From the NCBI RefSeq assembly GCF_054482595.1, contig NZ_CM137008.1: 64,000 bases of DNA. One strand, 5' to 3'. How positions within the stretch are numbered: the first letter of the stretch is position 1; every line of letters starts with the position of its first letter. A model generated the notes under the pieces. That model was not told the origin of the DNA, did not search any database, and saw only the letters and a list, made by a program, of their open reading frames with translations. The translations under genes were made by a program, and so were the position numbers. This document shows, piece after piece, positions 1 through 64,000 of this stretch.

Positions 1-390
1 ATTAACATAATTATTAATATTGGCCTGATACCACGGCAAATCGCCCTTGCTGAGCCGATTATTCATCTCCAGCCAGTTGGCATTCAGATGCGCATAGCGA
101 GTTTTTACTGCTTCTGGCACATACCAGACGTTGAGATTGGTTAATACCGGTGAATGCAGTGCCTGCTGAAATAACTGGCGATGTGCATTGAGTTGTGGAC
201 TGCCACTTTGCAAGTCGTAGCCCAGGCGGTAACTCTGCATACGCAGCGATCCGGCAATATTGATAGCCTCAGCGTCGCGCAAACTGCTCGCCAGAGTTAG
301 CAGAGCGATACCCGTGGAAAGAATCGACAGCAGCACAATGTAAAAAAAGGCCCGGGCCAGACTGGCCGAGACGGGTCGTTTAACAATCAC
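1..390 (-). CDS. narQ: Nitrate/nitrite sensor histidine kinase NarQ, N-terminal 130 codons only; gene continues past the window start
   Basis: Reverse-complement of 241-390 translates to VIVKRPVSASLARAFFYIVLLSILSTGIALLTLASSLRDAEAINIAGSLR, matching the NarQ N-terminus; GTG start at 388-390 with GGAGA RBS upstream; runs off the window edge so absent from the ORF track. Confidence 0.85.
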   Translation of the reverse strand, partial: MIVKRPVSASLARAFFYIVLLSILSTGIALLTLASSLRDAEAINIAGSLRMQSYRLGYDLQSGSPQLNAHRQLFQQALHSPVLTNLNVWYVPEAVKTRYAHLNANWLEMNNRLSKGDLPWYQANINNYVN

Positions 391-595
391 ACGCGTCTTC
401 TCCACAAAAAATCATTAATGTTCCAGTTCGCTGAAACGCAATTTAGTCAGTGATGGGATTATTTGATCTGCCACAGTTTATAGCGAAATAGTTACTTATT
501 CTGGGCACATGAACATTGCCGATTCCCCTGTAAGTCGGGTAATAACAACACTCATATAAAGAATAAGGTTTTTACAACCAAAAAAGAAGGTCGTT

Positions 596-2575
596 ATGAA
601 TCGTTTTATTATGGCCAACAGTCAGCAATGTCTGGGTTGTCATGCTTGTGAAATCGCTTGTGTCATGGCTCACAATGATGAGCAACATGTCCTGAGCCAA
701 CATCATTTTCATCCCCGAATTACGGTTATCAAACATCAGCAGCAACGTAGTGCAGTGACCTGTCACCATTGTGAAGATGCGCCCTGCGCCCGTAGCTGCC
801 CTAATGGCGCAATCAGCCACGTTGATGACAGCATTCAGGTCAATCAGCAAAAGTGTATTGGCTGTAAATCCTGCGTGGTGGCCTGTCCGTTTGGTACGAT
901 GCAAATCGTCCTGACACCCGTCGCAGCGGGCAAAGTTAAAGCCACGGCGCATAAATGCGACCTTTGTGCAGGGCGCGAAAATGGTCCTGCCTGTGTCGAG
1001 AATTGCCCGGCGGACGCGCTGCAACTGGTCACTGATGCCGCACTCTCCGGCATGGCGAAATCCCGCCGCTTGCGCACCGCACGTCAGGAACATCAACCGT
1101 GGCATGCCAGTACCGCTGCACAAGAAATGCCGGTAATGAGTAAAGTCGAACAAATGCAGGCAACGCCCGCGCGTGGCGAGCCGGATAAACTGGCGATTGA
1201 AGCGCGAAAAACCGGTTTTGATGAAATTTATCTGCCATTCCGTGCCGATCAGGCACAACGGGAAGCCTCGCGCTGCCTTAAGTGCGGCGAGCATAGCGTT
1301 TGTGAATGGACCTGCCCGCTGCATAACCATATTCCGCAGTGGATTGAACTGGTGAAAGCCGGAGATATCGACGCCGCCGTCGAGCTTTCTCACCAGACCA
1401 ACACCCTGCCTGAAATTACCGGGCGCGTTTGCCCGCAAGACCGGCTGTGCGAAGGTGCCTGCACCATTCGCGATGAGCACGGCGCGGTAACTATCGGCAA
1501 CATTGAACGCTACATTTCGGATCAGGCGCTGGCGAAAGGTTGGCGCCCTGACTTAAGCCATGTCACCAAAGTGGACAAGCGGGTGGCGATTATCGGTGCA
1601 GGTCCGGCAGGGCTGGCCTGTGCGGATGTTCTGACCCGCAATGGCGTGGCGGTGACGGTGTACGATCGCCATCCAGAAATCGGTGGCTTGCTCACTTTCG
1701 GCATTCCTTCTTTCAAACTGGATAAATCCCTGCTGGCACGCCGTCGGGAAATCTTCAGCGCGATGGGGATTCACTTCGAACTCAATTGTGAAGTGGGTAA
1801 AGATGTCTCTTTGGATTCGCTTTTGGAACAATACGACGCGGTCTTCGTTGGCGTAGGCACTTACCGTTCCATGAAAGCGGGTTTACCCAATGAAGATGCG
1901 CCGGGCGTTTATGACGCGCTGCCGTTCCTCATCGCCAACACTAAACAGGTGATGGGGCTCGAAGAGCTACCGGAAGAGCCGTTTATCAATACCGCCGGAC
2001 TTAACGTCGTGGTACTGGGCGGCGGCGACACCGCGATGGACTGTGTGCGTACTGCGCTGCGCCACGGCGCGAGTAACGTCACCTGCGCTTATCGTCGTGA
2101 TGAAGCTAACATGCCAGGCTCGAAGAAAGAGGTGAAGAACGCCCGCGAAGAGGGGGCCAACTTCGAATTTAACGTCCAGCCGGTGGCGCTTGAGCTGAAT
2201 GAACAAGGTCACGTCTGCGGGATTCGTTTCCTGCGCACGCGTCTTGGCGAGCCGGATGCCCAGGGGCGTAGGCGTCCAGTGCCGGTGGAAGGCAGTGAAT
2301 TTGTCATGCCAGCCGACGCGGTGATTATGGCGTTTGGCTTCAATCCGCACGGGATGCCGTGGCTGGAGTCGCACGGTGTAACGGTAGACAAATGGGGCCG
2401 CATCATCGCGGATGTGGAAAGCCAGTACCGTTACCAGACCACCAATCCGAAAATCTTCGCCGGTGGCGACGCCGTGCGTGGTGCGGATCTGGTGGTTACC
2501 GCAATGGCAGAAGGACGTCATGCGGCACAGGGGATTATTGACTGGCTGGGGGTAAAATCAGTCAAATCTCACTGA
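596..2575 (+). CDS. aegA: Putative Fe-S oxidoreductase AegA (N-terminal 4Fe-4S ferredoxin Cys clusters, C-terminal GltD-like FAD/NAD(P) domain)
   Basis: 659-aa ORF; multiple CxxCxxCxxxCP motifs; GAGPAG Rossmann motif; position divergent from narQ. Confidence 0.9.
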   Translation: MNRFIMANSQQCLGCHACEIACVMAHNDEQHVLSQHHFHPRITVIKHQQQRSAVTCHHCEDAPCARSCPNGAISHVDDSIQVNQQKCIGCKSCVVACPFGTMQIVLTPVAAGKVKATAHKCDLCAGRENGPACVENCPADALQLVTDAALSGMAKSRRLRTARQEHQPWHASTAAQEMPVMSKVEQMQATPARGEPDKLAIEARKTGFDEIYLPFRADQAQREASRCLKCGEHSVCEWTCPLHNHIPQWIELVKAGDIDAAVELSHQTNTLPEITGRVCPQDRLCEGACTIRDEHGAVTIGNIERYISDQALAKGWRPDLSHVTKVDKRVAIIGAGPAGLACADVLTRNGVAVTVYDRHPEIGGLLTFGIPSFKLDKSLLARRREIFSAMGIHFELNCEVGKDVSLDSLLEQYDAVFVGVGTYRSMKAGLPNEDAPGVYDALPFLIANTKQVMGLEELPEEPFINTAGLNVVVLGGGDTAMDCVRTALRHGASNVTCAYRRDEANMPGSKKEVKNAREEGANFEFNVQPVALELNEQGHVCGIRFLRTRLGEPDAQGRRRPVPVEGSEFVMPADAVIMAFGFNPHGMPWLESHGVTVDKWGRIIADVESQYRYQTTNPKIFAGGDAVRGADLVVTAMAEGRHAAQGIIDWLGVKSVKSH

Positions 2576-2642
2576 TAGCCTGCGCAGACAAACCCGACTT
2601 CACAGCGTAAGATAATTGTTCATTTCGCGCTGTGGAGTCGGT

Positions 2643-3218
2643 ATGACGCAACAAATCACCCTCATTAAAGACAAAATTCTCTCCGATAACTATTTCACCC
2701 TGCACAACATTACTTACGATCTCACGCGCAAAGATGGCGAAGTTATCCGCCATAAACGTGAAGTTTACGATCGCGGTAATGGTGCGACGATCCTCCTGTA
2801 CAACGCGAAGAAAAAGACCGTGGTTCTGATTCGTCAGTTCCGTGTCGCTACCTGGGTTAATGGCAATGAAAGCGGGCAGCTGATTGAAACCTGCGCCGGG
2901 CTGCTGGATAACGACGAACCGGAAGTGTGCATTCGCAAAGAAGCGATTGAAGAGACGGGCTATGAAGTGGGTGAAGTGCGAAAATTATTTGAACTGTATA
3001 TGTCGCCAGGCGGTGTGACTGAGCTAATCCACTTTTTTATCGCCGAATACAGTGACAATCAGCGCGCTAACGCCGGTGGCGGTGTCGAAGATGAAGATAT
3101 TGAAGTGCTCGAGCTGCCGTTCAGCCAGGCGCTGGAGATGATCAAAACCGGCGAGATACGTGACGGTAAGACGGTGTTATTGCTTAACTATTTGCAAACG
3201 TCACATTTAATGGACTGA
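2643..3218 (+). CDS. nudK: GDP-mannose pyrophosphatase NudK (Nudix hydrolase)
   Basis: 191 aa from ATG 2643 ([11 protein letters not shown]...); Nudix box region [22 protein letters not shown]; the track ORF has a 9-codon upstream extension. Confidence 0.9.
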
Positions 3219-3343
3219 AAAATAACAATAATATTTCGTTGTTTATTGTTGGCTCAATCCGACAAATCCGATTGAGCCGCGCTACCTGCGCAACGAAGAT
3301 ACGACTTGTGCTGTTTGTTTGAACTTCTGGGGTCGTACCGTCC

Positions 3344-4387
3344 ATGCGCTATCGCATTTTCCTTCTCTTTTTTTTCGCTTTGTTGCCGACGTCTTTGGTG
3401 TGGGCGGCACCAGCGCAACGGGCGTTTTCCGACTGGCAGGTCACCTGTAATAACCAAAACTTCTGCGTGGCGCGTAATACGGGCGATCATAATGGACTGG
3501 TGATGACCCTGAGCCGCAGCGCCGGGGCGCATACCGATGCCGTTTTACGTATTGAGCGCGGCGGGTTGAAGTCGCCGGATGCGTCTGAAGGGGAGATAGC
3601 GCCACGGCTGCTGTTAGATGGTGAGCCGTTGGCGTTAAGTGGTGACAAGTGGCGGATTTCACCATGGTTATTAGTAACCGATGATACGGCAACCATCACC
3701 GAGTTTTTGCAGATGATTCAGGAAGGGAAGGCGATCACCTTACGCGACGGCAATCAGACCATTTCTCTGAGTGGCTTAAAAGCGGCGTTGTTGTTTATTG
3801 ATGCTCAGCAAAAGCGCGTTGGCAGTGAAACCGCGTGGATCAAGAAAGGGGACGAACCGCCGCTCAGCGTACCGCCCGCGCCTGCGCTGAAAGAGGTCGT
3901 GGTGGTTAACCCAACGCCGACGCCACTCTCACTCGAAGAACGCAACGATTTGCTGGATTATGGAAACTGGCGGATGAATGGTCTGCGCTGCTCGCTTGAT
4001 CCATTGCGTCGTGAGGTGAATGTCACTGCGCTGACTGATGATAAAGCGCTGATGATGATTAGCTGTGAGGCAGGGGCCTATAACACCATTGATTTGGCAT
4101 GGATTGTGTCGCGTAAAAAGCCACTAGCCTCGCGTCCGGTTCGGTTGCGTTTGCCGTTCAACAACGGTCAGGAGACGAATGAACTGGAACTGATGAACGC
4201 AACATTTGATGAGAAATCGCGTGAGCTGGTGACCTTAGCGAAAGGGCGCGGATTAAGCGATTGTGGCATTCAGGCGCGCTGGCGCTTTGACGGTCAGCGT
4301 TTTCGCCTGGTGCGTTACGCCGCAGAACCGACCTGCGATAACTGGCATGGGCCAGATGCCTGGCCCACGTTGTGGATCACCCGTTAA
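3344..4387 (+). CDS. ypfG: Uncharacterised periplasmic protein YpfG (DUF1176), signal peptide
   Basis: 347-aa ORF with N-terminal hydrophobic signal sequence (FLLFFFALLPTSLVWAAP); conserved synteny between nudK and tktB. Confidence 0.85.
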   Translation: MRYRIFLLFFFALLPTSLVWAAPAQRAFSDWQVTCNNQNFCVARNTGDHNGLVMTLSRSAGAHTDAVLRIERGGLKSPDASEGEIAPRLLLDGEPLALSGDKWRISPWLLVTDDTATITEFLQMIQEGKAITLRDGNQTISLSGLKAALLFIDAQQKRVGSETAWIKKGDEPPLSVPPAPALKEVVVVNPTPTPLSLEERNDLLDYGNWRMNGLRCSLDPLRREVNVTALTDDKALMMISCEAGAYNTIDLAWIVSRKKPLASRPVRLRLPFNNGQETNELELMNATFDEKSRELVTLAKGRGLSDCGIQARWRFDGQRFRLVRYAAEPTCDNWHGPDAWPTLWITR

Positions 4388-4404
4388 ACAAAATGGCGGG
4401 ACAT

Positions 4405-4474
4405 GTAGGCCGGATAAGACGCGTCAGCGTCGCATCCGGCAATCAGCATCCGGCAATCAGCATCCGGCAATCAC
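4405..4474. repeat. REP (repetitive extragenic palindrome) followed by three tandem copies of a 14-bp unit (catccggcaatcag) at 4433-4474
   Basis: gtaggccggataagacgcgtcagcgtcgcatccggc is a REP consensus; tandem units directly visible; located between convergent ypfG and tktB. Confidence 0.6.
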
Positions 4475-4476
4475 CA

Positions 4477-6480
4477 TCAGGCACCTTTCACTCCCAGCAC
4501 CTTATGCGCTTTTGCCACAATATTCTCGGCGGTAAAGCCAAAGAACGGGAACAGCTTATCCGCCGGAGCAGATTCCCCGTAACCCGTCATCCCGACAATT
4601 GCCCCTTTCAGACCAACATACTTGTACCAGTAATCGGCAATACCTGCTTCCACCGCCACGCGAGCCGCAACGTTAGAAGGCAACACCGACTCCCGATATT
4701 CCTCATCCTGGGCGTCGAAAATATCGGTCGAGGGCAGGGAAACTACGCGAACATTGCGACCTTCTCCCGCTAATTTCTCTGCCGCTTGCAGGGTGATTTC
4801 CATCTCTGAACCGGTGGCAATCAAAATAATATCTGGCTTACCGCCGCTGTCTTTCAGCACATAACCGCCACGAGCAATCTCTTTAACCTGATCCGGCGTA
4901 CGTTCCACCTGGGCCAGATTCTGCCTGGAGAGAATCAGTGCCGTCGGTCCGTTGTGGCGCTCAACCGCCAGCTTCCAGCCCACCGCCGCTTCCACCTGAT
5001 CGCACGGTCGCCAGGTGCTGAAATTTGGCGTTAAGCGCAGACTGGCCAGTTGCTCAACAGCCTGGTGCGTCGGACCATCTTCGCCCAGACCAATTGAGTC
5101 GTGGGTATAAACCATAATCTGCCGCGCTTTCATCAGTGCCGCCATCCGCGCGGCGTTACGGGCGTATTCAACAAACATCAGGAACGTTGCGGTATAAGGC
5201 ACAAAGCCGCCGTGGTGCGCGATGCCGTTGGCGATAGCGGTCATGCCAAATTCACGCACCCCGTAGTGAATGTAGTTGCCCGCCGGATCTTCCTTCAGCG
5301 AAACAGAACCTTTCCAGATGGTCAGGTTGCTGGGAGCCAGATCCGCCGAACCGCCGAGCAACTCAGGCAGCATTGGCCCGTAAGCGTTAAGCGTATTTTG
5401 CGAAGCCTTACGGGTAGCGATTTTCGCCGGATTCGCCTGCAACTCATTGATATATTTCTGAGTCGTTTTCTCCCAGTCCTTCGGTAAACCACCGCTCATC
5501 CGACGGGTAAACTCTTCTGCCAGTTGCGGATGAGCCTTTTTATAGGCGGCAAACTTCTCATTCCAGCTCTGCTGCGCTTTTTCGCCTTTTTCGCGGGCAT
5601 CCCAGGCGTGATAAATCTCTTTAGGGATTTCAAATGGCGGATGGTGCCAGCCCAGTTTTTGCCGTGCCAGCGCCACTTCTTCTTCCCCCAGTGGTGCGCC
5701 GTGCGCCTCTTCCTTACCTGCTTTATTCGGCGATCCAAAGCCAATCACCGTACGACAGATAATCAGCGACGGCTTATCTTTCACGCTTTGCGCTTCAAGG
5801 ATCGCTTCCTTCACCGCCTGCGGATCGTGACCGTCGATTTCATGGATCACATGCCAGTGATAGGCTTCAAAACGTTTTGCCGTATCGTCGGTAAACCAGC
5901 CTTCGGTTTCTCCATCAATCGAAATACCGTTGTGATCGTAAAAACCAATCAGCTTGCCCAGTCCCAGCGTGCCCGCCAGCGAACAGACTTCGTGGGAAAT
6001 ACCTTCCATCAGGCAGCCGTCGCCCATAAACACATAGGTGAAGTGATCGACAATTTCATGATCCGGCTGGTTAAACTGCGCCGCCAGTGTACGCTCTGCT
6101 ATCGCCAGTCCGACGGCGTTCGCCAAACCTTGTCCAAGTGGACCGGTGGTGGTTTCAACACCGGGCGTATAGCCGATTTCCGGGTGGCCAGGGGTTTTCG
6201 AATGCAACTGACGAAAGTTCTTCAGCTCTTCCAGCGGCAGGTCGTAACCGGTCAGATGTAGCAAACTGTAGAGCAGCATCGACGCGTGACCGTTGGAAAG
6301 AATAAAGCGGTCGCGATCATACCAGGTTGGGTCGGTAGGGTTATGTTTAAGAAAATCGTTCCACAGCACTTCGGCAATATCAGCCATGCCCATCGGCGCG
6401 CCGGGATGACCAGAATTGGCTTTTTGTACCGCATCCATACTGAGTGCGCGAATCGCATTGGCAAGGTCTTTTCGGGACAT
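4477..6480 (-). CDS. tktB: Transketolase 2
   Basis: 667 aa from ATG at 6480 ([27 protein letters not shown]...); TPP-binding motifs; the track ORF includes a 21-codon in-frame upstream extension. Confidence 0.95.
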
Positions 6481-6499
6481 ATAACACTCCGTGGCTGGT

Positions 6500-7450
6500 T
6501 TATAGTTTGGCGGCAAGAAGATCTTCCAGTTTGCGTTGATCAACGGCGAACAGACGAATGCCTTCAGACAGTTTTTCTACCGCCATCGCATCCTGATTGT
6601 GCTCCCAACGGAACTCCGCTTCGCTCATGGGAGCTGGGCGTGGGAACGTCTGAGAAGGTGGGATTAATTTACGTACCACTGGCGAAACTTTTTCCTGCAG
6701 CTCCTTCAGCAAATTCGGTGCGATAGTCAGTCGATCGCAGCCGGTTAAGGCGAGGATTTGTTCGGTGCGACGGAAGCTCGCGCCCATCACAATGGTTTCA
6801 TAGTGGTGTTGCTTATAGTAGTCGTAGATATTGCGCACCGATTTAACGCCCGGATCTTCTTCCACCACATACGGGTCCATCGGCTTGCGTGCCTGATACC
6901 AGTCATAAATACGCCCGACAAACGGCGAAATCAGAAAAACGCCTGCTTCTGCACAGGCCCGTGCCTGGGCAAAAGAAAACAGCAGCGTCAGGTTGCAGTT
7001 AATACCTTCTTTTTCCAGCTCTTCTGCCGCGCGAATTCCTTCCCAGGTCGAAGCCAGCTTGATCAGAATGCGTGATTTCTCAACGCCTTGTCGCTGATAC
7101 AAGTCCACCAGATGGCGCGCCTTCTCAATACTCTTTTCTTTATCAAAAGAGAGGCGTGCATCAACTTCTGTTGACACGCGACCGGGTACGATTTTGAGGA
7201 TTTCAGCACCGAAATTGACCGCCAGTTTGTCACACGCTGCGACCACCTGTTGTTCCTGGGTCTTGCCATTTTTTTTACCCCAGGCGATAGCATCGTCTAT
7301 TAAATGCTCATATTGTGATAATCCGGCAGCCTTGAGTAACAGCGAAGGATTGGTGGTGGCATCCTGGGGATGATAATGGCGAATGGACTCAATATCGCCG
7401 CTGTCTGCCACGACAGTGGTGAACTGTTTGATGCCGTCTAACTCGTTCAT
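6500..7450 (-). CDS. talA: Transaldolase A
   Basis: 316-aa ORF, classic transaldolase sequence; immediately upstream of tktB on the same strand (talA-tktB operon). Confidence 0.95.
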
Positions 7451-7738
7451 AGGAAATACTCCTTGAAAAGTAAAGTGTTAGATGAGTGCGTTAATTCACA
7501 CTTCTGAGAAATTTCGCTAAACGCATCAAAAAAGCATAGCAGACAGGCATGGTATTGCTGGATTAAGCAGGTAACATCAGTGTTATAGGATTATTACCAA
7601 AACATTATATTAATGGTGAGAGTTTGGACTTGCTCAAAGTCTGTAGACTCCGGCAGGGTAATAATGTGCGCCACGTTGTGGGCAGGGGCTGTTGCCCACA
7701 CACTTTATTTGTGAACGTTACGTGAAAGGAACAACCAA

Positions 7739-10018
7739 ATGGATGACCAGTTAAAACAAAGTGCACTTGATTTCCATGAATTTCCAGTTCCAGGGAAAAT
7801 CCAGGTTTCTCCAACCAAGCCTCTGGCAACGCAGCGCGATCTGGCGCTGGCCTACTCACCAGGCGTTGCCGCACCTTGTCTTGAAATCGAAAAAGACCCG
7901 TTAAAAGCCTACAAATATACCGCGCGCGGTAACCTGGTGGCGGTGATCTCTAACGGTACGGCGGTGCTGGGGTTAGGCAACATTGGCGCGCTGGCGGGCA
8001 AACCGGTGATGGAAGGCAAGGGCGTTCTGTTTAAGAAATTCGCCGGGATTGATGTATTTGACATTGAAGTTGATGAACTCGACCCGGACAAATTTATTGA
8101 AGTCGTCGCTGCGCTCGAACCGACCTTCGGCGGCATCAACCTCGAAGACATTAAAGCGCCAGAATGTTTCTATATTGAACAGAAACTGCGCGAGCGGATG
8201 AATATTCCGGTATTCCACGACGATCAGCACGGCACGGCAATTATCAGCACTGCCGCCATCCTCAACGGCTTGCGCGTGGTGGAGAAAAACATCTCTGACG
8301 TGCGTATGGTGGTTTCCGGCGCGGGTGCTGCAGCAATCGCCTGTATGAACCTGCTGGTGGCTCTGGGGCTGCAAAAACATAACATCGTGGTTTGCGATTC
8401 AAAAGGCGTTATCTATCAGGGCCGTGAGCCAAACATGGCGGAAACCAAAGCCGCATATGCGGTGGTGGATGACGGCAAACGAACCCTCGATGATGTGATT
8501 GAAGGCGCGGATATTTTCCTCGGCTGTTCCGGCCCGAAAGTGCTGACCCAGGAAATGGTGAAGAAAATGGCTCGAGCGCCAATGATCCTGGCGCTGGCGA
8601 ACCCGGAACCGGAAATTCTGCCGCCGCTGGCGAAAGAAGTGCGTCCGGATGCCATCATCTGTACCGGCCGTTCCGACTACCCGAACCAGGTGAACAACGT
8701 CCTGTGCTTCCCGTTTATCTTCCGTGGCGCGCTGGACGTTGGCGCAACCGCCATCAACGAAGAGATGAAACTGGCGGCGGTACGTGCGATTGCAGAACTG
8801 GCCCATGCGGAACAGAGTGAAGTGGTGGCTTCTGCGTATGGCGATCAGGATCTTAGCTTTGGCCCTGAATACATCATTCCAAAACCGTTTGATCCGCGTC
8901 TGATAGTCAAGATTGCTCCTGCGGTCGCGAAAGCGGCGATGGAGTCGGGCGTGGCGACGCGTCCGATTGCTGATTTCGACGTCTACATCGACAAGCTGAC
9001 TGAGTTCGTTTACAAAACCAACCTGTTTATGAAGCCGATTTTCTCCCAGGCTCGCAAAGCGCCGAAGCGCGTAGTTCTGCCGGAAGGGGAAGAGGCGCGC
9101 GTTCTGCATGCCACTCAGGAACTGGTAACGCTGGGACTGGCGAAACCGATCCTTATCGGTCGTCCGAACGTGATCGAAATGCGCATTCAGAAACTGGGCT
9201 TGCAGATCAAAGCGGGCGTTGATTTTGAGATCGTCAATAACGAATCCGATCCGCGCTTTAAAGAGTACTGGACCGAATACTTCCAGATCATGAAGCGTCG
9301 CGGCGTCACTCAGGAACAGGCGCAGCGTGCGCTGATCGGTAACCCGACAGTGATCGGCGCGATCATGGTTCAGCGTGGGGAAGCCGATGCAATGATCTGC
9401 GGTACGGTGGGCGATTATCATGAACATTTTAGCGTGGTGAAAAATGTCTTTGGTTATCGCGATGGCGTTCACACCGCAGGTGCAATGAACGCGCTGCTGC
9501 TGCCGAGTGGTAACACCTTTATTGCCGATACATATGTTAATGATGAACCGGATGCAGAAGAGCTGGCGGAGATCACCTTGATGGCGGCAGAAACTGTCCG
9601 TCGTTTTGGTATTGAGCCGCGCGTTGCTCTGTTGTCGCACTCCAACTTTGGTTCTTCTGACTGCCCGTCGTCGAGCAAAATGCGTCAGGCGCTGGAACTG
9701 GTCAGGGAACGTGCGCCAGAACTGATGATTGATGGTGAAATGCACGGCGATGCAGCGCTGGTGGAAGCGATTCGCAACGACCGTATGCCGGACAGCCCTT
9801 TGAAAGGTTCCGCCAATATTCTGGTAATGCCAAACATGGAAGCTGCCCGCATTAGTTACAACTTACTGCGCGTTTCCAGCTCGGAAGGTGTGACTGTCGG
9901 TCCGGTGCTGATGGGCGTGGCGAAACCGGTTCACGTGTTAACGCCGATCGCATCGGTACGTCGTATCGTCAACATGGTGGCGCTGGCCGTGGTTGAAGCG
10001 CAAACCCAACCGCTGTAA
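7739..10018 (+). CDS. maeB: NADP-dependent malic enzyme (malic enzyme domain fused to a phosphotransacetylase-like C-terminal domain)
   Basis: 759-aa [26 protein letters not shown]...; divergent from talA. Confidence 0.95.
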
Positions 10019-10035
10019 TTCTTTTTTAACTCTCA

Positions 10036-10063
10036 CGCTTACCCTGAATATTCAGGGTAAGCG
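10036..10063. terminator. Perfect 13-bp-arm palindrome just downstream of maeB; possible terminator or protein-binding site (no clean U-tract)
   Basis: cgcttaccctgaa-ta-ttcagggtaagcg, 18 nt after the maeB stop. Confidence 0.4.
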
Positions 10064-10308
10064 GTCCAGCTGCAATATATTAGTAAAGCTTATTACTGAG
10101 TTTACGAATAATAAAAAAAGCAATATAAAATATCTCGATATTATTTTATTTATATTCATGCGTCGCATATGAAAGTTTATTCATAACAGTAAATATCTCT
10201 CCATTCTTAGTGATCTACCTCACCTTTTAAACGCGCTTGCCGAATTTTGTTATTTACTCTGACGAAAAATTGTCACGATACACGCAAGTTTTTCACAGGC
10301 GGCGACTC

Positions 10309-10644
10309 ATGGATAAAGAACGCATCATTCAGGAATTTGTGCCCGGCAAACAGGTCACACTGGCGCATCTCATCGCGCATCCCGGCGAGGAACTGGCGAA
10401 GAAAATCGGCGTTCCGGATGCTGGCGCAATCGGCATTATGACGTTAACTCCTGGCGAAACGGCGATGATCGCCGGTGATTTAGCACTGAAAGCCGCCGAT
10501 GTGCATATCGGTTTTCTCGACCGTTTTAGCGGCGCGCTGGTGATTTATGGCTCGGTGGGTGCAGTAGAAGAAGCATTATCACAAACCGTCAGTGGTTTAG
10601 GTCGCTTATTAAATTATACGCTTTGTGAAATGACCAAAAGTTAA
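10309..10644 (+). CDS. eutS: Ethanolamine-utilisation microcompartment shell protein EutS
   Basis: 111 aa from ATG 10309 ([15 protein letters not shown]...); BMC-domain protein; first gene of the eut operon, preceded by an AT-rich promoter region. Confidence 0.9.
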
Positions 10645-10656
10645 TACGAGGCATTC

Positions 10657-11136
10657 ATGAAACGAATTGCGTTTGTGGGTACCGTCGGGGCAGGAAAAAC
10701 AACGTTATTTAATGCGTTGCAGGGGAATTATACCTTCGCCAGAAAAACACAGGCCGTGGAATTTAATGATAAGGGCGATATTGATACGCCGGGTGAATAT
10801 TTTAGCCATCCCCGCTGGTATCACGCCTTAATTACCACGCTACAGGATGTGGACATGCTGATCTATGTCCACGGCGCAAATGACCCGGAAAGTCGGTTGC
10901 CTGCCGGGTTGCTGGATATTGGCGTCAGCAAACGGCAAATCGCCGTCATCAGTAAAACGGACATGCCAGATGCTGACGTCGCCGCAACGCGAAAGTTATT
11001 GCTTGAGACGGGCTTCGAAGAGCCGATTTTCGAGCTAAACAGCCACGACCCGCAAAGCGTGCAGCAACTGGTGGATTATCTGGCATCTCTCACCAAACAG
11101 GAGGAAGCAGGTGAAAAAACTCATCACAGCGAATGA
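10657..11136 (+). CDS. eutP: EutP, P-loop NTPase (acetate kinase-type) of the eut operon
   Basis: 159 aa, Walker A GTVGAGKTT. Confidence 0.9.
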   Translation: MKRIAFVGTVGAGKTTLFNALQGNYTFARKTQAVEFNDKGDIDTPGEYFSHPRWYHALITTLQDVDMLIYVHGANDPESRLPAGLLDIGVSKRQIAVISKTDMPDADVAATRKLLLETGFEEPIFELNSHDPQSVQQLVDYLASLTKQEEAGEKTHHSE

Positions 11137-11812
11137 TATTCGTGAAGCACACGCGCGCGGCGAACAGGCAATGTCCGTGGTTCTGCGCGCCAGCATTATT
11201 ACCCCGGAAGCCCGAGAAGTGGCGGATTTACTGGGTTTTACCATCACCGAATGTGATGAATCGATCCCGGTAACGGCGTCCGTGCCCGCCAGCGTGCCAG
11301 CCGATAAAACCGAAAGCCAGCGCATCCGCGAAACCATCATTGCCCAGCTGCCGGAAGGCCAGTTTACCGAAAGCCTGGTCGCGCAGCTGATGGAAAAAGT
11401 GATGAAGGAAAAACAGTCGCTGGAGCAGGGTGCAATGCAGCCGAGCTTTAAATCGGTGACCGGCAAAGGCGGCATCAAAGTTATTGATGGTAGCAGCGTC
11501 AAGTTTGGTCGCTTTGATGGCGCACAACCGCATTGCGTGGGCTTGACTGATCTTGTGACCGGAGACGACGGCAGCAGCATGGCCGCCGGTTTTATGCAGT
11601 GGGAGAACGCATTCTTCCCGTGGACCCTGAACTACGACGAAATCGACATGGTGCTGGAAGGGGAGCTGCATGTTCGCCACGCAGGCGAAACCATGATCGC
11701 TAAAGCAGGCGACGTGATGTTTATCCCGAAAGGCTCCAGCATCGAATTTGGTACGACATCCAGCGTGAAATTCCTGTATGTCGCCTGGCCGGCTAACTGG
11801 CAATCCCTATGA
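11111..11812 (+). CDS. eutQ: EutQ, cupin-fold ethanolamine-utilisation protein (acetate kinase activity)
   Basis: 233-aa ORF; start overlaps the eutP 3' end by 26 nt. Confidence 0.88.
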   Translation: MKKLITANDIREAHARGEQAMSVVLRASIITPEAREVADLLGFTITECDESIPVTASVPASVPADKTESQRIRETIIAQLPEGQFTESLVAQLMEKVMKEKQSLEQGAMQPSFKSVTGKGGIKVIDGSSVKFGRFDGAQPHCVGLTDLVTGDDGSSMAAGFMQWENAFFPWTLNYDEIDMVLEGELHVRHAGETMIAKAGDVMFIPKGSSIEFGTTSSVKFLYVAWPANWQSL

Positions 11813-12612
11813 AAGATTTCATCACCGAAGCATGGCTAAGAGCGAACCATACGCTCAGCGAAGGCGCAGAGATCCATCTCCCTGCGGACAGTCGCCTGAC
11901 GCCCTCTGCCCGGGAGTTGCTGGAAAGCCGCCATCTGCGCATCAAGTTTATTGACGAGCAGGGCCGCCTGTTTGTTGACGATGAACAGCAGCAGCCGCAG
12001 CCCGTTCATGGGCTGACCAGCAGCGATGAACATCCGCAGGCGTGCTGCGAACTGTGCCGCCAGCCGGTGGCAAAAAAGCCGGATACGCTGACTCACCTGT
12101 CGGCGGAAAAAATGGTCGCCAAAAGCGATCCGCGCCTGGGTTTTCGCGCGGTTCTCGACAGCACCATTGCGCTGGCAGTGTGGCTGCAAATTGAACTGGC
12201 GGAACCGTGGCAGCCGTGGCTTGCGGATATGCGTTCGCGTCTTGGCAACATTATGCGTGCCGATGCGCTGGGGGAACCGCTGGGCGATCAAGCGATTGTC
12301 GGGCTTTCTGACGAAGATCTGCATCGGCTTTCTCATCAGCCGCTGCGTTATCTTGGTCACGATCATCTGGTGCCGGAAGCCAGCCACGGGCGCGATGCGG
12401 CGTTGCTGAATCTGCTACGCACCAAAGTGCGGGAAACCGAAACCGTAGCGGCGCAGGTGTTTATCACTCGCAGCTTTGAAGTATTACGCCCGGATATCTT
12501 GCAGGCGCTGAACCGCCTTTCCAGCACGGTCTACGTGATGATGATCCTGAGCGTAACGAAGCCGCCGCTAACGGTGAAGCAGATCCAACAACGACTGGGG
12601 GAAACGCAATGA
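11809..12612 (+). CDS. eutT: EutT, ATP:cob(I)alamin adenosyltransferase
   Basis: 267 aa; ATGA overlap with the eutQ stop; conserved Cys cluster (CCELC). Confidence 0.9.
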
Positions 12613-13625
12613 TTATTGAACGTTGTCGTGAACTGGCGTTGCGAGCGCCCGCCAGAGTGGTTTTTCCGGATGCGTTAGATCAACGTGTGCTGAAAGCGGC
12701 GCAATATTTACATCAACAAGGTCTGGCAACGCCCATTCTGGTCGCCAATCCGTTTGAACTTCGTCAGTTTGCGCTCAGTCATGGCGTAGCGATGGACGGG
12801 CTACAGGTGATTGATCCGCATGGCAACCTCGCAATGCGGGAAGAATTTGCTCAGCATTGGTTGGCCCGTGCGGGCGAAAAAACGCCGCCGGATGCGCTGG
12901 AAAAACTCACCGAACCGCTGATGTTCGCCGCCGCAATGGTCAGCGCCGGTAAAGCGGATGTCTGTATCGCGGGCAACCTCTCTTCCACGGCGAATGTGCT
13001 GCGTGCCGGATTACGCATTATTGGCTTGCAGCCTGGCTGTAAAACGCTCTCATCCATTTTCCTGATGCTGCCACAGTACAGCGGTCCGGCGTTGGGTTTT
13101 GCCGATTGCAGCGTGGTGCCACAGCCGACGGCGGCGCAGCTGGCGGATATCGCACTTGCCAGCGCTGAAACCTGGCGCGCCATCACCGGAGAAGAGCCGC
13201 GCGTGGCGATGTTGTCGTTTTCCAGCAACGGTAGCGCCCGTCACCCCTGCGTAGCCAACGTCCAGCAGGCGACAGAAATCGTCCGTGAGCGCGCGCCGCA
13301 GCTGGTAGTCGATGGCGAGTTGCAGTTTGACGCCGCCTTCGTGCCGGAAGTGGCGGCGCAAAAAGCGCCTGCCAGCCCGCTACAGGGCAAGGCCAATGTG
13401 ATGGTTTTTCCGTCGCTGGAAGCCGGAAATATTGGCTACAAAATCGCACAACGACTCGGCGGATATCGTGCCGTCGGGCCATTGATACAAGGACTTGCCG
13501 CGCCGATGCACGATCTCTCTCGTGGTTGTAGCGTGCAGGAAATTATCGAGCTGGCGCTGGTGGCAGCTGTGCCGCGTCAGACAGAAATGAACCGCGAAAG
13601 CAGTTTACAAACACTGGTTGAATGA
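12609..13625 (+). CDS. eutD: EutD, phosphotransacetylase
   Basis: 338 aa; ATGA overlap with eutT; Pta-family sequence. Confidence 0.92.
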
Positions 13626-13663
13626 ACGGTCCCGTTCTGGACCCTGATAAAGAGGAAAGCACA

Positions 13664-13957
13664 ATGGAAGCATTAGGAATGATCGAAACCCGGGGCCTGG
13701 TTGCACTGATTGAGGCTTCTGACGCGATGGTGAAAGCTGCGCGCGTCAAGCTGGTTGGTGTTAAGCAGATTGGCGGCGGCCTGTGTACTGCCATGGTTCG
13801 TGGTGATGTTGCAGCCTGTAAAGCGGCGACCGATGCAGGTGCCGCAGCGGCACAGCGTATCGGCGAGCTGGTATCTGTACACGTTATCCCGCGTCCGCAC
13901 GGCGACCTGGAAGAAGTGTTCCCGATCGGCCTGAAAGGCGATAGCAGCAACCTGTAA
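13664..13957 (+). CDS. eutM: EutM, major BMC shell protein (hexamer)
   Basis: 97 aa from ATG 13664 ([28 protein letters not shown]...), canonical BMC domain; AGAGGAAAG RBS. Confidence 0.95.
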
Positions 13958-14063
13958 TCACCCTGTGTGACGTCGATTCGGGCGTCACGCTCTCTCATTT
14001 TTCATTTTACCTTCCGCGGAGGGTAGGGGGAGCTTTTACCTGAAATACGCCACGGAGGCGGGT

Positions 14064-14351
14064 ATGAAACTGGCAGTCGTCACTGGACAAATTGTTTGTA
14101 CCGTACGCCATCACGGACTGGCGCATGACAAATTGCTGATGGTGGAAATGATTGATCCACAAGGTAATCCTGACGGGCAATGTGCCGTCGCCATCGACAA
14201 TATTGGCGCGGGAACCGGGGAGTGGGTGTTGCTGGTGAGTGGCAGTTCCGCCCGCCAGGCGCATAAAAGCGAAACGTCACCGGTCGATCTGTGCGTGATT
14301 GGCATCGTCGATGAGGTGGTGTCTGGCGGTCAGGTAATTTTCCACAAATAA
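14064..14351 (+). CDS. eutN: EutN, BMC vertex (pentamer-type) shell protein
   Basis: 95 aa, MKLAVVTGQIVCTVRHHGL...; EutN/CcmL family. Confidence 0.92.
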   Translation: MKLAVVTGQIVCTVRHHGLAHDKLLMVEMIDPQGNPDGQCAVAIDNIGAGTGEWVLLVSGSSARQAHKSETSPVDLCVIGIVDEVVSGGQVIFHK

Positions 14352-14362
14352 GGCAGAACATC

Positions 14363-15766
14363 ATGAATCAACAGGATATTGAACAGGTGGTGAAAGCGGT
14401 ACTGCTGAAAATGCAAAGCAGTGACACGCCGCCCGCCGCCGTTCATGAGATGGGCGTTTTCGCGTCCCTGGATGACGCTGTTGCGGCAGCCAAAATTGCC
14501 CAGCAAGGGTTAAAGAGCGTGGCAATGCGCCAGTTAGCCATTGCTGCCATTCGTGAAGCAGGCGAAAAACACGCCAGAGATTTAGCGGAACTTGCCGTCA
14601 GTGAAACCGGCATGGGGCGCGTTGAAGATAAATTTGCAAAAAACGTCGCTCAGGCGCGCGGTACACCAGGCGTTGAGTGCCTCTCTCCGCAAGTGCTGAC
14701 TGGCGACAACGGCCTGACCCTAATTGAAAACGCACCCTGGGGCGTGGTGGCTTCGGTGACGCCTTCCACTAACCCGGCGGCAACCGTAATTAATAACGCC
14801 ATCAGCCTGATTGCCGCGGGCAACAGCGTCATTTTTGCCCCGCATCCGGCGGCGAAAAAAGTCTCCCAGCGGGCGATCACGCTGCTCAACCAGGCGATTG
14901 TTGCCGCAGGCGGGCCGGAAAACTTACTGGTTACTGTGGCAAATCCGGATATCGAAACCGCGCAACGCTTGTTCAAGTTTCCGGGTATCGGCCTGCTGGT
15001 GGTGACTGGCGGCGAAGCGGTAGTAGAAGCGGCGCGTAAACACACCAATAAACGTCTGATTGCCGCAGGCGCTGGCAACCCGCCGGTAGTGGTGGATGAA
15101 ACCGCTGACCTCGCCCGTGCTGCTCAGTCCATCGTCAAAGGCGCGTCTTTCGATAACAACATCATTTGTGCCGACGAAAAGGTACTGATTGTTGTTGATA
15201 GCGTAGCCGATGAACTGATGCGTCTGATGGAAGGCCAGCACGCGGTGAAACTGACCGCAGAACAGGCGCAGCAGCTGCAACCGGTGTTGCTGAAAAATAT
15301 CGACGAGCGCGGAAAAGGTACTGTCAGCCGTGACTGGGTAGGTCGCGATGCAGGCAAAATCGCGGCGGCAATCGGCCTTAAAGTTCCGCAAGAAACGCGC
15401 CTGCTGTTTGTGGAAACCACCGCAGAACATCCGTTTGCCGTGACTGAACTGATGATGCCGGTGTTGCCCGTCGTGCGCGTCGCCAACGTGGCGGATGCCA
15501 TTGCGCTGGCGGTGAAACTGGAAGGCGGTTGCCACCACACGGCGGCAATGCACTCGCGCAATATCGAGAACATGAACCAGATGGCGAATGCCATTGATAC
15601 CAGCATTTTCGTTAAGAACGGACCGTGCATTGCCGGGCTGGGGCTGGGCGGGGAAGGCTGGACCACCATGACCATCACCACGCCAACCGGTGAAGGGGTA
15701 ACCAGCGCGCGGACGTTTGTCCGTCTGCGTCGCTGTGTATTAGTCGATGCGTTTCGCATTGTTTAA
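14363..15766 (+). CDS. eutE: EutE, CoA-acylating acetaldehyde dehydrogenase
   Basis: 467 aa; aldehyde dehydrogenase family with N-terminal encapsulation-peptide-like region. Confidence 0.95.
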   Translation: MNQQDIEQVVKAVLLKMQSSDTPPAAVHEMGVFASLDDAVAAAKIAQQGLKSVAMRQLAIAAIREAGEKHARDLAELAVSETGMGRVEDKFAKNVAQARGTPGVECLSPQVLTGDNGLTLIENAPWGVVASVTPSTNPAATVINNAISLIAAGNSVIFAPHPAAKKVSQRAITLLNQAIVAAGGPENLLVTVANPDIETAQRLFKFPGIGLLVVTGGEAVVEAARKHTNKRLIAAGAGNPPVVVDETADLARAAQSIVKGASFDNNIICADEKVLIVVDSVADELMRLMEGQHAVKLTAEQAQQLQPVLLKNIDERGKGTVSRDWVGRDAGKIAAAIGLKVPQETRLLFVETTAEHPFAVTELMMPVLPVVRVANVADAIALAVKLEGGCHHTAAMHSRNIENMNQMANAIDTSIFVKNGPCIAGLGLGGEGWTTMTITTPTGEGVTSARTFVRLRRCVLVDAFRIV

Positions 15767-15776
15767 GGAGTAACAG

Positions 15777-16613
15777 ATGGCGCACGACGAACAATGGCTC
15801 ACCCCACGTCTGCAAACGGCGGCAACGCTGTGTAACCAGACGCCCGCCGCGACGGAATCTCCGCTGTGGCTGGGGGTGGATCTGGGCACCTGCGATGTGG
15901 TGTCGATGGTTGTCGACCGCGACGGTCAGCCGGTGGCGGTATGCCTCGACTGGGCCGATGTGGTTCGCGACGGCATCGTCTGGGATTTCTTCGGCGCGGT
16001 CACCATTGTTCGTCGCCATCTTGACACGCTCGAGCAGCAATTCGGTCGTCGTTTTAGCCATGCGGCGACTTCATTTCCTCCAGGTACGGACCCGCGTATT
16101 TCCATCAACGTGCTGGAATCTGCCGGGCTGGAAGTGAGCCATGTGCTGGATGAGCCAACCGCAGTCGCGGATCTGCTGCAACTGGATAACGCAGGCGTAG
16201 TGGATATCGGCGGTGGCACTACCGGCATTGCCATCGTGAAAAAGGGCAAAGTGACGTACTCGGCGGATGAAGCCACCGGCGGACATCACATCTCTCTGAC
16301 TCTCGCCGGAAATCGCCGTATTCCGCTGGAAGAGGCAGAGCAGTACAAGCGCGGTCACGGTGAAGAGATTTGGCCTGCGGTGAAACCGGTGTACGAAAAA
16401 ATGGCGGACATTGTCGCCCGGCATATTGAAGGGCAGGGCATTACTGATTTATGGCTGGCGGGCGGCTCCTGTATGCAACCGGGCGTGGCAGAACTGTTTC
16501 GCAAACAATTCCCGGCGTTACAGGTGCATTTACCGCAGCACAGTTTGTTTATGACCCCGCTGGCGATCGCCAGTAGTGGGCGAGAGAAAGCGGAGGGGCT
16601 ATATGCAAAATGA
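15777..16613 (+). CDS. eutJ: EutJ, DnaK/actin-fold chaperone-like protein
   Basis: 278 aa; ATPase-fold motifs (LGVDLGTCDV, DIGGGTTGIA). Confidence 0.9.
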   Translation: MAHDEQWLTPRLQTAATLCNQTPAATESPLWLGVDLGTCDVVSMVVDRDGQPVAVCLDWADVVRDGIVWDFFGAVTIVRRHLDTLEQQFGRRFSHAATSFPPGTDPRISINVLESAGLEVSHVLDEPTAVADLLQLDNAGVVDIGGGTTGIAIVKKGKVTYSADEATGGHHISLTLAGNRRIPLEEAEQYKRGHGEEIWPAVKPVYEKMADIVARHIEGQGITDLWLAGGSCMQPGVAELFRKQFPALQVHLPQHSLFMTPLAIASSGREKAEGLYAK

Positions 16614-17790
16614 ATTGCAGACCGCGCTCTTTCAGGCGTTCGATACCCTGAATCTGCAACGGGTAAAAACATTTAGCGTTCCACCGGTGACGCTTTGCGG
16701 TCCGGGCTCGGTGAGCAGTTGCGGACAGCAAGCGCAAACGCGTGGGCTGAAACATCTGTTCGTGATGGCAGACAGCTTTTTGCATCAGGCAGGGATGACC
16801 GCCGGGCTGACGCGTAGCCTGGCCGTTAAAGGTATCGCCATGACGCTCTGGCCATGTCCGGTGGGCGAACCGTGCATTACCGACGTGTGTGCAGCCGTGG
16901 CGCAGTTGCGTGAGTCAGGTTGTGACGGGGTGATCGCATTTGGCGGCGGCTCGGTGCTGGATGCGGCGAAAGCCGTGGCGTTGCTGGTGACGAACCCGGA
17001 TAGCACGCTGGCAGAGATGTCAGAAACCAGCGTTCTGCAACCGCGCTTGCCGCTGATTGCCATTCCAACTACCGCCGGAACCGGCTCTGAAACCACCAAT
17101 GTAACGGTGATTATCGACGCGGTGAGCGGGCGCAAGCAGGTGTTAGCCCATGCCTCGCTGATGCCGGATGTGGCGATCCTCGACGCCGCATTGACCGAAG
17201 GTGTGCCGTCGCATGTCACGGCGATGACCGGCATTGATGCGTTAACCCATGCCATTGAAGCATACAGCGCCCTGAACGCTACACCGTTTACCGACAGTCT
17301 GGCGATTGGTGCCATTGCGATGATTGGCAAATCGCTGCCGAAAGCGGTGGGCTACGGTCACGACCTTGCCGCGCGCGAGAGCATGTTGCTGGCTTCATGT
17401 ATGGCGGGAATGGCGTTTTCCAGTGCGGGTCTTGGGTTGTGCCACGCGATGGCGCATCAGCCGGGCGCGGCGCTGCATATTCCGCACGGTCTGGCGAACG
17501 CTATGTTGCTGCCAACGGTGATGGAGTTTAACCGGATGGTATGTCGCGAACGCTTTAGTCAGATTGGTCGGGCACTGCGAACTAAAAAATCCGACGATCG
17601 TGACGCTATTAACGCGGTAAGTGAGCTGATTGCGGAAGTTGGGATTGGTAAACGACTGGGCGATGTTGGCGCGACATCTGCGCATTACGGTGCATGGGCG
17701 CAGGCCGCGCAGGAAGATATTTGTCTGCGCAGCAACCCGCGTACCGCCAGCCTGGAACAGATTGTCGGCCTGTACGCGGCGGCGCAATAA
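16603..17790 (+). CDS. eutG: EutG, iron-containing alcohol dehydrogenase
   Basis: 395 aa from ATG 16603 (MQNELQTALF...); overlaps the eutJ 3' end by 11 nt. Confidence 0.9.
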   Translation: MQNELQTALFQAFDTLNLQRVKTFSVPPVTLCGPGSVSSCGQQAQTRGLKHLFVMADSFLHQAGMTAGLTRSLAVKGIAMTLWPCPVGEPCITDVCAAVAQLRESGCDGVIAFGGGSVLDAAKAVALLVTNPDSTLAEMSETSVLQPRLPLIAIPTTAGTGSETTNVTVIIDAVSGRKQVLAHASLMPDVAILDAALTEGVPSHVTAMTGIDALTHAIEAYSALNATPFTDSLAIGAIAMIGKSLPKAVGYGHDLAARESMLLASCMAGMAFSSAGLGLCHAMAHQPGAALHIPHGLANAMLLPTVMEFNRMVCRERFSQIGRALRTKKSDDRDAINAVSELIAEVGIGKRLGDVGATSAHYGAWAQAAQEDICLRSNPRTASLEQIVGLYAAAQ

Positions 17791-17792
17791 AT

Positions 17793-17857
17793 GCCGCGTC
17801 TTATCCGGTCTGTGGGATTGCACATGTAGTGCGGATAAGGCTTCACGCAGCATCCGC
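17793..17857. repeat. Degenerate REP element(s) in the eutG-eutH intergenic spacer, inside the operon
   Basis: gtagtgcggataaggcttcacgcagcatccgc resembles the REP consensus gtaggccggataaggcgttcacgccgcatccggc; a second partial copy lies upstream. Confidence 0.5.
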
Positions 17858-17889
17858 TAATAAATAACAACTAACAGGGAGTAAAGGCG

Positions 17890-19116
17890 ATGGGAATTAA
17901 CGAAATCATCATGTACATCATGATGTTCTTTATGCTGATAGCTGCCGTAGACAGGATCCTGTCACAGTTCGGCGGTTCTGCTCGTTTCCTCGGTAAGTTC
18001 GGTAAAAGTATCGAAGGATCAGGCGGTCAGTTCGAAGAAGGCTTTATGGCAATGGGCGCTCTGGGTCTGGCGATGGTCGGTATGACCGCGCTGGCACCGG
18101 TACTGGCTCACGTACTCGGGCCGGTAATTATCCCGGTTTACGAAATGCTCGGCGCAAACCCGTCAATGTTCGCCGGAACGCTGCTGGCGTGCGATATGGG
18201 CGGCTTCTTCCTCGCCAAAGAGCTGGCGGGCGGCGACGTAGCAGCGTGGCTATACTCTGGGTTAATTCTCGGGTCGATGATGGGGCCAACGATTGTGTTT
18301 TCCATTCCGGTGGCGCTCGGCATTATCGAACCTTCTGACCGTCGTTATCTGGCGCTCGGCGTGCTGGCGGGCATTGTGACCATTCCGATTGGTTGTATCG
18401 CTGGTGGTCTGGTAGCTATGTACTCCGGTGTTCAGATCAACGGCCAGCCGGTGGAATTCACTTTCGCCCTGATCCTGATGAACATGATCCCGGTGATCAT
18501 TGTTGCGATTCTGGTGGCGCTGGGGCTGAAATTCATCCCGGAAAAAATGATCAACGGCTTCCAGATCTTCGCCAAATTCCTCGTTGCATTGATCACCCTC
18601 GGTCTTGCCGCTGCGGTAGTGAAATTCCTGCTTGGCTGGGAACTGATCCCCGGTCTGGATCCTATCTTTATGGCCCCTGGCGATAAACCCGGTGAGGTGA
18701 TGCGCGCCATTGAAGTTATCGGTTCTATCTCCTGCGTTCTGTTAGGGGCGTATCCGATGGTGCTGCTGCTGACCCGCTGGTTTGAAAAACCGCTGATGAG
18801 CGTCGGTAAGGTACTGAATATGAACAACATCGCGGCAGCCGGCATGGTGGCAACGCTTGCCAACAACATTCCGATGTTCGGCATGATGAAGCAGATGGAT
18901 ACCCGCGGCAAAGTGATCAACTGCGCCTTCGCCGTTTCCGCGGCTTTCGCCCTGGGCGACCACTTAGGCTTCGCCGCTGCCAACATGAACGCCATGATCT
19001 TCCCGATGATTGTCGGCAAATTGATCGGCGGCGTAACGGCGATTGGCGTGGCGATGATGCTGGTGCCAAAAGAAGACGCGACCACGGCTAAAACCGAAGC
19101 GGAGGCGCAATCGTGA
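17890..19116 (+). CDS. eutH: EutH, ethanolamine permease (multi-pass membrane protein)
   Basis: 408 aa, highly hydrophobic. Confidence 0.92.
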   Translation: MGINEIIMYIMMFFMLIAAVDRILSQFGGSARFLGKFGKSIEGSGGQFEEGFMAMGALGLAMVGMTALAPVLAHVLGPVIIPVYEMLGANPSMFAGTLLACDMGGFFLAKELAGGDVAAWLYSGLILGSMMGPTIVFSIPVALGIIEPSDRRYLALGVLAGIVTIPIGCIAGGLVAMYSGVQINGQPVEFTFALILMNMIPVIIVAILVALGLKFIPEKMINGFQIFAKFLVALITLGLAAAVVKFLLGWELIPGLDPIFMAPGDKPGEVMRAIEVIGSISCVLLGAYPMVLLLTRWFEKPLMSVGKVLNMNNIAAAGMVATLANNIPMFGMMKQMDTRGKVINCAFAVSAAFALGDHLGFAAANMNAMIFPMIVGKLIGGVTAIGVAMMLVPKEDATTAKTEAEAQS

Positions 19117-20516
19117 ACACTCGCCAGCTATTGAGCGTCGGTATCGATATCGGCACCACCACCACCCAGGTGATTTTCTCCCACCTGGAGCTGGTTAACC
19201 GTGCGGCGGTGTCGCAGGTGCCGCGCTACGAATTCATTAAACGCGAAATTAGCTGGCAAAGTCCGGTGTTCTTTACCCCTGTCGATAAACAGGGCGGTTT
19301 AAAAGAAGCGGAACTGAAAACCTTAATACTCGAGCAATATCAGGCTGCGGGTATTGAGCCGGAAAGCGTTGATTCTGGTGCCATCATCATCACCGGTGAA
19401 AGCGCGAAAACCCGCAATGCTCGCCCGGCGGTGATGGCGCTCTCTCAGTCGCTGGGCGATTTTGTCGTTGCCAGCGCCGGGCCGCACCTCGAATCCGTGA
19501 TCGCCGGTCACGGAGCCGGGGCACAAACCCTTTCTGAACAACGGCTGTGTCGGGTACTGAATATCGACATCGGCGGTGGCACCGCGAACTACGCCCTGTT
19601 CGATGCCGGAAAAATCAGCGGCACCGCCTGCCTCAACGTCGGTGGTCGCCTGCTGGAAACCGACAGCCAGGGGCGCGTGGTTTACGCTCATAAACCGGGG
19701 CAGATGATTGTGGATGAGTGCTTCGGTGCAGGCACTGACGTCCGTTCGCTGACCGGCGCGCAGCTGGTGCAGGTTACCCGGCGGATGGCAGAACTGATTG
19801 TCGAAGTGATTGACGGAACGCTCTCACCGCTCGCGCAGGCATTGATGCAAACCGGTTTGCTGCCCGCAGGTGTTACGCCCGAAATCATTACGCTTTCTGG
19901 CGGCGTGGGCGAATGTTATCGCCACCAGCCCGCCGACCCGTTCTGTTTTGCCGATATTGGCCCGCTGCTGGCAACGGCGCTGCATGACCATCCGCGCCTG
20001 CGTGAGATGAACGTACAGTTTCCGGCGCAAACCGTGCGCGCCACGGTGATTGGCGCGGGCGCGCATACCCTTTCGCTCTCTGGCAGCACAATCTGGCTTG
20101 AGGGCGTACAACTGCCGCTGCGCAATTTGCCGGTGGCGATCCCGATTGATGAAACGGATCTGGTGGGTGCCTGGCAACAGGCGCTGATTCAGCTGGATCT
20201 TGATCCCAAAACTGACGCGTACGTGCTGGCGCTTCCCGCCTCGCTGCCTGTGCGTTACGCCGCGGTACTGACGGTCATCAACGCGTTGGTCGATTTCGTC
20301 GCGCGTTTTCCGAATCCGCATCCCCTGCTGGTGGTGGCCGGGCAGGACTTTGGTAAAGCTCTGGGCATGTTGTTGCGCCCACAGCTACAACAACTCCCGT
20401 TGGCAGTCATTGACGAAGTGATTGTCCGCGCGGGGGACTATATCGACATTGGTACGCCTCTTTTTGGCGGATCGGTTGTGCCGGTGACGGTGAAATCACT
20501 CGCATTTCCTTCCTGA
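19113..20516 (+). CDS. eutA: EutA, reactivating factor for ethanolamine ammonia-lyase
   Basis: 467 aa; GTG start overlapping the eutH stop (GTGA). Confidence 0.9.
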   Translation: MNTRQLLSVGIDIGTTTTQVIFSHLELVNRAAVSQVPRYEFIKREISWQSPVFFTPVDKQGGLKEAELKTLILEQYQAAGIEPESVDSGAIIITGESAKTRNARPAVMALSQSLGDFVVASAGPHLESVIAGHGAGAQTLSEQRLCRVLNIDIGGGTANYALFDAGKISGTACLNVGGRLLETDSQGRVVYAHKPGQMIVDECFGAGTDVRSLTGAQLVQVTRRMAELIVEVIDGTLSPLAQALMQTGLLPAGVTPEIITLSGGVGECYRHQPADPFCFADIGPLLATALHDHPRLREMNVQFPAQTVRATVIGAGAHTLSLSGSTIWLEGVQLPLRNLPVAIPIDETDLVGAWQQALIQLDLDPKTDAYVLALPASLPVRYAAVLTVINALVDFVARFPNPHPLLVVAGQDFGKALGMLLRPQLQQLPLAVIDEVIVRAGDYIDIGTPLFGGSVVPVTVKSLAFPS

Positions 20517-20527
20517 GGGAACGACTT

Positions 20528-21889
20528 ATGAAACTAAAGACCACATTGTTCGGCAATGTATATCAGTTTAAGGATGTAAAAGAGGTGCTGGCTAAAGCCA
20601 ACGAACTGCGTTCGGGGGATGTGCTGGCGGGCGTCGCAGCGGCAAGCTCACAGGAGCGCGTGGCGGCAAAGCAGGTGTTGTCGGAAATGACCGTAGCGGA
20701 CATCCGCAATAATCCGGTGATTGCCTATGAAGATGACTGCGTGACGCGGCTGATTCAGGACGATGTTAACGAAACGGCCTACAACCAGATTAAAAACTGG
20801 AGCATCAGCGAACTGCGTGAGTATGTGCTGAGCGATGAAACCAGCGTGGACGACATTGCCTTTACCCGCAAAGGGCTGACCTCGGAAGTGGTCGCGGCGG
20901 TAGCGAAGATTTGCTCCAACGCGGACCTGATCTACGGCGCGAAGAAAATGCCGGTAATCAAAAAGGCCAATACCACCATCGGTATTCCGGGCACCTTCAG
21001 CGCCCGTTTGCAGCCAAATGACACCCGTGACGACGTGCAAAGTATCGCCGCGCAAATCTACGAAGGGCTTTCCTTCGGGGTGGGCGATGCGGTGATCGGC
21101 GTCAACCCGGTAACTGACGACGTGGAAAACTTAAGCCGCGTGCTGGACACCATCTATGGCGTGATCGACAAATTCAACATCCCAACTCAGGGCTGCGTAC
21201 TGGCGCACGTCACCACCCAGATCGAAGCGATTCGTCGTGGCGCACCAGGCGGGCTGATTTTCCAGAGTATCTGTGGCAGTGAAAAAGGGCTGAAAGAGTT
21301 TGGCGTGGAACTGGCGATGCTCGACGAAGCGCGCGCAGTGGGTGCAGAGTTCAACCGTATCGCCGGGGAAAACTGCCTCTACTTCGAAACCGGACAAGGC
21401 TCTGCGCTGTCGGCGGGTGCCAACTACGGCGCAGACCAGGTGACCATGGAAGCGCGTAACTACGGGCTGGCGCGTCATTACGATCCGTTTATCGTCAACA
21501 CCGTGGTCGGCTTTATTGGGCCGGAGTATCTCTACAATGACCGCCAGATTATTCGTGCGGGCTTAGAAGATCACTTTATGGGTAAGCTGAGCGGCATCTC
21601 TATGGGCTGTGACTGCTGCTACACCAACCACGCTGACGCTGACCAGAACCTCAACGAAAACCTGATGATCCTGCTCGCCACCGCAGGCTGCAACTACATC
21701 ATGGGGATGCCGCTGGGCGATGACATCATGCTCAACTACCAGACCACGGCCTTCCACGACACCGCCACTGTGCGTCAGTTACTCAACCTGCGCCCGTCAC
21801 CGGAGTTTGAACGCTGGCTGGAAAGTATGGGCATTATGGCAAACGGTCGCCTGACCAAACGGGCGGGCGATCCGTCACTGTTCTTCTGA
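20528..21889 (+). CDS. eutB: EutB, ethanolamine ammonia-lyase large subunit
   Basis: 453 aa; starts 11 bp after the eutA stop. Confidence 0.95.
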   Translation: MKLKTTLFGNVYQFKDVKEVLAKANELRSGDVLAGVAAASSQERVAAKQVLSEMTVADIRNNPVIAYEDDCVTRLIQDDVNETAYNQIKNWSISELREYVLSDETSVDDIAFTRKGLTSEVVAAVAKICSNADLIYGAKKMPVIKKANTTIGIPGTFSARLQPNDTRDDVQSIAAQIYEGLSFGVGDAVIGVNPVTDDVENLSRVLDTIYGVIDKFNIPTQGCVLAHVTTQIEAIRRGAPGGLIFQSICGSEKGLKEFGVELAMLDEARAVGAEFNRIAGENCLYFETGQGSALSAGANYGADQVTMEARNYGLARHYDPFIVNTVVGFIGPEYLYNDRQIIRAGLEDHFMGKLSGISMGCDCCYTNHADADQNLNENLMILLATAGCNYIMGMPLGDDIMLNYQTTAFHDTATVRQLLNLRPSPEFERWLESMGIMANGRLTKRAGDPSLFF

Positions 21890-21909
21890 TGACGCGGAGA
21901 TAACACATC

Positions 21910-22797
21910 ATGGATCAAAAACAGATTGAAGAAATTGTACGCAGCGTGATGGCGTCAATGGGACAAACGGCCCCCGCGCCGTCAGAAGCAAAGTGCGCCA
22001 CTACCACCTGTGCGGCACCGGTGACCTCGGAAAGCTGCGCGCTGGATTTAGGTTCCGCTGAAGCAAAAGCGTGGATTGGTGTTGAAAACCCACATCGTGC
22101 GGATGTGTTAACAGAACTGCGTCGCAGCACCGTGGCCCGCGTTTGTACCGGTCGTGCCGGTCCGCGTCCGCGTACCCAGGCGTTGCTGCGTTTCCTGGCC
22201 GATCACTCTCGTTCGAAAGATACCGTACTTAAAGAAGTGCCGGAAGAGTGGGTGAAAGCGCAGGGCTTGCTGGAAGTACGCTCCGAAATTAGCGACAAAA
22301 ATCTCTACCTGACTCGCCCGGATATGGGCCGCCGCCTGTGTGCAGAAGCTGTTGAAGCGCTGAAAGCACAGTGTGTTGCTAATCCGGACGTACAGGTCGT
22401 TATTTCTGATGGCCTGTCAACTGATGCCATCACTGTGAACTACGAAGAGATCCTGCCGCCGCTGATGGCGGGCCTGAAACAGGCCGGGCTGAAAGTCGGC
22501 ACGCCATTCTTTGTTCGTTATGGTCGCGTGAAGATTGAAGATCAGATCGGTGAGATCCTCGGCGCGAAAGTGGTGATCCTGCTGGTGGGGGAACGTCCGG
22601 GGTTAGGGCAGTCAGAAAGCCTCTCCTGCTACGCCGTTTACTCGCCGCGTATGGCGACCACCGTTGAGGCCGATCGCACCTGCATCTCTAACATTCACCA
22701 GGGCGGCACGCCGCCGGTTGAAGCCGCAGCCGTCATTGTGGATTTGGCGAAACGTATGCTGGAGCAGAAAGCATCCGGCATCAACATGACCCGATAA
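21910..22797 (+). CDS. eutC: EutC, ethanolamine ammonia-lyase small subunit
   Basis: 295 aa; N-terminal [17 protein letters not shown] is an encapsulation-peptide-like helix. Confidence 0.95.
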
Positions 22798-22806
22798 GGA
22801 GGCATC

Positions 22807-23466
22807 ATGCCAGCTTTAGATTTGATTCGACCGTCGGTAACCGCCATGCGGGTGATTGCCTCCGTTAACGCCGAATTTGCGCGTGAACTGAAATTGCCGC
22901 CGCATATTCGTAGCCTCGGGCTGATTTCTGCTGATTCCGATGACGTCACCTACATTGCCGCTGATGAAGCGACCAAGCAGGCGATGGTGGAAGTGGTGTA
23001 TGGCCGCTCGCTGTATGCGGGCGCTGCACACGGCCCGTCACCGACTGCCGGTGAAGTGCTGATTATGCTTGGTGGGCCAAACCCGGCGGAAGTGCGTGCC
23101 GGTCTGGATGCGATGGTTGCGCATATTGAAAATGGCGCTGCTTTCCAGTGGGCTAATGATGCGCAAGATACGGCATTCCTGGCACATGTAGTTTCGCGTA
23201 CCGGTTCTTATCTCTCATCAACCGCCGGGATCACGCTTGGCGATCCGATGGCGTATCTGGTGGCACCGCCGCTGGAAGCGACCTACGGCATTGATGCAGC
23301 GTTGAAATCTGCCGACGTACAGCTGGTGACCTATGTCTCGCCACCGTCTGAAACCAACTACTCGGCAGCATTTTTAACCGGTAGCCAGGCAGCGTGTAAA
23401 GCGGCCTGTAACGCCTTTACCGATGCAGTGCTGGAAATCGCGCGTAATCCAATCCAGCGTGCGTAA
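22807..23466 (+). CDS. eutL: EutL, BMC shell protein (tandem-BMC trimer)
   Basis: 219 aa. Confidence 0.95.
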
Positions 23467-23478
23467 TGGAGGTTGCCG

Positions 23479-23979
23479 ATGATCAATGCACTGGGATTGC
23501 TGGAAGTGGACGGCATGGTCGCTGCGATAGATGCAGCGGATGCCATGCTCAAAGCAGCTAACGTTCGTCTGCTCAGTCACGAAGTGCTTGACCCTGGTCG
23601 CTTAACGCTGGTGGTGGAAGGCGATCTAGCGGCGTGTCGTGCGGCGCTGGACGCAGGTTGTGCTGCCGCGATGCGTACCGGGCGTGTCATCAGCCGTAAG
23701 GAGATCGGTCGGCCAGACGATGACACCCAGTGGCTGGTTACTGGCTTTAACCGCCAGCCGAAGCAACCCGTAAAGGAACCCGACGCGCCAGTTATCGTCG
23801 CGGAATCTGCTGACGAGTTGTTGGCGCTGTTAACATCAGTACGTCAGGGAATGACGGCAGGAGAAGTGGCTGCCCACTTTGGCTGGCCGCTGGAAAAAGC
23901 CAGAAATGCGCTCGAACAGCTCTTTTCTGCCGGGACGTTACGTAAACGCAGTAGTCGTTATCGTCTCAAGCCCCATTAA
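23479..23979 (+). CDS. eutK: EutK, BMC shell protein with C-terminal helix-turn-helix-like extension
   Basis: 166 aa from ATG 23479 (MINALGLLEVDGMVAAIDAADAMLKAA...); GGAGG RBS at 23468-23472. Confidence 0.9.
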   Translation: MINALGLLEVDGMVAAIDAADAMLKAANVRLLSHEVLDPGRLTLVVEGDLAACRAALDAGCAAAMRTGRVISRKEIGRPDDDTQWLVTGFNRQPKQPVKEPDAPVIVAESADELLALLTSVRQGMTAGEVAAHFGWPLEKARNALEQLFSAGTLRKRSSRYRLKPH

Positions 23980-24024
23980 CCTGTCGGAGGTGCCGGGTGT
24001 CCTACAACACCCGGCATTAACATC

Positions 24025-25077
24025 ATGAAAAAGACCCGTACAGCCAATTTGCACCATCTTTATCATGAACCCTTACCCGAAAACCTGAAGCTCACGCCGA
24101 AGGTCGAAGTGGATAATGTTCATCAACGACAGACAACGGATGTCTATGAACATGCTTTGACGATTACCGCCTGGCAGCAGATTTACGATCAGCTGCATCC
24201 GGGCAAGTTTCATGGTGAATTTACGGAAATTCTACTCGATGATATTCAGGTTTTTCGTGAATACACCGGTCTGGCGCTGCGTCAGTCGTGTCTGGTCTGG
24301 CCGAACTCGTTCTGGTTTGGCATTCCGGCGACGCGCGGTGAGCAGGGATTTATCGGTTCGCAATGTCTGGGAAGCGCAGAAATAGCGACGCGCCCTGGTG
24401 GAACCGAGTTTGAATTAAGTACGCCGGACGATTACACGATCCTGGGCGTAGTGCTTTCTGAAGATGTCATCACCCGGCAGGCTAACTTTTTGCATAATCC
24501 GGATCGGGTATTACATATGTTGCGTAGCCAGTCGGCGCTGGAAGTGAAAGAGCAGCATAAAGCCGCGCTGTGGGGCTTTGTCCAACAGGCGCTGGCGACG
24601 TTTTGCGAGAACCCGGAAAATCTTCATCAGCCTGCAGTGCGAAAAGTGCTGGGGGATAATTTGCTAATGGCGATGGGGGCGATGCTGGAAGAAGCGCAGC
24701 CAATGGTGACGGCGGAAAGCATCAGTCATCAGAGTTACCGTCGGTTGCTTTCCCGCGCCCGTGAATATGTGCTGGAAAACATGTCCGAACCGGTGACGGT
24801 GCTGGACTTGTGTAATCAACTGCATGTCAGCCGCCGCACGCTACAAAACGCGTTTCACGCTATTTTAGGAATTGGCCCGAACGCGTGGCTGAAACGCATT
24901 CGCCTGAACGCCGTACGCCGCGAACTGATAAGCCCGTGGTCGCAAAGCACAACGGTAAAAGACGCCGCCATGCAGTGGGGATTCTGGCATCTGGGGCAAT
25001 TTGCCACGGATTACCAGCAGCTGTTTGCCGAGAAGCCGTCGTTGACGTTGCATCAGCGGATGCGGGAATGGGGGTGA
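24025..25077 (+). CDS. eutR: EutR, AraC-family activator of the eut operon
   Basis: 350 aa; C-terminal AraC-type HTH; last gene of the eut cluster. Confidence 0.92.
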
Positions 25078-25082
25078 GGGAG

Positions 25083-25985
<903 letters not shown>

Positions 25986-26855
25986 TTATCGCTTTTTCGA
26001 ATGTGCTTTCTGGTTGTCGAACCAGTGGAAATAACTGATCACGCCTTCAGCAATCGCTGTGGCGATTTTCTGACGAAACGCCGCCGTGCCTAACAGTCGC
26101 TCTTCTTCCGGGTTGGTGATAAACGAGGTTTCCACCAGCACCGAAGGAACCGACGGCGATTTCAACACCACAAACGCGGCTTGTTCGGTGTTGCGGCTGT
26201 GCAGTTTATGCACCGGCTTAATCTTTTTCAGAATATGCGAGCCAAGCGTCAGGCTGTTTTTAATAGTATCGGTTTGCACCAGATCAAACAGCACTTGCTG
26301 CAATAGGTGATCCTTGTCAGTCGCCTTTTTACCGGCAACTTCATCGGCGCGGTTTTCGCGTTCAGACAGGTATTTCGCCATTGCGCTACTTGCCCCACGG
26401 TTAGAGAGGGCAAATACCGAAGCACCGGCAGCTTTCGGGTTGGTAAAGCCATCGGCATGAATTGACATAAACAGATCTGCGCCATGTTTATGGGCGATTT
26501 CAACGCGATCGTAAAGTGGGATAAACGTATCGCCAGAACGCGTTAAACGCGCATCAATCCCATGATTACGCAAAATGGAACGGACGTTTTTAGCAATCGC
26601 CAGCACCACATGTTTTTCTTTCGAACCGTTGCGTCCGATCGCTCCGGTATCAATTCCGCCGTGGCCTGGATCGAGAACAACGACACGTTTGCCGCCAGAT
26701 TTTTTGGCTTTCGGCTTGCTGTGTCCGTTGCTGGTTTTTAAAGGTTCGTCTTTGGCGATGGCTTGCGACATTCCTGACAACGTCAGGGCAGCCAAACCGG
26801 CTTTCAGCACCTGGCGGCGCGAAGTGAGTGTTTTTAGTGGTTTAAAAGTGCTCAT
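25986..26855 (-). CDS. amiA: N-acetylmuramoyl-L-alanine amidase AmiA (Tat signal peptide)
   Basis: 289 aa; twin-arginine motif SRRQVLKAG; amiA-hemF spaced by 3 bp. Confidence 0.95.
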   Translation of the reverse strand: MSTFKPLKTLTSRRQVLKAGLAALTLSGMSQAIAKDEPLKTSNGHSKPKAKKSGGKRVVVLDPGHGGIDTGAIGRNGSKEKHVVLAIAKNVRSILRNHGIDARLTRSGDTFIPLYDRVEIAHKHGADLFMSIHADGFTNPKAAGASVFALSNRGASSAMAKYLSERENRADEVAGKKATDKDHLLQQVLFDLVQTDTIKNSLTLGSHILKKIKPVHKLHSRNTEQAAFVVLKSPSVPSVLVETSFITNPEEERLLGTAAFRQKIATAIAEGVISYFHWFDNQKAHSKKR

Positions 26856-27068
26856 ACGGCCTGAGTTGTAATAATAAAGTTCCAGATGTTATATCGTATC
26901 GCGTAATCCGTTACGACCGTTTGCTGTTGAGAATTGTTTTACTTTTCATTTCAATAGTTGACAACTCCCCATTATGCCACTTTTTCAACCGATTTTCGTC
27001 AGATATTGGCTAATTCGACCGTTCACGCCATAATCAGCCTTTTAACCCGCAAAAAGGTAACGAATACC

Positions 27069-27494
27069 ATGGAGATACGCGTATTTCGCCAGGAAGATTT
27101 CGAAGAGGTCATCACCCTTTGGGAGCGTTGCGACTTGCTGCGTCCGTGGAACGATCCGGAAATGGACATCGAGCGTAAGATGAACCATGACGTCAGTTTG
27201 TTTCTGGTCGCTGAGGTAAACGGTGAAGTGGTCGGAACGGTGATGGGCGGTTATGACGGGCATCGCGGGTCCGCTTATTATCTTGGCGTGCATCCAGAGT
27301 TTCGTGGGCGTGGAATTGCCAATGCGTTGCTTAACCGGCTGGAGAAAAAGCTGATTGCTCGCGGCTGCCCGAAAATTCAGATCAACGTGCCGGAAGATAA
27401 CGACATGGTGCTCGGAATGTATGAACGCCTGGGATATGAACACGCCGACGTGCTGAGTCTGGGTAAGCGTTTGATTGAAGATGAAGAGTACTGA
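27069..27494 (+). CDS. ypeA: GNAT-family N-acetyltransferase YpeA
   Basis: 141 aa from ATG 27069 ([14 protein letters not shown]...); acetyl-CoA-binding motif [10 protein letters not shown]. Confidence 0.85.
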
Positions 27495-27930
27495 GTTTCA
27501 TCCTGTCCATTATGATGCGCACGGTCGCCTGCGTTTACCCTTGCTCTTCTGGCTTGTGCTATTGCTTCAGGCGCGAACCTGGGTGCTGTTTGTCATTGCC
27601 GGTGCGTCGCGCGAGCAGGGTACTGCGCTGCTAAATCTGTTTTATCCCGATCACGATAATTTCTGGCTGGGGCTGATTCCTGGCATTCCGGCGGTGCTGG
27701 CATTTTTGTTGAGCGGTCGGCGGGCTACGTTTCCTCGCACCTGGCGTGTACTCTATTTTCTGTTGCTGTTGGCGCAGGTGGTTTTACTTTGCTGGCAACC
27801 GTGGCTGTGGCTGAACGGTGAATCCGTTAGCGGTTTCGGTCTGGCGCTGGTAGTGGCGGATATTGTGGCGTTAATCTGGCTGCTGACCAATCGACGTTTA
27901 CGCGCTTGTTTTAATGAAGTAAAAGAATAA
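27481..27930 (+). CDS. yfeZ: Inner-membrane protein YfeZ
   Basis: 149 aa from ATG 27481 (track ORF starts 2 codons earlier at TTG); multiple hydrophobic segments; overlaps the ypeA 3' end by 14 nt. Confidence 0.8.
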
Positions 27931-27990
27931 CGGCACTTTTTGGTGAATTTGCACTCCAAGCAACGTTATTGAATAACCAAAGGAAGTGAC

Positions 27991-28566
27991 ATGAAATCGC
28001 TGCGTTTAATGTTATGCGCTATGCCGTTGATGCTGACCGGCTGTTCCACGATGTCGTCAGTTAACTGGTCTGCCGCTAATCCGTGGAACTGGTTTGGATC
28101 GTCCACCAAAGTGAGCGAGCAGGGCGTGGGTGAATTAACGGCGTCCACACCACTGCAAGAACAAGCCATTGCTGATGCGCTTGATGGCGATTATCGCCTG
28201 CGCAGCGGAATGAAAACCGCGAACGGCAACGTGGTGCGCTTTTTTGAAGTGATGAAAGGCGACAACGTGGCGATGGTGATTAACGGCGATCAAGGCACGA
28301 TCAGCCGCATTGATGTGCTGGATAGCGATATTCCTGCTGACACCGGTGTTAAAATCGGTACACCGTTTAGCGACCTTTACAGCAAAGCATTTGGCAATTG
28401 CCAAAAAGCTGATGGTGATGATAATCGTGCCGTCGAATGTAAAGCCGAAGGCAGTCAACATATTAGCTACCAGTTCAGCGGGGAATGGAGTGGTCCTGAA
28501 GGGTTAATGCCTTCGGACGATACCCTGAAAAACTGGAAAGTCAGTAAAATTATCTGGCGGCGTTAA
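27991..28566 (+). CDS. yfeY: Lipoprotein YfeY
   Basis: 191 aa; lipobox LTGC in signal peptide (MKSLRLMLCAMPLMLTGCS). Confidence 0.85.
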   Translation: MKSLRLMLCAMPLMLTGCSTMSSVNWSAANPWNWFGSSTKVSEQGVGELTASTPLQEQAIADALDGDYRLRSGMKTANGNVVRFFEVMKGDNVAMVINGDQGTISRIDVLDSDIPADTGVKIGTPFSDLYSKAFGNCQKADGDDNRAVECKAEGSQHISYQFSGEWSGPEGLMPSDDTLKNWKVSKIIWRR

Positions 28567-28577
28567 TTTGCGTCTGA

Positions 28578-29561
<984 letters not shown>

Positions 29562-29581
29562 GCGTTTCTGATTCATTGATT

Positions 29582-29618
29582 AAAGGCCAGGCAGTAACAT
29601 TACTGACTGGCCTTTTTA
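29582..29618. terminator. Bidirectional rho-independent terminator between convergent yfeX and yfeW
   Basis: Long hairpin aggccaggcagtaa-cat-tactgactggcct followed by TTTTT. Confidence 0.55.
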
Positions 29619-30923
29619 TTACTTTTGTTTTAACGCCGCATACACCTGATCAACTACCCAACCATACGTTGCAATCGGCAGCTGACCGCTTTCGAACATA
29701 TTGGGATTCTGTTGCGGATCGGCAACCGGCGAATGTGGCTTGTTGCTTAACATCACAATCGCCATATGATTCACCGGATCGATAACGGTCACCGTTCCGG
29801 TCCAGCCAGTGTGACCGTAGGTTTGCGGGCTTGCCAGCGTGCCAAACGTCGGCGTCATGGTGGCATTACCATTCACGCGCCAGCCGAGGCCAAAAGTGGC
29901 ATCTTCCTTAGAGCTGGTGGTGAACATCTTCACCGTTTCCGCACTGAACAGCTGCACATCGCCATAGCCCCCGCCGTTCAGCATCGTTTGCATTAACACC
30001 GCAATATCGCCGGTATTGGAAAACAAACCTGCGTGCCCGGAAACGCCGCCCATCGAATAAAAGGCTTTTTCATCGTGTACCTGACCCCAAATCGTGGTGG
30101 TGCGGATATTCGGGAAGTGGATCACGCCATCGCGGGTATTGCCGTTCAGTTCAGTCGCGGCAATTTGCTGCGGTTTAAAGCCTTTCAGCAGTGGATTAAA
30201 CATTGTGTGCGTCAGGCCGAGCGGGCGATAAATCGACTCTTCAACATAGCGGTCAAGCGGCTGACCGGTGACCGACTCGACGATAAATCCAAGCAGCATG
30301 TAATCGACATCGCTGTAGATATGCTTGCTGCCGGGCTGATACTCCAGCGGTGTACGTTTAATCATCTCCAGCGTCTGGCCTTTATCCTGGGAATATAACG
30401 CGCCCGCGACCGCTTTATTAGGGTATTGTGGATCTGCCGGGAAACCGCCGCTGTGATGCAGCAGGTCGGCTATCCGCAGCGTGTTTTTGCCTTTAATCGT
30501 ATCGCTCGGGCTATCGGCAAACCCTGGAATATATTTCGCAATCCGATCGTCAGGATGCAGTTTGCCTTCGCTCATTAGCTTTTGCAGGGCGAAGTTAGTG
30601 GCGTACATTTTTGTGTTTGAGGCCAGGTCATACAGTGTATCGGTGGTGGCTTTTACAGGCTGTGCCATCAATACGCTGCCATCGTATTTTTTCGCCGCTC
30701 CCCAGGCTTTGCGATACACAATCTGATTATCTTTAATAATCAGCAGGTTTACGCCGGGATAACCGGCTTCAACTTGCTGGCTTATCCAGTTCGACATCTG
30801 GTTAAGCCGTTCGACGTTGAACCCTGCTTTCTCTGGCGAACTTTCTGTCAGAACAGGGTATTTTGCGGCGCTGACGCTACAGCTGACAGCCAGCAGAGAA
30901 AGATAGAGCATTGTCCGTTTCAT
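29619..30923 (-). CDS. yfeW: Penicillin-binding protein 4B (class C beta-lactamase-like)
   Basis: 434 aa; signal peptide; SxxK-type serine motif region (LASNTKM). Confidence 0.85.
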   Translation of the reverse strand: MKRTMLYLSLLAVSCSVSAAKYPVLTESSPEKAGFNVERLNQMSNWISQQVEAGYPGVNLLIIKDNQIVYRKAWGAAKKYDGSVLMAQPVKATTDTLYDLASNTKMYATNFALQKLMSEGKLHPDDRIAKYIPGFADSPSDTIKGKNTLRIADLLHHSGGFPADPQYPNKAVAGALYSQDKGQTLEMIKRTPLEYQPGSKHIYSDVDYMLLGFIVESVTGQPLDRYVEESIYRPLGLTHTMFNPLLKGFKPQQIAATELNGNTRDGVIHFPNIRTTTIWGQVHDEKAFYSMGGVSGHAGLFSNTGDIAVLMQTMLNGGGYGDVQLFSAETVKMFTTSSKEDATFGLGWRVNGNATMTPTFGTLASPQTYGHTGWTGTVTVIDPVNHMAIVMLSNKPHSPVADPQQNPNMFESGQLPIATYGWVVDQVYAALKQK

Positions 30924-30925
30924 AA

Positions 30926-32350
<1,425 letters not shown>

Positions 32351-32353
32351 GGG

Positions 32354-33250
32354 TTATTCCTTGTCTAAAACCTGACGAATAAAGCCGCCGTGTTGATCCA
32401 GGCGTTTTTTAGCTTCTGCGGCATCGAGATTTTTCAGTACCATCACAATGGCCGTTTTACAGTTGCGCTCGCAGGCAATTAACGCCGCTTCCGCTTGTTC
32501 GGCATTACATCCGGTGGCGTTTTTAACAATATTGACCTGGCGCACATGCAGTTTTTCGTTGGTGGCGACCACATCGACCATCAGGTTGCCGAACACTTTG
32601 CCAGATTTAATCATCAGCCCGGTGGAGAGCATATTGAGCACCAGTTTCTGCGCTGTACCTGCTTTCATCCGCGAAGAACCGGTAACCACTTCGGCACCTA
32701 CAATCGGTGTAATGGCAAACTCTGCGGTGGTTGAAACGGCGCTCCCCGGATTACAGGAAATTCCCACTGTGCGGCAGCCGAGCTGGCGTGCGTATTCCAG
32801 TCCGGCAATTACATACGGCGTGCGACCACTGGCCGCAATGCCAACCACCACATCCTGCGCGGTTAAGCCGATGTTTTTCAGGTCGTTAACACCACCTTCC
32901 CGGCTATCTTCAGCGCCTTCCACCGCGTGCTGAATGGCATATTCGCCTCCAGCAATCAAACCAACCACCAAACCCGGTTTCACGCCATAGGTGGGCGGAC
33001 ATTCGCTGGCATCCAGAATCCCCAGACGACCGGATGTTCCCGCACCGAGATAAATCAGACGACCGCCGCCGCTGACCTGGGCGTGGATAACATCGATCGC
33101 CGCGGCGATATCCGGCAGTACGCGCTCAACGGCGAGTGGTACAGTTTTATCTTCATCGTTGATAATCCGGCACATTTCCAGCGTTGATACGCGGTCAATT
33201 TCAGCCGAGGCGGCGTTCGAGCCTTCGGTAATCATCTTTTCAAGTTGCAT
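32354..33250 (-). CDS. murQ: N-acetylmuramic acid 6-phosphate etherase
   Basis: 298 aa; SIS domain; 3 bp upstream of murP. Confidence 0.95.
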
Positions 33251-33413
33251 CGGTGGTGACCTTACTATTTACGATCAAATAATTGCAGATGTATGGAATC
33301 ATATATCCCGAATTGACAGACTTAAAGGAATCATTGAGTCTACACTCGCAGAGTGTGAAGAGCGTCATAAGAACTTAAGCGGAATTTTTGCTGCCAGCCC
33401 AGGAGAGTGGAAG

Positions 33414-34271
33414 ATGTTGTACCTGACGAAAATACGCAATGCGGAAAGTGAATTTACCGAGAACGAGCAAAAAATTGCTGACTTTCTGCGGGCCAACGTG
33501 AGTGAGCTGAAATCCGTCTCTTCGCGCAAGATGGCGAAACAGCTCGGCATCAGCCAGTCGAGTATTGTGAAGTTTGCCCAGAAGCTCGGCGCACAAGGAT
33601 TTACTGAATTGCGTATGGCGTTAATAGGCGAATACAGTGCCAGCCGGGAGAAAACGAATGCCACTGCGCTGCACCTGCACAGTTCGATTACCAGTGATGA
33701 TTCGCTGGAAGTGATTGCCCGCAAACTGAATCGCGAAAAAGAGCTGGCGCTGGAGCAAACCTGCACGTTGTTCGACTACGCGCGGCTGCAAAAAATCATT
33801 GAGGTCATCAGTAAAGCACCGTTTATCCAGATAACGGGCCTGGGCGGATCGGCGCTGGTGGGGCGCGATCTGTCGTTCAAACTGATGAAAATTGGCTATC
33901 GCGTGGCCTGCGAAGCCGACACGCACGTACAAGCCACCGTTTCCCAGGCGTTGAAAAAAGGCGATGTACAAATCGCTATCTCTTACAGCGGCAGTAAAAA
34001 AGAGATTGTCTTGTGCGCAGAAGCGGCACGAAAGCAGGGGGCAACGGTGATTGCCATTACTTCTCTGGCTGACTCTCCGCTGCGGCGGCTGGCGCATTTC
34101 ACGCTCGATACCGTTTCCGGTGAAACCGAATGGCGTAGCTCGTCGATGTCTACCCGCACGGCGCAAAATTCTGTTACCGATTTACTGTTTGTTGGTCTTG
34201 TGCAACTCAATGATGTGGAGTCATTGAAAATGATTCAGCGCAGCAGTGAGCTAACACAACGCCTGAAATGA
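33414..34271 (+). CDS. murR: MurR, RpiR/SIS-family repressor of murQP
   Basis: 285 aa from ATG 33414 ([11 protein letters not shown]...), AGGAGAG RBS; divergent from murQ. The track ORF start at 33159 is an unsupported extension overlapping murQ. Confidence 0.9.
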
Positions 34272-34399
34272 TGCATAAAGCAGCGACTGGATTGAGATTT
34301 TCCTGAATTAGTGAGCTGATCCGCAGCAATATTTTGTTTATCCTGTATTTTCAGAGGGAATGGAGTGTAACGCTCTGTATTAACAAGGAGAGCATTAAA

Positions 34400-35191
34400 A
34401 TGGGTAAACTCACGGGCAAGACAGCACTGATTACGGGCGCATTGCAGGGAATTGGCGAAGGAATTGCCAGAACTTTTGCGCGTCATGGCGCAAACCTAAT
34501 CTTGCTGGATATCTCCCCTGAGATCGAAAAGCTGGCGGACGAACTGTGTGGTCGTGGTCATCGCTGTACGGCGGTTGTCGCCGATGTGCGTGACCCGGCG
34601 TCGGTAGCCGCAGCTATCAAACGCGCGAAGGAAAAAGAAGGGCGCATTGATATCCTGGTGAATAACGCAGGCGTTTGTCGTCTGGGCAGTTTCCTCGATA
34701 TGAGCGATGACGATCGCGATTTCCATATTGACATCAATATTAAAGGCGTATGGAACGTCACGAAGGCGGTGCTGCCGGAGATGATTGCCCGCAAAGATGG
34801 TCGCATTGTGATGATGTCTTCGGTCACTGGCGATATGGTGGCCGATCCGGGTGAAACGGCGTACGCCTTAACGAAAGCGGCGATTGTTGGCCTGACAAAA
34901 TCGCTGGCGGTGGAGTATGCGCAGTCTGGTATTCGCGTTAACGCCATATGCCCTGGATACGTTCGCACACCAATGGCGGAAAGCATTGCCCGCCAGTCGA
35001 ACCCGGAAGATCCAGAGTCAGTGCTGACTGAAATGGCAAAAGCAATCCCGCTGCGTCGCCTCGCCGATCCGCTGGAAGTCGGCGAACTGGCGGCCTTCCT
35101 CGCATCGGATGAATCCAGCTATTTAACCGGTACACAGAATGTGATTGATGGCGGCAGCACACTGCCGGAGACGGTTAGCGTCGGTATCTGA
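34400..35191 (+). CDS. ucpA: Short-chain dehydrogenase/reductase UcpA
   Basis: 263 aa from ATG 34400 (MGKLTGKTALITGALQGIGEG...); SDR Rossmann motif. Confidence 0.9.
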   Translation: MGKLTGKTALITGALQGIGEGIARTFARHGANLILLDISPEIEKLADELCGRGHRCTAVVADVRDPASVAAAIKRAKEKEGRIDILVNNAGVCRLGSFLDMSDDDRDFHIDINIKGVWNVTKAVLPEMIARKDGRIVMMSSVTGDMVADPGETAYALTKAAIVGLTKSLAVEYAQSGIRVNAICPGYVRTPMAESIARQSNPEDPESVLTEMAKAIPLRRLADPLEVGELAAFLASDESSYLTGTQNVIDGGSTLPETVSVGI

Positions 35192-35203
35192 TTCACCTCT
35201 GTT

Positions 35204-35232
35204 TCCTCCCTGCATGTGTGGGGAGGATTTCG
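35204..35232 (+). terminator. Terminator-like hairpin downstream of ucpA
   Basis: tcctccc-tgcatgtgtg-gggagga followed by a T-rich tract. Confidence 0.4.
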
Positions 35233-35348
35233 TCTTATTCCCTTTTCAACTTCCAAATCACCAAACGGTATATAAAACCGTTACTCCTTTCACGTCCGTT
35301 ATAAATATGATGGCTATTAGAAAGTCATTAAATTTATAAGGGTGCGCA

Positions 35349-36365
35349 ATGGCCGTTAACTTACTGAAAAAGAACTCACTCGCGCTGGTCGCTTCTCTGC
35401 TGCTGGCGGGCCATGTACAGGCAACGGAACTGCTGAACAGTTCTTATGACGTCTCCCGCGAGCTGTTTGCCGCCCTGAACCCGCCGTTTGAACAGCAATG
35501 GGCCAAAGATAACGGCGGCGACAAACTGACGATAAAACAATCTCATGCCGGGTCATCAAAACAGGCGCTGGCAATTTTGCAGGGCTTAAAAGCCGACGTT
35601 GTCACTTATAACCAGGTGACCGACGTACAAATTCTGCACGATAAAGGCAAGCTTATCCCGGCGGACTGGCAGTCGCGCCTGCCGAATAATAGCTCGCCGT
35701 TCTACTCCACCATGGGCTTCCTGGTGCGTAAGGGCAACCCGAAGAATATCCACGACTGGAACGACCTGGTGCGCTCCGACGTGAAACTGATTTTCCCGAA
35801 CCCGAAAACGTCGGGTAACGCGCGTTATACCTATCTGGCGGCATGGGGCGCAGCGGATAAAGCTGACGGTGGCGACAAAGCCAAAACCGAACAGTTTATG
35901 ACCCAGTTCCTGAAAAACGTTGAAGTGTTCGATACTGGCGGTCGTGGCGCGACCACCACTTTTGCCGAGCGCGGCCTGGGCGATGTGCTGATCAGCTTCG
36001 AGTCGGAAGTGAACAACATCCGCAAACAGTATGAAGCGCAGGGCTTTGAAGTGGTGATTCCGAAAACCAACATTCTGGCGGAATTCCCGGTGGCGTGGGT
36101 CGATAAAAACGTGCAGGCCAACGGTACGGAAAAAGCAGCAAAAGCCTACCTGAACTGGCTCTACAGCCCGCAGGCGCAAACCATCATCACCGACTATTAC
36201 TACCGCGTGAATAACCCGGAAGTCATGGACAAACTGAAAGATAAATTCCCGCAGACCGAGCTGTTCCGCGTGGAAGACAAATTTGGCTCCTGGCCGGAAG
36301 TGATGAAAACCCACTTCACCAGCGGCGGCGAGTTAGACAAGCTGTTAGCGGCGGGGCGTAATTAA
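35349..36365 (+). CDS. cysP: Thiosulfate/sulfate-binding periplasmic protein CysP
   Basis: 338 aa with signal peptide; first gene of cysPUWA. Confidence 0.95.
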
Positions 36366-37198
36366 TGTTTGCAGTTTCTTCAAGACGCGTGCTGCCGGGC
36401 TTTACCTTAAGCCTCGGCACCAGTCTGCTGTTTGTTTGCCTGATTTTGCTGCTGCCGCTTTCCGCGCTGGTGATGCAGCTTTCTGAGATGAGCTGGGCGC
36501 AGTACTGGGAAGTGATCACCAACCCGCAGGTGGTCGCGGCCTACAAAGTGACGCTGCTGTCGGCGTTTGTGGCATCAATTTTTAACGGCGTTTTCGGCCT
36601 GCTGATGGCGTGGATTTTAACCCGTTATCGCTTTCCGGGCCGCACGCTGCTTGATGCGCTGATGGATTTACCCTTTGCGCTGCCAACGGCAGTCGCCGGT
36701 TTAACGCTGGCCTCGCTCTTTTCTGTAAACGGTTTTTACGGTGAATGGCTGGCGAAGTTTGATATCAAAGTCACCTATACATGGCTGGGGATTGCGGTGG
36801 CGATGGCCTTTACTAGCATTCCGTTTGTGGTACGTACCGTGCAGCCGGTGCTGGAAGAGTTAGGCCCGGAATATGAAGAAGCGGCGGAAACGCTTGGTGC
36901 AACGCGCTGGCAGAGTTTCTGCAAAGTGGTGCTGCCGGAACTTTCTCCGGCGCTGGTGGCGGGCGTGGCGTTGTCGTTTACCCGTAGTCTTGGTGAGTTT
37001 GGCGCGGTGATATTTATCGCCGGGAACATCGCCTGGAAGACGGAAGTGACGTCGCTGATGATTTTTGTGCGCTTGCAGGAGTTTGATTACCCGGCGGCGA
37101 GCGCGATTGCTTCGGTGATCCTCGCGGCATCCCTGATACTGCTGTTCTCAATTAACACTCTGCAAAGTCGCTTTGGTCGGCGTGTGGTAGGTCATTAA
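36365..37198 (+). CDS. cysU: Sulfate/thiosulfate ABC transporter permease CysU (CysT)
   Basis: 277 aa; TAATG overlap with the cysP stop. Confidence 0.95.
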   Translation: MFAVSSRRVLPGFTLSLGTSLLFVCLILLLPLSALVMQLSEMSWAQYWEVITNPQVVAAYKVTLLSAFVASIFNGVFGLLMAWILTRYRFPGRTLLDALMDLPFALPTAVAGLTLASLFSVNGFYGEWLAKFDIKVTYTWLGIAVAMAFTSIPFVVRTVQPVLEELGPEYEEAAETLGATRWQSFCKVVLPELSPALVAGVALSFTRSLGEFGAVIFIAGNIAWKTEVTSLMIFVRLQEFDYPAASAIASVILAASLILLFSINTLQSRFGRRVVGH

Positions 37199-38073
37199 TG
37201 GCGGAAGTTACCCAATTGAAGCGTTATGACGCGCGCCCGATTAACTGGGGCAAATGGTTTCTGATTGGCATCGGGATGCTGGTATCGGCGTTCATCCTGC
37301 TGGTGCCGATGATTTACATCTTCGTGCAGGCATTCAGCAAGGGGCTGATGCCGGTTTTACAGAATCTGGCCGATCCGGACATGCTGCACGCGATTTGGCT
37401 GACGGTGATGATCGCGCTGATTGCCGTACCGGTAAACCTGGTGTTCGGCATTCTGCTGGCCTGGCTGGTGACGCGCTTTAACTTCCCTGGACGCCAGTTA
37501 CTGCTGACGCTACTGGACATTCCGTTTGCCGTATCGCCGGTGGTTGCCGGTCTGGTGTATCTGCTGTTCTACGGCTCTAACGGCCCGCTGGGCGGCTGGC
37601 TGGATGAACATAATCTGCAAATTATGTTCTCCTGGCCGGGAATGGTGCTGGTCACCATCTTTGTGACGTGTCCGTTTGTGGTGCGCGAGCTGGTGCCGGT
37701 GATGTTAAGCCAGGGCAGCCAGGAAGACGAAGCGGCGATTTTGCTTGGCGCGTCTGGCTGGCAGATGTTTCGCCGCGTCACATTGCCGAACATTCGCTGG
37801 GCGCTGCTTTATGGCGTGGTGTTGACCAACGCCCGCGCAATTGGCGAGTTTGGCGCGGTGTCGGTGGTTTCCGGCTCGATTCGCGGCGAAACCCTGTCGC
37901 TGCCGTTACAGATTGAATTGCTGGAGCAGGACTACAACACCGTCGGCTCCTTTACCGCTGCGGCGCTGTTAACGCTGATGGCGATTATCACCCTGTTTTT
38001 AAAAAGTATGTTGCAGTGGCGCCTGGAGAATCAGGAAAAACGCGCACAGCAGGAGGAACATCATGAGCATTGA
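37198..38073 (+). CDS. cysW: Sulfate/thiosulfate ABC transporter permease CysW
   Basis: 291 aa; TAATG overlap with the cysU stop. Confidence 0.95.
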
Positions 38074-39160
38074 GATTGCCAATATTAAGAAGTCGTTTGG
38101 TCGCACCCAGGTGCTGAACGATATCTCACTGGATATTCCTTCAGGTCAGATGGTCGCGTTGCTGGGGCCGTCCGGTTCCGGGAAAACCACGCTGCTGCGC
38201 ATTATCGCTGGGCTGGAGCATCAAACCAGCGGGCATATTCGCTTCCACGGCACCGACGTGAGCCGCCTGCACGCACGTGATCGTAAAGTCGGTTTCGTGT
38301 TCCAGCATTACGCGCTGTTCCGCCATATGACGGTGTTCGACAATATCGCTTTTGGCCTGACGGTGCTGCCGCGTCGCGAGCGCCCGAATGCCGCAGCCAT
38401 CAAAGCGAAAGTGACAAAATTGCTGGAAATGGTGCAGCTTGCCCATCTGGCGGATCGTTATCCGGCGCAGCTTTCCGGCGGCCAGAAACAGCGTGTGGCG
38501 CTGGCGCGCGCGCTGGCTGTGGAACCGCAAATTCTGCTGCTTGATGAACCGTTTGGCGCGTTGGATGCGCAGGTGCGTAAAGAGCTGCGTCGCTGGCTGC
38601 GTCAACTCCATGAAGAGCTGAAATTCACCAGCGTGTTCGTGACCCATGACCAGGAAGAAGCGACCGAAGTAGCTGATCGTGTAGTGGTGATGAGCCAGGG
38701 CAATATCGAGCAGGCTGATGCGCCGGACCAGGTATGGCGCGAACCAGCGACCCGTTTTGTACTCGAATTTATGGGCGAAGTGAACCGCCTGCAGGGAACC
38801 ATTCGCGGCGGGCAGTTCCATGTTGGCGCACATCGCTGGCCGCTGGGCTACACACCTGCGTATCAGGGGCCGGTGGATCTCTTCCTGCGCCCGTGGGAAG
38901 TGGATATCAGCCGCCGTACCAGTCTCGATTCGCCGCTGCCGGTACAGGTACTGGAAGCCAGCCCGAAAGGTCACTACACCCAATTAGTGGTGCAGCCGCT
39001 GGGGTGGTACAACGAACCGCTGACGGTCGTGATGCATGGCGACGATGCCCCGCAGCGTGGCGAGCGTTTATTCGTTGGTCTGCAACATGCGCGGCTGTAT
39101 AACGGCGACGAGCGTATCGAAACCCGAGATGAGGAACTTGCTCTCGCACAAAGCGCCTGA
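38063..39160 (+). CDS. cysA: Sulfate/thiosulfate ABC transporter ATP-binding protein CysA
   Basis: 365 aa; Walker [13 protein letters not shown] signature LSGGQKQR; 11-nt overlap with cysW. Confidence 0.95.
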
Positions 39161-39181
39161 TAGGTTGAGTGAATGTTAAAC

Positions 39182-39214
39182 GCCCGGAGGCGCTTCCCGC
39201 GATCCGGGCTTTTT
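39182..39214 (+). terminator. Terminator-like hairpin between cysA and cysM
   Basis: cccgga-N14-tccggg followed by CTTTTT. Confidence 0.45.
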
Positions 39215-39234
39215 AATGGCAAGGTTTGTAACCT

Positions 39235-39270
39235 GTAGGCCTGATAAGACGCGCAAGCGTCGCATCAGGC
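39235..39270. repeat. REP element between cysA and cysM
   Basis: gtaggcctgataagacgcgcaagcgtcgcatcaggc. Confidence 0.55.
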
Positions 39271-39293
39271 AACACCACGTATGGACAGAGATC

Positions 39294-40205
39294 GTGAGTA
39301 CATTAGAACAAACAATAGGCAATACGCCTCTGGTGAAGTTGCAGCGAATGGGGCCGAATAACGGCAGTGAAGTGTGGTTAAAACTGGAAGGCAATAACCC
39401 GGCCGGTTCGGTGAAAGATCGTGCGGCGCTTTCGATGATCGTCGAGGCGGAAAAGCGCGGGGAAATTAAACCGGGTGATGTGTTAATCGAAGCCACCAGT
39501 GGTAACACCGGCATTGCGCTGGCAATGATTGCCGCGCTTAAAGGCTATCGCATGAAATTGCTGATGCCCGACAACATGAGCCAGGAACGCCGTGCGGCGA
39601 TGCGTGCTTATGGTGCGGAACTGATTCTTGTCACCAAAGAGCAGGGCATGGAAGGTGCGCGCGATCTGGCGCTGGAGATGGCGAATCGTGGCGAAGGAAA
39701 GCTGCTCGATCAGTTCAATAATCCCGATAACCCTTATGCGCATTACACCACCACCGGGCCGGAAATCTGGCAGCAAACCGGCGGGCGCATCACTCATTTT
39801 GTCTCCAGCATGGGGACGACCGGCACTATCACCGGCGTTTCACGCTTTATGCGCGAACAATCCAAACCGGTAACGATTGTCGGCCTACAGCCGGAAGAGG
39901 GCAGCAGCATTCCCGGCATTCGCCGCTGGCCTGCGGAGTATATGCCGGGGATTTTCAACGCTTCGCTGGTGGATGAGGTGCTGGATATTCATCAGCGCGA
40001 TGCGGAAAACACCATGCGCGAACTGGCGGTGCGGGAAGGAATATTCTGTGGCGTCAGCTCCGGCGGCGCGGTTGCCGGAGCACTGCGGGTGGCAAAAGCT
40101 AACCCTGACGCGGTGGTGGTGGCGATCATCTGCGATCGTGGCGATCGCTACCTTTCTACCGGGGTGTTTGGGGAAGAGCATTTTAGCCAGGGGGCGGGGA
40201 TTTAA
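39294..40205 (+). CDS. cysM: Cysteine synthase B (O-acetylserine sulfhydrylase B)
   Basis: 303 aa from GTG 39294 (V/MSTLEQTIGNTPLVKL...); PLP-lysine region SVKDR; the track ORF start at 39216 runs through the REP and is not credible. Confidence 0.9.
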   Translation: MSTLEQTIGNTPLVKLQRMGPNNGSEVWLKLEGNNPAGSVKDRAALSMIVEAEKRGEIKPGDVLIEATSGNTGIALAMIAALKGYRMKLLMPDNMSQERRAAMRAYGAELILVTKEQGMEGARDLALEMANRGEGKLLDQFNNPDNPYAHYTTTGPEIWQQTGGRITHFVSSMGTTGTITGVSRFMREQSKPVTIVGLQPEEGSSIPGIRRWPAEYMPGIFNASLVDEVLDIHQRDAENTMRELAVREGIFCGVSSGGAVAGALRVAKANPDAVVVAIICDRGDRYLSTGVFGEEHFSQGAGI

Positions 40206-40207
40206 GA

Positions 40208-40576
40208 TTATTGCGCAGGCACTGTTTTATCCGTCTGCGCAATTAACGCATGTAAAAAAGGCTGTGCATTCTCATCGCTCTTACCGGGCATCTTCACGAT
40301 ATACGGCTTCCCGGTAATCGATGATGACGAAGCAACCTTATCAATAAACTGCTCGGCAGTGTTAATGCGGTTACGGGTATTGCCGAGCTTCAGACGCAGA
40401 TGAGAAACCGCTTCATCGCAGGTATGTTCATCACCGTTGCGCACAAATATCAAATCCTTTTTCTGTGCTAATCCCTCCAGCATGGCGTTGATGCGGGCTT
40501 CTTCATGGGCAGTTAACTTCGCGTAAGCGGGGAGTGTCATTAGTAGTGTAATGACCAGACAAATGATTTTCTTCAT
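40208..40576 (-). CDS. yfeK: Small secreted protein YfeK (signal peptide)
   Basis: 122 aa, [19 protein letters not shown] signal sequence; divergent from pdxK; stop is 2 bp from the cysM stop. Confidence 0.75.
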
Positions 40577-40601
40577 TGAATTACCTTATCCTTGTTTTGT
40601 G

Positions 40602-40667
<66 letters not shown>

Positions 40668-40680
40668 GAGAAAAAATTAA

Positions 40681-41532
40681 ATGAGTAGTTTGTTGTTGTT
40701 TAACGATAAGAGCAGGGCACTGCAGGCGGATATCGTCGCCGTGCAGTCGCAGGTAGTGTACGGCAGCGTAGGCAACAGCATTGCGGTGCCTGCTATCAAA
40801 CAGAACGGTCTGAATGTCTTTGCCGTGCCGACGGTATTGCTGAGCAATACGCCGCATTATGACACTTTCTACGGTGGTGCGATTCCGGACGAATGGTTTA
40901 GCGGCTATTTGCGTGCGCTTCAGGAGCGTGATGCGCTGCGCCAACTTCGAGCTGTAACCACGGGCTATATGGGAACGGCATCGCAAATCAAAATCCTTGC
41001 CGAGTGGCTGACTGCGCTACGCAAAGACCATCCTGACCTATTGATCATGGTCGATCCGGTGATTGGCGATATTGATAGCGGAATTTATGTCAAACCTGAC
41101 CTTCCCGAGGCGTATCGACAATATTTACTGCCACTAGCGCAGGGAATTACCCCCAATATCTTTGAGCTGGAAATCCTGACCGGTAAAAATTGCCGCGATC
41201 TCGACAGTGCCATTGCTGCCGCAAAAAGTCTGCTTTCAGACACATTAAAATGGGTGGTGATTACCAGCGCCTCCGGTAATGAAGAAAATCAGGAGATGCA
41301 GGTGGTGGTGGTCAGTGCCGACAGCGTGAATGTCATTTCCCATTCACGGGTAAAAACCGACCTTAAAGGGACTGGCGACCTGTTTTGTGCTCAGCTCATC
41401 AGTGGCTTGCTGAAAGGGAAGGCGTTAACCGATGCAGTGCACCGAGCGGGGTTGCGCGTACTGGAAGTGATGCGCTACACCCAGCAGCATGAGAGCGATG
41501 AATTGATTTTGCCGCCGCTGGCGGAAGCATAA
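40681..41532 (+). CDS. pdxK: Pyridoxal/pyridoxine/pyridoxamine kinase
   Basis: 283 aa; ribokinase-like PdxK family. Confidence 0.9.
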
Positions 41533-41560
41533 AAAAATGGCGCCGATGGGCGCCATTTTT
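41531..41560. terminator. Bidirectional rho-independent terminator between convergent pdxK and crr
   Basis: AAAAAA-atggcgcc-gatg-ggcgccat-TTTT. Confidence 0.65.
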
Positions 41561-41574
41561 CACTGCGGCAAGAA

Positions 41575-42084
41575 TTACTTCTTGATGCGGATAACCGGGG
41601 TTTCACCCACGGTTACGCTACCGGACAGTTTGATCAGTTCTTTGATTTCGTCCATGTTGGAGATAACAACCGGAGTCAGGGTAGACTTGGCTTTCTCTTC
41701 CAGCAGCGGCAGATCAAATTCAATGACAGTATCGCCAACTTTCACGCGCTGACCTTCTTCAGCAATACGCTTGAAGCCTTCGCCTTTCAGTTCAACGGTG
41801 TCGATACCGAAGTGGACGAACAGTTCAACGCCGCTATCAGATTCGATAGAGAATGCGTGGTTGGTTTCAAAGATTTTACCAATGGTGCCGTCTACAGGCG
41901 CGACCATTTTGTTACCCGTTGGTTTGATAGCAATACCATCACCAACGATTTTTTCCGCAAAAACGACATCCGGCACGTCTTCGATATTGACGATCTCGCC
42001 AGAGAGCGGAGCAATGATCTCAATAGTTCCGGTATCCTTCTTGTCGTCGGAAACCAGAGATTTCAGTTTATCGAACAAACCCAT
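41575..42084 (-). CDS. crr: PTS glucose-specific EIIA component (EIIA-Glc)
   Basis: 169 aa, [39 protein letters not shown]... Confidence 0.97.
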
Positions 42085-42124
42085 GATCTTCTCCTAAGCA
42101 GTAAATTGGGCCGCATCTCGTGGA

Positions 42125-43852
42125 TTAGCAGATTGTTTTTTCTTCAATGAACTTGTTAACCAGCGTCATTAACTCGTCCGTTGTCGGTTGAGCAAGAGCC
42201 TGCTCTGCTAACACCTTCGCATCTTCGAAGTTCGTGTTACGGATAATCTTCTTAATGCGCGGGATAGAAATGGCGCTCATAGAGAATTCGTCCAGACCCA
42301 TCCCCAGCAACAGAAGTGTAGCACGTTCATCGCCAGCAAGCTCACCACACATGCCAGTCCATTTGCCTTCAGCATGAGAAGCATCAATAACTTGCTTGAT
42401 CAAGTTCAGCACGGACGGTGACATTGGCTGGTAAAGGTGTGAAATCATATCATTACCACGGTCAACTGCCAGAGTGTACTGCGTTAAATCATTGGTGCCG
42501 ATACTAAAGAAATCAACTTCTTTGGCTAAATGACGTGCAATTGTTGCGGCAGCCGGTGTTTCCACCATTACGCCGATTTCAATTGACTCGTCAAACGCTT
42601 TACCTTCGTCGCGCAGTTCCTGTTTGTAGATTTCGATCTCTTTGCGCAGTGCACGCACTTCTTCAACAGAGATGATCATCGGGAACATAATGCGCAATTT
42701 ACCGAAAGCCGAGGCACGCAGGATAGCGCGGAGCTGATCGCGCAGGATCTCTTTACGATCCATCGCGATACGGATAGCGCGCCAGCCGAGGAACGGGTTC
42801 TCTTCTTTCGGGAAGTTCATGTATGGCAGCTCTTTGTCGCCGCCGATGTCCATGGTACGAACGATAACCGCCTGCGAGCCACACGCTTCAGCCACTGCTT
42901 TGTAAGCAGCAAACTGTTCTTCTTCAGTGGGCAGCGCGTCGCGGTCCATGAACAGGAACTCAGTACGATACAGACCAACGCCTTCAGCGCCGTTACGCTC
43001 TGCACCTTCAACGTCACGAACCGTACCAATGTTAGCGCATACTTCTACCTGGTGACCGTCCAGCGTAATAGCTGGCAGATCTTTCAGTTTAGCAAGCTCT
43101 GCTTTTTCAGAAGCCACTTGCTCCTGAACAGCGCGCATTTTATCAATAACTTCGTTGGTTGGATTGACGTAAACCTGATTATTTACGGCATCCAGAATCA
43201 GATAGTCGTCATTTTTCACCTGAGAGGTGACGCTACCGGTACCCACGATAGCAGGCAGTTCCAGAGAACGCGCCATGATAGAGGTGTGGGAAGTACGGCC
43301 ACCCGCGTCGGTGATGAAACCCAGCACCTTCTTCAGGTTCAGCTGTGCGGTTTCGGACGGCGTCAGGTCAGCGGCAACCAGAATGACTTCATCCTGAATG
43401 GCGCTCAGGTCGATAATCTTCAGGCCCAGGATGTTGCGCAGCAGGCGCTTACCGATATCACGTACGTCAGCCGCACGTTCTTTCAGGTATTCATCATCCA
43501 GCTCTTCCAGGGCAGAAGCCTGACCTTCGATAACTTCATGAGCAGCTGCGTCAGCTGTCATGTGTTTATCTTTAATCAGGGCTATGATTTCCTGCTCCAG
43601 CTCCTCATCTTCGAGCAGCATAATATGCCCTTCAAAGATGGCTTCTTTTTCTTCACCGAACGTTTCACCAGCTTTCGTTTTGATCGTTTCCAGCTGGGCT
43701 GATGCCTTGGCACGACCGCTCAGAAAACGTTCAACTTCCTGATCAACCTGGTCGGCAGAAATTTTTTTCCGGTCAATGACAATTTCGTCTTCTTTCAGAA
43801 GCAGAGCTTTACCGAAAGCGATACCCGGGGATGCTAAAATGCCTGAAATCAT
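42125..43852 (-). CDS. ptsI: PTS Enzyme I (phosphoenolpyruvate-protein phosphotransferase)
   Basis: 575 aa, [19 protein letters not shown]... Confidence 0.97.
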
Positions 43853-43896
43853 AACCCTACCTTACTTGTGACTGATTTTTAAAAGAACCCGGGAAA

Positions 43897-44154
43897 TTAC
43901 TCGAGTTCCGCCATCAGTTTAACCAGATGTTCAACCGCTTTCTGCTCGTCTTCGCCTTCTGCGGAGATAGTCACAACGGTACCTTGAGTCAGGCCCAGAG
44001 TCTGCAGTTTAAACAGGCTTTTCGCGCTGGCGCTTTTGCCGTTGGAAGTCACAGTAATTTCAGAAGTGAAGCCCTTAGCTTCTTTTACAAACTGGGCAGC
44101 AGGGCGGGTGTGCAGACCGTTCGGAGCGGTAATGGTAACTTCTTGCTGGAACAT
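43897..44154 (-). CDS. ptsH: PTS phosphocarrier protein HPr
   Basis: 85 aa, [23 protein letters not shown]... Confidence 0.97.
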
Positions 44155-44486
44155 TGTATTTCCCCAACTTATAGGTTTAGTGTTGTGGAACTAAAGTCTA
44201 GCCTGGCGGTTCGACTTTAGCCTGTATTGTTAGCGCCAGTTTTTAACAGACGCGACGCACGAAGAGCGCAATACAGTCCATTGCTGGCGGGTGTTGACCG
44301 CTGACGTTTCGTACGTCATTAAACATTATGCCGCTAAAGGAAGAATTGAACCAAATCATAAAATCGATTCAGCTTTGGCTTTTCCTGTAACGATTAATTT
44401 CGCGCATCAAAATAATTAGTCTGGTTAAATACCAGTTCCGACAGGCTGAATCAATGCCAGGAGGGGCGAAAGTTTGAAGCAGGCCA

Positions 44487-44516
44487 CAAAAAAGCACCTA
44501 AAAAGGTGCTTTTTTA
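44487..44516 (-). terminator. Rho-independent terminator downstream of cysK (bidirectional-capable hairpin flanked by A- and T-runs)
   Basis: AAAAAA-agcacc-taaaaa-ggtgct-TTTTT, 22 nt after the cysK stop. Confidence 0.6.
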
Positions 44517-44537
44517 CGCATTTTTAACAAGCTGGCA

Positions 44538-45509
44538 TTACTGTTGCAATTCTTTCTCAGTGAAGAGATCGGCAAACAATGCGGTGCTTAAATAACGCTC
44601 ACCCGATGATGGTAGAATAACCACAATATTCTTGTTGGTAAAGCTTTCATCTTCTTGTAGTTTCAACGCCGCGGCAACAGCTGCTCCAGAAGAGATACCT
44701 GCAAGAATACCTTCTTCTTCCATTAGACGACGGGCGGTAGAAATGGCTTCTTCATTGGTGATGCCAATGACTTTATCGACCAGCTTGAGATCGAGGTTAG
44801 CCGGGATAAAACCAGCGCCAATACCCTGAATTTTATGCGGGCCAGGTTTAATCTCTTCACCTGCCAGCGCCTGGGCGATAACTGGAGAATCGGTTGGCTC
44901 AACGGCGACAGAGATAAGATCGGTCTTACCTTTGGTGCCTTTAATGTAGCGGCTGACGCCAGTCAGCGTACCGCCAGTCCCAACGCCAGCAATAAATACA
45001 TCAACCTGACCGTCGGTATCTTCCCAGATCTCCGGACCGGTGGTTTTTTCGTGAATTTCAGGGTTTGCCGGATTGCTGAATTGTTGCAGCAGCAGGTATT
45101 TCTCTGGATTGCTGGCGACAATTTCTTCTGCTTTTTGGATTGCGCCTTTCATGCCTTTAGCACCTTCGGTCAGCACCAGGTTTGCACCTAACGCTTTCAG
45201 CAGCTTGCGGCGTTCAATACTCATGGTTTCTGGCATGGTCAGGGTGAGTTTGTAACCGCGAGCGGCAGCTACATAGGCCAGTGCAATCCCGGTATTACCG
45301 CTGGTCGGTTCAACCAGTTCAACGCCTGGTTTCAGCACGCCGCGCTTTTCGGCATCCCAAATCATGTTGGCACCGATACGGCACTTAACGCTGAAGCTGG
45401 GGTTACGAGATTCCACCTTCGCCAGAATGCGTCCGTTACCGATGCGATTCAGGCGAACCAGCGGCGTGTGACCGATAGTCAGCGAGTTATCTTCAAAAAT
45501 CTTACTCAT
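44538..45509 (-). CDS. cysK: Cysteine synthase A (O-acetylserine sulfhydrylase A)
   Basis: 323 aa, [44 protein letters not shown]... Confidence 0.97.
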
Positions 45510-45693
45510 GGCCTGTCCTTAACTGTATGAAATTGGGATACAACAGGTAGCATACCCGCTCAGAGAATATGCGGAAGTAAGGATTTAGCATATCTATATA
45601 CAGAAGGGAAATAATGACATGCAAGATGGAATAAGGGGCGGCATAAGCTACCCCTGTTTCACACAAACGGTTTACAAAATAACCGGTAGATTG

Positions 45694-46455
45694 TTACCGC
45701 CACATCGCGTGTTTATCGCGATAGCAATCGACCCACATCGCCGTCGCGCCACAAACGGCAACGGGCATGATGAACAGATTAAGCAGCGGGATCATCGTAA
45801 ACAGGCTGGTTAAAGCACCAAACTGCATATTGGTGATTTTGCGTGTGCGCAGGGCGGTGCGCATCTCTTTAAACGGCACTTTGTGGTTATCGAAGGGGTA
45901 ATCGCAATACTGGATGGCTAACATCCAGGCGCTAAACAGGAACCACAGTACCGGCGCGACGGTTTGCCCAATACCAGGGATGAAGTAAAGAATTAGTAAT
46001 ACAATTGCGCGTGGCAGATACCAGGCAAATTTTTGCCATTCGCGTTTCATGATTCGCGGCACATCTTTCATGATACCGAAAATCCCGGTATCTGGCGGTG
46101 TAGCGCCAGTCAATCGTGCTTCCAGTTGTTCAGCCAATAAACCGTTGAACGGAGCGGCAATCCAGTTAGCAATCGTGGAGAAGAAATAGCCAAACACTAA
46201 CAGCACAGAGATGACAGCCAGAGGCCACAACAGATAGCTCAGCCATTGTAACCAGTCCGGAACATAACTCATGAGAGTCGGGATCCAGACATCGAGTTGC
46301 GTAAAGAGCCACCAGAATGCGCCCCCCATCAACAAAATATTGACCAGCAGCGGTAAAATAACGAAACGCCGAATCCCAGGTTGCGAGACGAGCTTCCAGC
46401 CTTGCGCAAAATAGTAAAAACCGCTGCGTGGGGCAGATGTGAATGATGAAACCAT
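45694..46455 (-). CDS. cysZ: Sulfate transporter CysZ (inner membrane)
   Basis: 253 aa, hydrophobic; upstream of cysK on the same strand. Confidence 0.9.
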
Positions 46456-46684
46456 AATCAGGATGAGCTCCTTTTGACCAATCCCAGGAAAATTGTGCGT
46501 ATTTTACCGGGTAATTGCGCAATGGACAGTTAGGATATGTTCGAAAAAACAGCAAAAAGCACGATTTCATCTATCTTTGTGCTGTGAAAGTTAATAGTGC
46601 ACTTGCACTTGAGGTAATCGGCAAATACTCTTAGTGAGTAAATGTTTGCCGTGGTGGCAAGGTGTTAGAACAACAGAGAATATA

Positions 46685-47683
46685 ATGATGCAGGATTTGC
46701 GTCTGATATTAATCATTGTTGGCGCGATCGCCATAATCGCTTTACTGGTACATGGTTTCTGGACCAGCCGTAAAGAACGATCTTCTATGTTCCGCGATCG
46801 GCCATTAAAACGAATGAAGTCAAAACGTGACGACGATTCTTATGACGAGGATGTCGAAGATGATGAGGGCGTTGGTGAGGTTCGTGTTCACCGCGTGAAT
46901 CATGCCCCGGCTAACGCCCAGGAGCATGAGGCTGCTCGTCCGTCGCCGCAACACCAGTACCAACCGCCTTATGCGTCTGCGCAGCCGCGTCAACCGATCC
47001 AGCAGCCGCCTGAAGCGCAGGTACCGCCGCAACATGCTCCGCGTCCAGCGCAGCCGGTGCAGCAACCCGTGCAGCAGCCTGCCTATCAGCCGCAACCTGA
47101 ACAGCCGTTGCAGCAGCCAGTTTCGCCACAGGTCGCGCCAGCGCCGCAGCCAGTGCATTCAGCACCGCAACCGGCACAACAGGCTTTCCAGCCTGCAGAA
47201 CCCGTAGCGGCACCACAGCCTGAGCCTGTAGCGGAACCGGCTCCAGTTATGGATAAACCGAAGCGCAAAGAAGCGGTGATTATCATGAACGTCGCGGCGC
47301 ATCACGGTAGCGAGCTAAACGGTGAACTGCTTCTTAACAGCATTCAACAAGCGGGCTTCATTTTTGGCGATATGAATATTTACCATCGTCATCTTAGCCC
47401 GGATGGCAGCGGCCCGGCGTTATTCAGCCTGGCGAATATGGTGAAACCGGGAACCTTTGATCCTGAAATGAAGGATTTCACTACTCCGGGCGTCACTATC
47501 TTTATGCAGGTACCGTCTTACGGTGACGAGCTGCAGAACTTCAAGCTGATGCTGCAATCTGCGCAGCATATTGCCGATGAAGTGGGCGGTGTCGTGCTTG
47601 ACGATCAGCGCCGTATGATGACTCCGCAGAAATTGCGCGAGTACCAGGACATCATCCGCGAAGTTAAAGACGCCAACGCCTGA
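46685..47683 (+). CDS. zipA: Cell-division protein ZipA (N-terminal TM anchor, charged region, P/Q-rich linker, C-terminal FtsZ-binding domain)
   Basis: Starts [26 protein letters not shown] at ATG 46685; P/Q-rich low-complexity linker about 46900-47230; the track ORF start at 46634 is an extension. Confidence 0.9.
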
Positions 47684-47712
47684 TACACTTAAGGCAAATT
47701 AACTCCTCTTCG

Positions 47713-47737
47713 AACCCCCGCTTGTCGGGGGTTTTTA
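47713..47737 (+). terminator. Rho-independent terminator after zipA
   Basis: acccccg-cttgt-cgggggt followed by TTTTT. Confidence 0.6.
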
Positions 47738-47744
47738 GCATTGA

Positions 47745-49769
<2,025 letters not shown>

Positions 49770-49770
49770 G

Positions 49771-49989
49771 ATGGAAAAAGAGCAGCTGATTGAAATAGCC
49801 AATACGATAATGCCGTTTGGCAAATACAAAGGGCGTCGCTTAATCGACCTGCCGGAGGAGTATCTGCTGTGGTTTGCCCGCAAAGATGAGTTTCCGGCAG
49901 GGAAGCTCGGTGAGCTAATGCAAATCACGCTGCTGATTAAAACCGAGGGGCTGACGCAACTGGTCCAGCCCCTGAAGCGTCCGCTTTAA
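49771..49989 (+). CDS. ypeB: Small conserved protein YpeB (DUF3820)
   Basis: 72 aa from ATG 49771, 1 nt after the ligA stop (MEKEQLIEIANTIMPFGKYKGRRLIDLPEEYLLWF...); 3' end overlaps convergent yfeH by 4 nt. Confidence 0.8.
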   Translation: MEKEQLIEIANTIMPFGKYKGRRLIDLPEEYLLWFARKDEFPAGKLGELMQITLLIKTEGLTQLVQPLKRPL

Positions 49990-50984
49990 GCTTTATCGGT
50001 GCTGCTTTCCTGCTGCGCCTGTAACTGTTCGGTCTGGCGTTTGTATCGACGCGCCAGCACCGCACAGACCATCAATTGGATCTGATGGAAAATCATCAGG
50101 GGCAGCACCATCATACCGATCACCGATGTGGGGAACAGAATGTTTGCCATCGGGATGCCATTTGCCAGACTCTTTTTCGAACCACAAAAGACGATAGTAA
50201 TTTCATCTGCCTTATTGAAGCCCAGTCGGCGTGCCATAAAGACGTTAACTACAATCACGATAGCCAGAAGAACGCAGCTGACCACCACGATAAACAGCAA
50301 TGATCCCCAGCCAACTTTATGCCAGATACCATTAACGACGGCTTCGCTGAACGCTGTATAAACCACCAACAGAATGGACGTCTGGTCAGTTTTCGCAATC
50401 CATTTTTTATTGCGCGACACCCAGTCACCAATCCACGGCCGGGAAAGATGCCCCAACACAAACGGCAGCAGCAGTTGCAGCATAATTTTACCGACCTGCT
50501 CAAGGCTGCCCCCTGCACCGTGAACATTCATCACCAGACCAACCAGCAATGGTGAAAGGAAAATCCCCAGCAGGCTGGATGCTGACGCAGAACAAACCGC
50601 CGCCGCGACGTTACCGCCCGCCATTGACGTGAAGGCGATTGCAGACTGCACGGTAGCCGGGAGAATGCACAAGTAGAGAAAACCGGAGTAGAGCATCGGG
50701 TCGACATTTACCGGTTTCCACCAGGCAAACAGTACACCCAGAATCGGAAACAGCACGAAGGTGCTGCACATTACCCACAAATGCAGTCGCCAGTGACCAC
50801 CGCCAGCAATAATCGCCTCACGCGACAACTTCGCGCCGTGCATAAAGAACAGCAGGGCAATAGCTGCGGTGGTCAGATTTTCAAAGAAGGGGACGAAATC
50901 GCCTCTGGCCGGAAAGAAAGAGGCCAGCAACACCACCGTGATCAGGGTTAAGGTGAAAGGATCGAGGATACGAAAAAGTTTCAT
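49986..50984 (-). CDS. yfeH: Putative sodium/bile-acid-type symporter YfeH (membrane)
   Basis: 332 aa, polytopic hydrophobic protein; divergent from LysR-type yfeR. Confidence 0.85.
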   Translation of the reverse strand: MKLFRILDPFTLTLITVVLLASFFPARGDFVPFFENLTTAAIALLFFMHGAKLSREAIIAGGGHWRLHLWVMCSTFVLFPILGVLFAWWKPVNVDPMLYSGFLYLCILPATVQSAIAFTSMAGGNVAAAVCSASASSLLGIFLSPLLVGLVMNVHGAGGSLEQVGKIMLQLLLPFVLGHLSRPWIGDWVSRNKKWIAKTDQTSILLVVYTAFSEAVVNGIWHKVGWGSLLFIVVVSCVLLAIVIVVNVFMARRLGFNKADEITIVFCGSKKSLANGIPMANILFPTSVIGMMVLPLMIFHQIQLMVCAVLARRYKRQTEQLQAQQESSTDKA

Positions 50985-51073
50985 AAAGACTCCAGATGAT
51001 CGATGGTTCTATTGTGCTTCTTCCAGTTTGAGAAATAAAATTGATTTATTGCATCCATTCATGAAGAAAACAG

Positions 51074-52000
51074 ATGAATTATTCTTTAAAACAATTAAAG
51101 GTTTTCGTCACAGTAGCGCAGGAGAAAAGTTTTAGTCGTGCAGGAGAGCGTATCGGCCTGAGCCAGTCGGCAGTAAGTCACAGTGTGAAGGAGCTGGAAA
51201 ATCATACTGGTGTTCGCCTGCTGGACAGAACCACGCGTGAAGTGGTGCTTACAGATGCAGGGCAGCAGTTGGCTTTGCGTCTTGAGCGACTGCTGGATGA
51301 ACTTAACAGCACGTTGCGCGATACCGGGCGTATGGGGCAACAACTGAGCGGAAAAGTTCGGGTCGCTGCCAGCCAGACCATTTCCGCGCATCTTATTCCG
51401 CAATGCATTGCTGAAAGCCATCGCCGCTATCCAGATATTCAGTTTGTCCTGCACGATCGTCCGCAGCAGTGGGTGATGGAAAGTATTCGCCAGGGAGATG
51501 TCGACTTTGGCATCGTCATCGATCCAGGCCCAGTGGGCGATCTGCAATGTGAAGCGATTCTTTCCGAGCCTTTCTTTCTGCTTTGCCATCGGGATAGCGC
51601 TTTGGCCGCGGAAGATTATGTACCCTGGCAGGCATTACAGGGAGCGAAATTGGTGTTGCAGGATTACGCGTCAGGCAGCCGACCGCTGATTGACGCAGCG
51701 CTGGCGCGCAATGGTATTCAGGCGAATATTGTGCAGGAGATTGGACATCCGGCGACGCTATTCCCGATGGTAGCCGCAGGCATCGGCATCAGTATTCTTC
51801 CCGCACTGGCGCTACCATTGCCTGAAGGTAGCCCGCTGGTGGTAAAGCGCATTACGCCGGTTGTTGAACGCCAGTTGATGCTGGTGCGCAGGAAGAACCG
51901 TTCACTTTCCACCGCCGCTGAAGCGTTATGGGACGTGGTACGAGACCAGGGCAATGCGCTAATGGCTGGGCGGGAAGGGGATCCGTTGTATCAGATATAG
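51074..52000 (+). CDS. yfeR: LysR-family transcriptional regulator YfeR
   Basis: 308 aa; N-terminal HTH ([23 protein letters not shown]). Confidence 0.88.
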
Positions 52001-52332
52001 ATATCGATATGAGTCGTTTTTTCAACAGGATTTAGAAGGGATACATTCAGAGACAAACGCTGCTCTTTTTCCTGCGCCTTTTCTGCCTGCTGTCTCTGCA
52101 ACTGCGCCAGTTGTGTTTCCAGTAGGGTGATTTGCTGTTGAATCAATTCGGCCTGTTTTTGTTTGTCTTCAGCACTGCCGCTAGTGTCTACAATCTCTTT
52201 AATTTGTTGAGTGAGTTTGATGATTTGCTGACTTATCCGCGCGATTTGTGAAGCAACATCGCTACCTTGTGATGCCATGTTACTACTCTGTGTTTGTATG
52301 GAAGGAATTGAAGTTGAAGAGATAGTGGCCAT
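51991..52332 (-). CDS. FlxA-like small Gln-rich coiled-coil protein (hypothetical)
   Basis: 113-aa ORF; QQ-rich heptad-like region [35 protein letters not shown] resembles the prophage-associated FlxA family (recalled, not searched); overlaps the yfeR 3' end by 10 nt; start codon uncertain (internal Met at codon 19). Confidence 0.5.
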
Positions 52333-52408
52333 TGTTCAGTCCTCGTCACTGTACGAGGTAATATCGGTAGAAGAACAAGGAACTTGAGAAGAAAAATCAA
52401 TCTTACAA

Positions 52409-52469
52409 ATCGCAGATAGCAAAAAAGCGCCTTTAGGGCGCTTTTTTACATTGGTGGGTCGTGCAGGAT
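52409..52469. repeat. 61-bp perfect direct repeat of the lysV 3' end plus downstream terminator region (second copy at 52565-52625)
   Basis: Identical 61-mer atcgcagatagcaaaaaagcgcctttagggcgcttttttacattggtgggtcgtgcaggat at 52409-52469 and 52565-52625; includes the last 18 nt of tRNA-Lys. Confidence 0.75.
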
Positions 52470-52575
52470 GACTCGCTTCGCTCGCCCTTCGGGCCGTCGC
52501 CGCGAGCGGCTCCGTTGTTTCGCTGCGCTCAACTCGAACCTGCTGCAGGTTCGAATCTTTGAGTATCGCAGATAG

Positions 52576-52603
52576 CAAAAAAGCGCCTTTAGGGCGCTTT
52601 TTT
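52576..52603 (-). terminator. Rho-independent terminator of the valU-valX-valY-lysV tRNA operon
   Basis: On the minus strand: aaaaagcgccctaaaggcgctttttt immediately after tRNA-Lys. Confidence 0.6.
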
Positions 52604-52607
52604 ACAT

Positions 52608-52683
52608 TGGTGGGTCGTGCAGGATTCGAACCTGCGACCAATTGATTAAAAGTCAACTGCTCTACCAACTGAGCTAACGACCC
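52608..52683 (-). tRNA. lysV: tRNA-Lys (anticodon UUU)
   Basis: Reverse complement GGGTCGTTAGCTCAGTTGGTAGAGCAGTTGACTTTTAATCAATTGGTCGCAGGTTCGAATCCTGCACGACCCACCA, 76 nt with CCA end. Confidence 0.95.
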
Positions 52684-52687
52684 GAAG

Positions 52688-52763
52688 TGGTGGGTGATGA
52701 CGGGATCGAACCGCCGACCCCCTCCTTGTAAGGGAGGTGCTCTCCCAGCTGAGCTAATCACCC
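52688..52763 (-). tRNA. valY: tRNA-Val (anticodon UAC)
   Basis: Reverse complement GGGTGATTAGCTCAGCTGGGAGAGCACCTCCCTTACAAGGAGGGGGTCGGCGGTTCGATCCCGTCATCACCCACCA. Confidence 0.95.
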
Positions 52764-52809
52764 ACTTCGGTACTTCACATTGTTACAAGAAATTTAGCTG
52801 GCGAGAAAG

Positions 52810-52885
52810 TGGTGGGTGATGACGGGATCGAACCGCCGACCCCCTCCTTGTAAGGGAGGTGCTCTCCCAGCTGAGCTAATCACCC
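52810..52885 (-). tRNA. valX: tRNA-Val (anticodon UAC)
   Basis: Identical 76-nt tRNA-Val sequence. Confidence 0.95.
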
Positions 52886-52929
52886 ACTTCTCAATTTCTT
52901 GCTACACGGCGGAGACTACATAAAGTAGT

Positions 52930-53005
52930 TGGTGGGTGATGACGGGATCGAACCGCCGACCCCCTCCTTGTAAGGGAGGTGCTCTCCCAGCTGAGCTAAT
53001 CACCC
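52930..53005 (-). tRNA. valU: tRNA-Val (anticodon UAC)
   Basis: Third tRNA-Val copy (one base differs from the other two near the 5' end). Confidence 0.95.
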
Positions 53006-53263
53006 CCGCTGTGTGGAGTCGCATTATAGGGAGAGTTCAAAATGAGTCAACGCATTTTCTAAAGAAATTGTTCGTTCGTCGTAAATTTAAGCAAGATGAT
53101 CGCAAAACAGACCGTGTTGCGCAATTTGTCAACGAAAACAATAATGCGTAAGGTAGAAACCCGAACTACATTGAGGAATCAGGCGGGAGTGATAGAATAT
53201 CGCCCACTCAATTTTTCCAGGATTTGCCGGTTGTCGGCATCTTTCTAAACGTAAGGCCATTTC

Positions 53264-54679
53264 ATGAAAATCAAAACTCGCTTCGCGCCAAGCCCAACAG
53301 GCTATCTGCACGTTGGCGGCGCGCGTACTGCTCTTTACTCCTGGCTTTTTGCACGTAACCACGGCGGTGAGTTCGTGCTGCGTATTGAAGACACCGATCT
53401 TGAGCGTTCCACGCCGGAAGCTATCGAAGCCATTATGGATGGCATGAACTGGCTGAGCCTGGAGTGGGATGAAGGTCCGTACTACCAGACCAAACGTTTT
53501 GATCGCTACAACGCAGTGATCGATCAGATGCTGGAGGAGGGCACTGCTTATAAATGCTATTGCTCTAAAGAGCGCCTGGAAGCGCTGCGCGAAGAACAAA
53601 TGGCGAAAGGTGAGAAGCCGCGTTATGACGGTCGCTGCCGCCACAGTCATGAGCATCACGCTGATGATGAGCCGTGTGTCGTACGTTTTGCTAACCCGCA
53701 GGAAGGTTCTGTTGTTTTTGACGATCAGATCCGTGGTCCGATCGAGTTCAGCAACCAGGAGCTGGATGATCTGATTATCCGCCGTACCGATGGTTCCCCA
53801 ACCTATAACTTCTGTGTGGTTGTCGATGACTGGGATATGGAAATCACCCACGTTATCCGTGGCGAAGACCATATCAACAACACGCCACGCCAGATCAACA
53901 TTCTTAAAGCCCTGAAAGCGCCGGTACCGGTTTACGCGCACGTTTCTATGATCAACGGCGATGACGGCAAAAAACTGTCCAAACGTCACGGGGCAGTCAG
54001 CGTAATGCAGTATCGTGATGACGGTTATTTGCCCGAAGCACTGCTGAACTATCTGGTGCGTCTGGGCTGGTCCCACGGCGATCAGGAAATCTTCACTCGT
54101 GAAGAGATGATCAAATACTTCACTCTGAATGCCGTCAGCAAATCTGCCAGTGCGTTCAACACCGACAAGTTGCTGTGGCTGAACCATCACTACATTAATG
54201 CGCTGCCGCCGGAGTATGTTGCTACTCACTTACAGTGGCACATTGAGCAGGAAAATATCGATACCCGTAACGGCCCGCAGCTGGCTGATCTGGTGAAACT
54301 GCTGGGCGAACGCTGCAAGACGCTGAAAGAGATGGCACAGAGCTGCCGTTATTTCTACGAAGATTTTGCTGAGTTCGATGCCGATGCCGCGAAAAAACAT
54401 CTGCGTCCGGTAGCGCGTCAGCCGCTGGAAGTAGTTCGTGACAAACTGGCCGCGATTACTGACTGGACAGCTGAAAACGTTCATCACGCTATTCAGGCGA
54501 CGGCGGATGAGCTGGAAGTGGGTATGGGTAAAGTTGGTATGCCGCTGCGTGTCGCCGTAACCGGTGCGGGGCAGTCTCCGGCACTGGATGTTACCGTTCA
54601 CGCAATCGGTAAGACACGTAGCATTGAGCGTATCAACAAAGCGCTGGCCTTTATTGCTGAACGCGAAAACCAGCAGTAA
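53264..54679 (+). CDS. gltX: Glutamyl-tRNA synthetase
   Basis: 471 aa; class I HIGH motif ([15 protein letters not shown]) and KMSKS-like KLSKR. Confidence 0.97.
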
Positions 54680-54698
54680 TTAGCGTGTAAAAAGATAA

Positions 54699-54729
54699 AC
54701 GGCAGGAGATAATATCCTGCCGTTTTTTA
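54699..54729. terminator. Bidirectional rho-independent terminator between convergent gltX and yfeD
   Basis: acggcagga-gataata-tcctgccgt followed by TTTTTT. Confidence 0.6.
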
Positions 54730-54730
54730 T

Positions 54731-55123
54731 TTATGCTGATTCGTCAATATCGAGACGGGCGAGGAAATTGCGAATTCCTTCACGTGACAAAAATTGCGCG
54801 ACTTTTTCCTGCTCAATGTCTGTCATATTATCTATCGCGTTGATGATTTGTCGATACGCCGGGGCGCGTGCTCCAGGAGCGTATTCAGCAATTCTCTCTT
54901 CAGCTTCCATCAACATTGGTGTGTTATGGAACGCAGGCGTGTTCTGAATAAACTCGCAAACTTGCGTATCGACCAGAATAAGTCTGGCACGACCGCCTTT
55001 CACGCCGGGAAATTTTTCCGTTTTCCAGCCTTTTTCTCTGATCCAACGGTTAACAGTTTGTTTAGCCACACCGAGGCATTCAGCCAGTTCTTCGGTGGTC
55101 ATTTTATTGCGTAATCTTTTCAT
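54731..55123 (-). CDS. yfeD: Small putative DNA-binding protein YfeD (HTH; paralogue of YfeC)
   Basis: 130 aa; N-terminal HTH-like TTEELAECLGVAKQTVNRWIREKGW. Confidence 0.85.
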   Translation of the reverse strand: MKRLRNKMTTEELAECLGVAKQTVNRWIREKGWKTEKFPGVKGGRARLILVDTQVCEFIQNTPAFHNTPMLMEAEERIAEYAPGARAPAYRQIINAIDNMTDIEQEKVAQFLSREGIRNFLARLDIDESA

Positions 55124-55124
55124 A

Positions 55125-55484
55125 TTATTTGCTATCGCGAATCCCTAAGCGTTGTAACAATCCGATAATCCCTTCCCGCAGAAGCAAGGATGTAAACTGT
55201 TTTTGTTCAACTGGCGTCATCTCTTTCGCCAGTGTCACCAGCAATACTTCAAGCGGCGCATCACCAGAAAGGGCAGGCGCTTCTCCCTGACCTTCTGGAC
55301 GTTCAGCATTACGAATATATTCACGAACCTGTTCATTGACGTGAACCAGTCGGGCTTTGCCACCCTGGACGCCTGGTTTTGGTGACGTCGTCCAGCCTTC
55401 CTTGCGTACCCATTTATTAATGGTCTGGCGGCTATAGCCGGTCAGTCTGGCAAGTTCATCTGGCGTCATCCTCTCCTTGAACAT
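55125..55484 (-). CDS. yfeC: Small putative DNA-binding protein YfeC (HTH; paralogue of YfeD)
   Basis: 119 aa; TPDELARLTGYSRQTINKWVRKEGW aligns with the YfeD N-terminus; 1 bp from the yfeD start. Confidence 0.85.
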   Translation of the reverse strand: MFKERMTPDELARLTGYSRQTINKWVRKEGWTTSPKPGVQGGKARLVHVNEQVREYIRNAERPEGQGEAPALSGDAPLEVLLVTLAKEMTPVEQKQFTSLLLREGIIGLLQRLGIRDSK

Positions 55485-55704
55485 AACAATTCCCTGAATG
55501 TATGTGGGTCTATTAGTAGTTCATTTTATAGCACCACTTTACAGGAAACCGTGACATGAATAACTACTGAATGCGAGCGGTTTTCCAAAATTGTTCATTT
55601 GCCTGATTTTTCAGCGATTGAAACTACACGTTGCAATTTGCCGTTGACACATTCGGGCGGAATTCATATGATGCCGCCCGTCAACTCGACAAGCTTTACG
55701 TGAC

Positions 55705-55780
<76 letters not shown>

Positions 55781-55819
55781 AATTTTGCACCCAGCAAATT
55801 TGGTACGTAAACGCATCGT

Positions 55820-55895
<76 letters not shown>

Positions 55896-55904
55896 AATTT
55901 CCAA

Positions 55905-55930
55905 CCCTCGCTGCAAAGCGGGGGTTTTTT
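55905..55930 (+). terminator. Rho-independent terminator after the tRNA-Ala pair
   Basis: ccctcgc-tgcaaa-gcggggg followed by TTTTTT. Confidence 0.6.
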
Positions 55931-56102
55931 GTCTCTGCTTTTTGCCGCTTTTGTAATACAGTCTACGTCCGGGTTAGCGCCGCCTGGTGAAAGCATCATT
56001 GGATGAAAAATCGGCAACAGGCTGGCCCTTGTTTGCTTCGCGATGCGAATAAACTTATTATTTGTGTGCCTGAAAACCCCGATCAGTGAGAGTAGTGTAC
56101 TC

Positions 56103-58292
56103 ATGTTTGTGGAGCATAACCTGATAAAAAATATCAAGATATTCACACTAGCGTTTACGCTCACCGTGGTACTTATTCAGCTTTCCCGTTTTATTTCGCC
56201 ACTTGCCATTATCCATTCCAGTTATATCTTTCTGGCGTGGATGCCACTGTGCGTAATGCTGTCAATCTTGTTTATCTTTGGCTGGCGCGGTGTCGTTCCC
56301 GTTTTATGCGGGATGTTTTGCACCAATCTGTGGAACTTTCATCTCTCTTTTTTACAGACTGCGGTCATGCTCAGCAGCCAGACGTTTGTCGTGTTATGTG
56401 CCTGCGCAATATTACGCTGGCAGCTGGGGACGCGTTGGCGTTATGGATTGACCAGCCGATATGTCTGGCAACGTCTGTTCTGGCTTGGTTTGGTGACGCC
56501 GATCGGCATCAAATGCAGCATGTATCTTGTGGGGAGCTTCTTTGATTTCCCGCTAAAGATATCCACCTTTTTCGGCGATGCGGATGCCATTTTCACGGTC
56601 GTTGATTTGCTAAGCCTTTTCACCGCGGTGCTGATTTACAACATGCTTTTCTACTATCTCACTCGCATGATTGTAAGTCCCCACTTTGCGCAGATATTGT
56701 GGCGCAGGGATATCGCTCCGTCGTTGGGCAAAGAGAAACGCGCATTTACCTTAAGCTGGCTGGCAGCGTTAAGCGTGCTGCTACTTCTGTTGTGCACACC
56801 TTATGAAAACGACTTTATTGCCGGTTACCTGGTACCCGTTTTCTTCATCATCTTTACCCTCGGGGTCGGTAAGCTTCGCTATCCGTTTTTAAATCTCACC
56901 TGGGCTGTTTCAACGCTTTGCCTGCTGAATTACAACCAGAACTTTTTGCAAGGGGTGGAAACCGAATATTCGCTGGCATTTATTCTTGCGGTGCTGATTT
57001 CCTTTAGCGTTTGCCTGCTCTATATGGTGCGCATTTATCATCGCAGTGAATGGCTTAATCGCCGCTGGCATTTGCAGGCGCTGACCGATCCGTTAACGCT
57101 CCTGCCCAACTTTCGTGCGTTGGAACAAGCGCCGGAGCAAGAGGCGGGCAAGAGTTTTTGCTGCCTGCGCATTGATAATCTTGAGTTTATGAGTCGTCAT
57201 TACGGGTTAATGATGCGCGTTCACTGTATCCGATCAATTTACCGTACGCTGCTGCCGTTGATGCAGGAAAACGAAAAGTTGTATCAATTGCCGGGTAGTG
57301 AACTGCTGTTAGTGCTGAGCGGGCCGGAAACGGAAGGGCGACTCCAGCATATGGTTAACATCCTGAATAGTCGGCAAATTCACTGGAACAATACCGGGCT
57401 GGATATGGGCTATGGTGCTGCCTGGGGGCGTTTTGATGGAAATCAGGAAACCCTGCAACCCTTGTTGGGGCAGTTAAGCTGGCTGGCGGAGCAATCCTGC
57501 GCACATCATCATGTGCTGGCGCTGGATAGCCGAGAGGAGATGGTTTCCGGGCAGACCACTAAACAGGTGCTATTGCTGAATACCATTCGCACGGCGTTAG
57601 ATCAGGGTGATTTGCTGCTCTACGCCCAGCCAATTCGCAACAAAGAGGGTGAAGGTTATGATGAGATCCTCGCGCGACTGAAATATGACGGCGGCATTAT
57701 GACCCCGGATAAGTTTCTGCCCCTTATTGCTCAGTTTAATCTTAGCGCGCGTTTTGATTTGCAAGTGCTGGAATCCTTGTTGAAGTGGCTGGCAACACAC
57801 CCTTGCGACAAAAAAGGCCCGCGCTTTTCAGTTAATTTAATGCCGCTCACGCTGCTGCAAAAGAATATTGCCGGGCGGATTATTCGTCTATTTAAGCGTT
57901 ATCACATCTCCCCGCAGGCGGTCATTCTTGAGATCACCGAGGAGCAGGCGTTTTCTAACGCAGAAAGCAGCATGTACAACATCGAGCAGCTGCATAAGTT
58001 TGGTTTCCGGATTGCGATTGATGACTTTGGCACCGGCTATGCCAACTACGAACGGTTAAAGCGTTTGCAGGCTGATATCATCAAAATTGATGGCGTCTTT
58101 GTGAAAGATATTGTCACGAATACGCTGGATGCGATGATTGTGAGATCAATTACCGATCTGGCGAAAGCGAAGTCATTGAGTGTGGTCGCGGAGTTTGTCG
58201 AGACGCAACAGCAGCAGGCGTTATTGCATAAGCTCGGGGTGCAATATCTGCAGGGGTATTTGATTGGTCGCCCGCAGCCATTAGCTGATTAA
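56103..58292 (+). CDS. pdeA: c-di-GMP phosphodiesterase PdeA (YfeA): MASE-type membrane domain, degenerate GGDEF and EAL domains
   Basis: 729 aa from ATG 56103 (MFVEHNLIKN...); hydrophobic N-terminal third; EAL-domain motifs near the C-terminus (QPI...DDFGTGYA). Confidence 0.85.
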   Translation: MFVEHNLIKNIKIFTLAFTLTVVLIQLSRFISPLAIIHSSYIFLAWMPLCVMLSILFIFGWRGVVPVLCGMFCTNLWNFHLSFLQTAVMLSSQTFVVLCACAILRWQLGTRWRYGLTSRYVWQRLFWLGLVTPIGIKCSMYLVGSFFDFPLKISTFFGDADAIFTVVDLLSLFTAVLIYNMLFYYLTRMIVSPHFAQILWRRDIAPSLGKEKRAFTLSWLAALSVLLLLLCTPYENDFIAGYLVPVFFIIFTLGVGKLRYPFLNLTWAVSTLCLLNYNQNFLQGVETEYSLAFILAVLISFSVCLLYMVRIYHRSEWLNRRWHLQALTDPLTLLPNFRALEQAPEQEAGKSFCCLRIDNLEFMSRHYGLMMRVHCIRSIYRTLLPLMQENEKLYQLPGSELLLVLSGPETEGRLQHMVNILNSRQIHWNNTGLDMGYGAAWGRFDGNQETLQPLLGQLSWLAEQSCAHHHVLALDSREEMVSGQTTKQVLLLNTIRTALDQGDLLLYAQPIRNKEGEGYDEILARLKYDGGIMTPDKFLPLIAQFNLSARFDLQVLESLLKWLATHPCDKKGPRFSVNLMPLTLLQKNIAGRIIRLFKRYHISPQAVILEITEEQAFSNAESSMYNIEQLHKFGFRIAIDDFGTGYANYERLKRLQADIIKIDGVFVKDIVTNTLDAMIVRSITDLAKAKSLSVVAEFVETQQQQALLHKLGVQYLQGYLIGRPQPLAD

Positions 58293-58300
58293 CAGGCGTA

Positions 58301-58332
58301 AAAAAACCGGGGAATTATCCCCGGCTTTTTTA
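58301..58332. terminator. Bidirectional rho-independent terminator between convergent pdeA and nupC
   Basis: AAAAAAA-ccggggaat-tatccccgg-cTTTTTT. Confidence 0.6.
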
Positions 58333-58341
58333 TGTATGGTC

Positions 58342-59544
58342 TTACAGCACCAGTGCTGCGATTGACGCAGACAGCACACTCACCAGGGTAGAGCCGTAAA
58401 CCAGTTTCAGACCGAAGCGAGAAACCACATTACCTTGCTCTTCATTCAGGCCTTTAACTGCACCTGCAATAATTCCGATTGAAGAGAAGTTAGCGAAGGA
58501 AACCAGGAACACAGAGATGATGCCTTCAGCACGCGGAGAGAGCGTGGAAGCAATTTTCTGCAGATCCATCATCGCAACGAACTCGTTAGAAACCAGTTTG
58601 GTCGCCATGATACTGCCCACTTGCAGTGCTTCGCTGGACGGAACACCCATCACCCATGCAATCGGATAGAAGATGTAGCCCAGGATGCCCTGGAAGGAGA
58701 TGCTGTAGCCAAACCAGCCAGTCACGGTGGCAAACAGTGCGTTCAGCGCGGCGATCAGGGCGATGAAGCCAATCAGCATTGCGGCAACGATAATGGCAAC
58801 TTTGAAACCTGCCAGAATGTATTCACCCAGCATTTCGAAGAAGCTCTGACCTTCGTGCAGGTTGGACATCTGAATGTTTTCTTCACTGGCATCAACACGG
58901 TAAGGGTTGATCAGCGACAGCACGATAAAGGTGCTGAACATGTTCAGTACCAGCGCCGCAACGACATATTTCGGCTCCAGCATGGTCATGTATGCACCAA
59001 CGATGGACATAGATACGGTGGACATCGCCGTTGCTGCCATGGTGTACATACGATTGCGGGAGATTTTGCCGAGGATATCTTTATAGGCAATAAAGTTTTC
59101 AGACTGACCCAGAATCAGAGAGCTGACGGCGTTAAAGGATTCCAGTTTGCCCATGCCGTTGACTTTGGAGAGCAGGAAACCAATTGCGCGGATAATCACC
59201 GGCAACACGCGAATGTGCTGGAGAATACCGATCAGTGCAGAGATAAAGACGATTGGGCACAGCACTTTCAGGAAGAAGAATGCCAGGCCTTGATCATTCA
59301 TGCTACCAAAGACGAAGTTAGTCCCTTCGTTGGCAAATCCGAGCAGTTTTTCGAACATTTCGGAGAAGCCTTTCACGAAGCCTAAACCAACGTCGGAGTT
59401 CAGGAAGAACCACGCCAGTAACACTTCGATAACAAGCAGTTGAATAACATAACGGATACGAATTTTTTTGCGGTCGCTGCTTACCAGCAGTGCGAGAATC
59501 GCAACAACGGCAAGTGCCAGTACAAAATGAAGGACGCGGTCCAT
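58342..59544 (-). CDS. nupC: Nucleoside:H+ symporter NupC
   Basis: 400 aa from ATG at 59544 ([14 protein letters not shown]...); the track ORF carries a 13-codon upstream extension. Confidence 0.9.
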
Positions 59545-59808
59545 ATTTGCTCCAAATATGAGGCAGGTTAAATTTCCGTGCACATTCTATGTAACATGGT
59601 TAAGGAAAACGAGATCTGACACACACTATAATGACGTCCTGTGACAAGCTTCAAAAATAGTGAGCTGTCATACATTTCTGCTATGTTGTGTATGGAAGCT
59701 GAAAGTTATGTAAATGTGCTAACATTAAACATAACCATAACATTCAAGTCATCAATCTTTTCGTAGTCATAATCCTGGTCTATCAGAGAAATCACCACAA
59801 CCCATTTA

Positions 59809-59830
59809 AATGAATTTGATAATCATTCTC
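59809..59830 (+). promoter_or_regulatory. Putative Fur box in the mntH promoter
   Basis: aatgaatttgataatcattctc resembles the Fur consensus GATAATGATAATCATTATC; about 50 nt upstream of the mntH start. Confidence 0.5.
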
Positions 59831-59845
59831 GTTTGGCATAGCATG

Positions 59846-59867
59846 AAACATAGCAAAGGCTATGTTT
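59846..59867 (+). promoter_or_regulatory. Putative MntR operator (perfect palindrome) in the mntH promoter
   Basis: AAACATAGC-aaag-GCTATGTTT, perfect 9-bp inverted repeat 13 nt upstream of the mntH ATG. Confidence 0.6.
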
Positions 59868-59870
59868 TAG

Positions 59871-61118
<1,248 letters not shown>

Positions 61119-61124
61119 TTGAAT

Positions 61125-61236
<112 letters not shown>

Positions 61237-61258
61237 TGTGCTCCATTGGCGAATGTGT

Positions 61259-61585
61259 TTAATGGCGGTGTCCATGTCCGCGGCCTTTTCCGCGATGATC
61301 GTCACGATCGCGCCAGCCTTCACGATAGCCACGCTCATATGCTTTACGCTTATCCCAGCCACGATGGTAGCCATTATCATGACGCCACCAGCGGTTTTTA
61401 CGCCATTCATAATTGCGATGCCAGTAGTCACGGTCGCGCCAGTGACCACCGTCCCAGTAATTACCGTAATGATCGCGATCGCCAATTTGTAATTTGATTG
61501 ATGGCAGTAGGGTGATTTCGCCTGCGTTTGCTGCAAGCGGGGTAAATGCCATCAGGGCGGCCGCCAGAAACAGTGACCTGAACAT
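61259..61585 (-). CDS. ypeC: Secreted protein YpeC (DUF2502) with Arg/Trp/His/Asp-rich repetitive C-terminal half
   Basis: 108 aa; signal peptide [21 protein letters not shown]; C-terminus [31 protein letters not shown]...GHGHRH. Confidence 0.8.
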
Positions 61586-61699
61586 TGTTATTCTCCTTCA
61601 CGATCGAAGCCGTCAGCGGCCTGTTAACGCAATATTACGGGGAGGTAAAGCCCCGTATCATCGCCATAACTCTTAAATCATAAAGGAGAGCATTTTTTG

Positions 61700-62956
61700 C
61701 TAAACGTTATCGTGGGGGGGCTGTTGCTTCGGACGATTGACCATCATCATCGGCTTACCTGCTAATAACAGCCATGCCGGAAGCATGACGATACAGAGCA
61801 GCGGTAGCAATGTGGTATTGGGTACAACGACTGCCGCCATAAAAAGGCTTAACCAGCCATCGCGTGTTACCACCAGCACGATGCCGAGAATAGCGCAGGA
61901 AACGGTTATTGCCGCTGGAACGGCGGGGACGTGCTCATGCAGCATCAACCCTAATGCCACGCCGACGAACACTGCCGGGAAAATTCGTCCACCGCGAAAG
62001 CCACTGGCGGCAGCAACGACCAGGGCGGTCAGTTTAATCACCGCCAGCAAAAAGTAATCGCTGGTGCTGAAAGCCTGATTTGCCACCATCTGCTGCATCT
62101 CATCCAGCCCTTTAAACAGCGAAACTGGTCCACCAATAACCCCCAGAATACCGAGAATAAATCCGCCAATACCCAGCACGAGCACCGGATTTTTCATTTG
62201 ATGCATCATCGCGTGCAACCGTGGTAAGCACCATACGGCGACCATCCCTGCTGCGATGGCAATCGCCGCGACAATTGCACCGCTGAGAATATCGGTCATT
62301 TCCATCTGTCCGTAATGCGCAATGGGCAGTGAAAAATGGGGATGGAAAAATAATCCGGTAGTAAGTGCACCAGCTGCTGCCGCCATTAACGGCGCAAAAA
62401 GACGATCCCATAGCGGAACTTCACTACTGCCATTTAAGGTTTGCGAAAATATCAACGCCGCCGCAGCAGGTGTACCAAACAGCGCGCCGATGGTTCCGGC
62501 AGAGGCTAAAATAGTCCACTCCATTCGGTTGACGCGCGGTAACAGACGAGCGCCAATGGCAACCGCAAGGGCGATATTGACGGTCATGATCGGATGTTCC
62601 GGCCCCAGGCTGACGCCGCCAGCAAGACCGAGAATTAATGCTACGATAAGTCCTGGTAGCGCAGAGGGCGGAACCGGTGCGCCGATCAGCGGTTCACAGG
62701 CGGGGTCTGGTCCGGCATGACCCTGGCTGAAACGGATAACCAACCCCACCGCAATACCCGTTAGCGTTAATACACCGATGATCCAGAGGGGTGAATCCTG
62801 GGCTATCCCCAGAGTTCCCGGCAGTCGTTGCCAGAGCAAATTCTGTAATACCGAGGCGATTTTCATCACCACAATCAGAATAAGACTGGACGCAATCCCA
62901 ATTGCCACGGCGGGGAGCGATAATAACAACATGGTTCTGGCTCGCGGATGGAGCAT
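61700..62956 (-). CDS. yfeO: Putative ion-channel/transport membrane protein YfeO (ClC-like)
   Basis: 418 aa, polytopic hydrophobic; GxxxP-type motifs. Confidence 0.85.
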
Positions 62957-63159
62957 GTTCTATTCCTTATGCGGGGTCAGATACTTAGTTTGCCCAGCTT
63001 GCAAAAAGGCATCGCTGCAATTGGTGCTGAAACGATAAAGTAATTGTGTGACCCAGATCGATATTTACAGGGAGCCTGCCTTTCCGGCGTTGTTGTTATG
63101 CCCCCAGGTATTTACAGTGTGAGAAAGAATTATTTTGACTTTAGCGGAGCAGTTGAAGA

Positions 63160-64000
63160 ATGACAAAGTATGCATTAGTCGGTGATGTGGGCGGCACCAA
63201 CGCACGTCTTGCTCTGTGTGATATTGCCAGTGGTGAAATCTCGCAGGCTAAGACCTATTCAGGGCTTGATTACCCCAGCCTCGAAGCGGTCATTCGCGTT
63301 TATCTTGAAGAACATAAGGTCGAGGTGAAAGACGGCTGTATTGCCATCGCTTGCCCAATTACCGGTGACTGGGTGGCAATGACCAACCATACCTGGGCGT
63401 TCTCAATTGCCGAAATGAAAAAGAATCTCGGTTTTAGCCATCTGGAAATTATTAACGATTTTACCGCTGTATCGATGGCGATCCCGATGCTGAAAAAAGA
63501 GCATCTGATTCAGTTTGGTGGCGCAGAGCCGATAGAAGGTAAGCCTATTGCGGTTTACGGTGCCGGAACGGGGCTTGGGGTTGCGCATCTGGTCCATGTC
63601 GATAAGCGTTGGGTAAGCTTGCCGGGCGAAGGCGGTCACGTTGATTTTGCGCCGAATAGTGAAGAAGAGGCCATTATCCTCGAAATATTGCGTGCGGAAA
63701 TTGGTCATGTTTCGGCGGAACGCGTGCTTTCTGGCCCAGGGCTGGTGAATTTGTATCGCGCAATTGTGAAAGCTGACAACCGCCTGCCAGAAAATCTCAA
63801 GCCAAAAGATATTACCGAACGCGCGCTGGCTGACAGCTGCACCGATTGCCGCCGTGCGTTGTCGCTGTTTTGCGTCATTATGGGCCGTTTTGGCGGCAAT
63901 CTGGCGCTCAATCTCGGGACATTTGGGGGCGTGTTTATTGCGGGCGGTATCGTGCCGCGCTTCCTTGAGTTCTTCAAAGCCTCTGGTTTCCGTGCCGCAT
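63160..64000 (+). CDS. glk: Glucokinase, 5' portion (gene continues past the window end)
   Basis: ATG at 63160; [52 protein letters not shown]...; ROK-like ATP-binding N-terminus; not in the ORF track because it runs off the edge. Confidence 0.9.

Follow-up and report, generated by a model that had tools for sequence, protein, structure and literature searches.

The ypfG-tktB spacer and its REP element

In the window that we analysed, i.e., the whole stretch of 64,000 nucleotides, the genes ypfG and tktB converge on a spacer of 89 nt that holds one REP element. The ypfG gene, which encodes a DUF1176 protein, runs on the + strand from 3344 to 4387, with 21 nt between its TAA stop (4385-4387) and the REP stem that follows. 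The tktB gene, which encodes transketolase 2 and is annotated as tkt or tktB with a length of 2004 nt, occupies 4477..6480 on the - strand and closes with a TGA at 4479..4477, after the C-terminal translation ...KVLGVKGA. Both gene identities and the convergent orientation had been given in an initial annotation of this DNA, and they agree with the list of open reading frames and with the RefSeq annotation of identical or near-identical loci. A small hairpin, CCCGUUA-AACAAAA-UGGCGGG, is predicted just upstream of the REP at 4380-4402 (+), where it includes the ypfG stop; it is present in both the MFE and the centroid folds of the + strand.

The complete REP occupies 4405..4440 on the - strand, where it matches the Stern-type (classical) REP consensus GCCKGATGCGRCGYNNNNRCGYCTTATCMGGCCTAC with 0 mismatches, as compared to 0.00 matches expected by chance (100 shuffles). 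Read along the + strand, it consists of a GTAG foot (4405-4408), a 5' arm (4409-4422), a loop (4423-4426) and a 3' arm (4427-4440). The two arms, of 14 nt each, are 86% complementary around the 4-nt loop and form an imperfect palindrome with an internal mismatch, which is detected as an inverted repeat and predicted to fold as a hairpin. A role has been described for the GTAG tetranucleotide at the foot of REP hairpins (PMC3333891). The element thus combines the consensus, the mismatched stem-loop, the GTAG foot and the extragenic, dispersed and multi-copy occurrence that mark REPs, also known as palindromic units (PUs), and it shares with them the extragenic location at gene 3' ends; with the 126-nt allele of the window as probe, the median number of matching places in a genome was 3 under megablast settings. 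There are 3 matches to the REP consensus in the window in total. The other two, at 39235-39270 (0 mismatches) and 61199-61234 (2 mismatches), also lie on the - strand and are of the CCTG/CAGG type, and TRF found no tandem array beside either of them.

When positions 4000-5000 were searched against Rfam at E<=1, the only match was to naRNA4 (RF02564), a nucleoid-associated RNA derived from REP325, at 39.2 bits against a gathering threshold of 59.5. Membership in this family was rejected, the score being well below the threshold; the resemblance comes about through the REP hairpins that the two have in common.

A tandem array built from one REP arm

On its tktB side the REP continues into a tandem array that TRF places at 4432-4483, with a period of 14, 3.7 copies and a score of 90. 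This is the strongest tandem repeat of the whole window, of which 30 dinucleotide shuffles gave scores no higher than 59. The 14-nt unit consists of the tktB-side REP arm and a 4-nt spacer. Three exact copies of this unit, GCATCCGGCAATCA, follow one another head-to-tail on the + strand at 4432-4445, 4446-4459 and 4460-4473; the first is the REP's own 3' arm, and copies 2 and 3 are without a pairing partner. A degenerate fourth copy of the REP-arm unit, CCATCAGGCA, at 4474..4483 (+), takes the array to the end reported by TRF and carries the last tktB codons together with the stop (GGT GCC TGA on the - strand). It is supported by a repeat search that found a third 24-nt register at 92% identity. 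Directly after the third GCATCCGGCAATCA the + strand reads CCATCAGGCACC, and the whole of 4404-4487 can be written on that strand as TGTAGGCCGGATAAGACGC-GTCA-GCGTC-GCATCCGGCAATCA-GCATCCGGCAATCA-GCATCCGGCAATCA-CCATCAGGCACCTT.

The initial annotation had recognised a REP with a tandemly reiterated 3' arm, a description with which the + strand sequence and TRF agree, and had ascribed one mismatch to the third copy. The mismatch is a matter of register: in the register catccggcaatcag (4433-4446, 4447-4460, 4461-4474) the last letter of the third copy is indeed c where the other two have g, and in the register GCATCCGGCAATCA all three copies are exact. The fourth copy that reaches the tktB stop was absent from that annotation, as were a second variable arm and the replacement of the REP in ~15% of genomes.

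The arrangement differs from that of typical REP clusters, the BIMEs, in which whole REPs alternate in orientation: here one arm is directly reiterated, and some other strains have the second arm doubled as well. A BIME comprises at least two REPs in alternating orientation with a linker, whereas the spacer in the window has one complete REP, and its extra arms are in direct orientation.

Allele variation across E. coli

The comparison of copy number across E. coli genomes that had been proposed at the outset was carried out on a set of 5,426 complete genomes, with the spacer read directly in ~20 fetched representatives. Two features vary at the locus, namely the 14-mer, which is present in 0-6 copies, and the 19-nt 5' arm TGTAGGCCGGATAAGACGC, which is present in 1 or 2. 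We denote the alleles as (a,b), where a counts the 19-nt arms and b the 14-mers; the values of b read in the fetched loci were 0, 1, 2, 3, 5 and 6. The clone to which the window belongs is (1,3). Both K-12 MG1655 and O157:H7 are (2,2), and in MG1655 the 19-nt 5' arm, GTAG included, is duplicated in tandem and accompanied by only two 14-mers; the RefSeq record of K-12 lists no repeat feature in the ypfG-tktB spacer. Further alleles that were read are (1,2), (2,3), (1,3) with SNPs in the units, (2,5) and (2,6). A probe of 7 copies was at least 80% covered in 435 records, and no allele of more than 6 copies was found at the top of its ranking.

We estimated allele frequencies from two systematic samples by rank (39 + 59 rows, i.e., 98) that were read by match length, so that allele identity is checked by sequence in the representatives only and is otherwise inferred from the length of the match. 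In these samples the modal allele is (2,2), at ~55%, followed by (1,2) at ~24% and by a replacement allele that lacks the REP at ~15%. Alleles with at least three 14-mers come to ~5% in these samples; their share is given as a range of roughly 5-8%, because the joining of overlapping BLAST pieces leaves the coverage and identity bands ambiguous. Over 401 nt, at least 99% identity to the K-12 allele was found in 2,810 of 5,428 records.

These results show the locus to be a low-diversity VNTR in the E. coli population, with repeats that stand head-to-tail and differ in copy number among strains. It shares with bacterial VNTR/MLVA loci the short head-to-tail repeats and the unit-step differences in copy number between strains, and differs from them in its low diversity and its stability within a clone. 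The suggestion that the array could serve as a strain-typing marker holds insofar as copy number marks lineages; the resolution of strains is low, however, with two 14-mers in ~80% of the sampled genomes and three in 13 of the 13 members of the window's clone, and the locus does not discriminate closely related strains as a useful MLVA marker would. One match, in strain AH19B041 (NZ_CP196316.1, 4787874-4788250), ends 5 nt short, and the neighbour of ypfG in that genome is annotated as a "transketolase-like TK C-terminal-containing protein"; tktB may be truncated or disrupted there.

The three-copy allele and its clone

An allele identical to the 126-nt allele of the window is present in 13 independent complete E. 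coli genomes that differ in laboratory, host and country of origin, among them XH990, O157:H16 Santai, THO-010, TUM18780, APEC37 and W619. The carriers are exactly the 13 genomes that are ~100% identical to positions 1-25000 of the window, the next best genome being 98.7% identical. Because the carriers and the genomes that are ~100% identical over 25 kb are the same 13, the allele, which is rare, is fixed in a single clone. It is not hypervariable or hypermutable on the time scale of that clone.

Short tandem repeats are prone to mis-assembly, and the initial annotation had raised the concern that the three copies might be an artefact of the source assembly. That concern is refuted by the occurrence of the same 126-nt allele in 13 complete genomes, all of them on the 25-kb haplotype of the window itself. 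Many genomes have other copy numbers in common, too, and an array of 42 nt fits within any sequencing read; an assembly error is, in our estimation, extremely improbable.

Two members of the clone show peculiarities elsewhere in their genomes. In GF66.1 (NZ_CP172194.1), positions 1-25000 of the window matched in two pieces that span 25,776 nt instead of 25,000; this genome has an insertion of ~776 nt somewhere in the 25 kb, for which an IS1-like element would fit in size, as a guess. The 100-kb plasmid NZ_CP104632.1 of strain AHM21C2872I has a 38-nt REP-like match of 94.7% at 42181-42218. REPs are uncommon on plasmids.

Replacement of the REP, rare alleles and outgroups

Strains of the CFT073 type have no REP between ypfG and tktB. 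Their spacer, orthologous to window 4388-4459, has in its place a G-rich imperfect palindrome of 78 nt (...GTCCCCTCGCCCCTCTGGGGAGAGGGTTAGGGTGAGGGG...) and, after it, one GCATCCGGCGATCA. This G-rich element, unrelated to REP, belongs in turn to a repeat that is dispersed over intergenic regions, with a median of 16 places in a genome and a maximum of 29; it seems to resemble the "box C" repeats.

Two rare alleles bear on the part of the array that overlaps tktB. In ST2747 the G-rich element is followed by zero 14-mers, and the sequence GCATC|AGGCACC is the product expected of a deletion between the 14-mer and the copy that overlaps the stop, the deletion being exact between GCATC and the CCATC of the neighbouring copies. 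In CMZE046 there is an extra, hybrid duplicated unit, CCATCAGGCGATCA. Both alleles make it clear that the tktB-terminal copy is involved in the dynamics of the repeat, and in both the TktB protein remains unchanged.

A scan of genome contigs for a degenerate pattern of the TktB C-terminus recovered two outgroups, both Escherichia. In E. whittamii the orthologous spacer, at 5535-5660 of the fetched locus, contains a full BIME that consists of an inverted REP, a 15-nt linker and a CCTG/CAGG-type REP. After the arm GCATCAGGCA of this REP come AACCG and then GCATCAGGCACC, the end of tktB, and 15 nt further on GCATCAGGCA recurs, identical to the REP arm, as the stretch with the tktB stop. Given this identity between the arm and the stop region, a direct arm repeat with a stop-bearing copy exists in E. 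whittamii too. The second outgroup, Escherichia sp. E1V33, has the G-rich element at the orthologous site. The site is evidently an old spot for the landing or turnover of small repeats.

How the array may have arisen

We consider it probable that a half-arm of the single REP at the locus has been amplified into a VNTR by slippage or unequal exchange, with a copy number that is most likely neutral. The amplified unit is the tktB-side arm with its 4-nt spacer, 14 nt in all; the array extends up to the tktB stop and, degenerately, into it, and its length would change by replication slippage or by unequal exchange between direct repeats. Several patterns among the alleles point in this direction. 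In the expanded alleles (L012 and L014), it is the interior A-type unit that has been multiplied, and the G-type unit is kept next to tktB. Alleles of 5 and 6 copies that differ by a one-unit step occur on the same haplotype, and six different alleles lie between flanks that do not differ from those of K-12 over 190 nt (SNPs in the flanks are too few for a haplotype tree). The breakpoints of the ST2747 deletion and of the CMZE046 duplication lie inside the repeats. Because copy numbers are stepwise, expansion is interior, hybrid units occur and breakpoints fall within repeats, slippage or unequal exchange is favoured; the origin by slippage that had been proposed in the initial annotation fits the single-unit steps, the kept terminal G-variant and the hybrid units, as read from allele patterns only.

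The arm copies could alternatively be the work of the TnpA-REP (RAYT) tyrosine transposase, made by C|T cleavage and strand transfer rather than by slippage. In vitro, TnpA-REP cleaves C|T beside REPs, and TGCC|TGAT in iREPs, and it can join strands to give tandem BIMEs (PMC3333891). Such activities lend this alternative some appeal, as do the junctions at the locus: those between 14-mers read GC|TG on the - strand, the junction of the duplicated 19-nt arm in K-12 also reads GC|TG, on the + strand, and the stop region of tktB, GGTGCC|TGATGG, matches the iREP-I cleavage site. The enzyme, however, needs a complete GTAG-REP on the strand that it cleaves (PMC3333891). On the + strand of the window allele the GTAG and the stem mismatch are present and no CT occurs within the REP or the array; a CT is found at the 14-mer junctions only on the - strand, which has no GTAG-oriented REP but only the inverted form, and there is no second REP. 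It also counts against the transposase that the repeated units are half-arms and not REP or BIME units, that the CCGG-type arm copies are without a CC|T site, and that the breakpoints of the hybrid unit and the deletion fall inside repeats, in registers without C|T, as is expected of slippage. On these grounds an origin through TnpA-REP strikes us as very unlikely, and amplification of a half-arm by slippage or unequal exchange is the reading that we prefer.

Folding of the transcripts and possible function

The REP hairpin is predicted on both strands, in the folds of both transcripts; in partition-function calculations on model alleles its core pairs with a probability of ~0.99 and uses the loop-proximal 14-mer at any copy number. 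In (1,b) alleles, including that of the window, the extra 14-mers are predicted to stay unpaired, and a misaligned hairpin between the 5' arm and a distal 14-mer, considered for these alleles, was rejected at a probability of ~0. By simple geometry, the hairpin lies 8, 22 and 36 nt downstream of the tktB stop with 1, 2 and 3 copies, and the only effect that the models predict for the window allele is this shift, which puts the hairpin at 36 nt with three copies as compared to 22 nt with two.

A different structure is predicted for (2,>=2) alleles, such as that of K-12, in which the second 5' arm would pair with a second 14-mer to make a two-tier hairpin. The minimum free energy is -54.9 kcal/mol for the K-12-type (2,2) allele as compared to -41.3 kcal/mol for that of the window, the two + strand constructs being of unequal length (145 vs 140 nt), and the base of the K-12-type two-tier hairpin is predicted to lie near the tktB stop.

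No intrinsic terminator was detected on either strand between 4200 and 4700, neither strand has a T-run behind the REP, and no promoter was found in the same scan. The initial annotation had proposed that the array may alter the terminator structure of the convergent ypfG and tktB transcripts. For the window allele the results lend this no support, with a core hairpin that forms at ~0.99 regardless of copy number and no intrinsic terminator to be altered. REPs have been associated with Rho-dependent termination and with the binding of Pol I, and BIMEs with the binding of gyrase and IHF (PMC2817692). By analogy, the REP hairpin at this locus probably acts as a 3'-end barrier or as a Rho-assisting structure for both convergent mRNAs.

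Whether copy number matters over and above the REP itself can be weighed on the same results. It is conceivable that it tunes tktB expression, through the distance between hairpin and stop or through the two-tier hairpin, and the range of distances (8, 22 or 36 nt with 1, 2 or 3 copies) is in keeping with this, as are the lower free energy of the K-12-type (2,2) structure (-54.9 vs -41.3 kcal/mol) and the placement of its base near the tktB stop. Liang, Rudd and Deutscher reportedly found in 2015 that REPs lower translation when they lie no more than ~15 nt from a stop codon, and an effect of stop proximity of this kind would lend further support. Against it stand the stability of copy number within the clone, the ~15% of genomes that do without a REP and the TktB protein sequence, which is unaffected. 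Furthermore, all REP-bearing alleles that were seen have at least two copies, and the inner hairpin consequently never comes within 15 nt of the stop. We regard a function of copy number as unlikely, and we infer that the difference in copy number is most likely selectively neutral.

At the more speculative end, and very improbable in our view, the arm copies could make up an evolvable "spacer and clamp", in which the 14-mers set the distance between stop and hairpin and the doubling of both arms, seen in K-12, creates a two-tier hairpin near the stop, or the amplification of half-REPs could be an undescribed product of the transposase. If the "spacer and clamp" were real, lineages would differ heritably in the 3'-end processing or the translation termination of tktB mRNA, and perhaps of ypfG mRNA.

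Relation to known REP polymorphism and significance

Polymorphism in the length of REPs and BIMEs between E. coli strains is well documented (PMC2817692, PMC3333891). The ypfG-tktB locus has in common with the BIME polymorphism described by Nunvar et al. 2010 (PMC2817692) and Ton-Hoang et al. 2012 (PMC3333891) the extensive strain-to-strain differences in how long a REP region is and what it contains, the presence or absence of elements and their replacement at a fixed site. It differs in the variable unit, which is here a half-REP of 14 nt or 19 nt and not a REP-linker-REP module. In the literature that we searched, no description of the ypfG-tktB locus or of the 14-nt unit and no use of either in MLVA was found, and the one match to the sequence of the unit was to another REP, entered as a false CRISPR repeat. 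To judge from that literature, the VNTR of half-arms between ypfG and tktB has apparently gone undescribed.

The importance of the finding is limited. It documents one more route by which REPs diversify, namely tandem duplication of a half-arm as compared to that of whole REPs, and a site at which different families of small repeats replace one another, and it provides a lineage-level length marker beside tktB. If copy number were shown to change the stability of tktB mRNA or the termination of its translation, the alleles would constitute a natural allelic series for the effect of stop distance on REPs.

Follow-up and report, generated by a model that had tools for sequence, protein, structure and literature searches.

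A transcribed hairpin in the 5' leader of Escherichia coli maeB

The talA-maeB region and the transcription starts of maeB

The window, that is, the whole stretch of 64,000 nucleotides analyzed here (contig NZ_CM137008.1), carries in the divergent region between talA and maeB, part of the E. coli core genome, a perfect inverted repeat of the form TGTGGGCA-N8-TGCCCACA at 7677-7700 of the plus strand (Table 1). On rereading the sequence, we found this repeat to be exactly as given in a preliminary description of the locus, and the distance of about 40 nt to the maeB start codon stated there proved to be 38 nt, the ATG lying at 7739. The description also had a T-rich stretch following the repeat. 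Such a stretch is present, but it is interrupted (TTTATTTGTG) and set off from the stem by CAC; the sequence directly 3' of the 3' arm is CACTTTATTTGTG, and the stretch around the whole repeat reads ...cgccacgtTGTGGGCAggggctgtTGCCCACAcactttatttgtgaacgttacgtgaaaggaacaaccaaATG.

A 401-nt query across the region was matched at 95% identity or more by 5424 of the 5426 complete E. coli genomes, with flanks annotated as maeB and tal (talA). The annotation of MG1655 agrees on both flanking genes, and a direct comparison showed positions 7451-7800 of the window to be identical to that strain. Window positions (w) and positions in NC_000913.3 (g) were interconverted by g = 2578377 + (7739 - w), a relation that was checked directly.

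Table 1. Coordinates of the features of the talA-maeB region in the window
Feature	Position	Strand	Basis or remark
talA (annotated tal/talA) CDS, divergent neighbor	6500-7450	-	ORF list, E. coli annotation
Upstream maeB TSS	7585	+	NC_000913.3 2578531; Yan 2018 supplementary files 3 and 4, second sheet
Upstream maeB TSS	7599	+	NC_000913.3 2578517; Yan 2018 supplementary files 3 and 4
Upstream maeB TSS	7618	+	NC_000913.3 2578498 (Yan 2018, M9 sheet); NC_000913.2 2576520 (Kim 2012)
Conserved box CTCAAAGTCTG (TTCAAAGTTTG in other genera), -35 region of P1	7633-7643	+	Alignment, upstream sequences
P1 -10 hexamer AATAAT	7660-7665	+	Conservation; mapped TSS 8 nt downstream
uORF, 16 codons (MCATLWAGAVAHTLYL), through the hairpin	7664-7714	+	Only in transcripts from upstream TSSs
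P1 TSS (A)	7673	+	NC_000913.3 2578443; Yan 2018 SMRT-Cappable-seq, second sheet
5' arm tgtgggca	7677-7684	+	
Spacer ggggctgt (8 nt)	7685-7692	+	
3' arm tgcccaca	7693-7700	+	
Conserved leader block (CAC)TTTATTTGTGAACGTTACGTGAAAGGAAC, including the T-rich stretch and the Shine-Dalgarno AAGGAA (7726-7731)	7701-7733	+	
maeB CDS, NADP-dependent malic enzyme, 759 aa	7739-10018	+	ORF list, RefSeq annotation under match

Every maeB start mapped in MG1655 lies upstream of the hairpin, which is therefore contained within the maeB leader, where the preliminary description had placed it; neither of the two independent data sets (Yan 2018, and Kim 2012 as far as its accessible part goes) has a maeB start downstream of the repeat. 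In Yan 2018, 62 reads start at 7673, the start of the promoter that we call P1, and 37 of them end at the maeB 3' end (2576049), while another 62 start at 7585, 21 of which end at the maeB 3' end. The start at 7618 has 52 reads in the M9 sheet of Yan 2018; Kim 2012 gives it 611 reads and a leader of 121 nt, and the flanking sequence supplied there ends at window position 7618. Counted along the mRNA, the hairpin occupies +5 to +28 of the P1 transcript and +60 to +83 of the 7618 transcript. On the other side of the divergent region, Yan 2018 places the talA-tktB start at 2578589 (w7527).

A further maeB start has been mapped at 7199, inside talA and antisense to it, which brings the maeB starts to at least four or five. 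Their use seems to be condition-dependent, with 7618 appearing in the M9 sheet of Yan 2018 and both 7673 and 7585 in the second sheet. A maeB entry was also sought in the supplements of the ROSE and Cappable-seq papers, and the accessible parts of these supplements held none.

P1 (TSS 7673) is the only maeB promoter conserved across the genera of the Enterobacterales. Its -10 hexamer follows the consensus NATAMT at the same position from Escherichia to Pectobacterium and Photorhabdus, being AATAAT in E. coli, GATAAT in Salmonella and Citrobacter, GATACT or CATACT in the Enterobacter group, and TATACT in Pectobacterium and Photorhabdus. Before any TSS data were consulted, the hexamer had led us to predict a start at about 7672, one nucleotide from the mapped position. 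The conserved box in the -35 region is unlike TTGACA and may hence be an activator site. This box (TTCAAAGTTTG/CTCAAAGTCTG) is preceded by GAGAGTTTGG (7620-7643) and is kept from Escherichia to Mangrovibacter; in Brenneria, Acerihabitans, and Photorhabdus, it takes the form TTCATAGTTT or GTCAAAGTTA.

Fold of the hairpin and its alleles within E. coli

As RNA, the repeat is predicted to form a stem of nine pairs, eight of them Watson-Crick and the ninth a G-U closing a 6-nt loop, with five G-C pairs among the nine and a folding energy of -14.3 to -16.5 kcal/mol. The RNA structure prediction called for by the preliminary description thus returns a stem-loop in both mapped transcripts (from P1 and from 7618), in which seven Watson-Crick pairs form with a probability of about 1.0 (0.99-1.0) and the eighth, the outermost U-A, with one of about 0.75. 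Compared with shuffled sequences, the fold has a z-score of -1.5 in a 46-nt context; when the P1 mRNA is taken from its start over 45 nt, the z-score is -2.2. The window gives 42 hits (about 22 distinct loci) for perfect inverted repeats of 8 bp spaced by 3-10 nt, versus 8.8 +/- 3.1 in dinucleotide shuffles. The hairpin alone is not clearly beyond chance and, since repeats of this size are common and the z-scores modest, further evidence is needed before it can be called functional.

A search of positions 7000-8200 with the covariance models of Rfam 15 found only two chance-level hits (E values of 1.3 and 8.9), neither overlapping the hairpin; the Rfam IS128 hit at 7439-7525 scored 13 bits against a gathering score of 80. 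The possibility of a small RNA between 7618 and about 7711 was rejected as well, there being no Term-seq 3' end and no Rfam match for it.

Within the species, the sequence of 7650-7738 recurs unchanged in 3424 of 5425 E. coli records, and the stem is intact in about 90%. The exception is G7682A, a B2-type allele that turns a central G-C pair into an A.C mismatch and is carried by 557 of the 5425 records (about 10%), among them E2348/69, Nissle 1917, and the type strain ATCC 11775. It abolishes the advantage of the fold over shuffles (z -0.25). Between the window, which has the K-12 allele, and the B2 strain E2348/69, this stem-breaking SNP is the sole difference over 7560-7745, and the natural one-base allele offers a ready-made test of whether the stem has any effect. 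In RMDEC465, the most divergent E. coli record examined, C7696T replaces a G-C pair by G-U, so that pairing is kept, and is accompanied by an indel in the loop, while O157 and several other examined strains have a SNP at 7656, outside the hairpin. With one disruptive and one conservative change in the stem, this variation is not informative about selection.

A comparative transcriptome found the maeB transcript to be higher in B2 than in A/D strains (PMC10580932). However, ppsA, fbp, and glpX rise alongside maeB in the B2 strains of the same study (PMC10580932); the comparison is therefore confounded, and a global gluconeogenic shift is a simpler cause of the difference than the allele of the stem.

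Conservation of the leader among the Enterobacterales

We compared the region among at least 17 orthologous loci of the Enterobacterales, together with loci reached through exact TalA proteins, which belong to E. fergusonii, Salmonella enterica (two loci), C. koseri, C. sedlakii, and C. amalonaticus. Three blocks are conserved in the alignment, namely the TTCAAAGTTTG box of the -35 region, the -10 hexamer together with GTGCG, and a T-rich/ACGTGAAAGGAAC block. The spacer that runs from the P1 start to the last of these is hypervariable and rich in indels, and it contains the whole of the E. coli hairpin. The leaders of Salmonella, Citrobacter, and Enterobacter lack the hairpin although the flanking blocks are conserved, as does that of E. 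fergusonii, the closest sister species compared, in which the T-run is missing too. In agreement with this, E. coli alone has significant structure in the first 45 nt from the P1 start (z -2.2, and -1.8 in the divergent RMDEC465). Leclercia and one Enterobacter have marginal structure there (about -1.75), and E. fergusonii, Salmonella, and five Citrobacter leaders range from z -0.4 to +1.9. These comparisons show the hairpin to be a recent gain of the E. coli lineage, located in a hypervariable spacer of the leader and polymorphic within the species.

The conserved elements of the maeB leader are accordingly the T-rich and ACGTGAAAGGAAC blocks and not the hairpin. The leader block reads TTTTTGAnCGAnACGTGAAAGGAAC in Salmonella, Citrobacter, and Enterobacter, with or without a hairpin before it. 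This block (7704-7733) is far better conserved than the hairpin; it contains the Shine-Dalgarno (SD) sequence and probably also the CsrA site, and its U-rich part may serve as an element of the S1 or Hfq type.

Two further structures were examined in these leaders. A terminator-like hairpin common to the genera was discarded: the short GC stems before the T-run that had suggested it on inspection of Salmonella and Citrobacter place their 5' arms in the promoter discriminator, upstream of the +1 of P1, and are no better than shuffles (z -1.0 to +1.1). None of the leader segments tested in this way was more structured than its shuffles in any genus (z -1.0 to +1.1). The second structure, an alternative pairing of three segments, CACCC/GGGTG/CACCC, in the Enterobacter group, was not significant and is absent from Escherichia.

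Possible roles of the hairpin

maeB, a well-studied gene of central metabolism, is known to be controlled allosterically as well as by ArcA and CsrA. Repression by ArcA is direct (PMC3798270). A GFP fusion to the maeB leader is repressed by CsrA, for which a site is predicted in the SD region (PMC6028588), and the maeB mRNA is stabilized in csrA51 (PMC4844966). The maeB leader is thus an experimentally supported CsrA target (PMC6028588, PMC4844966), as are the leaders of the glgC type, but its candidate CsrA sites, the SD AAGGAA and AUGGAU at the start codon, are at least 25 nt downstream of the hairpin. The hairpin itself was rejected as a CsrA-binding structure, its loop being GGGGCUGU, or AGGCUGU in RMDEC465, in either case without GGA. 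With REP/BIME elements it shares only the character of a short, GC-rich palindrome in an E. coli intergenic region. Unlike them, it is single-copy, stands in a 5' leader instead of between convergent genes or within an operon, and lacks the REP consensus; an 89-nt query was found at a median of one place per genome, which led us to discard a repeated element.

RNA polymerase transcribes through the hairpin into maeB, since capped full-length reads cross it, and their 3' ends lie about 48 nt beyond the maeB stop codon (Yan 2018). This read-through weighs against the leader attenuator suggested in the preliminary description. As an attenuator or pause element, the hairpin and the U-rich stretch would stop or pause some transcripts before maeB, possibly in conditions that were not sampled. 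The hairpin does resemble Rho-independent leader attenuators such as thrL and leuL (the latter annotated in Yan 2018 as b0075) in that a GC-rich stem-loop of a 5' leader has T-rich sequence after it, and a simple consensus scan marks it as terminator-like. However, its U-tract is interrupted and offset by CAC, the tail of the stem being CACUUUAUUUGUG, with no U run within 0-2 nt. The T-score is accordingly 0.79 and the d'Aubenton-Carafa-type score -44.9; four terminator-like hairpins elsewhere in the window reach 3.8-4.4 and +10 to +28, respectively. Moreover, the T-rich stretch is conserved whatever lies before it, hairpin or none, and the hairpin differs from thrL and leuL in lacking a peptide with regulatory codons, an antiterminator, and conservation. 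Neither an alternative antiterminator structure, a conserved leader peptide, nor any other sensing device was found, and no Rfam family matched. As to 3' ends, the Term-seq data of Adams 2021, covering three conditions, include no maeB entry and no 3' end within 2578300-2578599 on either strand. Products of about 90-125 nt from the 7618 and 7585 starts should be detectable by this method, although products of less than about 50 nt could be missed, and a terminated P1 product, at only about 35-40 nt, could escape both the Term-seq and the SMRT libraries. The larger amount of maeB mRNA in B2 strains, whose stem is weakened (PMC10580932), would also fit attenuation. Considering all of this, attenuation or pausing at the hairpin seems highly improbable.

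Two variants of termination were tried as well and abandoned. The uORF that runs through the hairpin has a start codon made up of the end of the -10 hexamer plus G, with AGGG 6 nt upstream of the ATG. Its length, sequence, and stop vary across the genera, and it is absent in Leclercia and Mangrovibacter; a leader-peptide attenuator was rejected because the uORF is not conserved and starts upstream of P1. A terminator on the minus strand was dismissed because the stem has no T-run following it on that strand.

The preliminary description had alternatively proposed a binding site for a regulator, in which case the 24-bp dyad at +5 to +28 of P1 would be bound by a transcription factor, in the form of a dimer, that represses maeB transcription or acts as a roadblock to it. 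A perfect 8-bp dyad symmetry just downstream of +1 is in a position typical of repressor operators, and the B2 allele breaks the dyad and B2 strains have more of the maeB transcript (PMC10580932), although this correlation is confounded as described above. We found no positive evidence for such a site. About 10% of the E. coli records have a broken palindrome, and E. fergusonii, Salmonella, and Citrobacter lack it although they share the promoter and leader blocks around it. In RMDEC465, C7696T breaks the symmetry of the DNA yet keeps the pairing of the RNA. The literature searched contains no report of a transcription factor bound at this site. ArcA, the documented direct regulator, recognizes TGTTA direct repeats, a sequence other than the dyad. 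The 64 kb hold one other related site, at 20360-20383 (TCTGGGCATGTTGTTGCGCCCACA), which has the pattern of the hairpin with 2 mismatches and is within chance expectation, at least two matches being obtained in 4 of 100 shuffles. An operator is therefore very unlikely. It is also very unlikely that the hairpin is a negative cis-element, for instance a site of pausing or early release or an operator for an undescribed repressor, with G7682A acting as a cis-eQTL that contributes to the higher maeB expression and gluconeogenic bias reported for B2 strains.

What we are left with has the appearance of an ordinary hairpin in a leader and not of a regulatory switch. We tentatively read it as a stem-loop close to the 5' end, specific to the lineage, that stabilizes the mRNA modestly at most, and give this reading a probability of about 0.4. 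In the P1 mRNA, the hairpin would follow a single-stranded 5' tail of 4 nt (the four terminal nucleotides are unpaired with a predicted probability of 0.87) and, if it has any effect, would act as a structural cap near the 5' end that modestly slows 5'-end-dependent decay through the entry of RppH and RNase E, as in ompA. Such stabilization would be limited to P1 transcripts, the hairpin being internal (+60 or more) in those from the other three starts, while regulation through the leader would be carried by other elements (the multiple promoters, ArcA, and CsrA at the SD region). Emory, Bouvet, and Belasco reportedly found in 1992 that a 5'-terminal stem-loop with few unpaired 5' nucleotides stabilizes E. 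coli mRNAs of the ompA type, and a tail of 4 nt is at the limit of the protection reported. A stable hairpin a few nucleotides from a primary 5' end is indeed what P1 transcripts have, and they alone. As with the stem-loops of the ompA type, the polymerase reads through it and it lies upstream of the ribosome-binding site without overlapping it; unlike them, it has a borderline tail, is internal in three other transcripts, is not conserved beyond E. coli, and is broken in B2. The accessibility of the SD AAGGAA was 0.70 with the hairpin, 0.64 with the B2 allele, and 0.70 after deletion of the hairpin in silico. Since accessibility is unchanged, the hairpin behaves as an autonomous module that does not gate the initiation of translation. 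For a gene controlled in so many other ways, it would add at most a minor, lineage-specific tuning of mRNA stability.

It is equally likely that the hairpin is a neutral by-product, created by a chance or templated (quasi-palindrome) mutation in a fast-evolving spacer and transcribed without any measurable effect on maeB. Much of the evidence bears on both readings. The hairpin sits inside the sole hypervariable segment between conserved blocks and is missing in the sister species E. fergusonii as well as in Salmonella and Citrobacter (five leaders), which argues against a stabilizer and for neutrality, as does an allele with an A.C mismatch in the stem that is fixed in about a tenth of the E. 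coli records, Nissle 1917 and the type strain among them. In B2 strains, the maeB transcript is up, the opposite of what the loss of a stabilizer predicts, although here too the comparison is confounded (PMC10580932). Repeats of 8 bp are not rare by chance, with about nine per 64 kb in the shuffles; on the other hand, the window has about 2.5-fold more inverted-repeat loci than the shuffles, so that most of them are not due to chance. That deletion in silico leaves the SD as accessible as before is also what a neutral hairpin would give. Against neutrality stand the intact stem of about 90% of the E. coli records and the change in RMDEC465, which preserves the structure through a G-U pair and thereby favors the stabilizing reading; besides, a stable hairpin 4 nt from the 5' end is physically expected to affect 5'-end-dependent decay to some extent.

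Other palindromes were noticed in the window. A perfect 11-bp palindrome, GCTTACCCTGAATATTCAGGGTAAGC, is found at 10037-10062, 19 nt past the maeB stop codon. The 3' end mapped by SMRT-Cappable-seq (2576049, about w10067) is 5 nt beyond it, and neither strand has a T-run; from its sequence and position, the palindrome appears to be a non-canonical terminator or a hairpin that protects the 3' end. Two identical terminator-like hairpins, AAAAAGCGCCTTTAGGGCGCTTTTT, are located at 52422-52446 and 52578-52602, 156 nt apart and each followed by TACATTGGTG, and they appear to form a locally duplicated unit.

Follow-up and report, generated by a model that had tools for sequence, protein, structure and literature searches.

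Positions 10309-25077 of the analyzed window (a stretch of DNA of 64,000 nucleotides) very probably hold an ordinary, uninterrupted 17-gene ethanolamine utilization (eut) microcompartment operon of the EUT1 type, located on an Escherichia coli chromosome. Seventeen open reading frames run along the + strand in the order eutS-P-Q-T-D-M-N-E-J-G-H-A-B-C-L-K-R. The same gene set and order had been proposed in an earlier sequence-only reading, and they were borne out by the open reading frames, by NCBIfam models and by the RefSeq annotation of the near-identical strain XH990, a urine isolate only 5 SNPs apart from the window, which carries the same 17 eut genes. Each of the 17 proteins matched its NCBIfam Eut model over the full length with a score above the curated cut-off. 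None of the genes contains an internal stop, and all 17 encoded lengths equal those of the MG1655 counterparts. Frameshifts and premature stops, which the earlier reading had named as grounds for abandoning it, were looked for in the window sequence, where 17 of 17 genes were full length and uninterrupted. Both the uninterrupted eut operon and the prophage exception in K-12 are already published, and the main finding contains nothing new. The features of the region are as follows.

10019-10308, + strand: maeB-eutS intergenic region, holding the maeB terminator hairpin (~10040-10068) and an AT-rich stretch; the EutR-dependent main promoter, P1, presumably lies here as well.
10309-10644, + strand: eutS, BMC shell protein (bent hexamer), 111 aa; NF012012, 247 bits, aligned over 1-111 of 111; no amino acid differences from K-12; matches PDB 3i96.
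10657-11136, + strand: eutP, acetate kinase/EutP-PduV GTPase-like protein, 159 aa; NF012011, 350 bits, full length.
11111-11812, + strand: eutQ, cupin-type acetate kinase, 233 aa, GTG start; NF012001, 500 bits, full length; overlaps eutP by 26 nt, and its coordinates agree with the RefSeq annotation.
11809-12612, + strand: eutT, corrinoid adenosyltransferase, 267 aa; NF011595, 564 bits; HX11CCX2C motif present, starting at residue 67.
12609-13625, + strand: eutD, phosphotransacetylase (Pta type), 338 aa; NF007233, 410 bits.
13664-13957, + strand: eutM, major BMC-H shell protein, 97 aa; NF012018 covers residues 15-111 of a longer open reading frame; protein identical to K-12 EutM.
13958-14063, + strand: eutM-eutN spacer, with a GC-rich hairpin of 10 bp and its trailing T-run (13965-13990), then a second hairpin.
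14064-14351, + strand: eutN, BMC-P vertex pentamer protein, 95 aa; NF011992, 210 bits; identical to K-12.
14363-15766, + strand: eutE, CoA-acylating acetaldehyde dehydrogenase, 467 aa; NF011927, 738 bits.
15777-16613, + strand: eutJ, DnaK/FtsA-like chaperone-type protein, 278 aa; NF011660, 402 bits.
16603-17790, + strand: eutG, Fe-dependent alcohol dehydrogenase, 395 aa; NF011998, 890 bits, residues 10-404 of a longer open reading frame.
17791-17889, + strand: eutG-eutH spacer, with one REP/BIME unit.
17890-19116, + strand: eutH, ethanolamine permease, 408 aa; NF011665, 873 bits.
19113-20516, + strand: eutA, ethanolamine ammonia-lyase reactivase, 467 aa, GTG start; NF007991, 1071 bits.
20460-20620, + strand: block conserved at the nucleotide level, running from the 3' end of eutA through the 11-nt spacer, which holds the eutB Shine-Dalgarno GAGGGAA, into the 5' end of eutB.
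20509-20516, + strand: unoccupied attachment core CTTCCTGA of CPZ-55/IntZ-type prophages, single copy, taking in the eutA stop codon.
20528-21889, + strand: eutB, ethanolamine ammonia-lyase large subunit, 453 aa; NF011649, 664 bits; full-length match to PDB 3abo (1018 bits); one amino acid difference from K-12.
21910-22797, + strand: eutC, ethanolamine ammonia-lyase small subunit with N-terminal encapsulation peptide, 295 aa; NF003971, 340 bits.
22807-23466, + strand: eutL, BMC-T pseudohexameric shell protein, 219 aa; NF011934, 400 bits; PDB 3gfh/3i82.
23479-23979, + strand: eutK, BMC-H shell protein with a C-terminal helix-turn-helix domain, 166 aa; NF012010, 362 bits, aligned to residues 3-168 of a longer open reading frame.
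24025-25077, + strand: eutR, AraC-family activator, 350 aa; NF007522, 790 bits; convergent with hemF, whose stop lies at 25083.

Three start positions were corrected, namely eutM to 13664 (giving 97 aa rather than the 111-aa open reading frame), eutG to 16603, in agreement with RefSeq, and eutK to 23479. The junctions had been described as tight or overlapping throughout. This holds for 12 of the 16, which are at most 20 nt long or overlap, but the eutD-eutM (38 nt), eutM-eutN (106 nt), eutG-eutH (99 nt) and eutK-eutR (45 nt) junctions are looser.

Assignment to the EUT1 type, found in the Enterobacteriaceae, was judged by gene content. The signature enzyme, adenosylcobalamin-dependent ethanolamine ammonia-lyase, is encoded by eutB and eutC (NF011649, NF003971). 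The shell set consists of the BMC-H proteins EutM and EutK, the permuted EutS, the BMC-T protein EutL and the BMC-P protein EutN, all matched at full length above cut-off (NF012018, NF012010, NF012012, NF011934 and NF011992, respectively). EutB, EutL and EutS in addition align along their whole length with E. coli proteins of solved crystal structure. The aldehyde core is formed by the acylating aldehyde dehydrogenase EutE (NF011927), the Pta-type EutD (NF007233/TIGR00651) and the alcohol dehydrogenase EutG (NF011998), with cofactor support from the reactivase EutA (NF007991) and the adenosyltransferase EutT (NF011595). Residues 1-19 of EutC, the N-terminal encapsulation peptide, are identical to K-12. 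The last gene encodes the AraC-family regulator EutR, rather than an EutVW two-component system with a B12 riboswitch. Consistent with this, an Rfam scan that covered the entire window and used gathering thresholds detected tRNAs and an RtT element only, with no match inside the eut operon, including to a cobalamin riboswitch.

The eutA stop codon (20514-20516) is separated from the eutB ATG at 20528 by the 11-nt spacer GGGAACGACTT, so the 11-bp distance given in the sequence-only reading is correct (positions 20516 and 20528). That reading had also placed a prophage at this junction in K-12, and NC_000913.3 indeed annotates "cryptic prophage CPZ-55" at 2558691-2565480. In MG1655 the 6,790-bp prophage is flanked by the eutB start at 2558679 and the eutA stop at 2565481, and abuts the eutA stop codon. 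Comparison of the two eutA-eutB regions, proposed earlier as a check, showed K-12 to be interrupted by CPZ-55 and the window to be contiguous. The 8-bp core CTTCCTGA is duplicated around CPZ-55 in MG1655, as likewise reported in PMC6379469, and is present at both prophage junctions of YJ6, in which the site is occupied. In the window it occurs once, the 11-nt spacer is intact, and no integrase or foreign DNA lies between eutA and eutB. On these sequence features the window junction is the empty attachment site of CPZ-55/IntZ-type prophages, a site that has been termed a prophage insertion hot spot (PMC6652756).

The uninterrupted junction is supported as both the norm in E. coli and the ancestral state, with K-12 the exception, as judged from genome sequences. 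A contiguous eutA-eutB junction was found in 4,964 of 5,426 complete E. coli genomes (91.5%), and an intZ-type integrase adjoins eutB in only 393, with an element at the site in ~7-8%. The same 11-nt junction was present in 34 of 34 testable species-representative loci (Citrobacter, Klebsiella, Salmonella arizonae, Yokenella and others) and in 8 of 8 loci anchored on EutA, S. enterica and E. albertii among them. These make up 42 loci from other Enterobacteriaceae and Escherichia lineages. The 8 EutA-anchored loci were sampled via EutA homologues, as exact look-up of the EutM sequence, intended as an unbiased sample of other genera, returned E. coli-type contigs only. The earlier description of the operon as the ancestral prophage-free form is thus supported by the E. 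coli genomes and by the 42 of 42 empty loci.

Integrase-mediated excision leaves no scar, so an empty site alone is no proof of never having been occupied. Precise loss of CPZ-55 does occur among K-12 derivatives: over 5,160 bp NEB5-alpha shows 0 mismatches to MG1655 from which CPZ-55 has been precisely removed, and the W3110 stock of PMC11334477 is eut+. It is nevertheless very improbable that the empty junction arose by precise excision of a CPZ-55-like prophage once present in the lineage of the window. Given how few E. coli genomes carry an element at the site, and that every outgroup and other-lineage locus is empty, a history in which the site was never occupied is more parsimonious.

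K-12 (MG1655/BW25113, b2437-b2462) is otherwise closely similar to the window, with the same 17 genes, gene order, maeB-hemF location and protein lengths, and with gene-by-gene nucleotide identities of 95.5-99.3%. Besides the 6.8-kb CPZ-55 (intZ, yffL-yffS) directly after the eutA stop with its duplicated CTTCCTGA, K-12 differs in the eutG-eutH spacer, which contains two tandem BIME units (216 nt) rather than the single unit of the window (99 nt). Spacer lengths of 99, 116, 216 and 632 nt were found in other E. coli. In Salmonella enterica, the EUT1 model system, the fetched eutG-eutH-eutA-eutB-eutC-eutL segment has the same gene order and 11-nt eutA-eutB spacer, and its sequence is identical to the window from ~-92 to +32 around the eutB start. 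EutA identity is ~90%, and EutC has 298 aa compared with 295 aa in the window. The full 17-gene order of Salmonella and its EutR/P1/P2 regulatory model are described in PMC5821096 and PMC11334477. Nissle 1917, uropathogenic isolates and eut+ K-12 (the W3110 stock and BW25113 eut+) share the uninterrupted architecture and show allelic differences only.

That the operon is fully functional is a well-founded expectation from the intact genes, from dN/dS and from published experiments on uninterrupted operons. Experiments on Nissle 1917, uropathogenic isolates and eut+ K-12 strains demonstrated eut induction, microcompartments and ethanolamine use with B12 (PMC7617246, PMC6652756, PMC11334477); E. 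coli with the operon in one piece can thus use ethanolamine when B12 is available. Uropathogenic E. coli both retain and express the operon (PMC6652756). Table 1 of PMC11334477 includes a W3110 eutC1-20-GFP fusion strain. In BW25113, CPZ-55 prevents eutB from being induced and microcompartments from forming (PMC7617246), and scarless removal of the prophage restored growth on ethanolamine as a nitrogen source (PMC11334477). Whether E. coli with an intact operon can live on ethanolamine as the only carbon source depends on the strain (PMC11334477 versus PMC7617246), and Nissle, uropathogenic and eut+ K-12 strains differ in this respect.

Across the 17 genes there are 302 nucleotide and 39 amino acid differences from K-12, the latter including a non-conservative C160D substitution in EutT and four changes each in EutP, EutT, EutA and EutL. 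The maeB-eutS intergenic region is ~95% identical to K-12, with a few substitutions and small indels. Degraded eut genes do occur on other E. coli/Shigella-like contigs (L048, L049), where EutT has 243 aa, eutA is split and eutN is absent. One or more of the 39 substitutions, or a promoter change, could block microcompartment formation or lyase activity in the window operon, intact though it is in sequence. We consider such impairment highly unlikely. The dN/dS of the eut genes relative to K-12 is 0.049, indicating strong purifying selection, and all 17 full-length proteins score far above their cut-offs. Moreover, neither the metal motif of EutT nor the targeting peptide of EutC is altered; EutS, EutM and EutN are identical to K-12; and 271 sequenced genomes match the 3-kb eutA-eutB-eutC segment with an identity of 99% or more.

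The expected mechanism of the functional operon is that established for Salmonella and E. coli, carried over to the window by sequence identity. EutR would be made at a low level from a weak promoter before eutR and, when ethanolamine and adenosylcobalamin are both present, would activate the main promoter upstream of eutS (the P1/EutR regulatory model is reviewed in PMC5821096). The resulting single long transcript would encode the shell proteins EutS, M, N, L and K, EutA as reactivase, EutT as adenosyltransferase, EutH as permease, and EutP, EutQ and EutJ as accessory proteins. Encoded on it as well, the lyase EutBC, with EutC bearing the N-terminal targeting peptide, would convert ethanolamine to acetaldehyde and ammonia, and EutE, EutD and EutG would convert acetaldehyde to acetyl-CoA, acetyl-phosphate or ethanol, with CoA and NAD recycled within the shell. 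As the attachment site is unoccupied, transcription and translation would continue uninterrupted from eutA into eutB, unlike in MG1655 and BW25113. E. coli does not synthesize B12 de novo, so the pathway would depend on imported corrinoid; Salmonella, unlike E. coli, synthesizes B12 anaerobically (cited in PMC7617246).

A scan for sigma-70 consensus sites found none upstream of eutS or eutR and one weak site only, inside eutN; the lack of a consensus upstream of eutS is expected of an activator-dependent promoter. The eutM-eutN spacer gave a terminator-like match with a fold energy of -41.9 kcal/mol (z -2.4). Its hairpin is conserved in K-12, and other genera have a hairpin or REP-like element at the equivalent position. 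A repeat search within the operon returned short, chance-level repeats only.

As a side observation, ~100-150 nt across the eutA/eutB junction are conserved between genera, synonymous sites included. This conservation is far stronger than in the sampled rest of the operon (eutJ to eutR), is seen also within E. coli, and may be novel. The CPZ-55 attachment core CTTCCTGA falls within the block. Tentatively, positions ~20460-20620 may form an undescribed cis-acting nucleotide element that sets EutBC output, whether by coupling or initiating translation, by being processed or by binding a protein or sRNA; if so, invariance of the junction would also explain its use as an IntZ-type prophage attachment site. 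Two candidates for the block were rejected. A stable RNA structure is not indicated by folding, which showed no excess structure for the + strand (z = +0.17) and a weak signal for the - strand (z = -1.88), and a 49-aa antisense open reading frame (20407-20556, TTG start) changes non-conservatively or is interrupted outside the invariant block. A permissive Rfam scan of 20300-20800 gave chance matches only (E > 3). Searching the literature for a promoter within the operon at eutA/eutB brought up only papers on the unrelated ectoine "eut" genes, and a CsrA-eut paper is silent on the junction.

An invariant junction that doubles as an attachment site could matter modestly, as a possible intra-operon control point for lyase expression, and its invariance offers a reason for the integration hot spot at eutA/eutB. 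The window strain is similar to an isolate from urine, and a link has been drawn between eut expression and growth in urine and gut. The main finding itself matters little beyond a reminder about K-12: this strain is atypical for ethanolamine metabolism, and gene models and metabolic reconstructions based on it therefore misrepresent most E. coli.

ORF calling gave 17 successive open reading frames at 10309-25077 on the plus strand, which an NCBIfam profile search identified, in order, as EutS, P, Q, T, D (Pta type), M, N, E, J, G, H, A, B, C, L, K and R. All 17 covered the expected Eut model from end to end, with scores well clear of the curated cut-off, bearing out the sequence-only reading of a 17-gene ethanolamine-utilization (eut) set in order on one strand. 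Compared gene by gene with MG1655, each eut gene has the length of its counterpart, lacks internal stops and is preceded by a plausible Shine-Dalgarno sequence. The window is E. coli chromosome, identical at 1-34000 to that of strain XH990 (urine, Zhejiang; NZ_CP019359.1), the RefSeq annotation of which lists the same 17 genes. Over the full 64 kb the two differ only by five SNPs (at 44463, 46997, 58765, 59583, and 61222), and the window therefore represents either a sibling isolate or a separate assembly of that clone. Profile alignment and RefSeq annotation placed three gene starts downstream of the first in-frame start codon:

13664, plus strand: true start of eutM
16603, plus strand: true start of eutG
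23479, plus strand: true start of eutK

The proposal that all junctions are tight or overlapping held for 12 of the 16, where gene spacing runs from -26 to +20 nt, but not for eutD-eutM (38 nt), eutM-eutN (106 nt), eutG-eutH (99 nt), and eutK-eutR (45 nt). The eutA stop codon ends at 20516 and the eutB ATG lies at 20528, giving the 11-nt spacer originally noted.

The MG1655 record annotates the "cryptic prophage CPZ-55" at 2558691-2565480, with the eutB start 11 nt from one end and the eutA stop codon adjoining the other. Alignment of the window with both prophage junctions of K-12 showed unbroken bacterial sequence in the window. The 8-bp attachment core CTTCCTGA (20509-20516), which holds the eutA stop codon, is present at both ends of CPZ-55 in K-12 and as a single copy in the window. 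CPZ-55 thus occupies this junction in K-12, as originally stated. The same 8-bp duplication has been described in a review, which reported CPZ-55 in 8% of 638 genomes (PMC6379469).

Site occupancy was counted in 5,426 complete E. coli genomes. The eutA-eutB junction was contiguous in 4,964 (91.5%) with a 160-nt query centered on it and in 4,966 with a 3-kb query; a K-12-like intZ-eutB junction was found in 393. In about half of these 393 the integrase is just 80-90% identical to that of K-12, indicating different elements at the same site. Strain YJ6 (NZ_AP023235.1, 13518-23820 of the segment compared) has another element of ∼10 kb between two CTTCCTGA cores, carrying IS1, murI (glutamate racemase), a gadC-like antiporter, a decarboxylase pseudogene, several hypothetical genes, and intZ. 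The eutB gene of YJ6 is annotated 24 nt shorter. An uninterrupted eut operon is an ordinary E. coli feature, wholly covered by existing literature. Intactness is common but not universal among E. coli-type assemblies; degraded operons were seen in some E. coli/Shigella-like assemblies (two contigs), with EutT cut to 243 amino acids, eutA broken into two parts, and no eutN called.

An empty site does not by itself prove a never-occupied lineage, since precise loss of CPZ-55 happens in laboratory lineages: the K-12 derivative NEB5-alpha F'Iq (NZ_CP053607.1, 2504501-2509660) matches MG1655 with CPZ-55 removed in silico with 0 mismatches over 5,160 bp. The ancestral state was read from outgroups. 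Searching a single genome of each species with a degenerate pattern of the first 16 eutB codons yielded 35 loci, including Citrobacter, Klebsiella, Salmonella arizonae, Pluralibacter, Pseudocitrobacter, Yokenella, Intestinirhabdus, and Escherichia lineages. All 34 with enough upstream sequence have the eutA stop, 11 nt, and the eutB ATG. Eight further loci, from S. enterica, E. albertii, Phytobacter, and other Enterobacterales at 79-87% EutA identity, were selected through EutA homologues and are thus independent of the eutB start; the layout is the same in all eight. The uninterrupted form is therefore ancestral, as the sequence-only reading had proposed.

The 17 genes differ from those of K-12 at 302 nucleotides, 39 of them amino acid-changing, with a dN/dS of 0.049 (Nei-Gojobori). 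EutS, EutM, and EutN are identical to their K-12 counterparts; EutB, with one residue changed, aligns from end to end with the crystallized E. coli enzyme, and EutL and EutS match E. coli crystal structures. Neither the HX11CCX2C motif of EutT nor the encapsulation peptide of EutC (its first 19 residues) carries a change. BW25113, which carries the prophage, shows neither eutB induction nor microcompartments, whereas Nissle 1917 shows both (PMC7617246). Scarless prophage removal restored growth of BW25113 on ethanolamine as a nitrogen source, and deletion of the operon from eut+ W3110 abolished such growth (PMC11334477). Whether ethanolamine can serve as sole carbon source depends on the strain; such use was absent in K-12 backgrounds (PMC11334477) and present in Nissle (PMC7617246). 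In the regulatory model set out in a review, EutR with ethanolamine and AdoCbl activates the main promoter P1, and a weak constitutive promoter, P2, precedes eutR (PMC5821096). Taken with these experiments on other strains, the sequence suggests that the operon in the window is functional, and the original interpretation of it is supported.

Two of the wider spacers contain recognizable elements:

13958-14063: eutM-eutN spacer; 10-bp GC-rich hairpin then T-run (13965-13990), then a second hairpin; fold z -2.4
17791-17889: eutG-eutH spacer; one REP/BIME unit by alignment with K-12

The eutM-eutN hairpin and T-run are kept in K-12; Citrobacter species have a related hairpin and other genera a REP-like palindrome instead. 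The hairpin may be an intra-operon attenuator or an mRNA stabilizer after the major shell gene. In K-12 the eutG-eutH spacer is 216 nt, with two BIME units from a 117-bp tandem duplication, as opposed to one unit in the window; other E. coli contigs have 99, 116, 216, or 632 nt. Outside the operon, the window lacks the xapR-xapB-xapA-yfeN genes of K-12 (∼4.4 kb, xanthosine catabolism) between yfeR and the valU-lysV tRNA cluster. In their place, near tRNA-Lys (lysV), are ∼404 bp (52002-52405), with these features:

51991-52332, minus strand: FlxA-like protein of 113 amino acids, encoded by the replacement segment
52452-52577: RtT-like element, adjoining the replacement segment

Of the nucleotide sequence sampled between eutJ and eutR, the block at the eutA-eutB junction (20460-20620), made up of the 3' end of eutA, the 11-nt spacer, and the 5' end of eutB, is the most conserved, whether genera of Enterobacteriaceae or genomes of E. 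coli are compared. A 26-nt sequence, TTTCCTTCCTGAGGGAACGACTTATG, is identical in 33 of 34 outgroup species, at EutA identities down to 83%. Of the columns in the outgroup alignment, a fraction of 0.93-0.98 is invariant between -65 and +24 (counted from the eutB ATG), versus 0.3-0.8 in the rest of eutA and eutB. With the Escherichia clade excluded, the junction is the top-scoring 60-nt window in the eutJ-eutB stretch and holds the sole one at least 0.88 invariant in the eutB-eutR stretch; no other eut gene start is comparably conserved (0.28-0.68). The conservation extends to synonymous sites: among codons with an invariant amino acid, 34 of 46 inside the block are themselves invariant versus 136 of 690 elsewhere (Fisher p = 4.5e-14), and 24 of 31 inside when the search-anchor codons are dropped (p = 3e-11). 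The EutA-anchored sample shows the same signal, which removes the concern over ascertainment: in all eight loci the bins from -65 to +24 reach or approach the maximum, with zero changes from about -92 to +32 in S. enterica and from about -100 to +8 in a lineage at 79% EutA identity. Within E. coli, 5,077 of 5,423 genomes match the window at 99% identity or more over the 160-nt junction, as against 1,719 of 5,412 for a 160-nt control in mid-eutA and 55 of 5,360 for one in mid-eutB.

RNA structure was considered as the cause, but the plus strand has no excess of folding (z = +0.17) and the minus strand only a weak one (z = -1.88); no Rfam family matched at 20300-20800. An antisense ORF was likewise rejected, not being conserved as protein. 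Our best guess, by inference, is that the block would serve eutB as a module for translation initiation or coupling, one of unusual reach; alternatively, it may be a processing site or a binding site. Whatever its role, it encloses the CPZ-55/IntZ attachment core CTTCCTGA. Dadswell et al. termed the eutA/eutB site a "prophage insertion hot spot" (PMC6652756).

Integrases tend to target invariant host sequence. The position of the attachment core agrees with this tendency, and the invariance of the block may account for the prophage hot spot.

Follow-up and report, generated by a model that had tools for sequence, protein, structure and literature searches.

The window, i.e., the whole stretch of 64,000 nucleotides that was analysed, carries the eut operon of Escherichia coli. 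It showed 100% identity to E. coli XH990, in which the matched features are annotated as eutM and eutN, and the K-12 annotation was transferred onto the operon. This is an EutR-type operon with the 17 K-12 genes and without eutV or eutW. The features of the eutM-eutN junction are listed in Table 1.

Table 1. Features at the eutM-eutN junction (window positions).
Feature	Position	Strand	Description
eutM CDS	13664-13957	+	Major BMC-H shell protein; stop TAA 13955-13957
eutM-eutN intercistronic spacer	13958-14063	+	106 nt; single-copy, unannotated, under purifying selection
Hairpin 1 (HP1)	13965-13990	+	Core 8-bp stem 13967-13974 / 13981-13988, loop GAUUCG 13975-13980
Hairpin 2 (HP2)	13989-14033	+	Abuts HP1; outer helix, internal loop and inner hairpin
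HP2 outer helix	13989-13996 / 14026-14033	+	GCUCUCUC / GGGGGAGC
HP2 internal loop	13997-14007	+	AUUUUUCAUUU
HP2 inner hairpin	14008-14014 / 14019-14025	+	Loop CGCG 14015-14018
Conserved linker	14034-14053	+	UUUUACCUGAAAUACGCCAC; predicted single-stranded
eutN Shine-Dalgarno (SD)	14054-14058	+	GGAGG, 5-nt spacing, ATG 14064-14066
eutN CDS	14064-14351	+	Pentameric vertex protein; very weakly expressed

The gaps between the genes (in nt, overlaps negative) were measured over the operon. From eutS to eutM they are S-P 12, P-Q -26, Q-T -4, T-D -4, and D-M 38, from eutM to eutH they are M-N 106, N-E 11, E-J 10, J-G -11, and G-H 99, and from eutH to eutR they are H-A -4, A-B 11, B-C 20, C-L 9, L-K about 12, and K-R 45. 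By this full list, the initial annotation was right that most eut junctions are 0-20 bp or overlapping, and also that a 106-bp gap follows eutM, i.e., between the eutM end at 13957 and the eutN start at 14064. A second long gap, the 99 nt of eutG-eutH, carries REP elements and had been missed. No small ORF was accepted in the spacer, where the + strand has no ATG and differences in loop length do not come in multiples of three. A minus-strand ORF at 13543-13998 was rejected too; its start ATG is absent from K-12. An internal sigma-70 promoter for eutN was not found in the spacer by promoter scan.

The GC hairpin gtgacg-N10-cgtcac, which had been placed at 13965-13990, was confirmed. These coordinates are those of the extended stem, in which the core at 13967-13988 lengthens via G-C and U.G pairs to 13965/13990; gtgacg lies at 13967-13972, N10 at 13973-13982, and cgtcac at 13983-13988. 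HP1 begins 7-9 nt past the eutM stop and has 8-10 pairs (6 G-C), a 6-nt loop, and a dG of -12.3 to -16.2 kcal/mol. The motif GTGACG-N4-30-CGTCAC occurred once against 0.12 occurrences expected. The GUGACG/CGUCAC stem was invariant in 21 sequences of five genera, and the loop ranged between 5 and 26 nt. Covariation (CG/UG/UA) is seen in one inner pair, the Yokenella version of the stem is AUGACG/CGUCAU, and against Buttiauxella, at a four-fold divergence of 58%, only 1 of 16 stem positions was changed. Pairing of the HP1 5' arm with a CGTCAC in eutN codons 5-7 was considered and rejected, as REP-type species conserve this hexamer equally well and Buttiauxella, where HP1 persists, lacks it.

The T-rich tract reported behind HP1, ctctctcatttttcatttt at 13990-14008, is present. 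However, it is not a free U-tract, since it is paired as the HP2 5' arm (13989-13996) and continues into the internal loop (13997-14007). Both helices of HP2 carry compensatory changes, with seven pairs altered on both sides, and the covariation score was reached by none of 500 shuffles. In Entomohabitans, an HP2 of other sequence is found at the same site.

Directly 3' of HP2, UUUU at 14034-14037 is kept in Escherichia, Citrobacter, and K. spallanzanii, and the following ACCUGAA (14038-14044) is conserved out to Buttiauxella. In the linker, 1 of 20 positions was changed at 46-52% four-fold divergence. The linker UGAAA at 14041-14045 may form a pseudoknot with UUUCA of the HP2 loop at 14000-14004; this candidate helix is weakly supported, is 95% paired, and stays paired despite one-sided changes. 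Further downstream, a small predicted hairpin, GCC 14049-14051 / GGC 14057-14059, partly encloses the eutN SD.

RNA folding, which had been proposed as a check on the spacer, gave a stable sense-strand structure directly past eutM, with an MFE of -41.4 kcal/mol and a z of -2.75, compared with -1.1 for the antisense strand. For stability, the 80-nt stretch that spans both hairpins ranks within the top 1.7% of the 64-kb window. By energy alone, the structure of the spacer exceeds chance only moderately. By conservation, it exceeds chance decisively. Against other Escherichia species, the spacer showed two changes in 105-106 positions, compared with 18.5-19.9% at four-fold sites of eutD, eutM, eutN, and eutE (P about 1e-7 to 3e-8), i.e., it evolves about 10 times slower than the adjacent four-fold sites. 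The comparison with the Citrobacter freundii group, in a count that leaves out the pre-stem and the HP1 loop, gave changes at 9 of 90 positions, compared with 47.6% at four-fold sites (P about 2e-14). Of the alignment cells, 96.9% were paired, compared with 41-65% when the partners were slid. The free HP1 loop, the fixed HP1 stem, and the compensated HP2 helices show that the structure is kept, beyond the sequence.

Each of 5407 genomes has a single copy of the E. coli spacer. No second match was seen in the window, and a covariance model found the element at the eutM-eutN junction only. A dispersed REP/BIME palindrome with a GCCGGATG...-type consensus was therefore rejected for E. coli, because the spacer is single-copy. 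A search of both strands of 9500-27000 gave no Rfam 15 family at E <= 1.

A function at the DNA level, either as an inverted-repeat transcription factor site or as an antisense promoter, is the most improbable of the readings considered. GTGACG...CGTCAC is a perfect inverted repeat, an antisense 3' end lies within eutM at window position 13887 in published Term-seq data (Adams 2021), and the minus-strand TAAAAT, the complement of 14003-14008, resembles a -10 box. However, a dimeric DNA binder is unlikely because the half-site spacing varies from 5 to 26 nt. The -10-like hexamer lies where HP2 varies most and is not conserved in Citrobacter R56 or K. spallanzanii, the promoter scan was empty in the spacer, and the structure signal is specific to one strand.

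The spacer could also be a sequence-specific regulatory RNA or binding site, i.e., recognized by a protein or sRNA, or released as a 3'-derived sRNA, so as to tune the operon to a signal. Such a role is very unlikely. It would agree with the HP1 stem sequence being invariant over five genera, with UUACCUGAA being conserved though predicted single-stranded, and with the possible pseudoknot being kept through one-sided changes. Hfq-type small RNA 3' ends have a hairpin plus U-run architecture, and the two hairpins, the C/U-rich stretch, and the UUUU resemble it, but the U-run is just 4 nt. No Rfam family matched, the whole element is dispensable where REPs replace it, and stems selected for pairing can stay invariant without a binding partner. 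A more speculative form of this idea, to which a slim chance is given, is that HP1, HP2, and the linker sense shell assembly and adjust EutM:EutN, perhaps pseudoknotted, bound by a eut-encoded factor such as the helix-turn-helix domain of EutK, or released as an sRNA. The REPs of other genera would then be a crude substitute. This idea is retained because of the invariant HP1 stem, the conserved UUACCUGAA, and the maintenance of the possible loop-linker pairing.

Six junctions were compared in 42 proteobacterial eut loci, whose counts are not independent because the compared species are related. Only eutM-eutN was consistently long (median 110 nt; others -11 to 38). It was long and hairpin-bearing in 42/42 loci, including Pseudomonas and Rhodocyclales with unrelated sequences. 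A stable stem, with a dG of -12 kcal/mol or lower, starts 5-9 nt past the stop in all hairpin-type spacers, and in most of the other spacers a stable stem starts at most 13 nt past the eutM stop. REPs stand in for HP1, HP2, and the linker in Salmonella, Klebsiella, C. koseri, C. amalonaticus, C. sedlakii, Pseudocitrobacter, and Pluralibacter, in at least three colinear arrangements plus singletons. The spacers of Salmonella, Klebsiella, and C. koseri match dispersed copies in the window, i.e., at 4404-4441, 17795-17813, and 39235-39263. REPs are classical 3' mRNA stabilisers, for example in malE-malF (PMC5927463).

The pdu operon has no comparable spacer after pduA or pduJ, nor before pduN. 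Its genes are closely spaced, i.e., a 4-nt overlap in pduA-pduB, 3-24 nt in pduJ-pduK, and 3 nt in pduM-pduN. A general rule of a hairpin past the major shell gene was rejected because of this operon.

These comparisons bear on the view that the spacer has no function of its own and is the tolerated remnant of a former operon boundary or terminator at a junction where REPs can insert. REPs also sit in the eutG-eutH gap, the spacer content was swapped wholesale several times, and pdu manages without such an element. However, this view is disfavoured and has a very small chance of being right. The slow evolution of the spacer within Escherichia and against Citrobacter, the compensatory changes in HP2, and the long hairpin-bearing junction at every locus, even where the sequences are unrelated, stand against it.

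The partial intrinsic terminator that had been suggested here was not supported. HP1 has the G+C-rich, short-loop stem of intrinsic terminators, but it is followed by CUCUCUCA instead of a U-tract, and this tail is itself paired within HP2. The T-score was 0.7-2.0 for the HP1 tail and 3.2 for the UUUU of HP2. With a d'Aubenton-Carafa type score, d was -49.8 for the HP1 core stem 13967-13988 and -19.7 for HP2 with UUUU. The extended 10-pair HP1 stem scored about -20, as computed on the identical stem of the orthologue in Escherichia sp. MOD1. At the junction, E. coli and Citrobacter gave negative scores throughout (-17 to -50), compared with +1 to +45 for the 19 positive-scoring terminator hits elsewhere in the window.

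It is still conceivable, but improbable, that the element is a leaky Rho-independent terminator, at which some polymerases stop at HP1 or at HP2-UUUU and all downstream transcription is lowered. In a scan of 17.5 kb, 24 terminator-like sites were found against 21 expected, and HP1 was the strongest (10 pairs). The UUUU directly behind HP2 is conserved, and HP1 of Buttiauxella noackiae has UUUCUUUAA behind it, with d = +4.5. On the other side are the negative scores and the paired HP1 tail. REP elements are not intrinsic terminators, and the REPs that replace the element score mostly negative. The Term-seq table for MG1655, with eut not induced, lists no sense-strand 3' end at the hairpins (Adams 2021) and so says little for or against a terminator, and the TERMITe supplements have no 3' end for this junction. 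A 2018 review of eut describes no intra-operon terminator for EutR-type operons (PMC5821096). In the literature searched for eutM/eutN (cchA/cchB) intergenic, terminator, or sRNA features, nothing was found on this junction.

The RNA levels were taken from one published RPKM table for one strain, E. coli LF82 (PMC6379400 Table 1); UPEC and EHEC transcriptomes give fold changes only, so they were left out of the within-operon comparison. The basal RPKM values are 13 for eutT, 108 for eutD, 55 for eutM, and 5 for eutN (PMC6379400). The induced values are 83 for eutT, 357 for eutD, 177 for eutM, 62 for eutN, 149 for eutE, and 147 for eutJ (PMC6379400). Thus, eutD and eutM exceed both neighbours, eutT and eutN, in both conditions, and eutN is the lowest in the operon. 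A fall in RNA across the eutM-eutN junction, which had been named as a check, is seen in these values; from eutM, the basal fall is 11-fold to eutN and 4-fold to eutE. These falls favour the terminator, but under induction eutE and eutJ reach 84% of the eutM level, so that genes further downstream are little affected. An internal promoter before eutD together with a leaky terminator would explain this LF82 pattern equally well, as would biased coverage of a gene of 288 nt. The eutN dip could also follow from poor eutN translation, with the hairpins unneeded.

Higher expression of eutS to eutM than of the downstream enzymes had been proposed as a way of setting shell-to-cargo stoichiometry. Of this idea, the RNA dip at eutN stands, but lower downstream enzymes were not seen. 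Induced eutH/A/B/C RNA (514/223/358/286) exceeds that of eutS/P/Q/T (76/166/192/83) (PMC6379400). K-12 proteomics gave relative abundances of 96 for EutM, 1 for EutN, 11 for EutS, 7 for EutP, and 10 for EutD, and of 27 for EutE, 37 for EutB, 24 for EutC, and 39 for EutL. In protein also, EutE, EutB, EutC, and EutL exceed EutS, EutP, and EutD. These RNA and protein levels further stand against a terminator.

The EutM:EutN ratio is about 100:1 and EutE:EutN is 27:1. The contrast of EutM and EutN is local and mostly translational, because EutE, whose gene starts only 11 nt past the end of eutN, exceeds EutN 27-fold, and because the RNA differs only about 3-fold. In a model of start-region opening, the eutN start costs 14.2 kcal/mol, compared with 7.0 for eutM and 6.8 for eutE; the link from these energies to protein levels mixes two strains and two studies. 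Over the 42 loci, the median opening energy is 7.7 kcal/mol for eutM and 13.5 kcal/mol for eutN. The eutN start is costlier to open than that of eutM in 41/42 loci and than that of eutE in 40/42.

These observations raise a possible though unlikely reading, in which the spacer is mainly a translational insulator or repressor of eutN. The spacer and its hairpin would block re-initiation by eutM ribosomes, the linker, the SD hairpin, and the possible pseudoknot would set low de novo initiation at eutN, and RNA stability would be secondary. It would account for the protein ratios, although eutE starts 11 nt past eutN, and for the costly eutN start, about 14 against about 7 kcal/mol, found with both spacer types. 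The sequence near the eutN SD is conserved in hairpin-type and REP-type spacers alike. The position of pduN, 3 nt behind pduM, also agrees with this reading, provided that insulation is required only downstream of a gene with very high translation; PduM is presumably weakly expressed. However, eutN has a strong SD (GGAGG, 5-nt spacing, ATG), which would not be expected if the gene were to be kept silent. Pairing of the SD/AUG with codons 12-16 is predicted in E. coli, but it was not adopted because uncompensated changes break it in Salmonella, C. werkmanii, and Buttiauxella. Also, this reading does not account for the strong conservation of HP1 and HP2, as opposed to just any spacer.

With moderate confidence, it is reasonable to consider the spacer a conserved two-stem-loop RNA that gives 3' protection of the malE-malF type in differential decay, together with a structured and poorly translated eutN start. 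The RNA-stability element, which the initial annotation had offered beside the terminator, thus fits the evidence best. Shown are the structure, its conservation and selection, the REP replacement, the low terminator score, and the published levels of RNA and protein, whereas the block to exonucleases, the first cleavage site, and the insulation of eutN translation are inferred. In this mechanism, HP1 and HP2 would form on the polycistronic eut mRNA just beyond the stretch covered by a ribosome that terminates at the end of eutM. An endonuclease would cut the poorly translated eutN segment, and 3'-to-5' exonucleases would run back and be halted by HP2 and HP1. The heavily translated eutD-eutM segment would then outlast the eutN segment. 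The long structured spacer would also uncouple eutN from the ribosome traffic of eutM, and the structured eutN start would hold EutN about 100-fold under EutM. A weak contribution of termination at HP2-UUUU is possible, but would not be the main effect.

Hairpins without a usable U-tract are the signature of protective 3' structures of Dar & Sorek, and in their model translation is high on the stabilised gene and low on the destabilised one (PMC5927463). At the eut junction, a stable hairpin without a terminator U-tract lies directly past the gene that would be stabilised and is conserved in relatives. The upstream RNA is above the adjacent downstream RNA in the single LF82 table, in which eutE and eutJ recover. 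From protein levels and opening energies, i.e., indirectly, eutM is probably more densely translated than eutN. Several points count against protection. No sense-strand 3' end at the hairpins is listed in the Term-seq table for uninduced eut, the RNA levels come from a single table that other causes could explain, and the eutN dip could follow from poor translation alone. The near-invariant HP1 stem sequence and the single-stranded linker UUACCUGAA exceed the needs of a generic exonuclease block, and the pdu operon reaches similar shell stoichiometry without such an element.

The unequal output of shell proteins from one BMC transcript is poorly understood and is relevant to the engineering of synthetic compartments. 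The element lies exactly between the genes for the most abundant (EutM) and the least abundant (EutN) shell proteins. Nature has made a swap here, as Escherichia and Citrobacter have the unique double hairpin where Salmonella and Klebsiella have REPs, and therefore the stabiliser, terminator, and insulator readings are directly testable. When eutM-eutN or whole eut operons are cloned for nanocompartments, the 106-nt spacer should not be taken as inert. The element is not described for the eut operon in the literature searched, and the type of mechanism is already known from malE-malF. It would be ordinary operon fine-tuning, i.e., a further case of differential operon decay and no new principle.

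Among known systems, rplL-rpoB is an intra-operon attenuator, i.e., a leaky intrinsic terminator. Attenuators of this type resemble the eut junction in having a long structured spacer between high- and low-expressed genes of one operon, but the eut spacer has no canonical hairpin with U-tract and its scores are negative.

The EutV/ANTAR sites of Firmicute eut loci also have two adjacent hairpins in an untranslated region of the locus (PMC5821096). Unlike these sites, the HP1 loop of eutM-eutN is unconserved at 5-26 nt, the HP2 inner loop has 4 nt, and no strong terminator overlaps. A dual-hairpin ANTAR (EutV) substrate was rejected, as conserved hexanucleotide loops and eutV/eutW are lacking. 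In operons with selective RNA processing and stabilisation (SRPS), for example those of the clostridial cellulosome, stem-loops past selected genes determine the stoichiometry of a complex (PMC8219983). They share with eut the intercistronic stem-loops past the most abundant structural subunit, in an operon for a large assembly of many proteins. SRPS is known from Clostridium, whereas in eut the operon-wide effect is small and the protein levels are non-monotonic.

The closest system is malE-malF with its REPs, as treated by Dar & Sorek in 2018 (PMC5927463). In both cases, stable conserved hairpins without a usable U-tract lie directly past the most-needed gene, the upstream gene is heavily translated, at eut probably so, and the downstream gene poorly, and RNA is higher upstream than just downstream. 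The orthologous eutM-eutN junctions of other genera even carry actual REPs. The E. coli eut element differs in being a unique single-copy sequence and not a REP, the segment that would be stabilised is internal (eutD-eutM) and not the first gene, and eut RNA recovers downstream of eutN.

The uninterrupted eut operon was found in the window on an E. coli chromosome segment, and the K-12 annotation transfers gene by gene. Of 5426 complete E. coli genomes, 5408 contained a match to a 701-nt query around the eutM-eutN junction, with annotated eutM and eutN beneath the match. The initial annotation had described most eut gaps as 0-20 bp or overlapping and a 106-bp gap after eutM, and both points were borne out. 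Twelve of the 16 junctions are ≤20 nt or overlapping, and the longer ones are eutD-M (38 nt), eutM-N (106 nt), eutG-H (99 nt) and eutK-R (45 nt).

Junction features (window positions; pairings are predicted), relative protein abundances (quantitative proteomics, E. coli K-12 W3110 on ethanolamine, PMC11334477) and RNA-seq RPKM, basal and bile-salt induced (E. coli LF82, PMC6379400 Table 1)
Feature	Position	Description	Protein	Basal	Induced
eutS			11	20	76
eutP			7	39	166
eutQ			100	24	192
eutT				13	83
eutD			10	108	357
eutM	13664-13957	gene	96	55	177
eutM-eutN spacer	13958-14063	106 nt			
HP1 5' arm	13967-13972	gtgacg			
HP1 3' arm	13983-13988	cgtcac; N10 between arms			
HP1 core	13967-13974 with 13981-13988	loop GAUUCG			
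HP2 outer helix	13989-13996 with 14026-14033	GCUCUCUC with GGGGGAGC			
HP2 internal loop		11 nt, U-rich, after outer-helix 5' arm			
HP2 inner hairpin	14008-14014 with 14019-14025				
Linker, HP2 to eutN SD		UUUUACCUGAAAUACGCCAC			
eutN Shine-Dalgarno (SD)	14054-14058	GGAGG, 5 nt upstream of ATG; half-covered by small predicted hairpin			
eutN	14064-14351	gene	1	5	62
eutE			27	14	149
eutJ				13	147
eutG			7	35	168
eutH				106	514
eutA				36	223
eutB			37	61	358
eutC			24	47	286
eutL			39	30	126
eutK			8	37	94
eutR				142	308

Within 19113-21889, eutA ends at 20516 and eutB starts at 20528. They are 11 nt apart, and therefore the operon is uninterrupted in the window strain; in K-12, a prophage is inserted at this point. 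The eutG-eutH gap (17791-17889, 99 nt) contains an inverted pair of REP elements, i.e., dispersed palindromic repeats, and K-12 has a duplicated 216-nt version (L001, 8132-8347). Across this gap, LF82 RNA rises from 168 to 514 RPKM. In E. coli EC931 (NZ_CP049118.1, 1364689-1364860), the match to the eutM query was limited to the first 172 nt, in a region annotated as BMC domain-containing protein and aldehyde dehydrogenase. A natural deletion has probably joined eutM to eutE here, with spacer and eutN lost. A minus-strand 151-aa ORF (13543-13998), antisense to eutM, has its ATG within the spacer, but it is very likely spurious because K-12 lacks that ATG (C, not A, at 13997).

The spacer was predicted to fold into two hairpins, HP1 and, directly adjoining it, HP2. 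The hairpin noticed initially (gtgacg-N10-cgtcac, 13965-13990) was recovered as HP1, whose core (13967-13988) reaches these limits once one G.U and one G-C pair are added. Folding, the check proposed with it, returned a sense-strand structure of -41.4 kcal/mol (MFE, z = -2.75; antisense z = -1.1), and the 80-nt segment with both hairpins ranked in the top 1.7% for stability within the window, which is notable, not extreme. The T-rich tract described after the hairpin is no free U-tract; 13990-14008 falls in the HP2 fold, where it supplies the 5' arm and the internal loop.

A scan of 17.5 kb for terminator-like sites showed no overall enrichment (24 sites, 21.0 +/- 5.0 expected), and HP1 was its strongest match. 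By a d'Aubenton-Carafa-type score (d; values are approximate), 19 hairpin-plus-tail sites in the window had d > 0 (+1 to +45). HP2 with UUUU scored -19.7 (rank 67/1751), the HP1 core -49.8 and the extended HP1 stem about -20, the last computed on the Escherichia sp. MOD1 orthologue (L003) with identical stem. Orthologue scores were all negative except B. noackiae HP1 (+4.5). The negative scores set both hairpins apart from canonical intrinsic terminators, and the partial terminator first proposed was not upheld. Weak termination at HP2-UUUU is possible, but a leaky terminator as the explanation of the spacer is rather unlikely. In Term-seq of MG1655 with eut uninduced, the junction had no listed 3' end on the sense strand, a result that carries no weight either way. 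The same data gave one weak antisense 3' end (13887, minus strand) inside eutM, 70 nt before its stop, which implies that an antisense RNA traverses the spacer.

By EutN scan with one genome per species, 48 loci were obtained and the spacer was taken from each. Two main kinds were recognized. The hairpin type was found in Escherichia, the C. freundii complex, some other Citrobacter, K. spallanzanii, Entomohabitans, Buttiauxella and Yokenella. The REP type, found in Salmonella, K. pneumoniae, the K. oxytoca group, C. koseri, C. amalonaticus, C. sedlakii, Pseudocitrobacter and Pluralibacter, has REP elements instead of HP1, HP2 and linker. Matches to these REPs occur as dispersed copies at other places in the E. 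coli window, and the REPs themselves fall into three or more colinear arrangements, with singletons besides. In Pseudomonas, one Rhodocyclaceae genome and Pseudothauera, the spacers are 131-211 nt long, G+C-rich and structured, and unrelated in sequence. Over 42 loci, the medians of six consecutive junctions were -4, 38, 110, 11, 10 and -11 nt, and eutM-eutN was the only consistently long one. Every hairpin-type spacer has a stable stem beginning 5-9 nt past the eutM stop, and in most other spacers one begins within 13 nt of it. K. spallanzanii (L043) has a hairpin-type spacer and EutM 98% identical to that of E. coli, whereas other Klebsiella (L029-L031, L036) have REP-type spacers and about 96% identity, a hint that the eut region has been exchanged horizontally. 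Contigs of 269-466 bp from Gemelliphila, Prolixibacteraceae and Caballeronia assemblies (L019, L033, L044) carry enterobacterial eutN (87-100% identity) and are probably contamination.

The HP1 stem GUGACG/CGUCAC is identical in all 21 aligned sequences, with loops of 5 to 26 nt, and one inner pair covaries (CG/UG/UA); in Yokenella the stem is AUGACG/CGUCAU. Compensatory double changes are present in both HP2 helices in the hairpin-type alignment, and the HP2 of Entomohabitans is unrelated in sequence and unchanged in position. In this alignment, 96.9% of cells were paired, against 41-65% with slid partners, and the covariation score was matched by 0/500 shuffles. A site acting at the DNA level appears the most improbable reading.

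Spacer change was normalised to change at the four-fold degenerate sites in eutD, eutM, eutN and eutE of matching loci. Compared with two other Escherichia species, 2/105-106 spacer positions differ, both in loops, and 18.5-19.9% of four-fold sites (P ~1e-7). Against the C. freundii group, with four-fold sites near saturation (45-52%), differences were 1/16 in the HP1 stem, 2/14 and 0/12 in the HP2 outer and inner helices, 1/20 in the linker and 0-1/10 in the SD; the unconstrained parts are the 9 nt ahead of the stem (7/9 differ) and the HP1 loop (4/6). Against Buttiauxella, the HP1 stem differs at 1/16 at 58% four-fold divergence. Next to such constraint, a spacer of no function is very improbable. 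In 5407 E. coli genomes, the element occurs once per genome and carries no annotation, and it matched no Rfam family. Its covariance model matched solely the eutM-eutN junction; REP-type spacers, three pdu loci and the remainder of the window gave no match. In the predicted single-stranded linker, ACCUGAA (14038-14044) is kept from Escherichia to Buttiauxella and Entomohabitans despite diverged flanks. A UUUCA:UGAAA pseudoknot is a weakly supported possibility. Synonymous sites of eutN codons 1-17 (14064-14115) are nearly invariant across Escherichia, Citrobacter and Salmonella, e.g., TGTACCGTACGCCAT, and covariation does not back the predicted pairing of this region with SD and AUG.

Eut protein levels are non-monotonic along the operon, and the downstream enzymes are more abundant than upstream EutS, EutP and EutD. 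The sharp contrast is local: EutM exceeds EutN about 100-fold, and EutE exceeds it 27-fold though eutE lies 11 nt past eutN. In LF82 RNA, the eutD-eutM segment exceeds the genes on either side, and the operon minimum falls at eutN. The RNA recovers downstream, and eutH through eutC exceed eutS through eutT, which argues against the suggested step-down from eutS...eutM setting shell-to-cargo ratios. The profile fits a locally stabilised eutD-eutM segment beside an unstable, poorly translated eutN segment. At the eutT-eutD boundary (about 11809-12700), RPKM jumps from 13/83 to 108/357 (basal/induced), suggesting that a promoter lies within the operon or that a stable eutD-eutM RNA segment has its 5' edge here; a promoter scan of this boundary found none.

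The calculated cost of opening the start region (-20 to +12) was 14.2 kcal/mol for eutN, 7.0 for eutM and 6.8 for eutE (medians over 42 loci 13.5, 7.7 and 7.7). It was higher for eutN than for eutM in 41/42 loci and than for eutE in 40/42, in both spacer types, although these counts overstate independence because the loci are phylogenetically related. A translational insulator as primary function, which would hold eutN translation apart, is a lesser possibility. In our best explanation, held with about even confidence, HP1 and HP2 would be a 3' protective structure giving differential decay of eut mRNA, and the element would also uncouple eutN and its translation would be low. The RNA-stability part of the initial annotation thus became the favoured one; partial terminator and step-down did not. 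The invariance of the HP1 stem sequence and the conservation of UUACCUGAA within the linker exceed what protection from decay would require. A sequence-specific regulatory RNA, in which the sequence itself would matter, is nevertheless improbable.

The Salmonella-type microcompartment operon pdu has no comparable spacer (pduA-pduB overlap 4 nt; pduJ-pduK 3-24 nt and pduM-pduN 3 nt apart). The long structured spacer characterises proteobacterial eut operons and does not extend to microcompartment operons in general. The element is undescribed in the eut review (PMC5821096), the literature searched on this junction, Rfam and RefSeq annotation; an earlier mention is possible in two original sequence papers outside the search. 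The mechanism class, protective hairpins in differential decay, is already well known. The main value is the natural swap of hairpins and REPs, a clean test case in an operon building a stoichiometric protein shell.

In E. coli operons with differential decay, stabilised segments typically stop just past a stable hairpin without U-tract, such hairpins are conserved, and ribosome load is higher on stabilised than on unstable genes (Dar & Sorek 2018, PMC5927463). Every feature testable here matches this picture and that of malE-malF, and therefore the protective 3' structure was rated best. The eut hairpins have no usable U-tract and lie directly past the gene of the most abundant protein, the element is strongly conserved with covariation, and highly translated eutM is followed by poorly translated eutN with the RNA minimum. 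The malE-malF intergenic structure, the founding example of such protection, is a REP. Likewise, REPs literally take the place of the eut element in other genera.

Follow-up and report, generated by a model that had tools for sequence, protein, structure and literature searches.

The eut operon is uninterrupted in the window, by which we mean the whole 64-kb stretch of DNA that was analysed, and runs on the + strand. Among the genes recognised by NCBIfam equivalog models are eutE (14363-15766), eutJ (15777-16613), eutH (17890-19116), eutA (19113-20516) and, at the distal end of the operon, the activator gene eutR (24025-25077), as well as eutB, eutC, eutL and the upstream gene maeB. Between eutJ and eutH, eutG occupies an open reading frame (ORF) at 16576-17790 (+) that matches the EutG equivalog NF011998 with 890 bits and ends with a TAA stop codon at 17788-17790. 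The gene order is that of K-12, save for the CPZ-55 prophage, which splits the K-12 eut operon and is absent from the window. Neighbouring genes of the operon mostly overlap or are separated by 45 nt or less, the exceptions being the eutM-eutN gap of 106 nt and the eutG-eutH spacer of 99 bp (17791-17889, +), which reads ATGCCGCGTCTTATCCGGTCTGT GGGATTGCACAT GTAGTGCGGATAAGGCTTCACGCAGCATCCGCT AATAAATAACAACTAACAGGGAGTAAAGGCG. The distal part of this spacer is the A/U-rich eutH leader (17859-17889, +), which is not REP-derived; its Shine-Dalgarno sequence, AGGGAG (17876-17881), precedes the ATG at 17890 by 8 nt. All 31 columns of the leader are invariant in an alignment of five Escherichia sequences (four E. 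coli alleles and one from E. whittamii), and the leader matches the entire spacer of genera whose eutG-eutH junction is REP-free. Three overlapping ORFs, at 17395-17853 (-), 17630-17860 (+) and 17685-17870 (-), were set aside, since the spacer they run across is variable in length and content among strains.

The original prediction placed a single degenerate REP inside this polycistronic operon, between eutG and eutH at 17793-17857. Both a covariance model and orthologous alignment bear out a degenerate REP at this site, and the interval is exactly the REP-derived portion of the spacer; it is wholly extragenic and starts 3 nt downstream of the eutG stop codon. The element is REP-derived and degenerate as proposed, but it is the remains of a z2-y pair and not a single unit. 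As a 14-nt REP tail motif, searched with 3 mismatches, was only weakly enriched in the window (9 occurrences against 3.9 expected, about 2-fold), stronger evidence was sought in the alignment of orthologous spacers and in a y-type covariance model, which combined intact units from other strains with the published 32-mer of the TnpA-REP co-crystal (PMC3479197). Searched against both strands of the whole window, the model matched 17826-17858 (+) with 30.9 bits (E ~4e-6), compared to 56-63 bits for intact y units and 63.3 bits for a perfect y REP elsewhere in the window (61147-61180). Further matches at 4405-4440, 39235-39270 and 61199-61234 bring to four the other REPs in the 64 kb, as expected of a dispersed repeat. 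The 115-116-bp spacers of E. coli alleles with one unit align base for base with the window spacer. An Rfam scan of 17500-18200 at E<=10 returned no family, the sole match being a meaningless snoRNA. As judged from the alignment and the model, it is near certain that the element is a relic of REP178, a z2-y pair of palindromic units.

The first member of the pair, a z2-type remnant (17793-17813, - strand, and thus inverted, or 'iREP', on the mRNA strand), was delimited by alignment with the intact 115/116-bp alleles and keeps just its 3' arm, GCCGCGTCTTATCCGGTCTGT. Its 5' arm was lost through a 16-nt deletion between TGCCG direct repeats, with the junction at ~17792-17797. Compared to the closest intact allele, the 115-bp spacer of strain Res13-Sevr-PER07-33, the missing nucleotides comprise one TGCCG copy and the 11 nt between the copies. 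MAFFT set the gap within the end of the eutG coding sequence, the biologically consistent position being after ATGCCG; the two placements are equivalent because of the direct repeat. A loss bounded in this way bears the signature of slippage. The head of the z2 unit is gone as well, CTAC (GTAG on the - strand) having become CTGT (in wider context, CCTAC to TCTGT), so that the complete palindrome of ~37 nt with a GTAG/CTAC head that defines the z2 type is no longer present at 17793-17813; the y-type model, run on the window, gave no match at these positions either. By homology, the left unit is best described as a z2 relic and not as a functional unit.

A linker of 12 nt, GGGATTGCACAT (17814-17825), identical to that of the K-12 REP178 units, lies between the two heads of the pair and is followed by the degenerate y-type REP, GTAGTGCGGATAAGGC-TTCACGCAGCATCCGCT (17826-17858, +). 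REPs need a conserved GTAG 5' of the hairpin (PMC3479197, PMC8266576), and this tetranucleotide is intact in the y unit (17826-17829), directly 5' of its hairpin. A y unit is an imperfect palindrome of ~35 nt, built of a lower stem, an AA/GC bulge, an upper stem and a loop, in which T11 and G32 are conserved. The unit in the window further retains a 6-bp lower stem along with T11, the A12A13 bulge, C27 and G32, defining positions of y units that are important for TnpA-REP according to structural and SELEX work (PMC3479197, PMC8266576). Its upper stem has shrunk from 4 to 2 pairs through a 1-nt deletion and a C-to-A change, the outermost pair has been lost, and 3 of the 11 pairs of the covariance model are non-canonical. 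Arrays of y and z2 units are known by the older name BIME-2; the window preserves the y/z2 order and the linker of such arrays, but its z2 unit is truncated where orthologous alleles show the full alternating inverse pattern, and with less than one unit it lacks the tandem amplification that marks a BIME.

The degenerate y unit is not peculiar to the truncated allele. It also occupies the eutH-proximal position in 1-, 2- and 3-unit arrays with intact z2 units, found in Escherichia sp. E1V33 as well as in other E. coli, and we infer an array of this kind to be the source of the window allele. The degenerate y unit would accordingly be an older variant, and the window allele the probable product of array contraction and then the 16-nt deletion. 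Set against the closest relative that is intact, the 67 nt of the REP part show 4 substitutions and there are two indels, while the flanking coding sequence differs by ~1% over 960 nt; the divergence of the REP part is consistent with an absence of purifying selection, with the counts being small.

In K-12 the orthologue of the element already has a catalogue entry, REP178 ('Tandem', eutG/eutH, 2568140-2568322; bioRxiv 10.64898/2026.03.23.713779, supplementary tables), and only antisense Rho-binding peaks are listed at or near it in the same source. The copy of NC_000913.3 consulted has no REP features annotated, and literature searches that paired REP with eutG/eutH or the eut operon yielded nothing specific. 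The notion that an intra-operon REP is unusual does not survive comparison with these sources, since ~40% of annotated E. coli REP elements are located between tandem genes (bioRxiv 10.64898/2026.03.23.713779) and REPs were first described as an intercistronic operon element, as the title of Higgins (1982) cited in PMC12306157 and PMC3479197 has it. The location is thus ordinary, and the element is a catalogued one, encountered here as a degenerate allele. In K-12 the 216-bp spacer consists of two copies of a ~100-bp unit, each composed of a z2-type REP (GCCGGATGCGACGCTTGCCGCGTCTTATCCAGCCTAC), the linker GGGATTGCACAT and a y-type REP (GTAGGGCGGATAAGGCGTTCACGCCGCATCCGCC). The locus, the flanks, the stop-proximal position, the linker and the z2-then-y order on the mRNA strand are common to both alleles; K-12 has two intact z2-y units in 216 bp within an operon split by CPZ-55, whereas the window, without the prophage, has less than one unit in 99 bp, with a truncated z2 and a degenerate y.

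The eutG-eutH junction is present in 5,410 of 5,426 complete E. coli genomes. To judge from a quantile sample of 60 among the 5,411 matching records, the spacer behaves like a variable-number repeat with a period of ~100 bp. One unit (116 bp) was found in 21 of the 60 genomes (35%), two units (216 bp) in 22 (37%), and three (316 bp), four (416 bp) and five units (515 bp) in 3, 1 and 5 genomes (15% for the three classes). The truncated 99-bp allele of the window accounted for 4 genomes (~6%) and a 169-bp spacer with an unrelated dispersed repeat for 3 (~5%); the remaining genome fell into no spacer class, owing to a deletion that removes the 3' end of eutG and ends inside a REP. A diagnostic 81-nt query retrieved the truncated allele at >=99% identity from 336 genomes, mostly O157:H7/O55:H7, and in ~41 further genomes the degenerate y unit is paired with a z2 unit that is intact. 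The flanks in the window are identical to those of strain XH990 and 98.9% identical to those of O157:H7, indicating that the truncated allele occurs on at least two flanking haplotypes. Within the O157:H7 lineage the allele is fixed and invariant, an invariance that is equally expected from recent common ancestry.

We then compared 51 loci, obtained with EutH as query from a collection with one genome per species. Species-level representatives of Escherichia have 1 to 6 units at the eutG-eutH site, and in Salmonella enterica subsp. diarizonae a single z2-like unit sits at the same place and points the same way. In many Citrobacter and Pseudocitrobacter a y-like unit precedes a z-like one, and the units of Klebsiella are of its own GTAGCCCGGG type. 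REP-free spacers of 27-32 nt, ending in ...ATGACAGGGAGTGAAGGCT, occur in several Citrobacter (27 nt) and in Yokenella and one Pluralibacter (32 nt); those of Buttiauxella, Hafnia, Entomohabitans, Morganella and P. gergoviae, also REP-free, measure 34-48 nt. Because the outgroups are REP-free, REP colonisation of this site is a derived state. When the y-type model was run over 41 of the 51 loci (148 kb), its matches were confined to the eutG-eutH spacer, and in the loci compared REPs invariably lay downstream of the eutG stop codon and upstream of the conserved eutH leader. The question of whether the REP is E. coli-specific, raised with the original prediction, is therefore answered in the negative: the y/z2 array is Escherichia-wide, and other REP arrangements or types are found at this site in Salmonella, Citrobacter, Pseudocitrobacter and Klebsiella. 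From these comparisons the eutG-eutH site appears to be a permissive hot spot that has been used repeatedly, in an operon that evidently works without any REP. The occurrence of REPs at this site in at least five genera could also mean that a structured element is selected for here, and not just that the site is permissive.

A lack of stable secondary structure on folding had been named as grounds for abandoning a regulatory role, and the window allele indeed folds no better than dinucleotide shuffles of itself, with minimum free energies (MFE) of -25.1 kcal/mol for the whole spacer (z -0.18), -20.8 kcal/mol for the 65-nt element (z -0.48) and -21.9 kcal/mol for the 67-nt core (z -0.76). The intact alleles gave -37.6 kcal/mol (z -3.5) and -46.1 kcal/mol (z -4.4) for the single units of the O145 and L009 alleles, respectively, and -89.6 kcal/mol (z -4.1) for the two units of K-12. 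The z2 hairpin falls from -22.8 kcal/mol when intact to -3.9 for the remnant alone, and the y hairpin from -20.9 kcal/mol to -11.0 in the window; about half of the folding energy is lost in the window allele. The predicted dominant RNA structure, based on an inverted repeat and on pair probabilities, is a composite hairpin (17800-17839, +) in which CUUAUCCG of the z2 remnant (17800-17807) pairs with CGGAUAAG of the y unit (17832-17839). This helix has a predicted pair probability of ~0.8, compared to 0.19 for the competing self-hairpin of the y unit, and the A/U-rich leader after it is predicted to be unpaired (probability 0.85 at 17858-17875). By these models the exceptional stability of the REP has been lost, while a moderate hairpin of ~-21 kcal/mol remains. 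The hairpin does not have the make-up of a Rho-independent terminator, as the next sequence is UAAUAAAUAACAAC and not a U-run, and a scan of 17000-18600 for intrinsic terminators and sigma-70-like promoters found none in the spacer and one coding palindrome in eutH.

Taken together, these results make it probable that the window carries a decaying and near-neutral REP178 relic, left at a permissive site as REPs proliferated and arrays contracted, with the near-neutrality being less certain than the identity of the relic. According to this scenario, a z2-y pair inserted directly past the eutG stop codon, upstream of the conserved translation-initiation leader of eutH, and would owe its presence to REP proliferation or array contraction rather than to selection for eut regulation. 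The sole remaining unit would then have been worn down as the z2 5' arm was removed by the 16-nt slippage, the z2 head was lost and the y upper stem was weakened. The eut mRNA could still form a moderate hairpin of ~-21 kcal/mol that starts 3 nt past the eutG stop codon, with an unpaired A/U-rich stretch behind it, and the residual effects of this hairpin may include some protection of the upstream eutS-eutG segment from 3' exonucleases and a slight pause or slight damping of read-through, all of them weak and not amounting to a dedicated switch for eutH or eutBC. Any effect on the eut operon is most likely weak at most. The proposal that the element differentially regulates the genes downstream is weakened for three reasons: (i) the modelled fold is no better than that of shuffles, with intact alleles reaching z -3.5 to -4.4; (ii) the site seems to tolerate anything from half a unit to six units, another repeat and, in related genera, the absence of any REP; (iii) no sequence resembling a terminator or a promoter was detected. 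Several points speak against near-neutrality. A predicted hairpin of -21 kcal/mol is not negligible, and its distance of 3 nt from the stop codon lies within the <=15 nt reported for REPs that down-regulate translation (Liang et al., 2015, as described in PMC12306157). Tandem gene pairs with a REP are on average expressed with an upstream bias, REPs have settled at this site in at least five genera, and the allele is fixed in the O157:H7 lineage, which common descent would explain equally well.

A working intercistronic regulator, in which the hairpin blocks 3'-to-5' exonucleases and/or partly terminates transcription, is in our view rather unlikely. It would entail cleavage in the A/U-rich leader and stabilisation of eutS-eutG, with upstream transcript exceeding that of the downstream genes (eutH, eutA, eutBC, eutLK and eutR). 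REP325, an array of 12 units between yjdM and yjdN, offers a precedent with the same alternating inverted y/z2 units between co-oriented genes of one operon, and it is by experiment both a stabiliser and a partial Rho-dependent terminator within yjdMN; the window allele, by contrast, is a sub-unit relic and not an array. Later mRNA-stability work on the intercistronic REPs of hisJ-hisQ and malE-malF reportedly measured effects on the upstream gene. There, too, REP hairpins lie in a polycistronic transcript just past the upstream cistron, where the proposal was that they shield upstream mRNA from 3' exonucleases, but those REPs are intact, whereas both window units are damaged. Tandem gene pairs with a REP show expression that is biased towards the upstream gene on average, the upstream/downstream ratio being raised, but the effect scales with REP sequence conservation and is highly variable, and genome-wide REPs show no association with prolonged half-lives (bioRxiv 10.64898/2026.03.23.713779). 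At the locus itself, the predicted helix with its pair probability of ~0.8, the unpaired A/U-rich stretch that follows and the occupation of the site by REPs in many genera favour a regulator; the shuffle-like fold, the damage to both palindromic units and the lack of a U-run terminator argue against it, as do the distance of just 31 nt from the element to the eutH start codon, which leaves little untranslated RNA for Rho, the freely polymorphic copy number and the existence of relatives without a REP.

It is quite unlikely that the number and integrity of REP units at the eutG-eutH site, ranging from the crippled half-unit of the window and of O157:H7/O55:H7 to six units, form an evolvable rheostat that governs how much read-through reaches the distal operon. 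If they did, the gain of the EutR positive-feedback loop could depend on the array, eutR being the gene that ends the distal half, and the fixation of a near-null allele in the enterohaemorrhagic lineage would imply a faster or stronger ethanolamine induction.

Very unlikely, too, is an effect at the stop codon, whereby structure past the end of eutG stalls terminating ribosomes and lowers EutG output via trans-translation. REPs at <=15 nt from a stop codon reportedly lower translation of the upstream gene, as for nrdAB (Liang et al., 2015, according to PMC12306157), and the window resembles these cases in that its structured region begins 3 nt past the TAA; intact alleles place the -22.8 kcal/mol z2 hairpin at precisely that stop-proximal position. 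Unlike in those REPs, however, the stop-proximal palindrome is the very one that the 16-nt deletion destroyed in the window allele (-3.9 kcal/mol), the helix replacing it requires sequence 40 nt downstream, and the operon works without such a structure in REP-free relatives.

We regard as highly improbable a role at the level of DNA, with the element acting as a site for DNA gyrase, DNA polymerase I or IHF, or as a live TnpA-REP/RAYT substrate that drives rearrangement. BIMEs have been reported as gyrase, Pol I and IHF sites (for gyrase, Espeli and Boccard, 1997, as represented in papers citing it), arrays expand and contract at this locus, with a REP-bounded eutG deletion in one strain, and the positions that matter for TnpA-REP binding and cleavage (GTAG, T11, A12A13, C27 and G32) persist in the y unit. 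However, TnpA-REP no longer binds once the upper stem-loop has been ablated, and the window upper stem is down to 2 pairs; the partner z2 unit is without its head motif and half its palindrome, and the y/z2 pair typical of intact arrays at the locus is no longer intact. The element resembles a REPIN, a RAYT-mobilised inverted REP pair, in having two inverted REP units whose heads face each other over a short linker. Both units of a REPIN have to be functional, however, and the left unit of the window has lost half its palindrome and its GTAG, making the element at best a dead REPIN. Finally, a chance GC-rich palindrome unrelated to REPs, which the merely ~2-fold enrichment of the 14-mer tail motif and the near-zero z-score of the fold might have suggested, has virtually no probability left, being refuted by the unambiguous homology of the element to intact REP178-type units in orthologous E. 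coli spacers, by the covariance model match (E ~4e-6) and by the identical degenerate y unit inside multi-unit arrays of other strains.

As a worn-out copy of a catalogued repeat, the decaying REP178 relic is a single feature of little import, and the main worth of the window allele is to mark one end of an allelic series. The eutG-eutH junction provides this series naturally, with zero, half or 1 to 6 units or another repeat, and it does so in a conserved and well-studied operon, which makes it a handy test bed for the unsettled question of what intercistronic REPs do. In one strain, a REP marks the edge of the deletion that truncates eutG. REP arrays at this junction can be mis-annotated as genes, and the variable spacer constitutes a ready-made marker for strain typing.

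The eut operon of the window is intact, as eutA and eutB lie next to each other with a gap of 11 nt (compared region 19113-21889), whereas in K-12 MG1655 the two genes are separated by the 6.8-kb cryptic prophage CPZ-55 (locus L001, 3692-10481), which is absent from this position in the window. The sole long gap in this operon besides the eutG-eutH spacer is that between eutM and eutN (13958-14063), and its predicted fold (-41.9 kcal/mol; z -3.19) is much more structured than that of the decayed REP pair (the REP relic) between eutG and eutH. A 10-pair hairpin (13965-13990) immediately follows the eutM stop codon and is itself followed by a T-rich tail, a combination that was scored as terminator-like in the terminator scan. 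This structure is unrelated to REPs. The eutM-eutN structure is a better candidate than the REP relic for intra-operon attenuation or stabilisation, and might, for example, set the EutM:EutN stoichiometry. The same scan returned terminator-like signals on both strands within eutH, at a near-perfect palindrome, CATCATGTACATCATGATG (17907-17925), that spans codons 6-12 and encodes part of the peptide ...IMYIMM...; this palindrome is probably a side effect of the many Met and Ile codons for the N-terminus.

Just 5' of the eutH ribosome-binding site, a small hairpin (GCCTG-N4-5-CAGGC) is shared by the eutG-eutH spacers without REPs (45-48 nt) of Morganella, Buttiauxella, Pluralibacter gergoviae and Klebsiella sp. 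BIGb0407 (eut loci L034-L037, L041-L045, L047, L053 and L054). This hairpin may represent an ancestral stem-loop between the two cistrons. In E. coli CE2050 (L006, 292-460) the REPs are replaced at the same site by a different, GC-rich dispersed repeat (partial sequence ...CCCCTTTGGGGAGAGGGTTAGGGTGAGGGG...CCCTCACCCC...), which occupies the eutG-eutH site in ∼5% of E. coli genomes and for which the median number of places in an E. coli genome is 15. Hence members of two or more repeat families have inserted at this site.

Escherichia sp. MOD1-EC7003 carries a 474-bp array (L050, 1026-1500) in which four of the five y units share a compensated stem change (GGGTGGAT...ATCCACC in place of GGGCGGAT...ATCCGCC), a pattern that agrees with a variant unit having been amplified while its hairpin was retained. 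In E. coli MRSN346647 (L007, 1270-1600) the 3' end of eutG is deleted, and the junction, GCGATGGCGCATC|CGCCAGTGG, places the remaining coding sequence of eutG directly against the 3' arm of a y REP, which thereby forms the boundary of a gene-inactivating deletion; the truncated eutG is annotated as a pseudogene in RefSeq. Automatic annotation of E. coli Eco_24-2013 (L060, 554-712) predicted a minus-strand gene for a 'hypothetical protein' of 52 aa that lies wholly within a 3-unit REP array, a gene call that is almost certainly spurious.

Elsewhere in the window, the stretch 4405-4472 contains a REP, GTAGGCCGGATAAGACGCGTCAGCGTCGCATCCGGC, and, directly behind it, a 14-nt unit, GCATCCGGCAATCA, that is repeated three times in tandem and stems from the 3' arm of that REP. 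A cluster of ∼3 palindromic units lies at 61120-61240 and includes a perfect y REP (61147-61180), and a z-type REP (39235-39270, within 39180-39272) is located just 3' of a hairpin and T-run (∼39180-39215) that together resemble a terminator.

Follow-up and report, generated by a model that had tools for sequence, protein, structure and literature searches.

The amiA to murR region of Escherichia coli as a probable mosaic of separately controlled transcription units

We analyzed a 64,000-nt stretch of DNA (the window), of which the segment 25000-35500 matches Escherichia coli chromosomes at 100% identity and is present over at least 80% of its length in 5313 of 5426 complete E. coli genomes; it is an ordinary, already annotated part of the E. 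coli chromosome. The genes amiA, ypeA, yfeZ, yfeY, yfeX, yfeW, murP, murQ, and murR were located by RefSeq and translation exactly where a sequence-only reading had placed them, and every family assignment made there was borne out by Pfam and NCBIfam (Table 1). Intact reading frames were taken from the RefSeq annotation of an identical strain and from our own translation. The limits of that reading, 25986 and 34271, are the gene ends of amiA and murR, and hemF lies just beyond the left edge. We determined the gene identities and spacing, the promoter and terminator motifs and how well they are conserved, the synteny, and the polymorphism; the regulators were taken from papers, and the operon boundaries were drawn from motifs and spacing together with published work.

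Table 1. Genes and control elements of the hemF-murR region, in window coordinates
Feature	Position	Strand	Basis
hemF, oxygen-dependent coproporphyrinogen III oxidase	25083..25982	-	annotation, translation, Pfam
amiA, Tat-exported N-acetylmuramoyl-L-alanine amidase	25986..26855	-	NCBIfam AmiA equivalog 580 bits; Pfam Amidase_3
divergent amiA/ypeA control region, 213 nt	26856..27068		blocks invariant in 11 species (alignment)
ypeA-yfeZ sigma-70 promoter TTGGCT-17-CATAAT	27006..27034	+	promoter scan
ypeA, cytoplasmic GNAT acetyltransferase	27069..27494	+	Pfam Acetyltransf_1 1.9e-21; NCBIfam PRK03624 equivalog 260 bits
ypeA stop/yfeZ start overlap, 14 nt	27481..27494	+	own translation
yfeZ, DUF2919 inner-membrane protein, four transmembrane helices	27481..27930	+	Pfam DUF2919 (PF11143)
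sigma-E-type yfeY promoter GGCACTT-N16-TCCAA	27932..27959	+	in 60-nt yfeZ-yfeY spacer; one mismatch to consensus
yfeY, DUF1131 outer-membrane lipoprotein, sigma-E regulon	27991..28566	+	Pfam DUF1131 1.1e-84
stem-loop AATGCCACG-gattg-CGTGGCATT + T-tract, yfeY-yfeX spacer	28620..28652	+	likely yfeY terminator
yfeX, cytoplasmic DyP-type (porphyrinogen) peroxidase	28662..29561	+	Pfam Dyp_perox_N, Dyp_perox_C; PMC3215433
strong hairpin between convergent yfeX and yfeW	29582..29615		likely bidirectional terminator
yfeW/pbp4B, penicillin-binding protein 4B	29619..30923	-	NCBIfam equivalog 883 bits
murP, MurNAc-specific PTS EIIBC component	30926..32350	-	RefSeq; Pfam PTS_EIIB + EIIC
murQ, MurNAc-6-phosphate etherase	32354..33250	-	RefSeq; Pfam SIS/GKRP; 3-nt gap to murP
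murQ/murR divergent control region, 163 nt	33251..33413		published MurR operators within (PMC9177960)
murR, RpiR-family repressor of murQP-pbp4B and itself	33414..34271	+	Pfam HTH_6 + SIS

The second gene of the amiA-hemF unit, hemF, follows 3 nt after amiA, and the two genes adjoin in 15 of the 16 enterobacterial species sampled for synteny (one locus each). This minus-strand unit would combine a cell-division amidase with a heme-synthesis enzyme, whose documented inputs are envelope stress through Cpx and peroxide stress through OxyR, respectively: Salmonella amiA is activated by CpxRA (PMC6231687), and the OxyR regulon includes hemF (PMC9576991). On the other side, amiA and ypeA are divergent neighbors in 15 of the 16 loci with a spacer of ∼206 to 221 nt in 12 of 15, and divergent sigma-70 promoters were listed for this region by Shimada 2014 (PMC3946193). 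Because the spacer length is nearly constant and blocks within it are invariant in 11 species, the amiA/ypeA pair could be subject to shared regulation beyond simple inheritance.

The promoter scan upstream of ypeA recovered the same hexamers that were published as the constitutive sigma-70 promoter of ypeA-yfeZ (PMC3946193), and the -10 sequence ATAATC is invariant in the alignment of 11 species; ypeA and yfeZ would be transcribed from it as one unit. YpeA belongs to the GNAT family, has been solved in structures 2pdo, 4qus, and 4qvt, and appeared among the candidates in lysine-acetyltransferase and succinylation screens. Residues 6 to 145 of YfeZ match PF11143 (1.7e-49), a full-length hit that, together with the small polytopic architecture, identifies a DUF2919 protein. 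Its AF2 model (pLDDT 94.7) contains four helices, and the loop charges follow a positive-inside pattern that predicts an N-in/C-in topology. A structure search returned no solved relative of YfeZ, and a fold search returned generic helical bundles only. The DUF2919 family is small (174 clusters at 50% identity), and its best-conserved motifs map to the cytoplasmic N-terminus and to periplasmic loop 1, with no conserved His, Cys, or Met able to bind heme or metal.

The overlap of ypeA and yfeZ is exactly 14 nt, as had been noted from the sequence, with the yfeZ ATG at 27481 and the ypeA stop ending at 27494. No Shine-Dalgarno sequence stands at normal spacing before yfeZ, and the 25 nt upstream hold only a GAAG that abuts the ATG. 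Because yfeZ starts 14 nt inside the end of ypeA without a proper ribosome-binding site of its own, its translation probably depends on ribosomes that complete ypeA. The overlap is retained only in some lineages. It is identical in four loci, it measures 20 nt with a DUF2919 paralog in two more, in five the spacing varies between an 11-nt overlap and a 43-nt gap, and the two genes are split by opposite-strand genes in 5 of the 16 species. In four species, ypeA and yfeZ are separated by a gene for a periplasmic stress protein of the BOF/YgiW type.

When the window was scanned for the sigma-E consensus GGAACTT-N16-TCNAA, two matches only were found, one before yfeY and one before yfeK; the motif is validated by the latter because yfeK is a documented sigma-E gene. 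The -10 of the yfeY site ends 31 nt before the ATG, and the site scores at least 9/11 in 14 of 16 species, compared with a background rate of 1.4%. Induction of yfeY by sigma-E is on record, at 3.3-fold in PMC2731931 and also from three earlier studies. In all 16 YfeY orthologs the lipobox reads LTGC and is followed at +2 by Ser or Ala, as in an outer-membrane lipoprotein, the N-terminus forms a disordered tether, and YfeY was handled as an outer-membrane lipoprotein in PMC8284480. Downstream, the stem sequence in the yfeY-yfeX spacer is kept in nine Enterobacteriaceae, and most of the other sampled species have a different strong hairpin within that spacer. With a conserved sigma-E promoter right after the yfeZ stop and a likely hairpin terminator 3′ of the gene, yfeY would be a unit of its own; in one paper, yfeY and yfeX are grouped together in one unit. 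A separate unit would likewise be formed by yfeX, for which protoporphyrin overproduction has been described as a YfeX-dependent phenotype (PMC4263509). The hairpin that separates yfeX from yfeW has fold energies of -20.2 and -20.7 kcal/mol, with z-scores of -4.6 and -5.6.

On the opposite strand, murQ, murP, and pbp4B would form a unit repressed by MurR, in which pbp4B comes last with a gap of 2 nt to murP, and murR would be transcribed separately. Deletion of murR derepresses murQ, murP, and pbp4B, and MurNAc-6-phosphate relieves the MurR-dependent repression (PMC9177960). In the murQ/murR control region, the promoter scan found a promoter-like site at 33359-33330(-), and a repeat search did not recover the inverted repeats of the MurR operators. 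One particular expression pattern was confined to yfeW, murR, murP, and murQ in an RNA-seq study of 39 genes, and a single cell-wall stress assay of deletions in these same four genes revealed no phenotype.

The two halves of the region differ in their conservation. The order hemF-amiA/ypeA-yfeZ-yfeY is present in 15 of the 16 enterobacterial loci and is followed by yfeX in 13; yfeX is absent from two informative loci. The mur genes adjoin yfeX in 3 of the 16 only, and where they are missing, yfeX (or yfeY in the loci without yfeX) is directly followed by ucpA or cysP. Among the 5426 complete E. coli genomes, 5425 have an unbroken ypeA-yfeX block and 4150 an unbroken mur island, and clean deletions of pbp4B and murR occur in 1047. 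These short-form genomes lack the pbp4B interior (29658-30839) and the murR segment 33341-34212. The lineage that has lost MurR and PBP4B but kept murQP is large and includes the E. coli type strain. The block from hemF to yfeX would thus be an old enterobacterial arrangement, and the mur island a feature of Escherichia and a few relatives, located between yfeX and ucpA/cysP and still being remodeled within E. coli. Because the mur genes are next to the block in three loci only and pbp4B and murR are deleted in so many genomes, amiA and the mur island appear to be neighbors through lineage-specific history.

On the basis of these results we conclude, with a probability of roughly 0.8, that no single functional cluster is present here and that the region instead brings together, as a mosaic, six or more neighboring transcription units under separate control. 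The six units would be amiA-hemF, ypeA-yfeZ, yfeY, yfeX, murQ-murP-pbp4B, and murR. The strand changes three times between 25986 and 34271, separate promoter and terminator motifs occur within it, and only the hemF-yfeX sub-block is a conserved neighborhood. Cell-wall genes come from two sources that are independent of each other: amiA on one side, and on the other the mur operon together with murR. By a rough estimate that assumes ∼70 peptidoglycan-related loci among ∼4300 genes, any one such locus has a ∼15% chance of having another within five genes, and the clustering is probably not beyond chance. Five different published regulators act on the units, namely CpxRA for amiA, OxyR for hemF, sigma-70 for ypeA-yfeZ, sigma-E for yfeY, and MurR for murQP-pbp4B, and this diversity comes close to what that reading had itself named as grounds for giving it up. 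AmiA, YpeA, YfeY, and YfeX also show no response alongside the neighboring eut operon. A loose envelope theme is possible because the amiA and yfeY units respond to envelope-stress systems. We infer that the units as a whole share no common function.

For yfeZ, yfeY, and yfeX, such a statement is too strong because yfeZ, a gene for an exported protein, and yfeX stay linked from Vibrionaceae to Enterobacteriaceae, which suggests that the three are functionally tied. In 5 of 10 distant DUF2919 contexts sampled, a YfeX ortholog follows the DUF2919 gene, either directly or past an exported protein of 129 to 132 aa, with gaps of -8 to +93 nt between DUF2919 and the next gene. The Vibrio-type orthologs are full length at 42 to 45% identity, and one truncated ortholog has 32%. 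No DyP gene was found in the other five contexts, and no amiA, hemF, or GNAT gene was found beside DUF2919 in the contexts sampled outside Enterobacterales. Since DUF2919 is often directly upstream of a YfeX-type DyP there, the older context points to yfeX and not to the cell wall. The oldest linkage is that of yfeZ, the exported protein, and yfeX; it is common to Vibrionaceae and was noted in part by Dailey et al. 2011. In E. coli all three genes are on the plus strand, 60 nt separating the first two and 95 nt the last two, and the sigma-E promoter and the terminator motif interrupt the series.

In an alternative that is compatible with the mosaic, and that we consider tentative and rather unlikely, YfeZ in the inner membrane, an exported partner, and YfeX may act together at the membrane, for example on porphyrins, porphyrinogens, or peroxide damage. 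The partner would be YfeY in Enterobacterales; in Vibrionaceae its place would be taken by a small periplasmic protein unrelated to it. In Enterobacterales, hemF would have come nearby. Besides the recurrence of yfeX in half of the distant contexts and in most enterobacterial loci, this proposal gains from the agreement between a putative operon described in Vibrio fischeri and our Aliivibrio locus (L023), from the position of the top DUF2919 motifs at the cytoplasmic N-terminus and periplasmic loop 1, and from porphyrinogens being substrates of both the hemF and yfeX products. However, a crr-ptsI-ptsH-cysK backbone is common to those DyP-linked contexts with flanks long enough to be compared (L023, L028, and L033), and therefore the DyP linkage may be one inherited arrangement rather than the product of repeated selection. 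The DUF2919 contexts without DyP, the two enterobacterial loci without yfeX, and the separate sigma-E promoter and terminator of E. coli yfeY also weigh against it, as do an exported partner that is non-homologous between lineages (hhalign probability 0.5%), the lack of conserved heme or metal ligands in DUF2919, and the generic bundles returned for the YfeZ fold. Its fuller form, a conserved cross-envelope module for porphyrin, porphyrinogen, or peroxide-related damage at the membrane, next to which YpeA and hemF were recruited in Enterobacterales, is somewhat less likely still; if true, DUF2919 and DUF1131 would gain their first functions, and YfeX would gain a physiological role.

Least favored is the proposal of the sequence-only reading, a coherent envelope and peptidoglycan-recycling cluster in which YpeA, YfeZ, and YfeY act with AmiA and/or the Mur proteins. 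The genes are present as it listed them, and its description of ypeA, yfeZ, and yfeY as poorly characterized holds, with DUF2919 and DUF1131 rarely mentioned in the literature searched. The conserved divergent amiA/ypeA arrangement, the Cpx and sigma-E inputs, the inner-membrane and outer-membrane locations of YfeZ and YfeY, and the BOF/YgiW-type gene inserted in four species speak in favor of such a cluster. Nevertheless, we regard it as improbable, given that 13 of the 16 loci have no mur genes beside the block, that the mur genes vary within E. coli, that each unit has a different regulator, that Vibrio-type DUF2919 loci have no amidase, GNAT, or hemF nearby, that hemF, yfeX, and ypeA encode cytoplasmic enzymes without a known cell-wall link, that the adjacency of two cell-wall units is within chance by the rough estimate above, and that the yfeW and mur deletions were silent in the one cell-wall stress assay.

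Returning to the mosaic, the mur context is unfit for guessing the functions of ypeA, yfeZ, and yfeY because the adjacency is recent and unstable. Of the envelope roles proposed from context, that of YfeY stands, and it was already known from its status as a sigma-E-regulated outer-membrane lipoprotein; the view that the neighborhood as a whole informs the uncharacterized genes is not supported. The sequence-only reading repeated what is already annotated on a chromosome that is among the best studied, and the inference it drew was generic. For context-guided work on DUF2919 and DUF1131, both of them orphan families, YfeX is the partner of choice, and sigma-E envelope stress, not peptidoglycan recycling, is the setting to examine. 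The natural variant that lacks MurR and PBP4B and keeps murQP could be used for studies of MurNAc catabolism regulation and PBP4B dispensability.

Compared with known systems, the region is identical in gene content, order, strands, and spacing to eutR-hemF-amiA-ypeA-yfeZ-yfeY-yfeX-yfeW-murP-murQ-murR-ucpA-cysP of E. coli K-12 (RefSeq). Several sequenced strains are 100% identical to the window and the long-form strains show no difference, whereas roughly one in five complete E. coli genomes departs from this layout through the loss of pbp4B and murR by deletion. The mur portion is the reference MurNAc catabolic locus itself (PMC9177960 and works cited there), with nothing different: it has a MurQ etherase, a MurP EIIBC component, and a divergent RpiR/SIS regulator at gaps of 3, 2, and 163 nt. 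In other species, either murP-yfeW occurs without murQ (two loci) or the whole island is absent. Among sigma-E regulon lipoprotein genes, yfeY is listed with bamE (smpA) and bamC (nlpB), and it resembles them in its GGAACTT-N16-TCNAA-type promoter, its tethered outer-membrane lipoprotein product, and its induction by sigma-E. The closest parallel to yfeZ-yfeY-yfeX is VF_1900-VF_1898 of V. fischeri, a putative three-gene operon ending in yfeX, in which both upstream genes were called hypothetical (Dailey et al. 2011, PMC3215433). The Aliivibrio locus in our sample adjoins napFDABC, as that paper describes for VF_1900-VF_1898, and from the matching layout VF_1900 is probably the DUF2919 gene. 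As in E. coli, a DUF2919 gene, a small exported protein gene, and a YfeX-type DyP gene run in the same direction, here on the crr-ptsIH-cysK backbone. In contrast to V. fischeri, the middle gene of E. coli encodes the unrelated lipoprotein YfeY, with its own sigma-E promoter and then a terminator, and the GNAT gene ypeA is joined to the front by the 14-nt overlap.

For the gene map of the region we used our own translation and the annotation that RefSeq gives for an identical strain, and the two were in agreement. The sequence-only reading had described positions 25986-34271 as enriched for cell-envelope and peptidoglycan-recycling genes; its family assignments were all borne out by Pfam and NCBIfam, and the 14-nt overlap that it had claimed between ypeA and yfeZ was exact in our translation. 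Successive gaps from hemF through ucpA were 3, 213, −14, 60, 95, 57, 2, 3, 163, and 128 nt, and these spacings, together with the strand changes, already divide the region into separate units. A permissive Rfam scan of positions 23000-37000 matched no RNA family. The 10.5 kb around the feature matched several sequenced E. coli chromosomes at 100% identity, and at least 80% of this segment was present in 5313 of 5426 complete E. coli genomes.

Features of the region in window positions, with the basis or description of each
Feature	Position	Strand	Basis or description
hemF	25083-25982	-	RefSeq of identical strain and translation
amiA	25986-26855	-	RefSeq of identical strain and translation
Invariant blocks, amiA-ypeA spacer	~26888-26952		alignment of 11 species
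Sigma-70-like promoter	27006-27034		amiA-ypeA spacer
ypeA	27069-27494	+	RefSeq of identical strain and translation
yfeZ	27481-27930	+	RefSeq of identical strain and translation
yfeY	27991-28566	+	RefSeq of identical strain and translation
TAnAAT element with stem	28604-28652		yfeY-yfeX spacer
Stem-loop and T-tract	28620-28652		3' of yfeY
yfeX	28662-29561	+	RefSeq of identical strain and translation
yfeW/pbp4B	29619-30923	-	RefSeq of identical strain and translation
pbp4B deletion	29658-30839		1182 bp, 394 codons in frame, gene interior
murP	30926-32350	-	RefSeq of identical strain and translation
murQ	32354-33250	-	RefSeq of identical strain and translation
murR deletion	33341-34212		872 bp, part of murQ-murR spacer and murR codons 1-266
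murR	33414-34271	+	RefSeq of identical strain and translation
ucpA	34400-35191	+	RefSeq of identical strain and translation
Second sigma-E match	40610-40637	-	upstream of yfeK

Published work gives each unit a different regulator, namely CpxRA for amiA (in Salmonella; PMC6231687), OxyR for hemF (PMC9576991), sigma-E for yfeY, and MurR for the mur operon, and AmiA, YpeA, YfeY, and YfeX did not respond together with the adjoining eut operon. The sigma-70-like promoter in the amiA-ypeA spacer (TTGGCT-17-CATAAT) has exactly the hexamers of the published constitutive ypeA-yfeZ promoter, which lies opposite an amiA-hemF promoter (PMC3946193), and its −10 element was invariant in an alignment of 11 species. 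Two amiA-side blocks of the same spacer, GTTATATCGTA...CGAC and TTTTAC...TT(T/G)CA, were likewise invariant in 11 species; the second, which reads TGAAATGAAAAGTAAAA on the amiA strand and overlaps the published amiA −10, resembles CpxR half-sites (GTAAA). The sigma-E consensus used for motif searching was GGAACTT-N16-TCNAA. The 60-nt yfeZ-yfeY spacer carries GGCACTT-N16-TCCAA, one mismatch from this consensus, and the 64-kb window held two matches in total. The second (GAAACTT-N16-TCAAA), about 34 nt upstream of yfeK, is very likely the promoter of that gene, and because yfeK is a documented member of the sigma-E regulon the search was specific in this window. Of 16 species, 14 had the yfeY element at a score of 9/11 or higher, mostly with its position unchanged; among random 120-mers drawn from these loci, only 1.4% scored as high.

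Downstream of yfeY lies a GC-rich stem-loop of 9 bp followed by a T-tract. The stem sequence was kept in nine Enterobacteriaceae, most other species sampled had a different strong hairpin in the yfeY-yfeX spacer, and the spacer as a whole folded no better than shuffled sequence (z = −1.3); our call of a yfeY terminator is based on the local stem, the T-tract, and their conservation. Since the stem, ATGCCACG...CGTGGCAT, is conserved by sequence and not by compensatory change, we also entertained alternatives, and the element before yfeX could be a protein-binding palindrome, a yfeX leader, or the yfeY terminator. Just 5' of the stem, nine Enterobacteriaceae kept a TAnAAT element, which is TAAAAT in E. 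coli. A strong hairpin (z = −4.6 and −5.6) occupies the space between yfeX and yfeW, which are convergent. Further along, murQ, murP, and pbp4B, spaced by 3 and 2 nt, are all derepressed in a murR deletion mutant (PMC9177960), and in a separate RNA-seq study only yfeW, murR, murP, and murQ, among 39 genes examined, shared one particular expression pattern. An inverted-repeat search of the murQ-murR spacer detected no MurR operators.

The YfeZ alignment yielded 16 loci from 16 genome records, all Enterobacterales, with YfeZ identity down to 41%, and the E. coli proteins were mapped onto them; one locus (L002) was nearly identical to E. coli. The hemF-amiA pair was divergent from ypeA-yfeZ-yfeY in 15 loci, and yfeY was followed by yfeX in 13, with yfeX genuinely missing in L010 and L013 and L015 ending too early to judge. 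The mur genes adjoined yfeX in only three of the 16, these being L002, Citrobacter sedlakii (L003, without murQ), and Superficieibacter (L017, murP-yfeW only and in reversed orientation); murQ was absent at the latter two loci even with relaxed thresholds. In the remaining informative species ucpA or cysP came directly after yfeX, or after yfeY in L013, which has no yfeX. The impression of cell-wall enrichment arose from amiA and the mur genes lying close together, an arrangement that is thus lineage-specific. By a rough estimate, any one peptidoglycan-related locus would have about a 15% chance of a second one within five genes. MurP and PBP4B are the persisting pair, with murR and murP-yfeW kept at L003:13477-16019 and murP-yfeW at L017:12382-15112. 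Base composition gave no foreign signature in the mur island (yfeW/pbp4B, murP, murQ, and murR), GC being 0.47-0.58 throughout.

Within E. coli, 5425 of 5426 genomes had the ypeA-yfeX block at 80% coverage or better and never below 95% identity; for the mur island, only 4150 reached this coverage. A common short variant differs from the window by two clean deletions, one in pbp4B, leaving an 87-nt pseudogene, and one in murR. Because remnants of both genes persist, pbp4B and murR are missing by loss and not by ancestral absence. The diagnostic murQ-ucpA junction (at least 99% identity) occurred in 1047 of the 5426 complete genomes, among them that of the type strain, ATCC 11775. Short-form genomes (compare locus L035) keep murQ-murP, which is only 94.8% identical to the window, and in this lineage MurNAc catabolism presumably operates with no MurR repressor.

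At the ypeA-yfeZ junction, no ribosome-binding site precedes the E. coli yfeZ start at the usual distance, which makes translational coupling of yfeZ to ypeA plausible. The 14-nt overlap was identical in four of the 16 loci, and in five Erwinia-type loci the junction varied between an overlap of 11 nt and a gap of 43 nt. In two species an additional DUF2919 paralog was inserted and overlapped ypeA by 20 nt; four carried an opposite-strand BOF/YgiW-type gene between ypeA and yfeZ; and in one a 2.6-kb insert with a DoxX gene and a 509-aa multi-pass membrane protein, by appearance a permease, separated the two. On this evidence adjacency is conserved within the order, but co-translation is not obligatory. 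The inserted DUF2919 gene (158-161 aa; L004:9498-9974 in Pseudocitrobacter and L017:8316-8801 in Superficieibacter) is a divergent tandem duplicate of yfeZ. The BOF gene, which encodes a periplasmic stress protein of the YgiW-type OB-fold, interrupts the ypeA-yfeZ unit at L007:9509-9907, L008:9505-9942, L012:9507-9899, and L015:9456-9845, always on the minus strand.

The description of YpeA, YfeZ, and YfeY as poorly defined held, although YfeY was already known as a sigma-E-regulated lipoprotein. YpeA is a GNAT protein with three structural-genomics entries (2pdo, 4qus, and 4qvt) and was among the candidates in acetylation and succinylation screens. Conserved residues of YfeZ (DUF2919) fall in an N-terminal motif (Y11, D12, G15, and P20) and in a predicted periplasmic loop (R44, Y55, and P56). 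A structure search with YfeZ returned no solved relative, and DUF2919 and DUF1131, the family of YfeY, were seldom mentioned in the literature searched. YfeY, which NCBIfam annotates as 'RpoE-regulated lipoprotein', has a crystal structure (2qzb) and has been employed as a model outer-membrane lipoprotein (PMC8284480); several studies count it among the members of the sigma-E regulon (PMC2731931). Its structure fits a small protein-binding module and points to no partner; a dedicated partnership with PBP4B is disfavored because yfeY persists where pbp4B is absent. Right after the lipobox, in an otherwise disordered tether, the YfeY orthologs have a Trp-rich motif in common, WSAANPWNWFGSS (residues 26-37); they also have invariant cysteines, C137 and C150, which probably form a disulfide.

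The DUF2919 family is small (174 clusters at 50% identity among 1.84 billion representatives), and the contexts of ten distant members were sampled, one protein at a time. In five, a same-strand YfeX ortholog (42-45% identity over the full length; 32% for the shortened copy in L021) follows DUF2919, directly in L018 and L028 and after a gene for a 129-132 aa exported, non-lipoprotein product in L023 (Aliivibrio), L033, and L020/21, where that gene abuts or overlaps the DUF2919 gene. The three loci with enough flank (L023, L028, and L033) run into crr-ptsI-ptsH-cysK-cysZ, the backbone of E. coli itself. These DyP-linked loci had no GNAT, amidase, or hemF gene nearby, and the other five contexts had no DyP gene: DUF2919 came after lolCDE-like genes, adjoined corA, lay in a sugar-biosynthesis cluster, had neighbors without informative annotation (L024), or, in the case of the Salmonella paralogs, was part of an island of adhesin and glycosyltransferase genes. 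A narrower functional module of yfeZ, yfeY, and yfeX, which would fit within a mosaic region, is unlikely. The 129-132 aa protein was considered as a divergent YfeY and rejected (hhalign probability 0.5%, no Pfam family). Upstream of DUF2919 in L018, L023, L028, and L033 lies a divergent gene for a DUF2956 protein of 110-118 aa, which is rich in lysine and has a membrane anchor at its C terminus; L033 has a YbjQ gene between the two, and L020 likewise has YbjQ upstream. The Salmonella enterica paralogs (L025-L027, each at 8001-8516; 26% identity to YfeZ) adjoin a giant adhesin-like gene (about 3000 aa) and, in L026 and L027, also an HMW1C-type glycosyltransferase; genes for FlhDC-like and CaiF/GrlA-like regulators are nearby, and nothing is shared with the yfeZ context.

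The best explanation, to which we give a probability of roughly 80%, is a mosaic in which independently controlled units would sit on a chromosomal backbone of long standing and the mur island would be a recent and unstable neighbor of the older block. The coherent envelope or cell-wall cluster proposed from sequence is very improbable, since the mur genes lie beside yfeX in so few loci and the units have differing regulators. Everything beyond the yfeZ-yfeY-yfeX module corresponds to existing annotation and was already known, and that module is the sole part with potential for novelty. Its yfeZ-yfeX link is partly in the literature through the description by Dailey et al. (PMC3215433), in which the first gene of the unit was not recognized as a YfeZ homolog.
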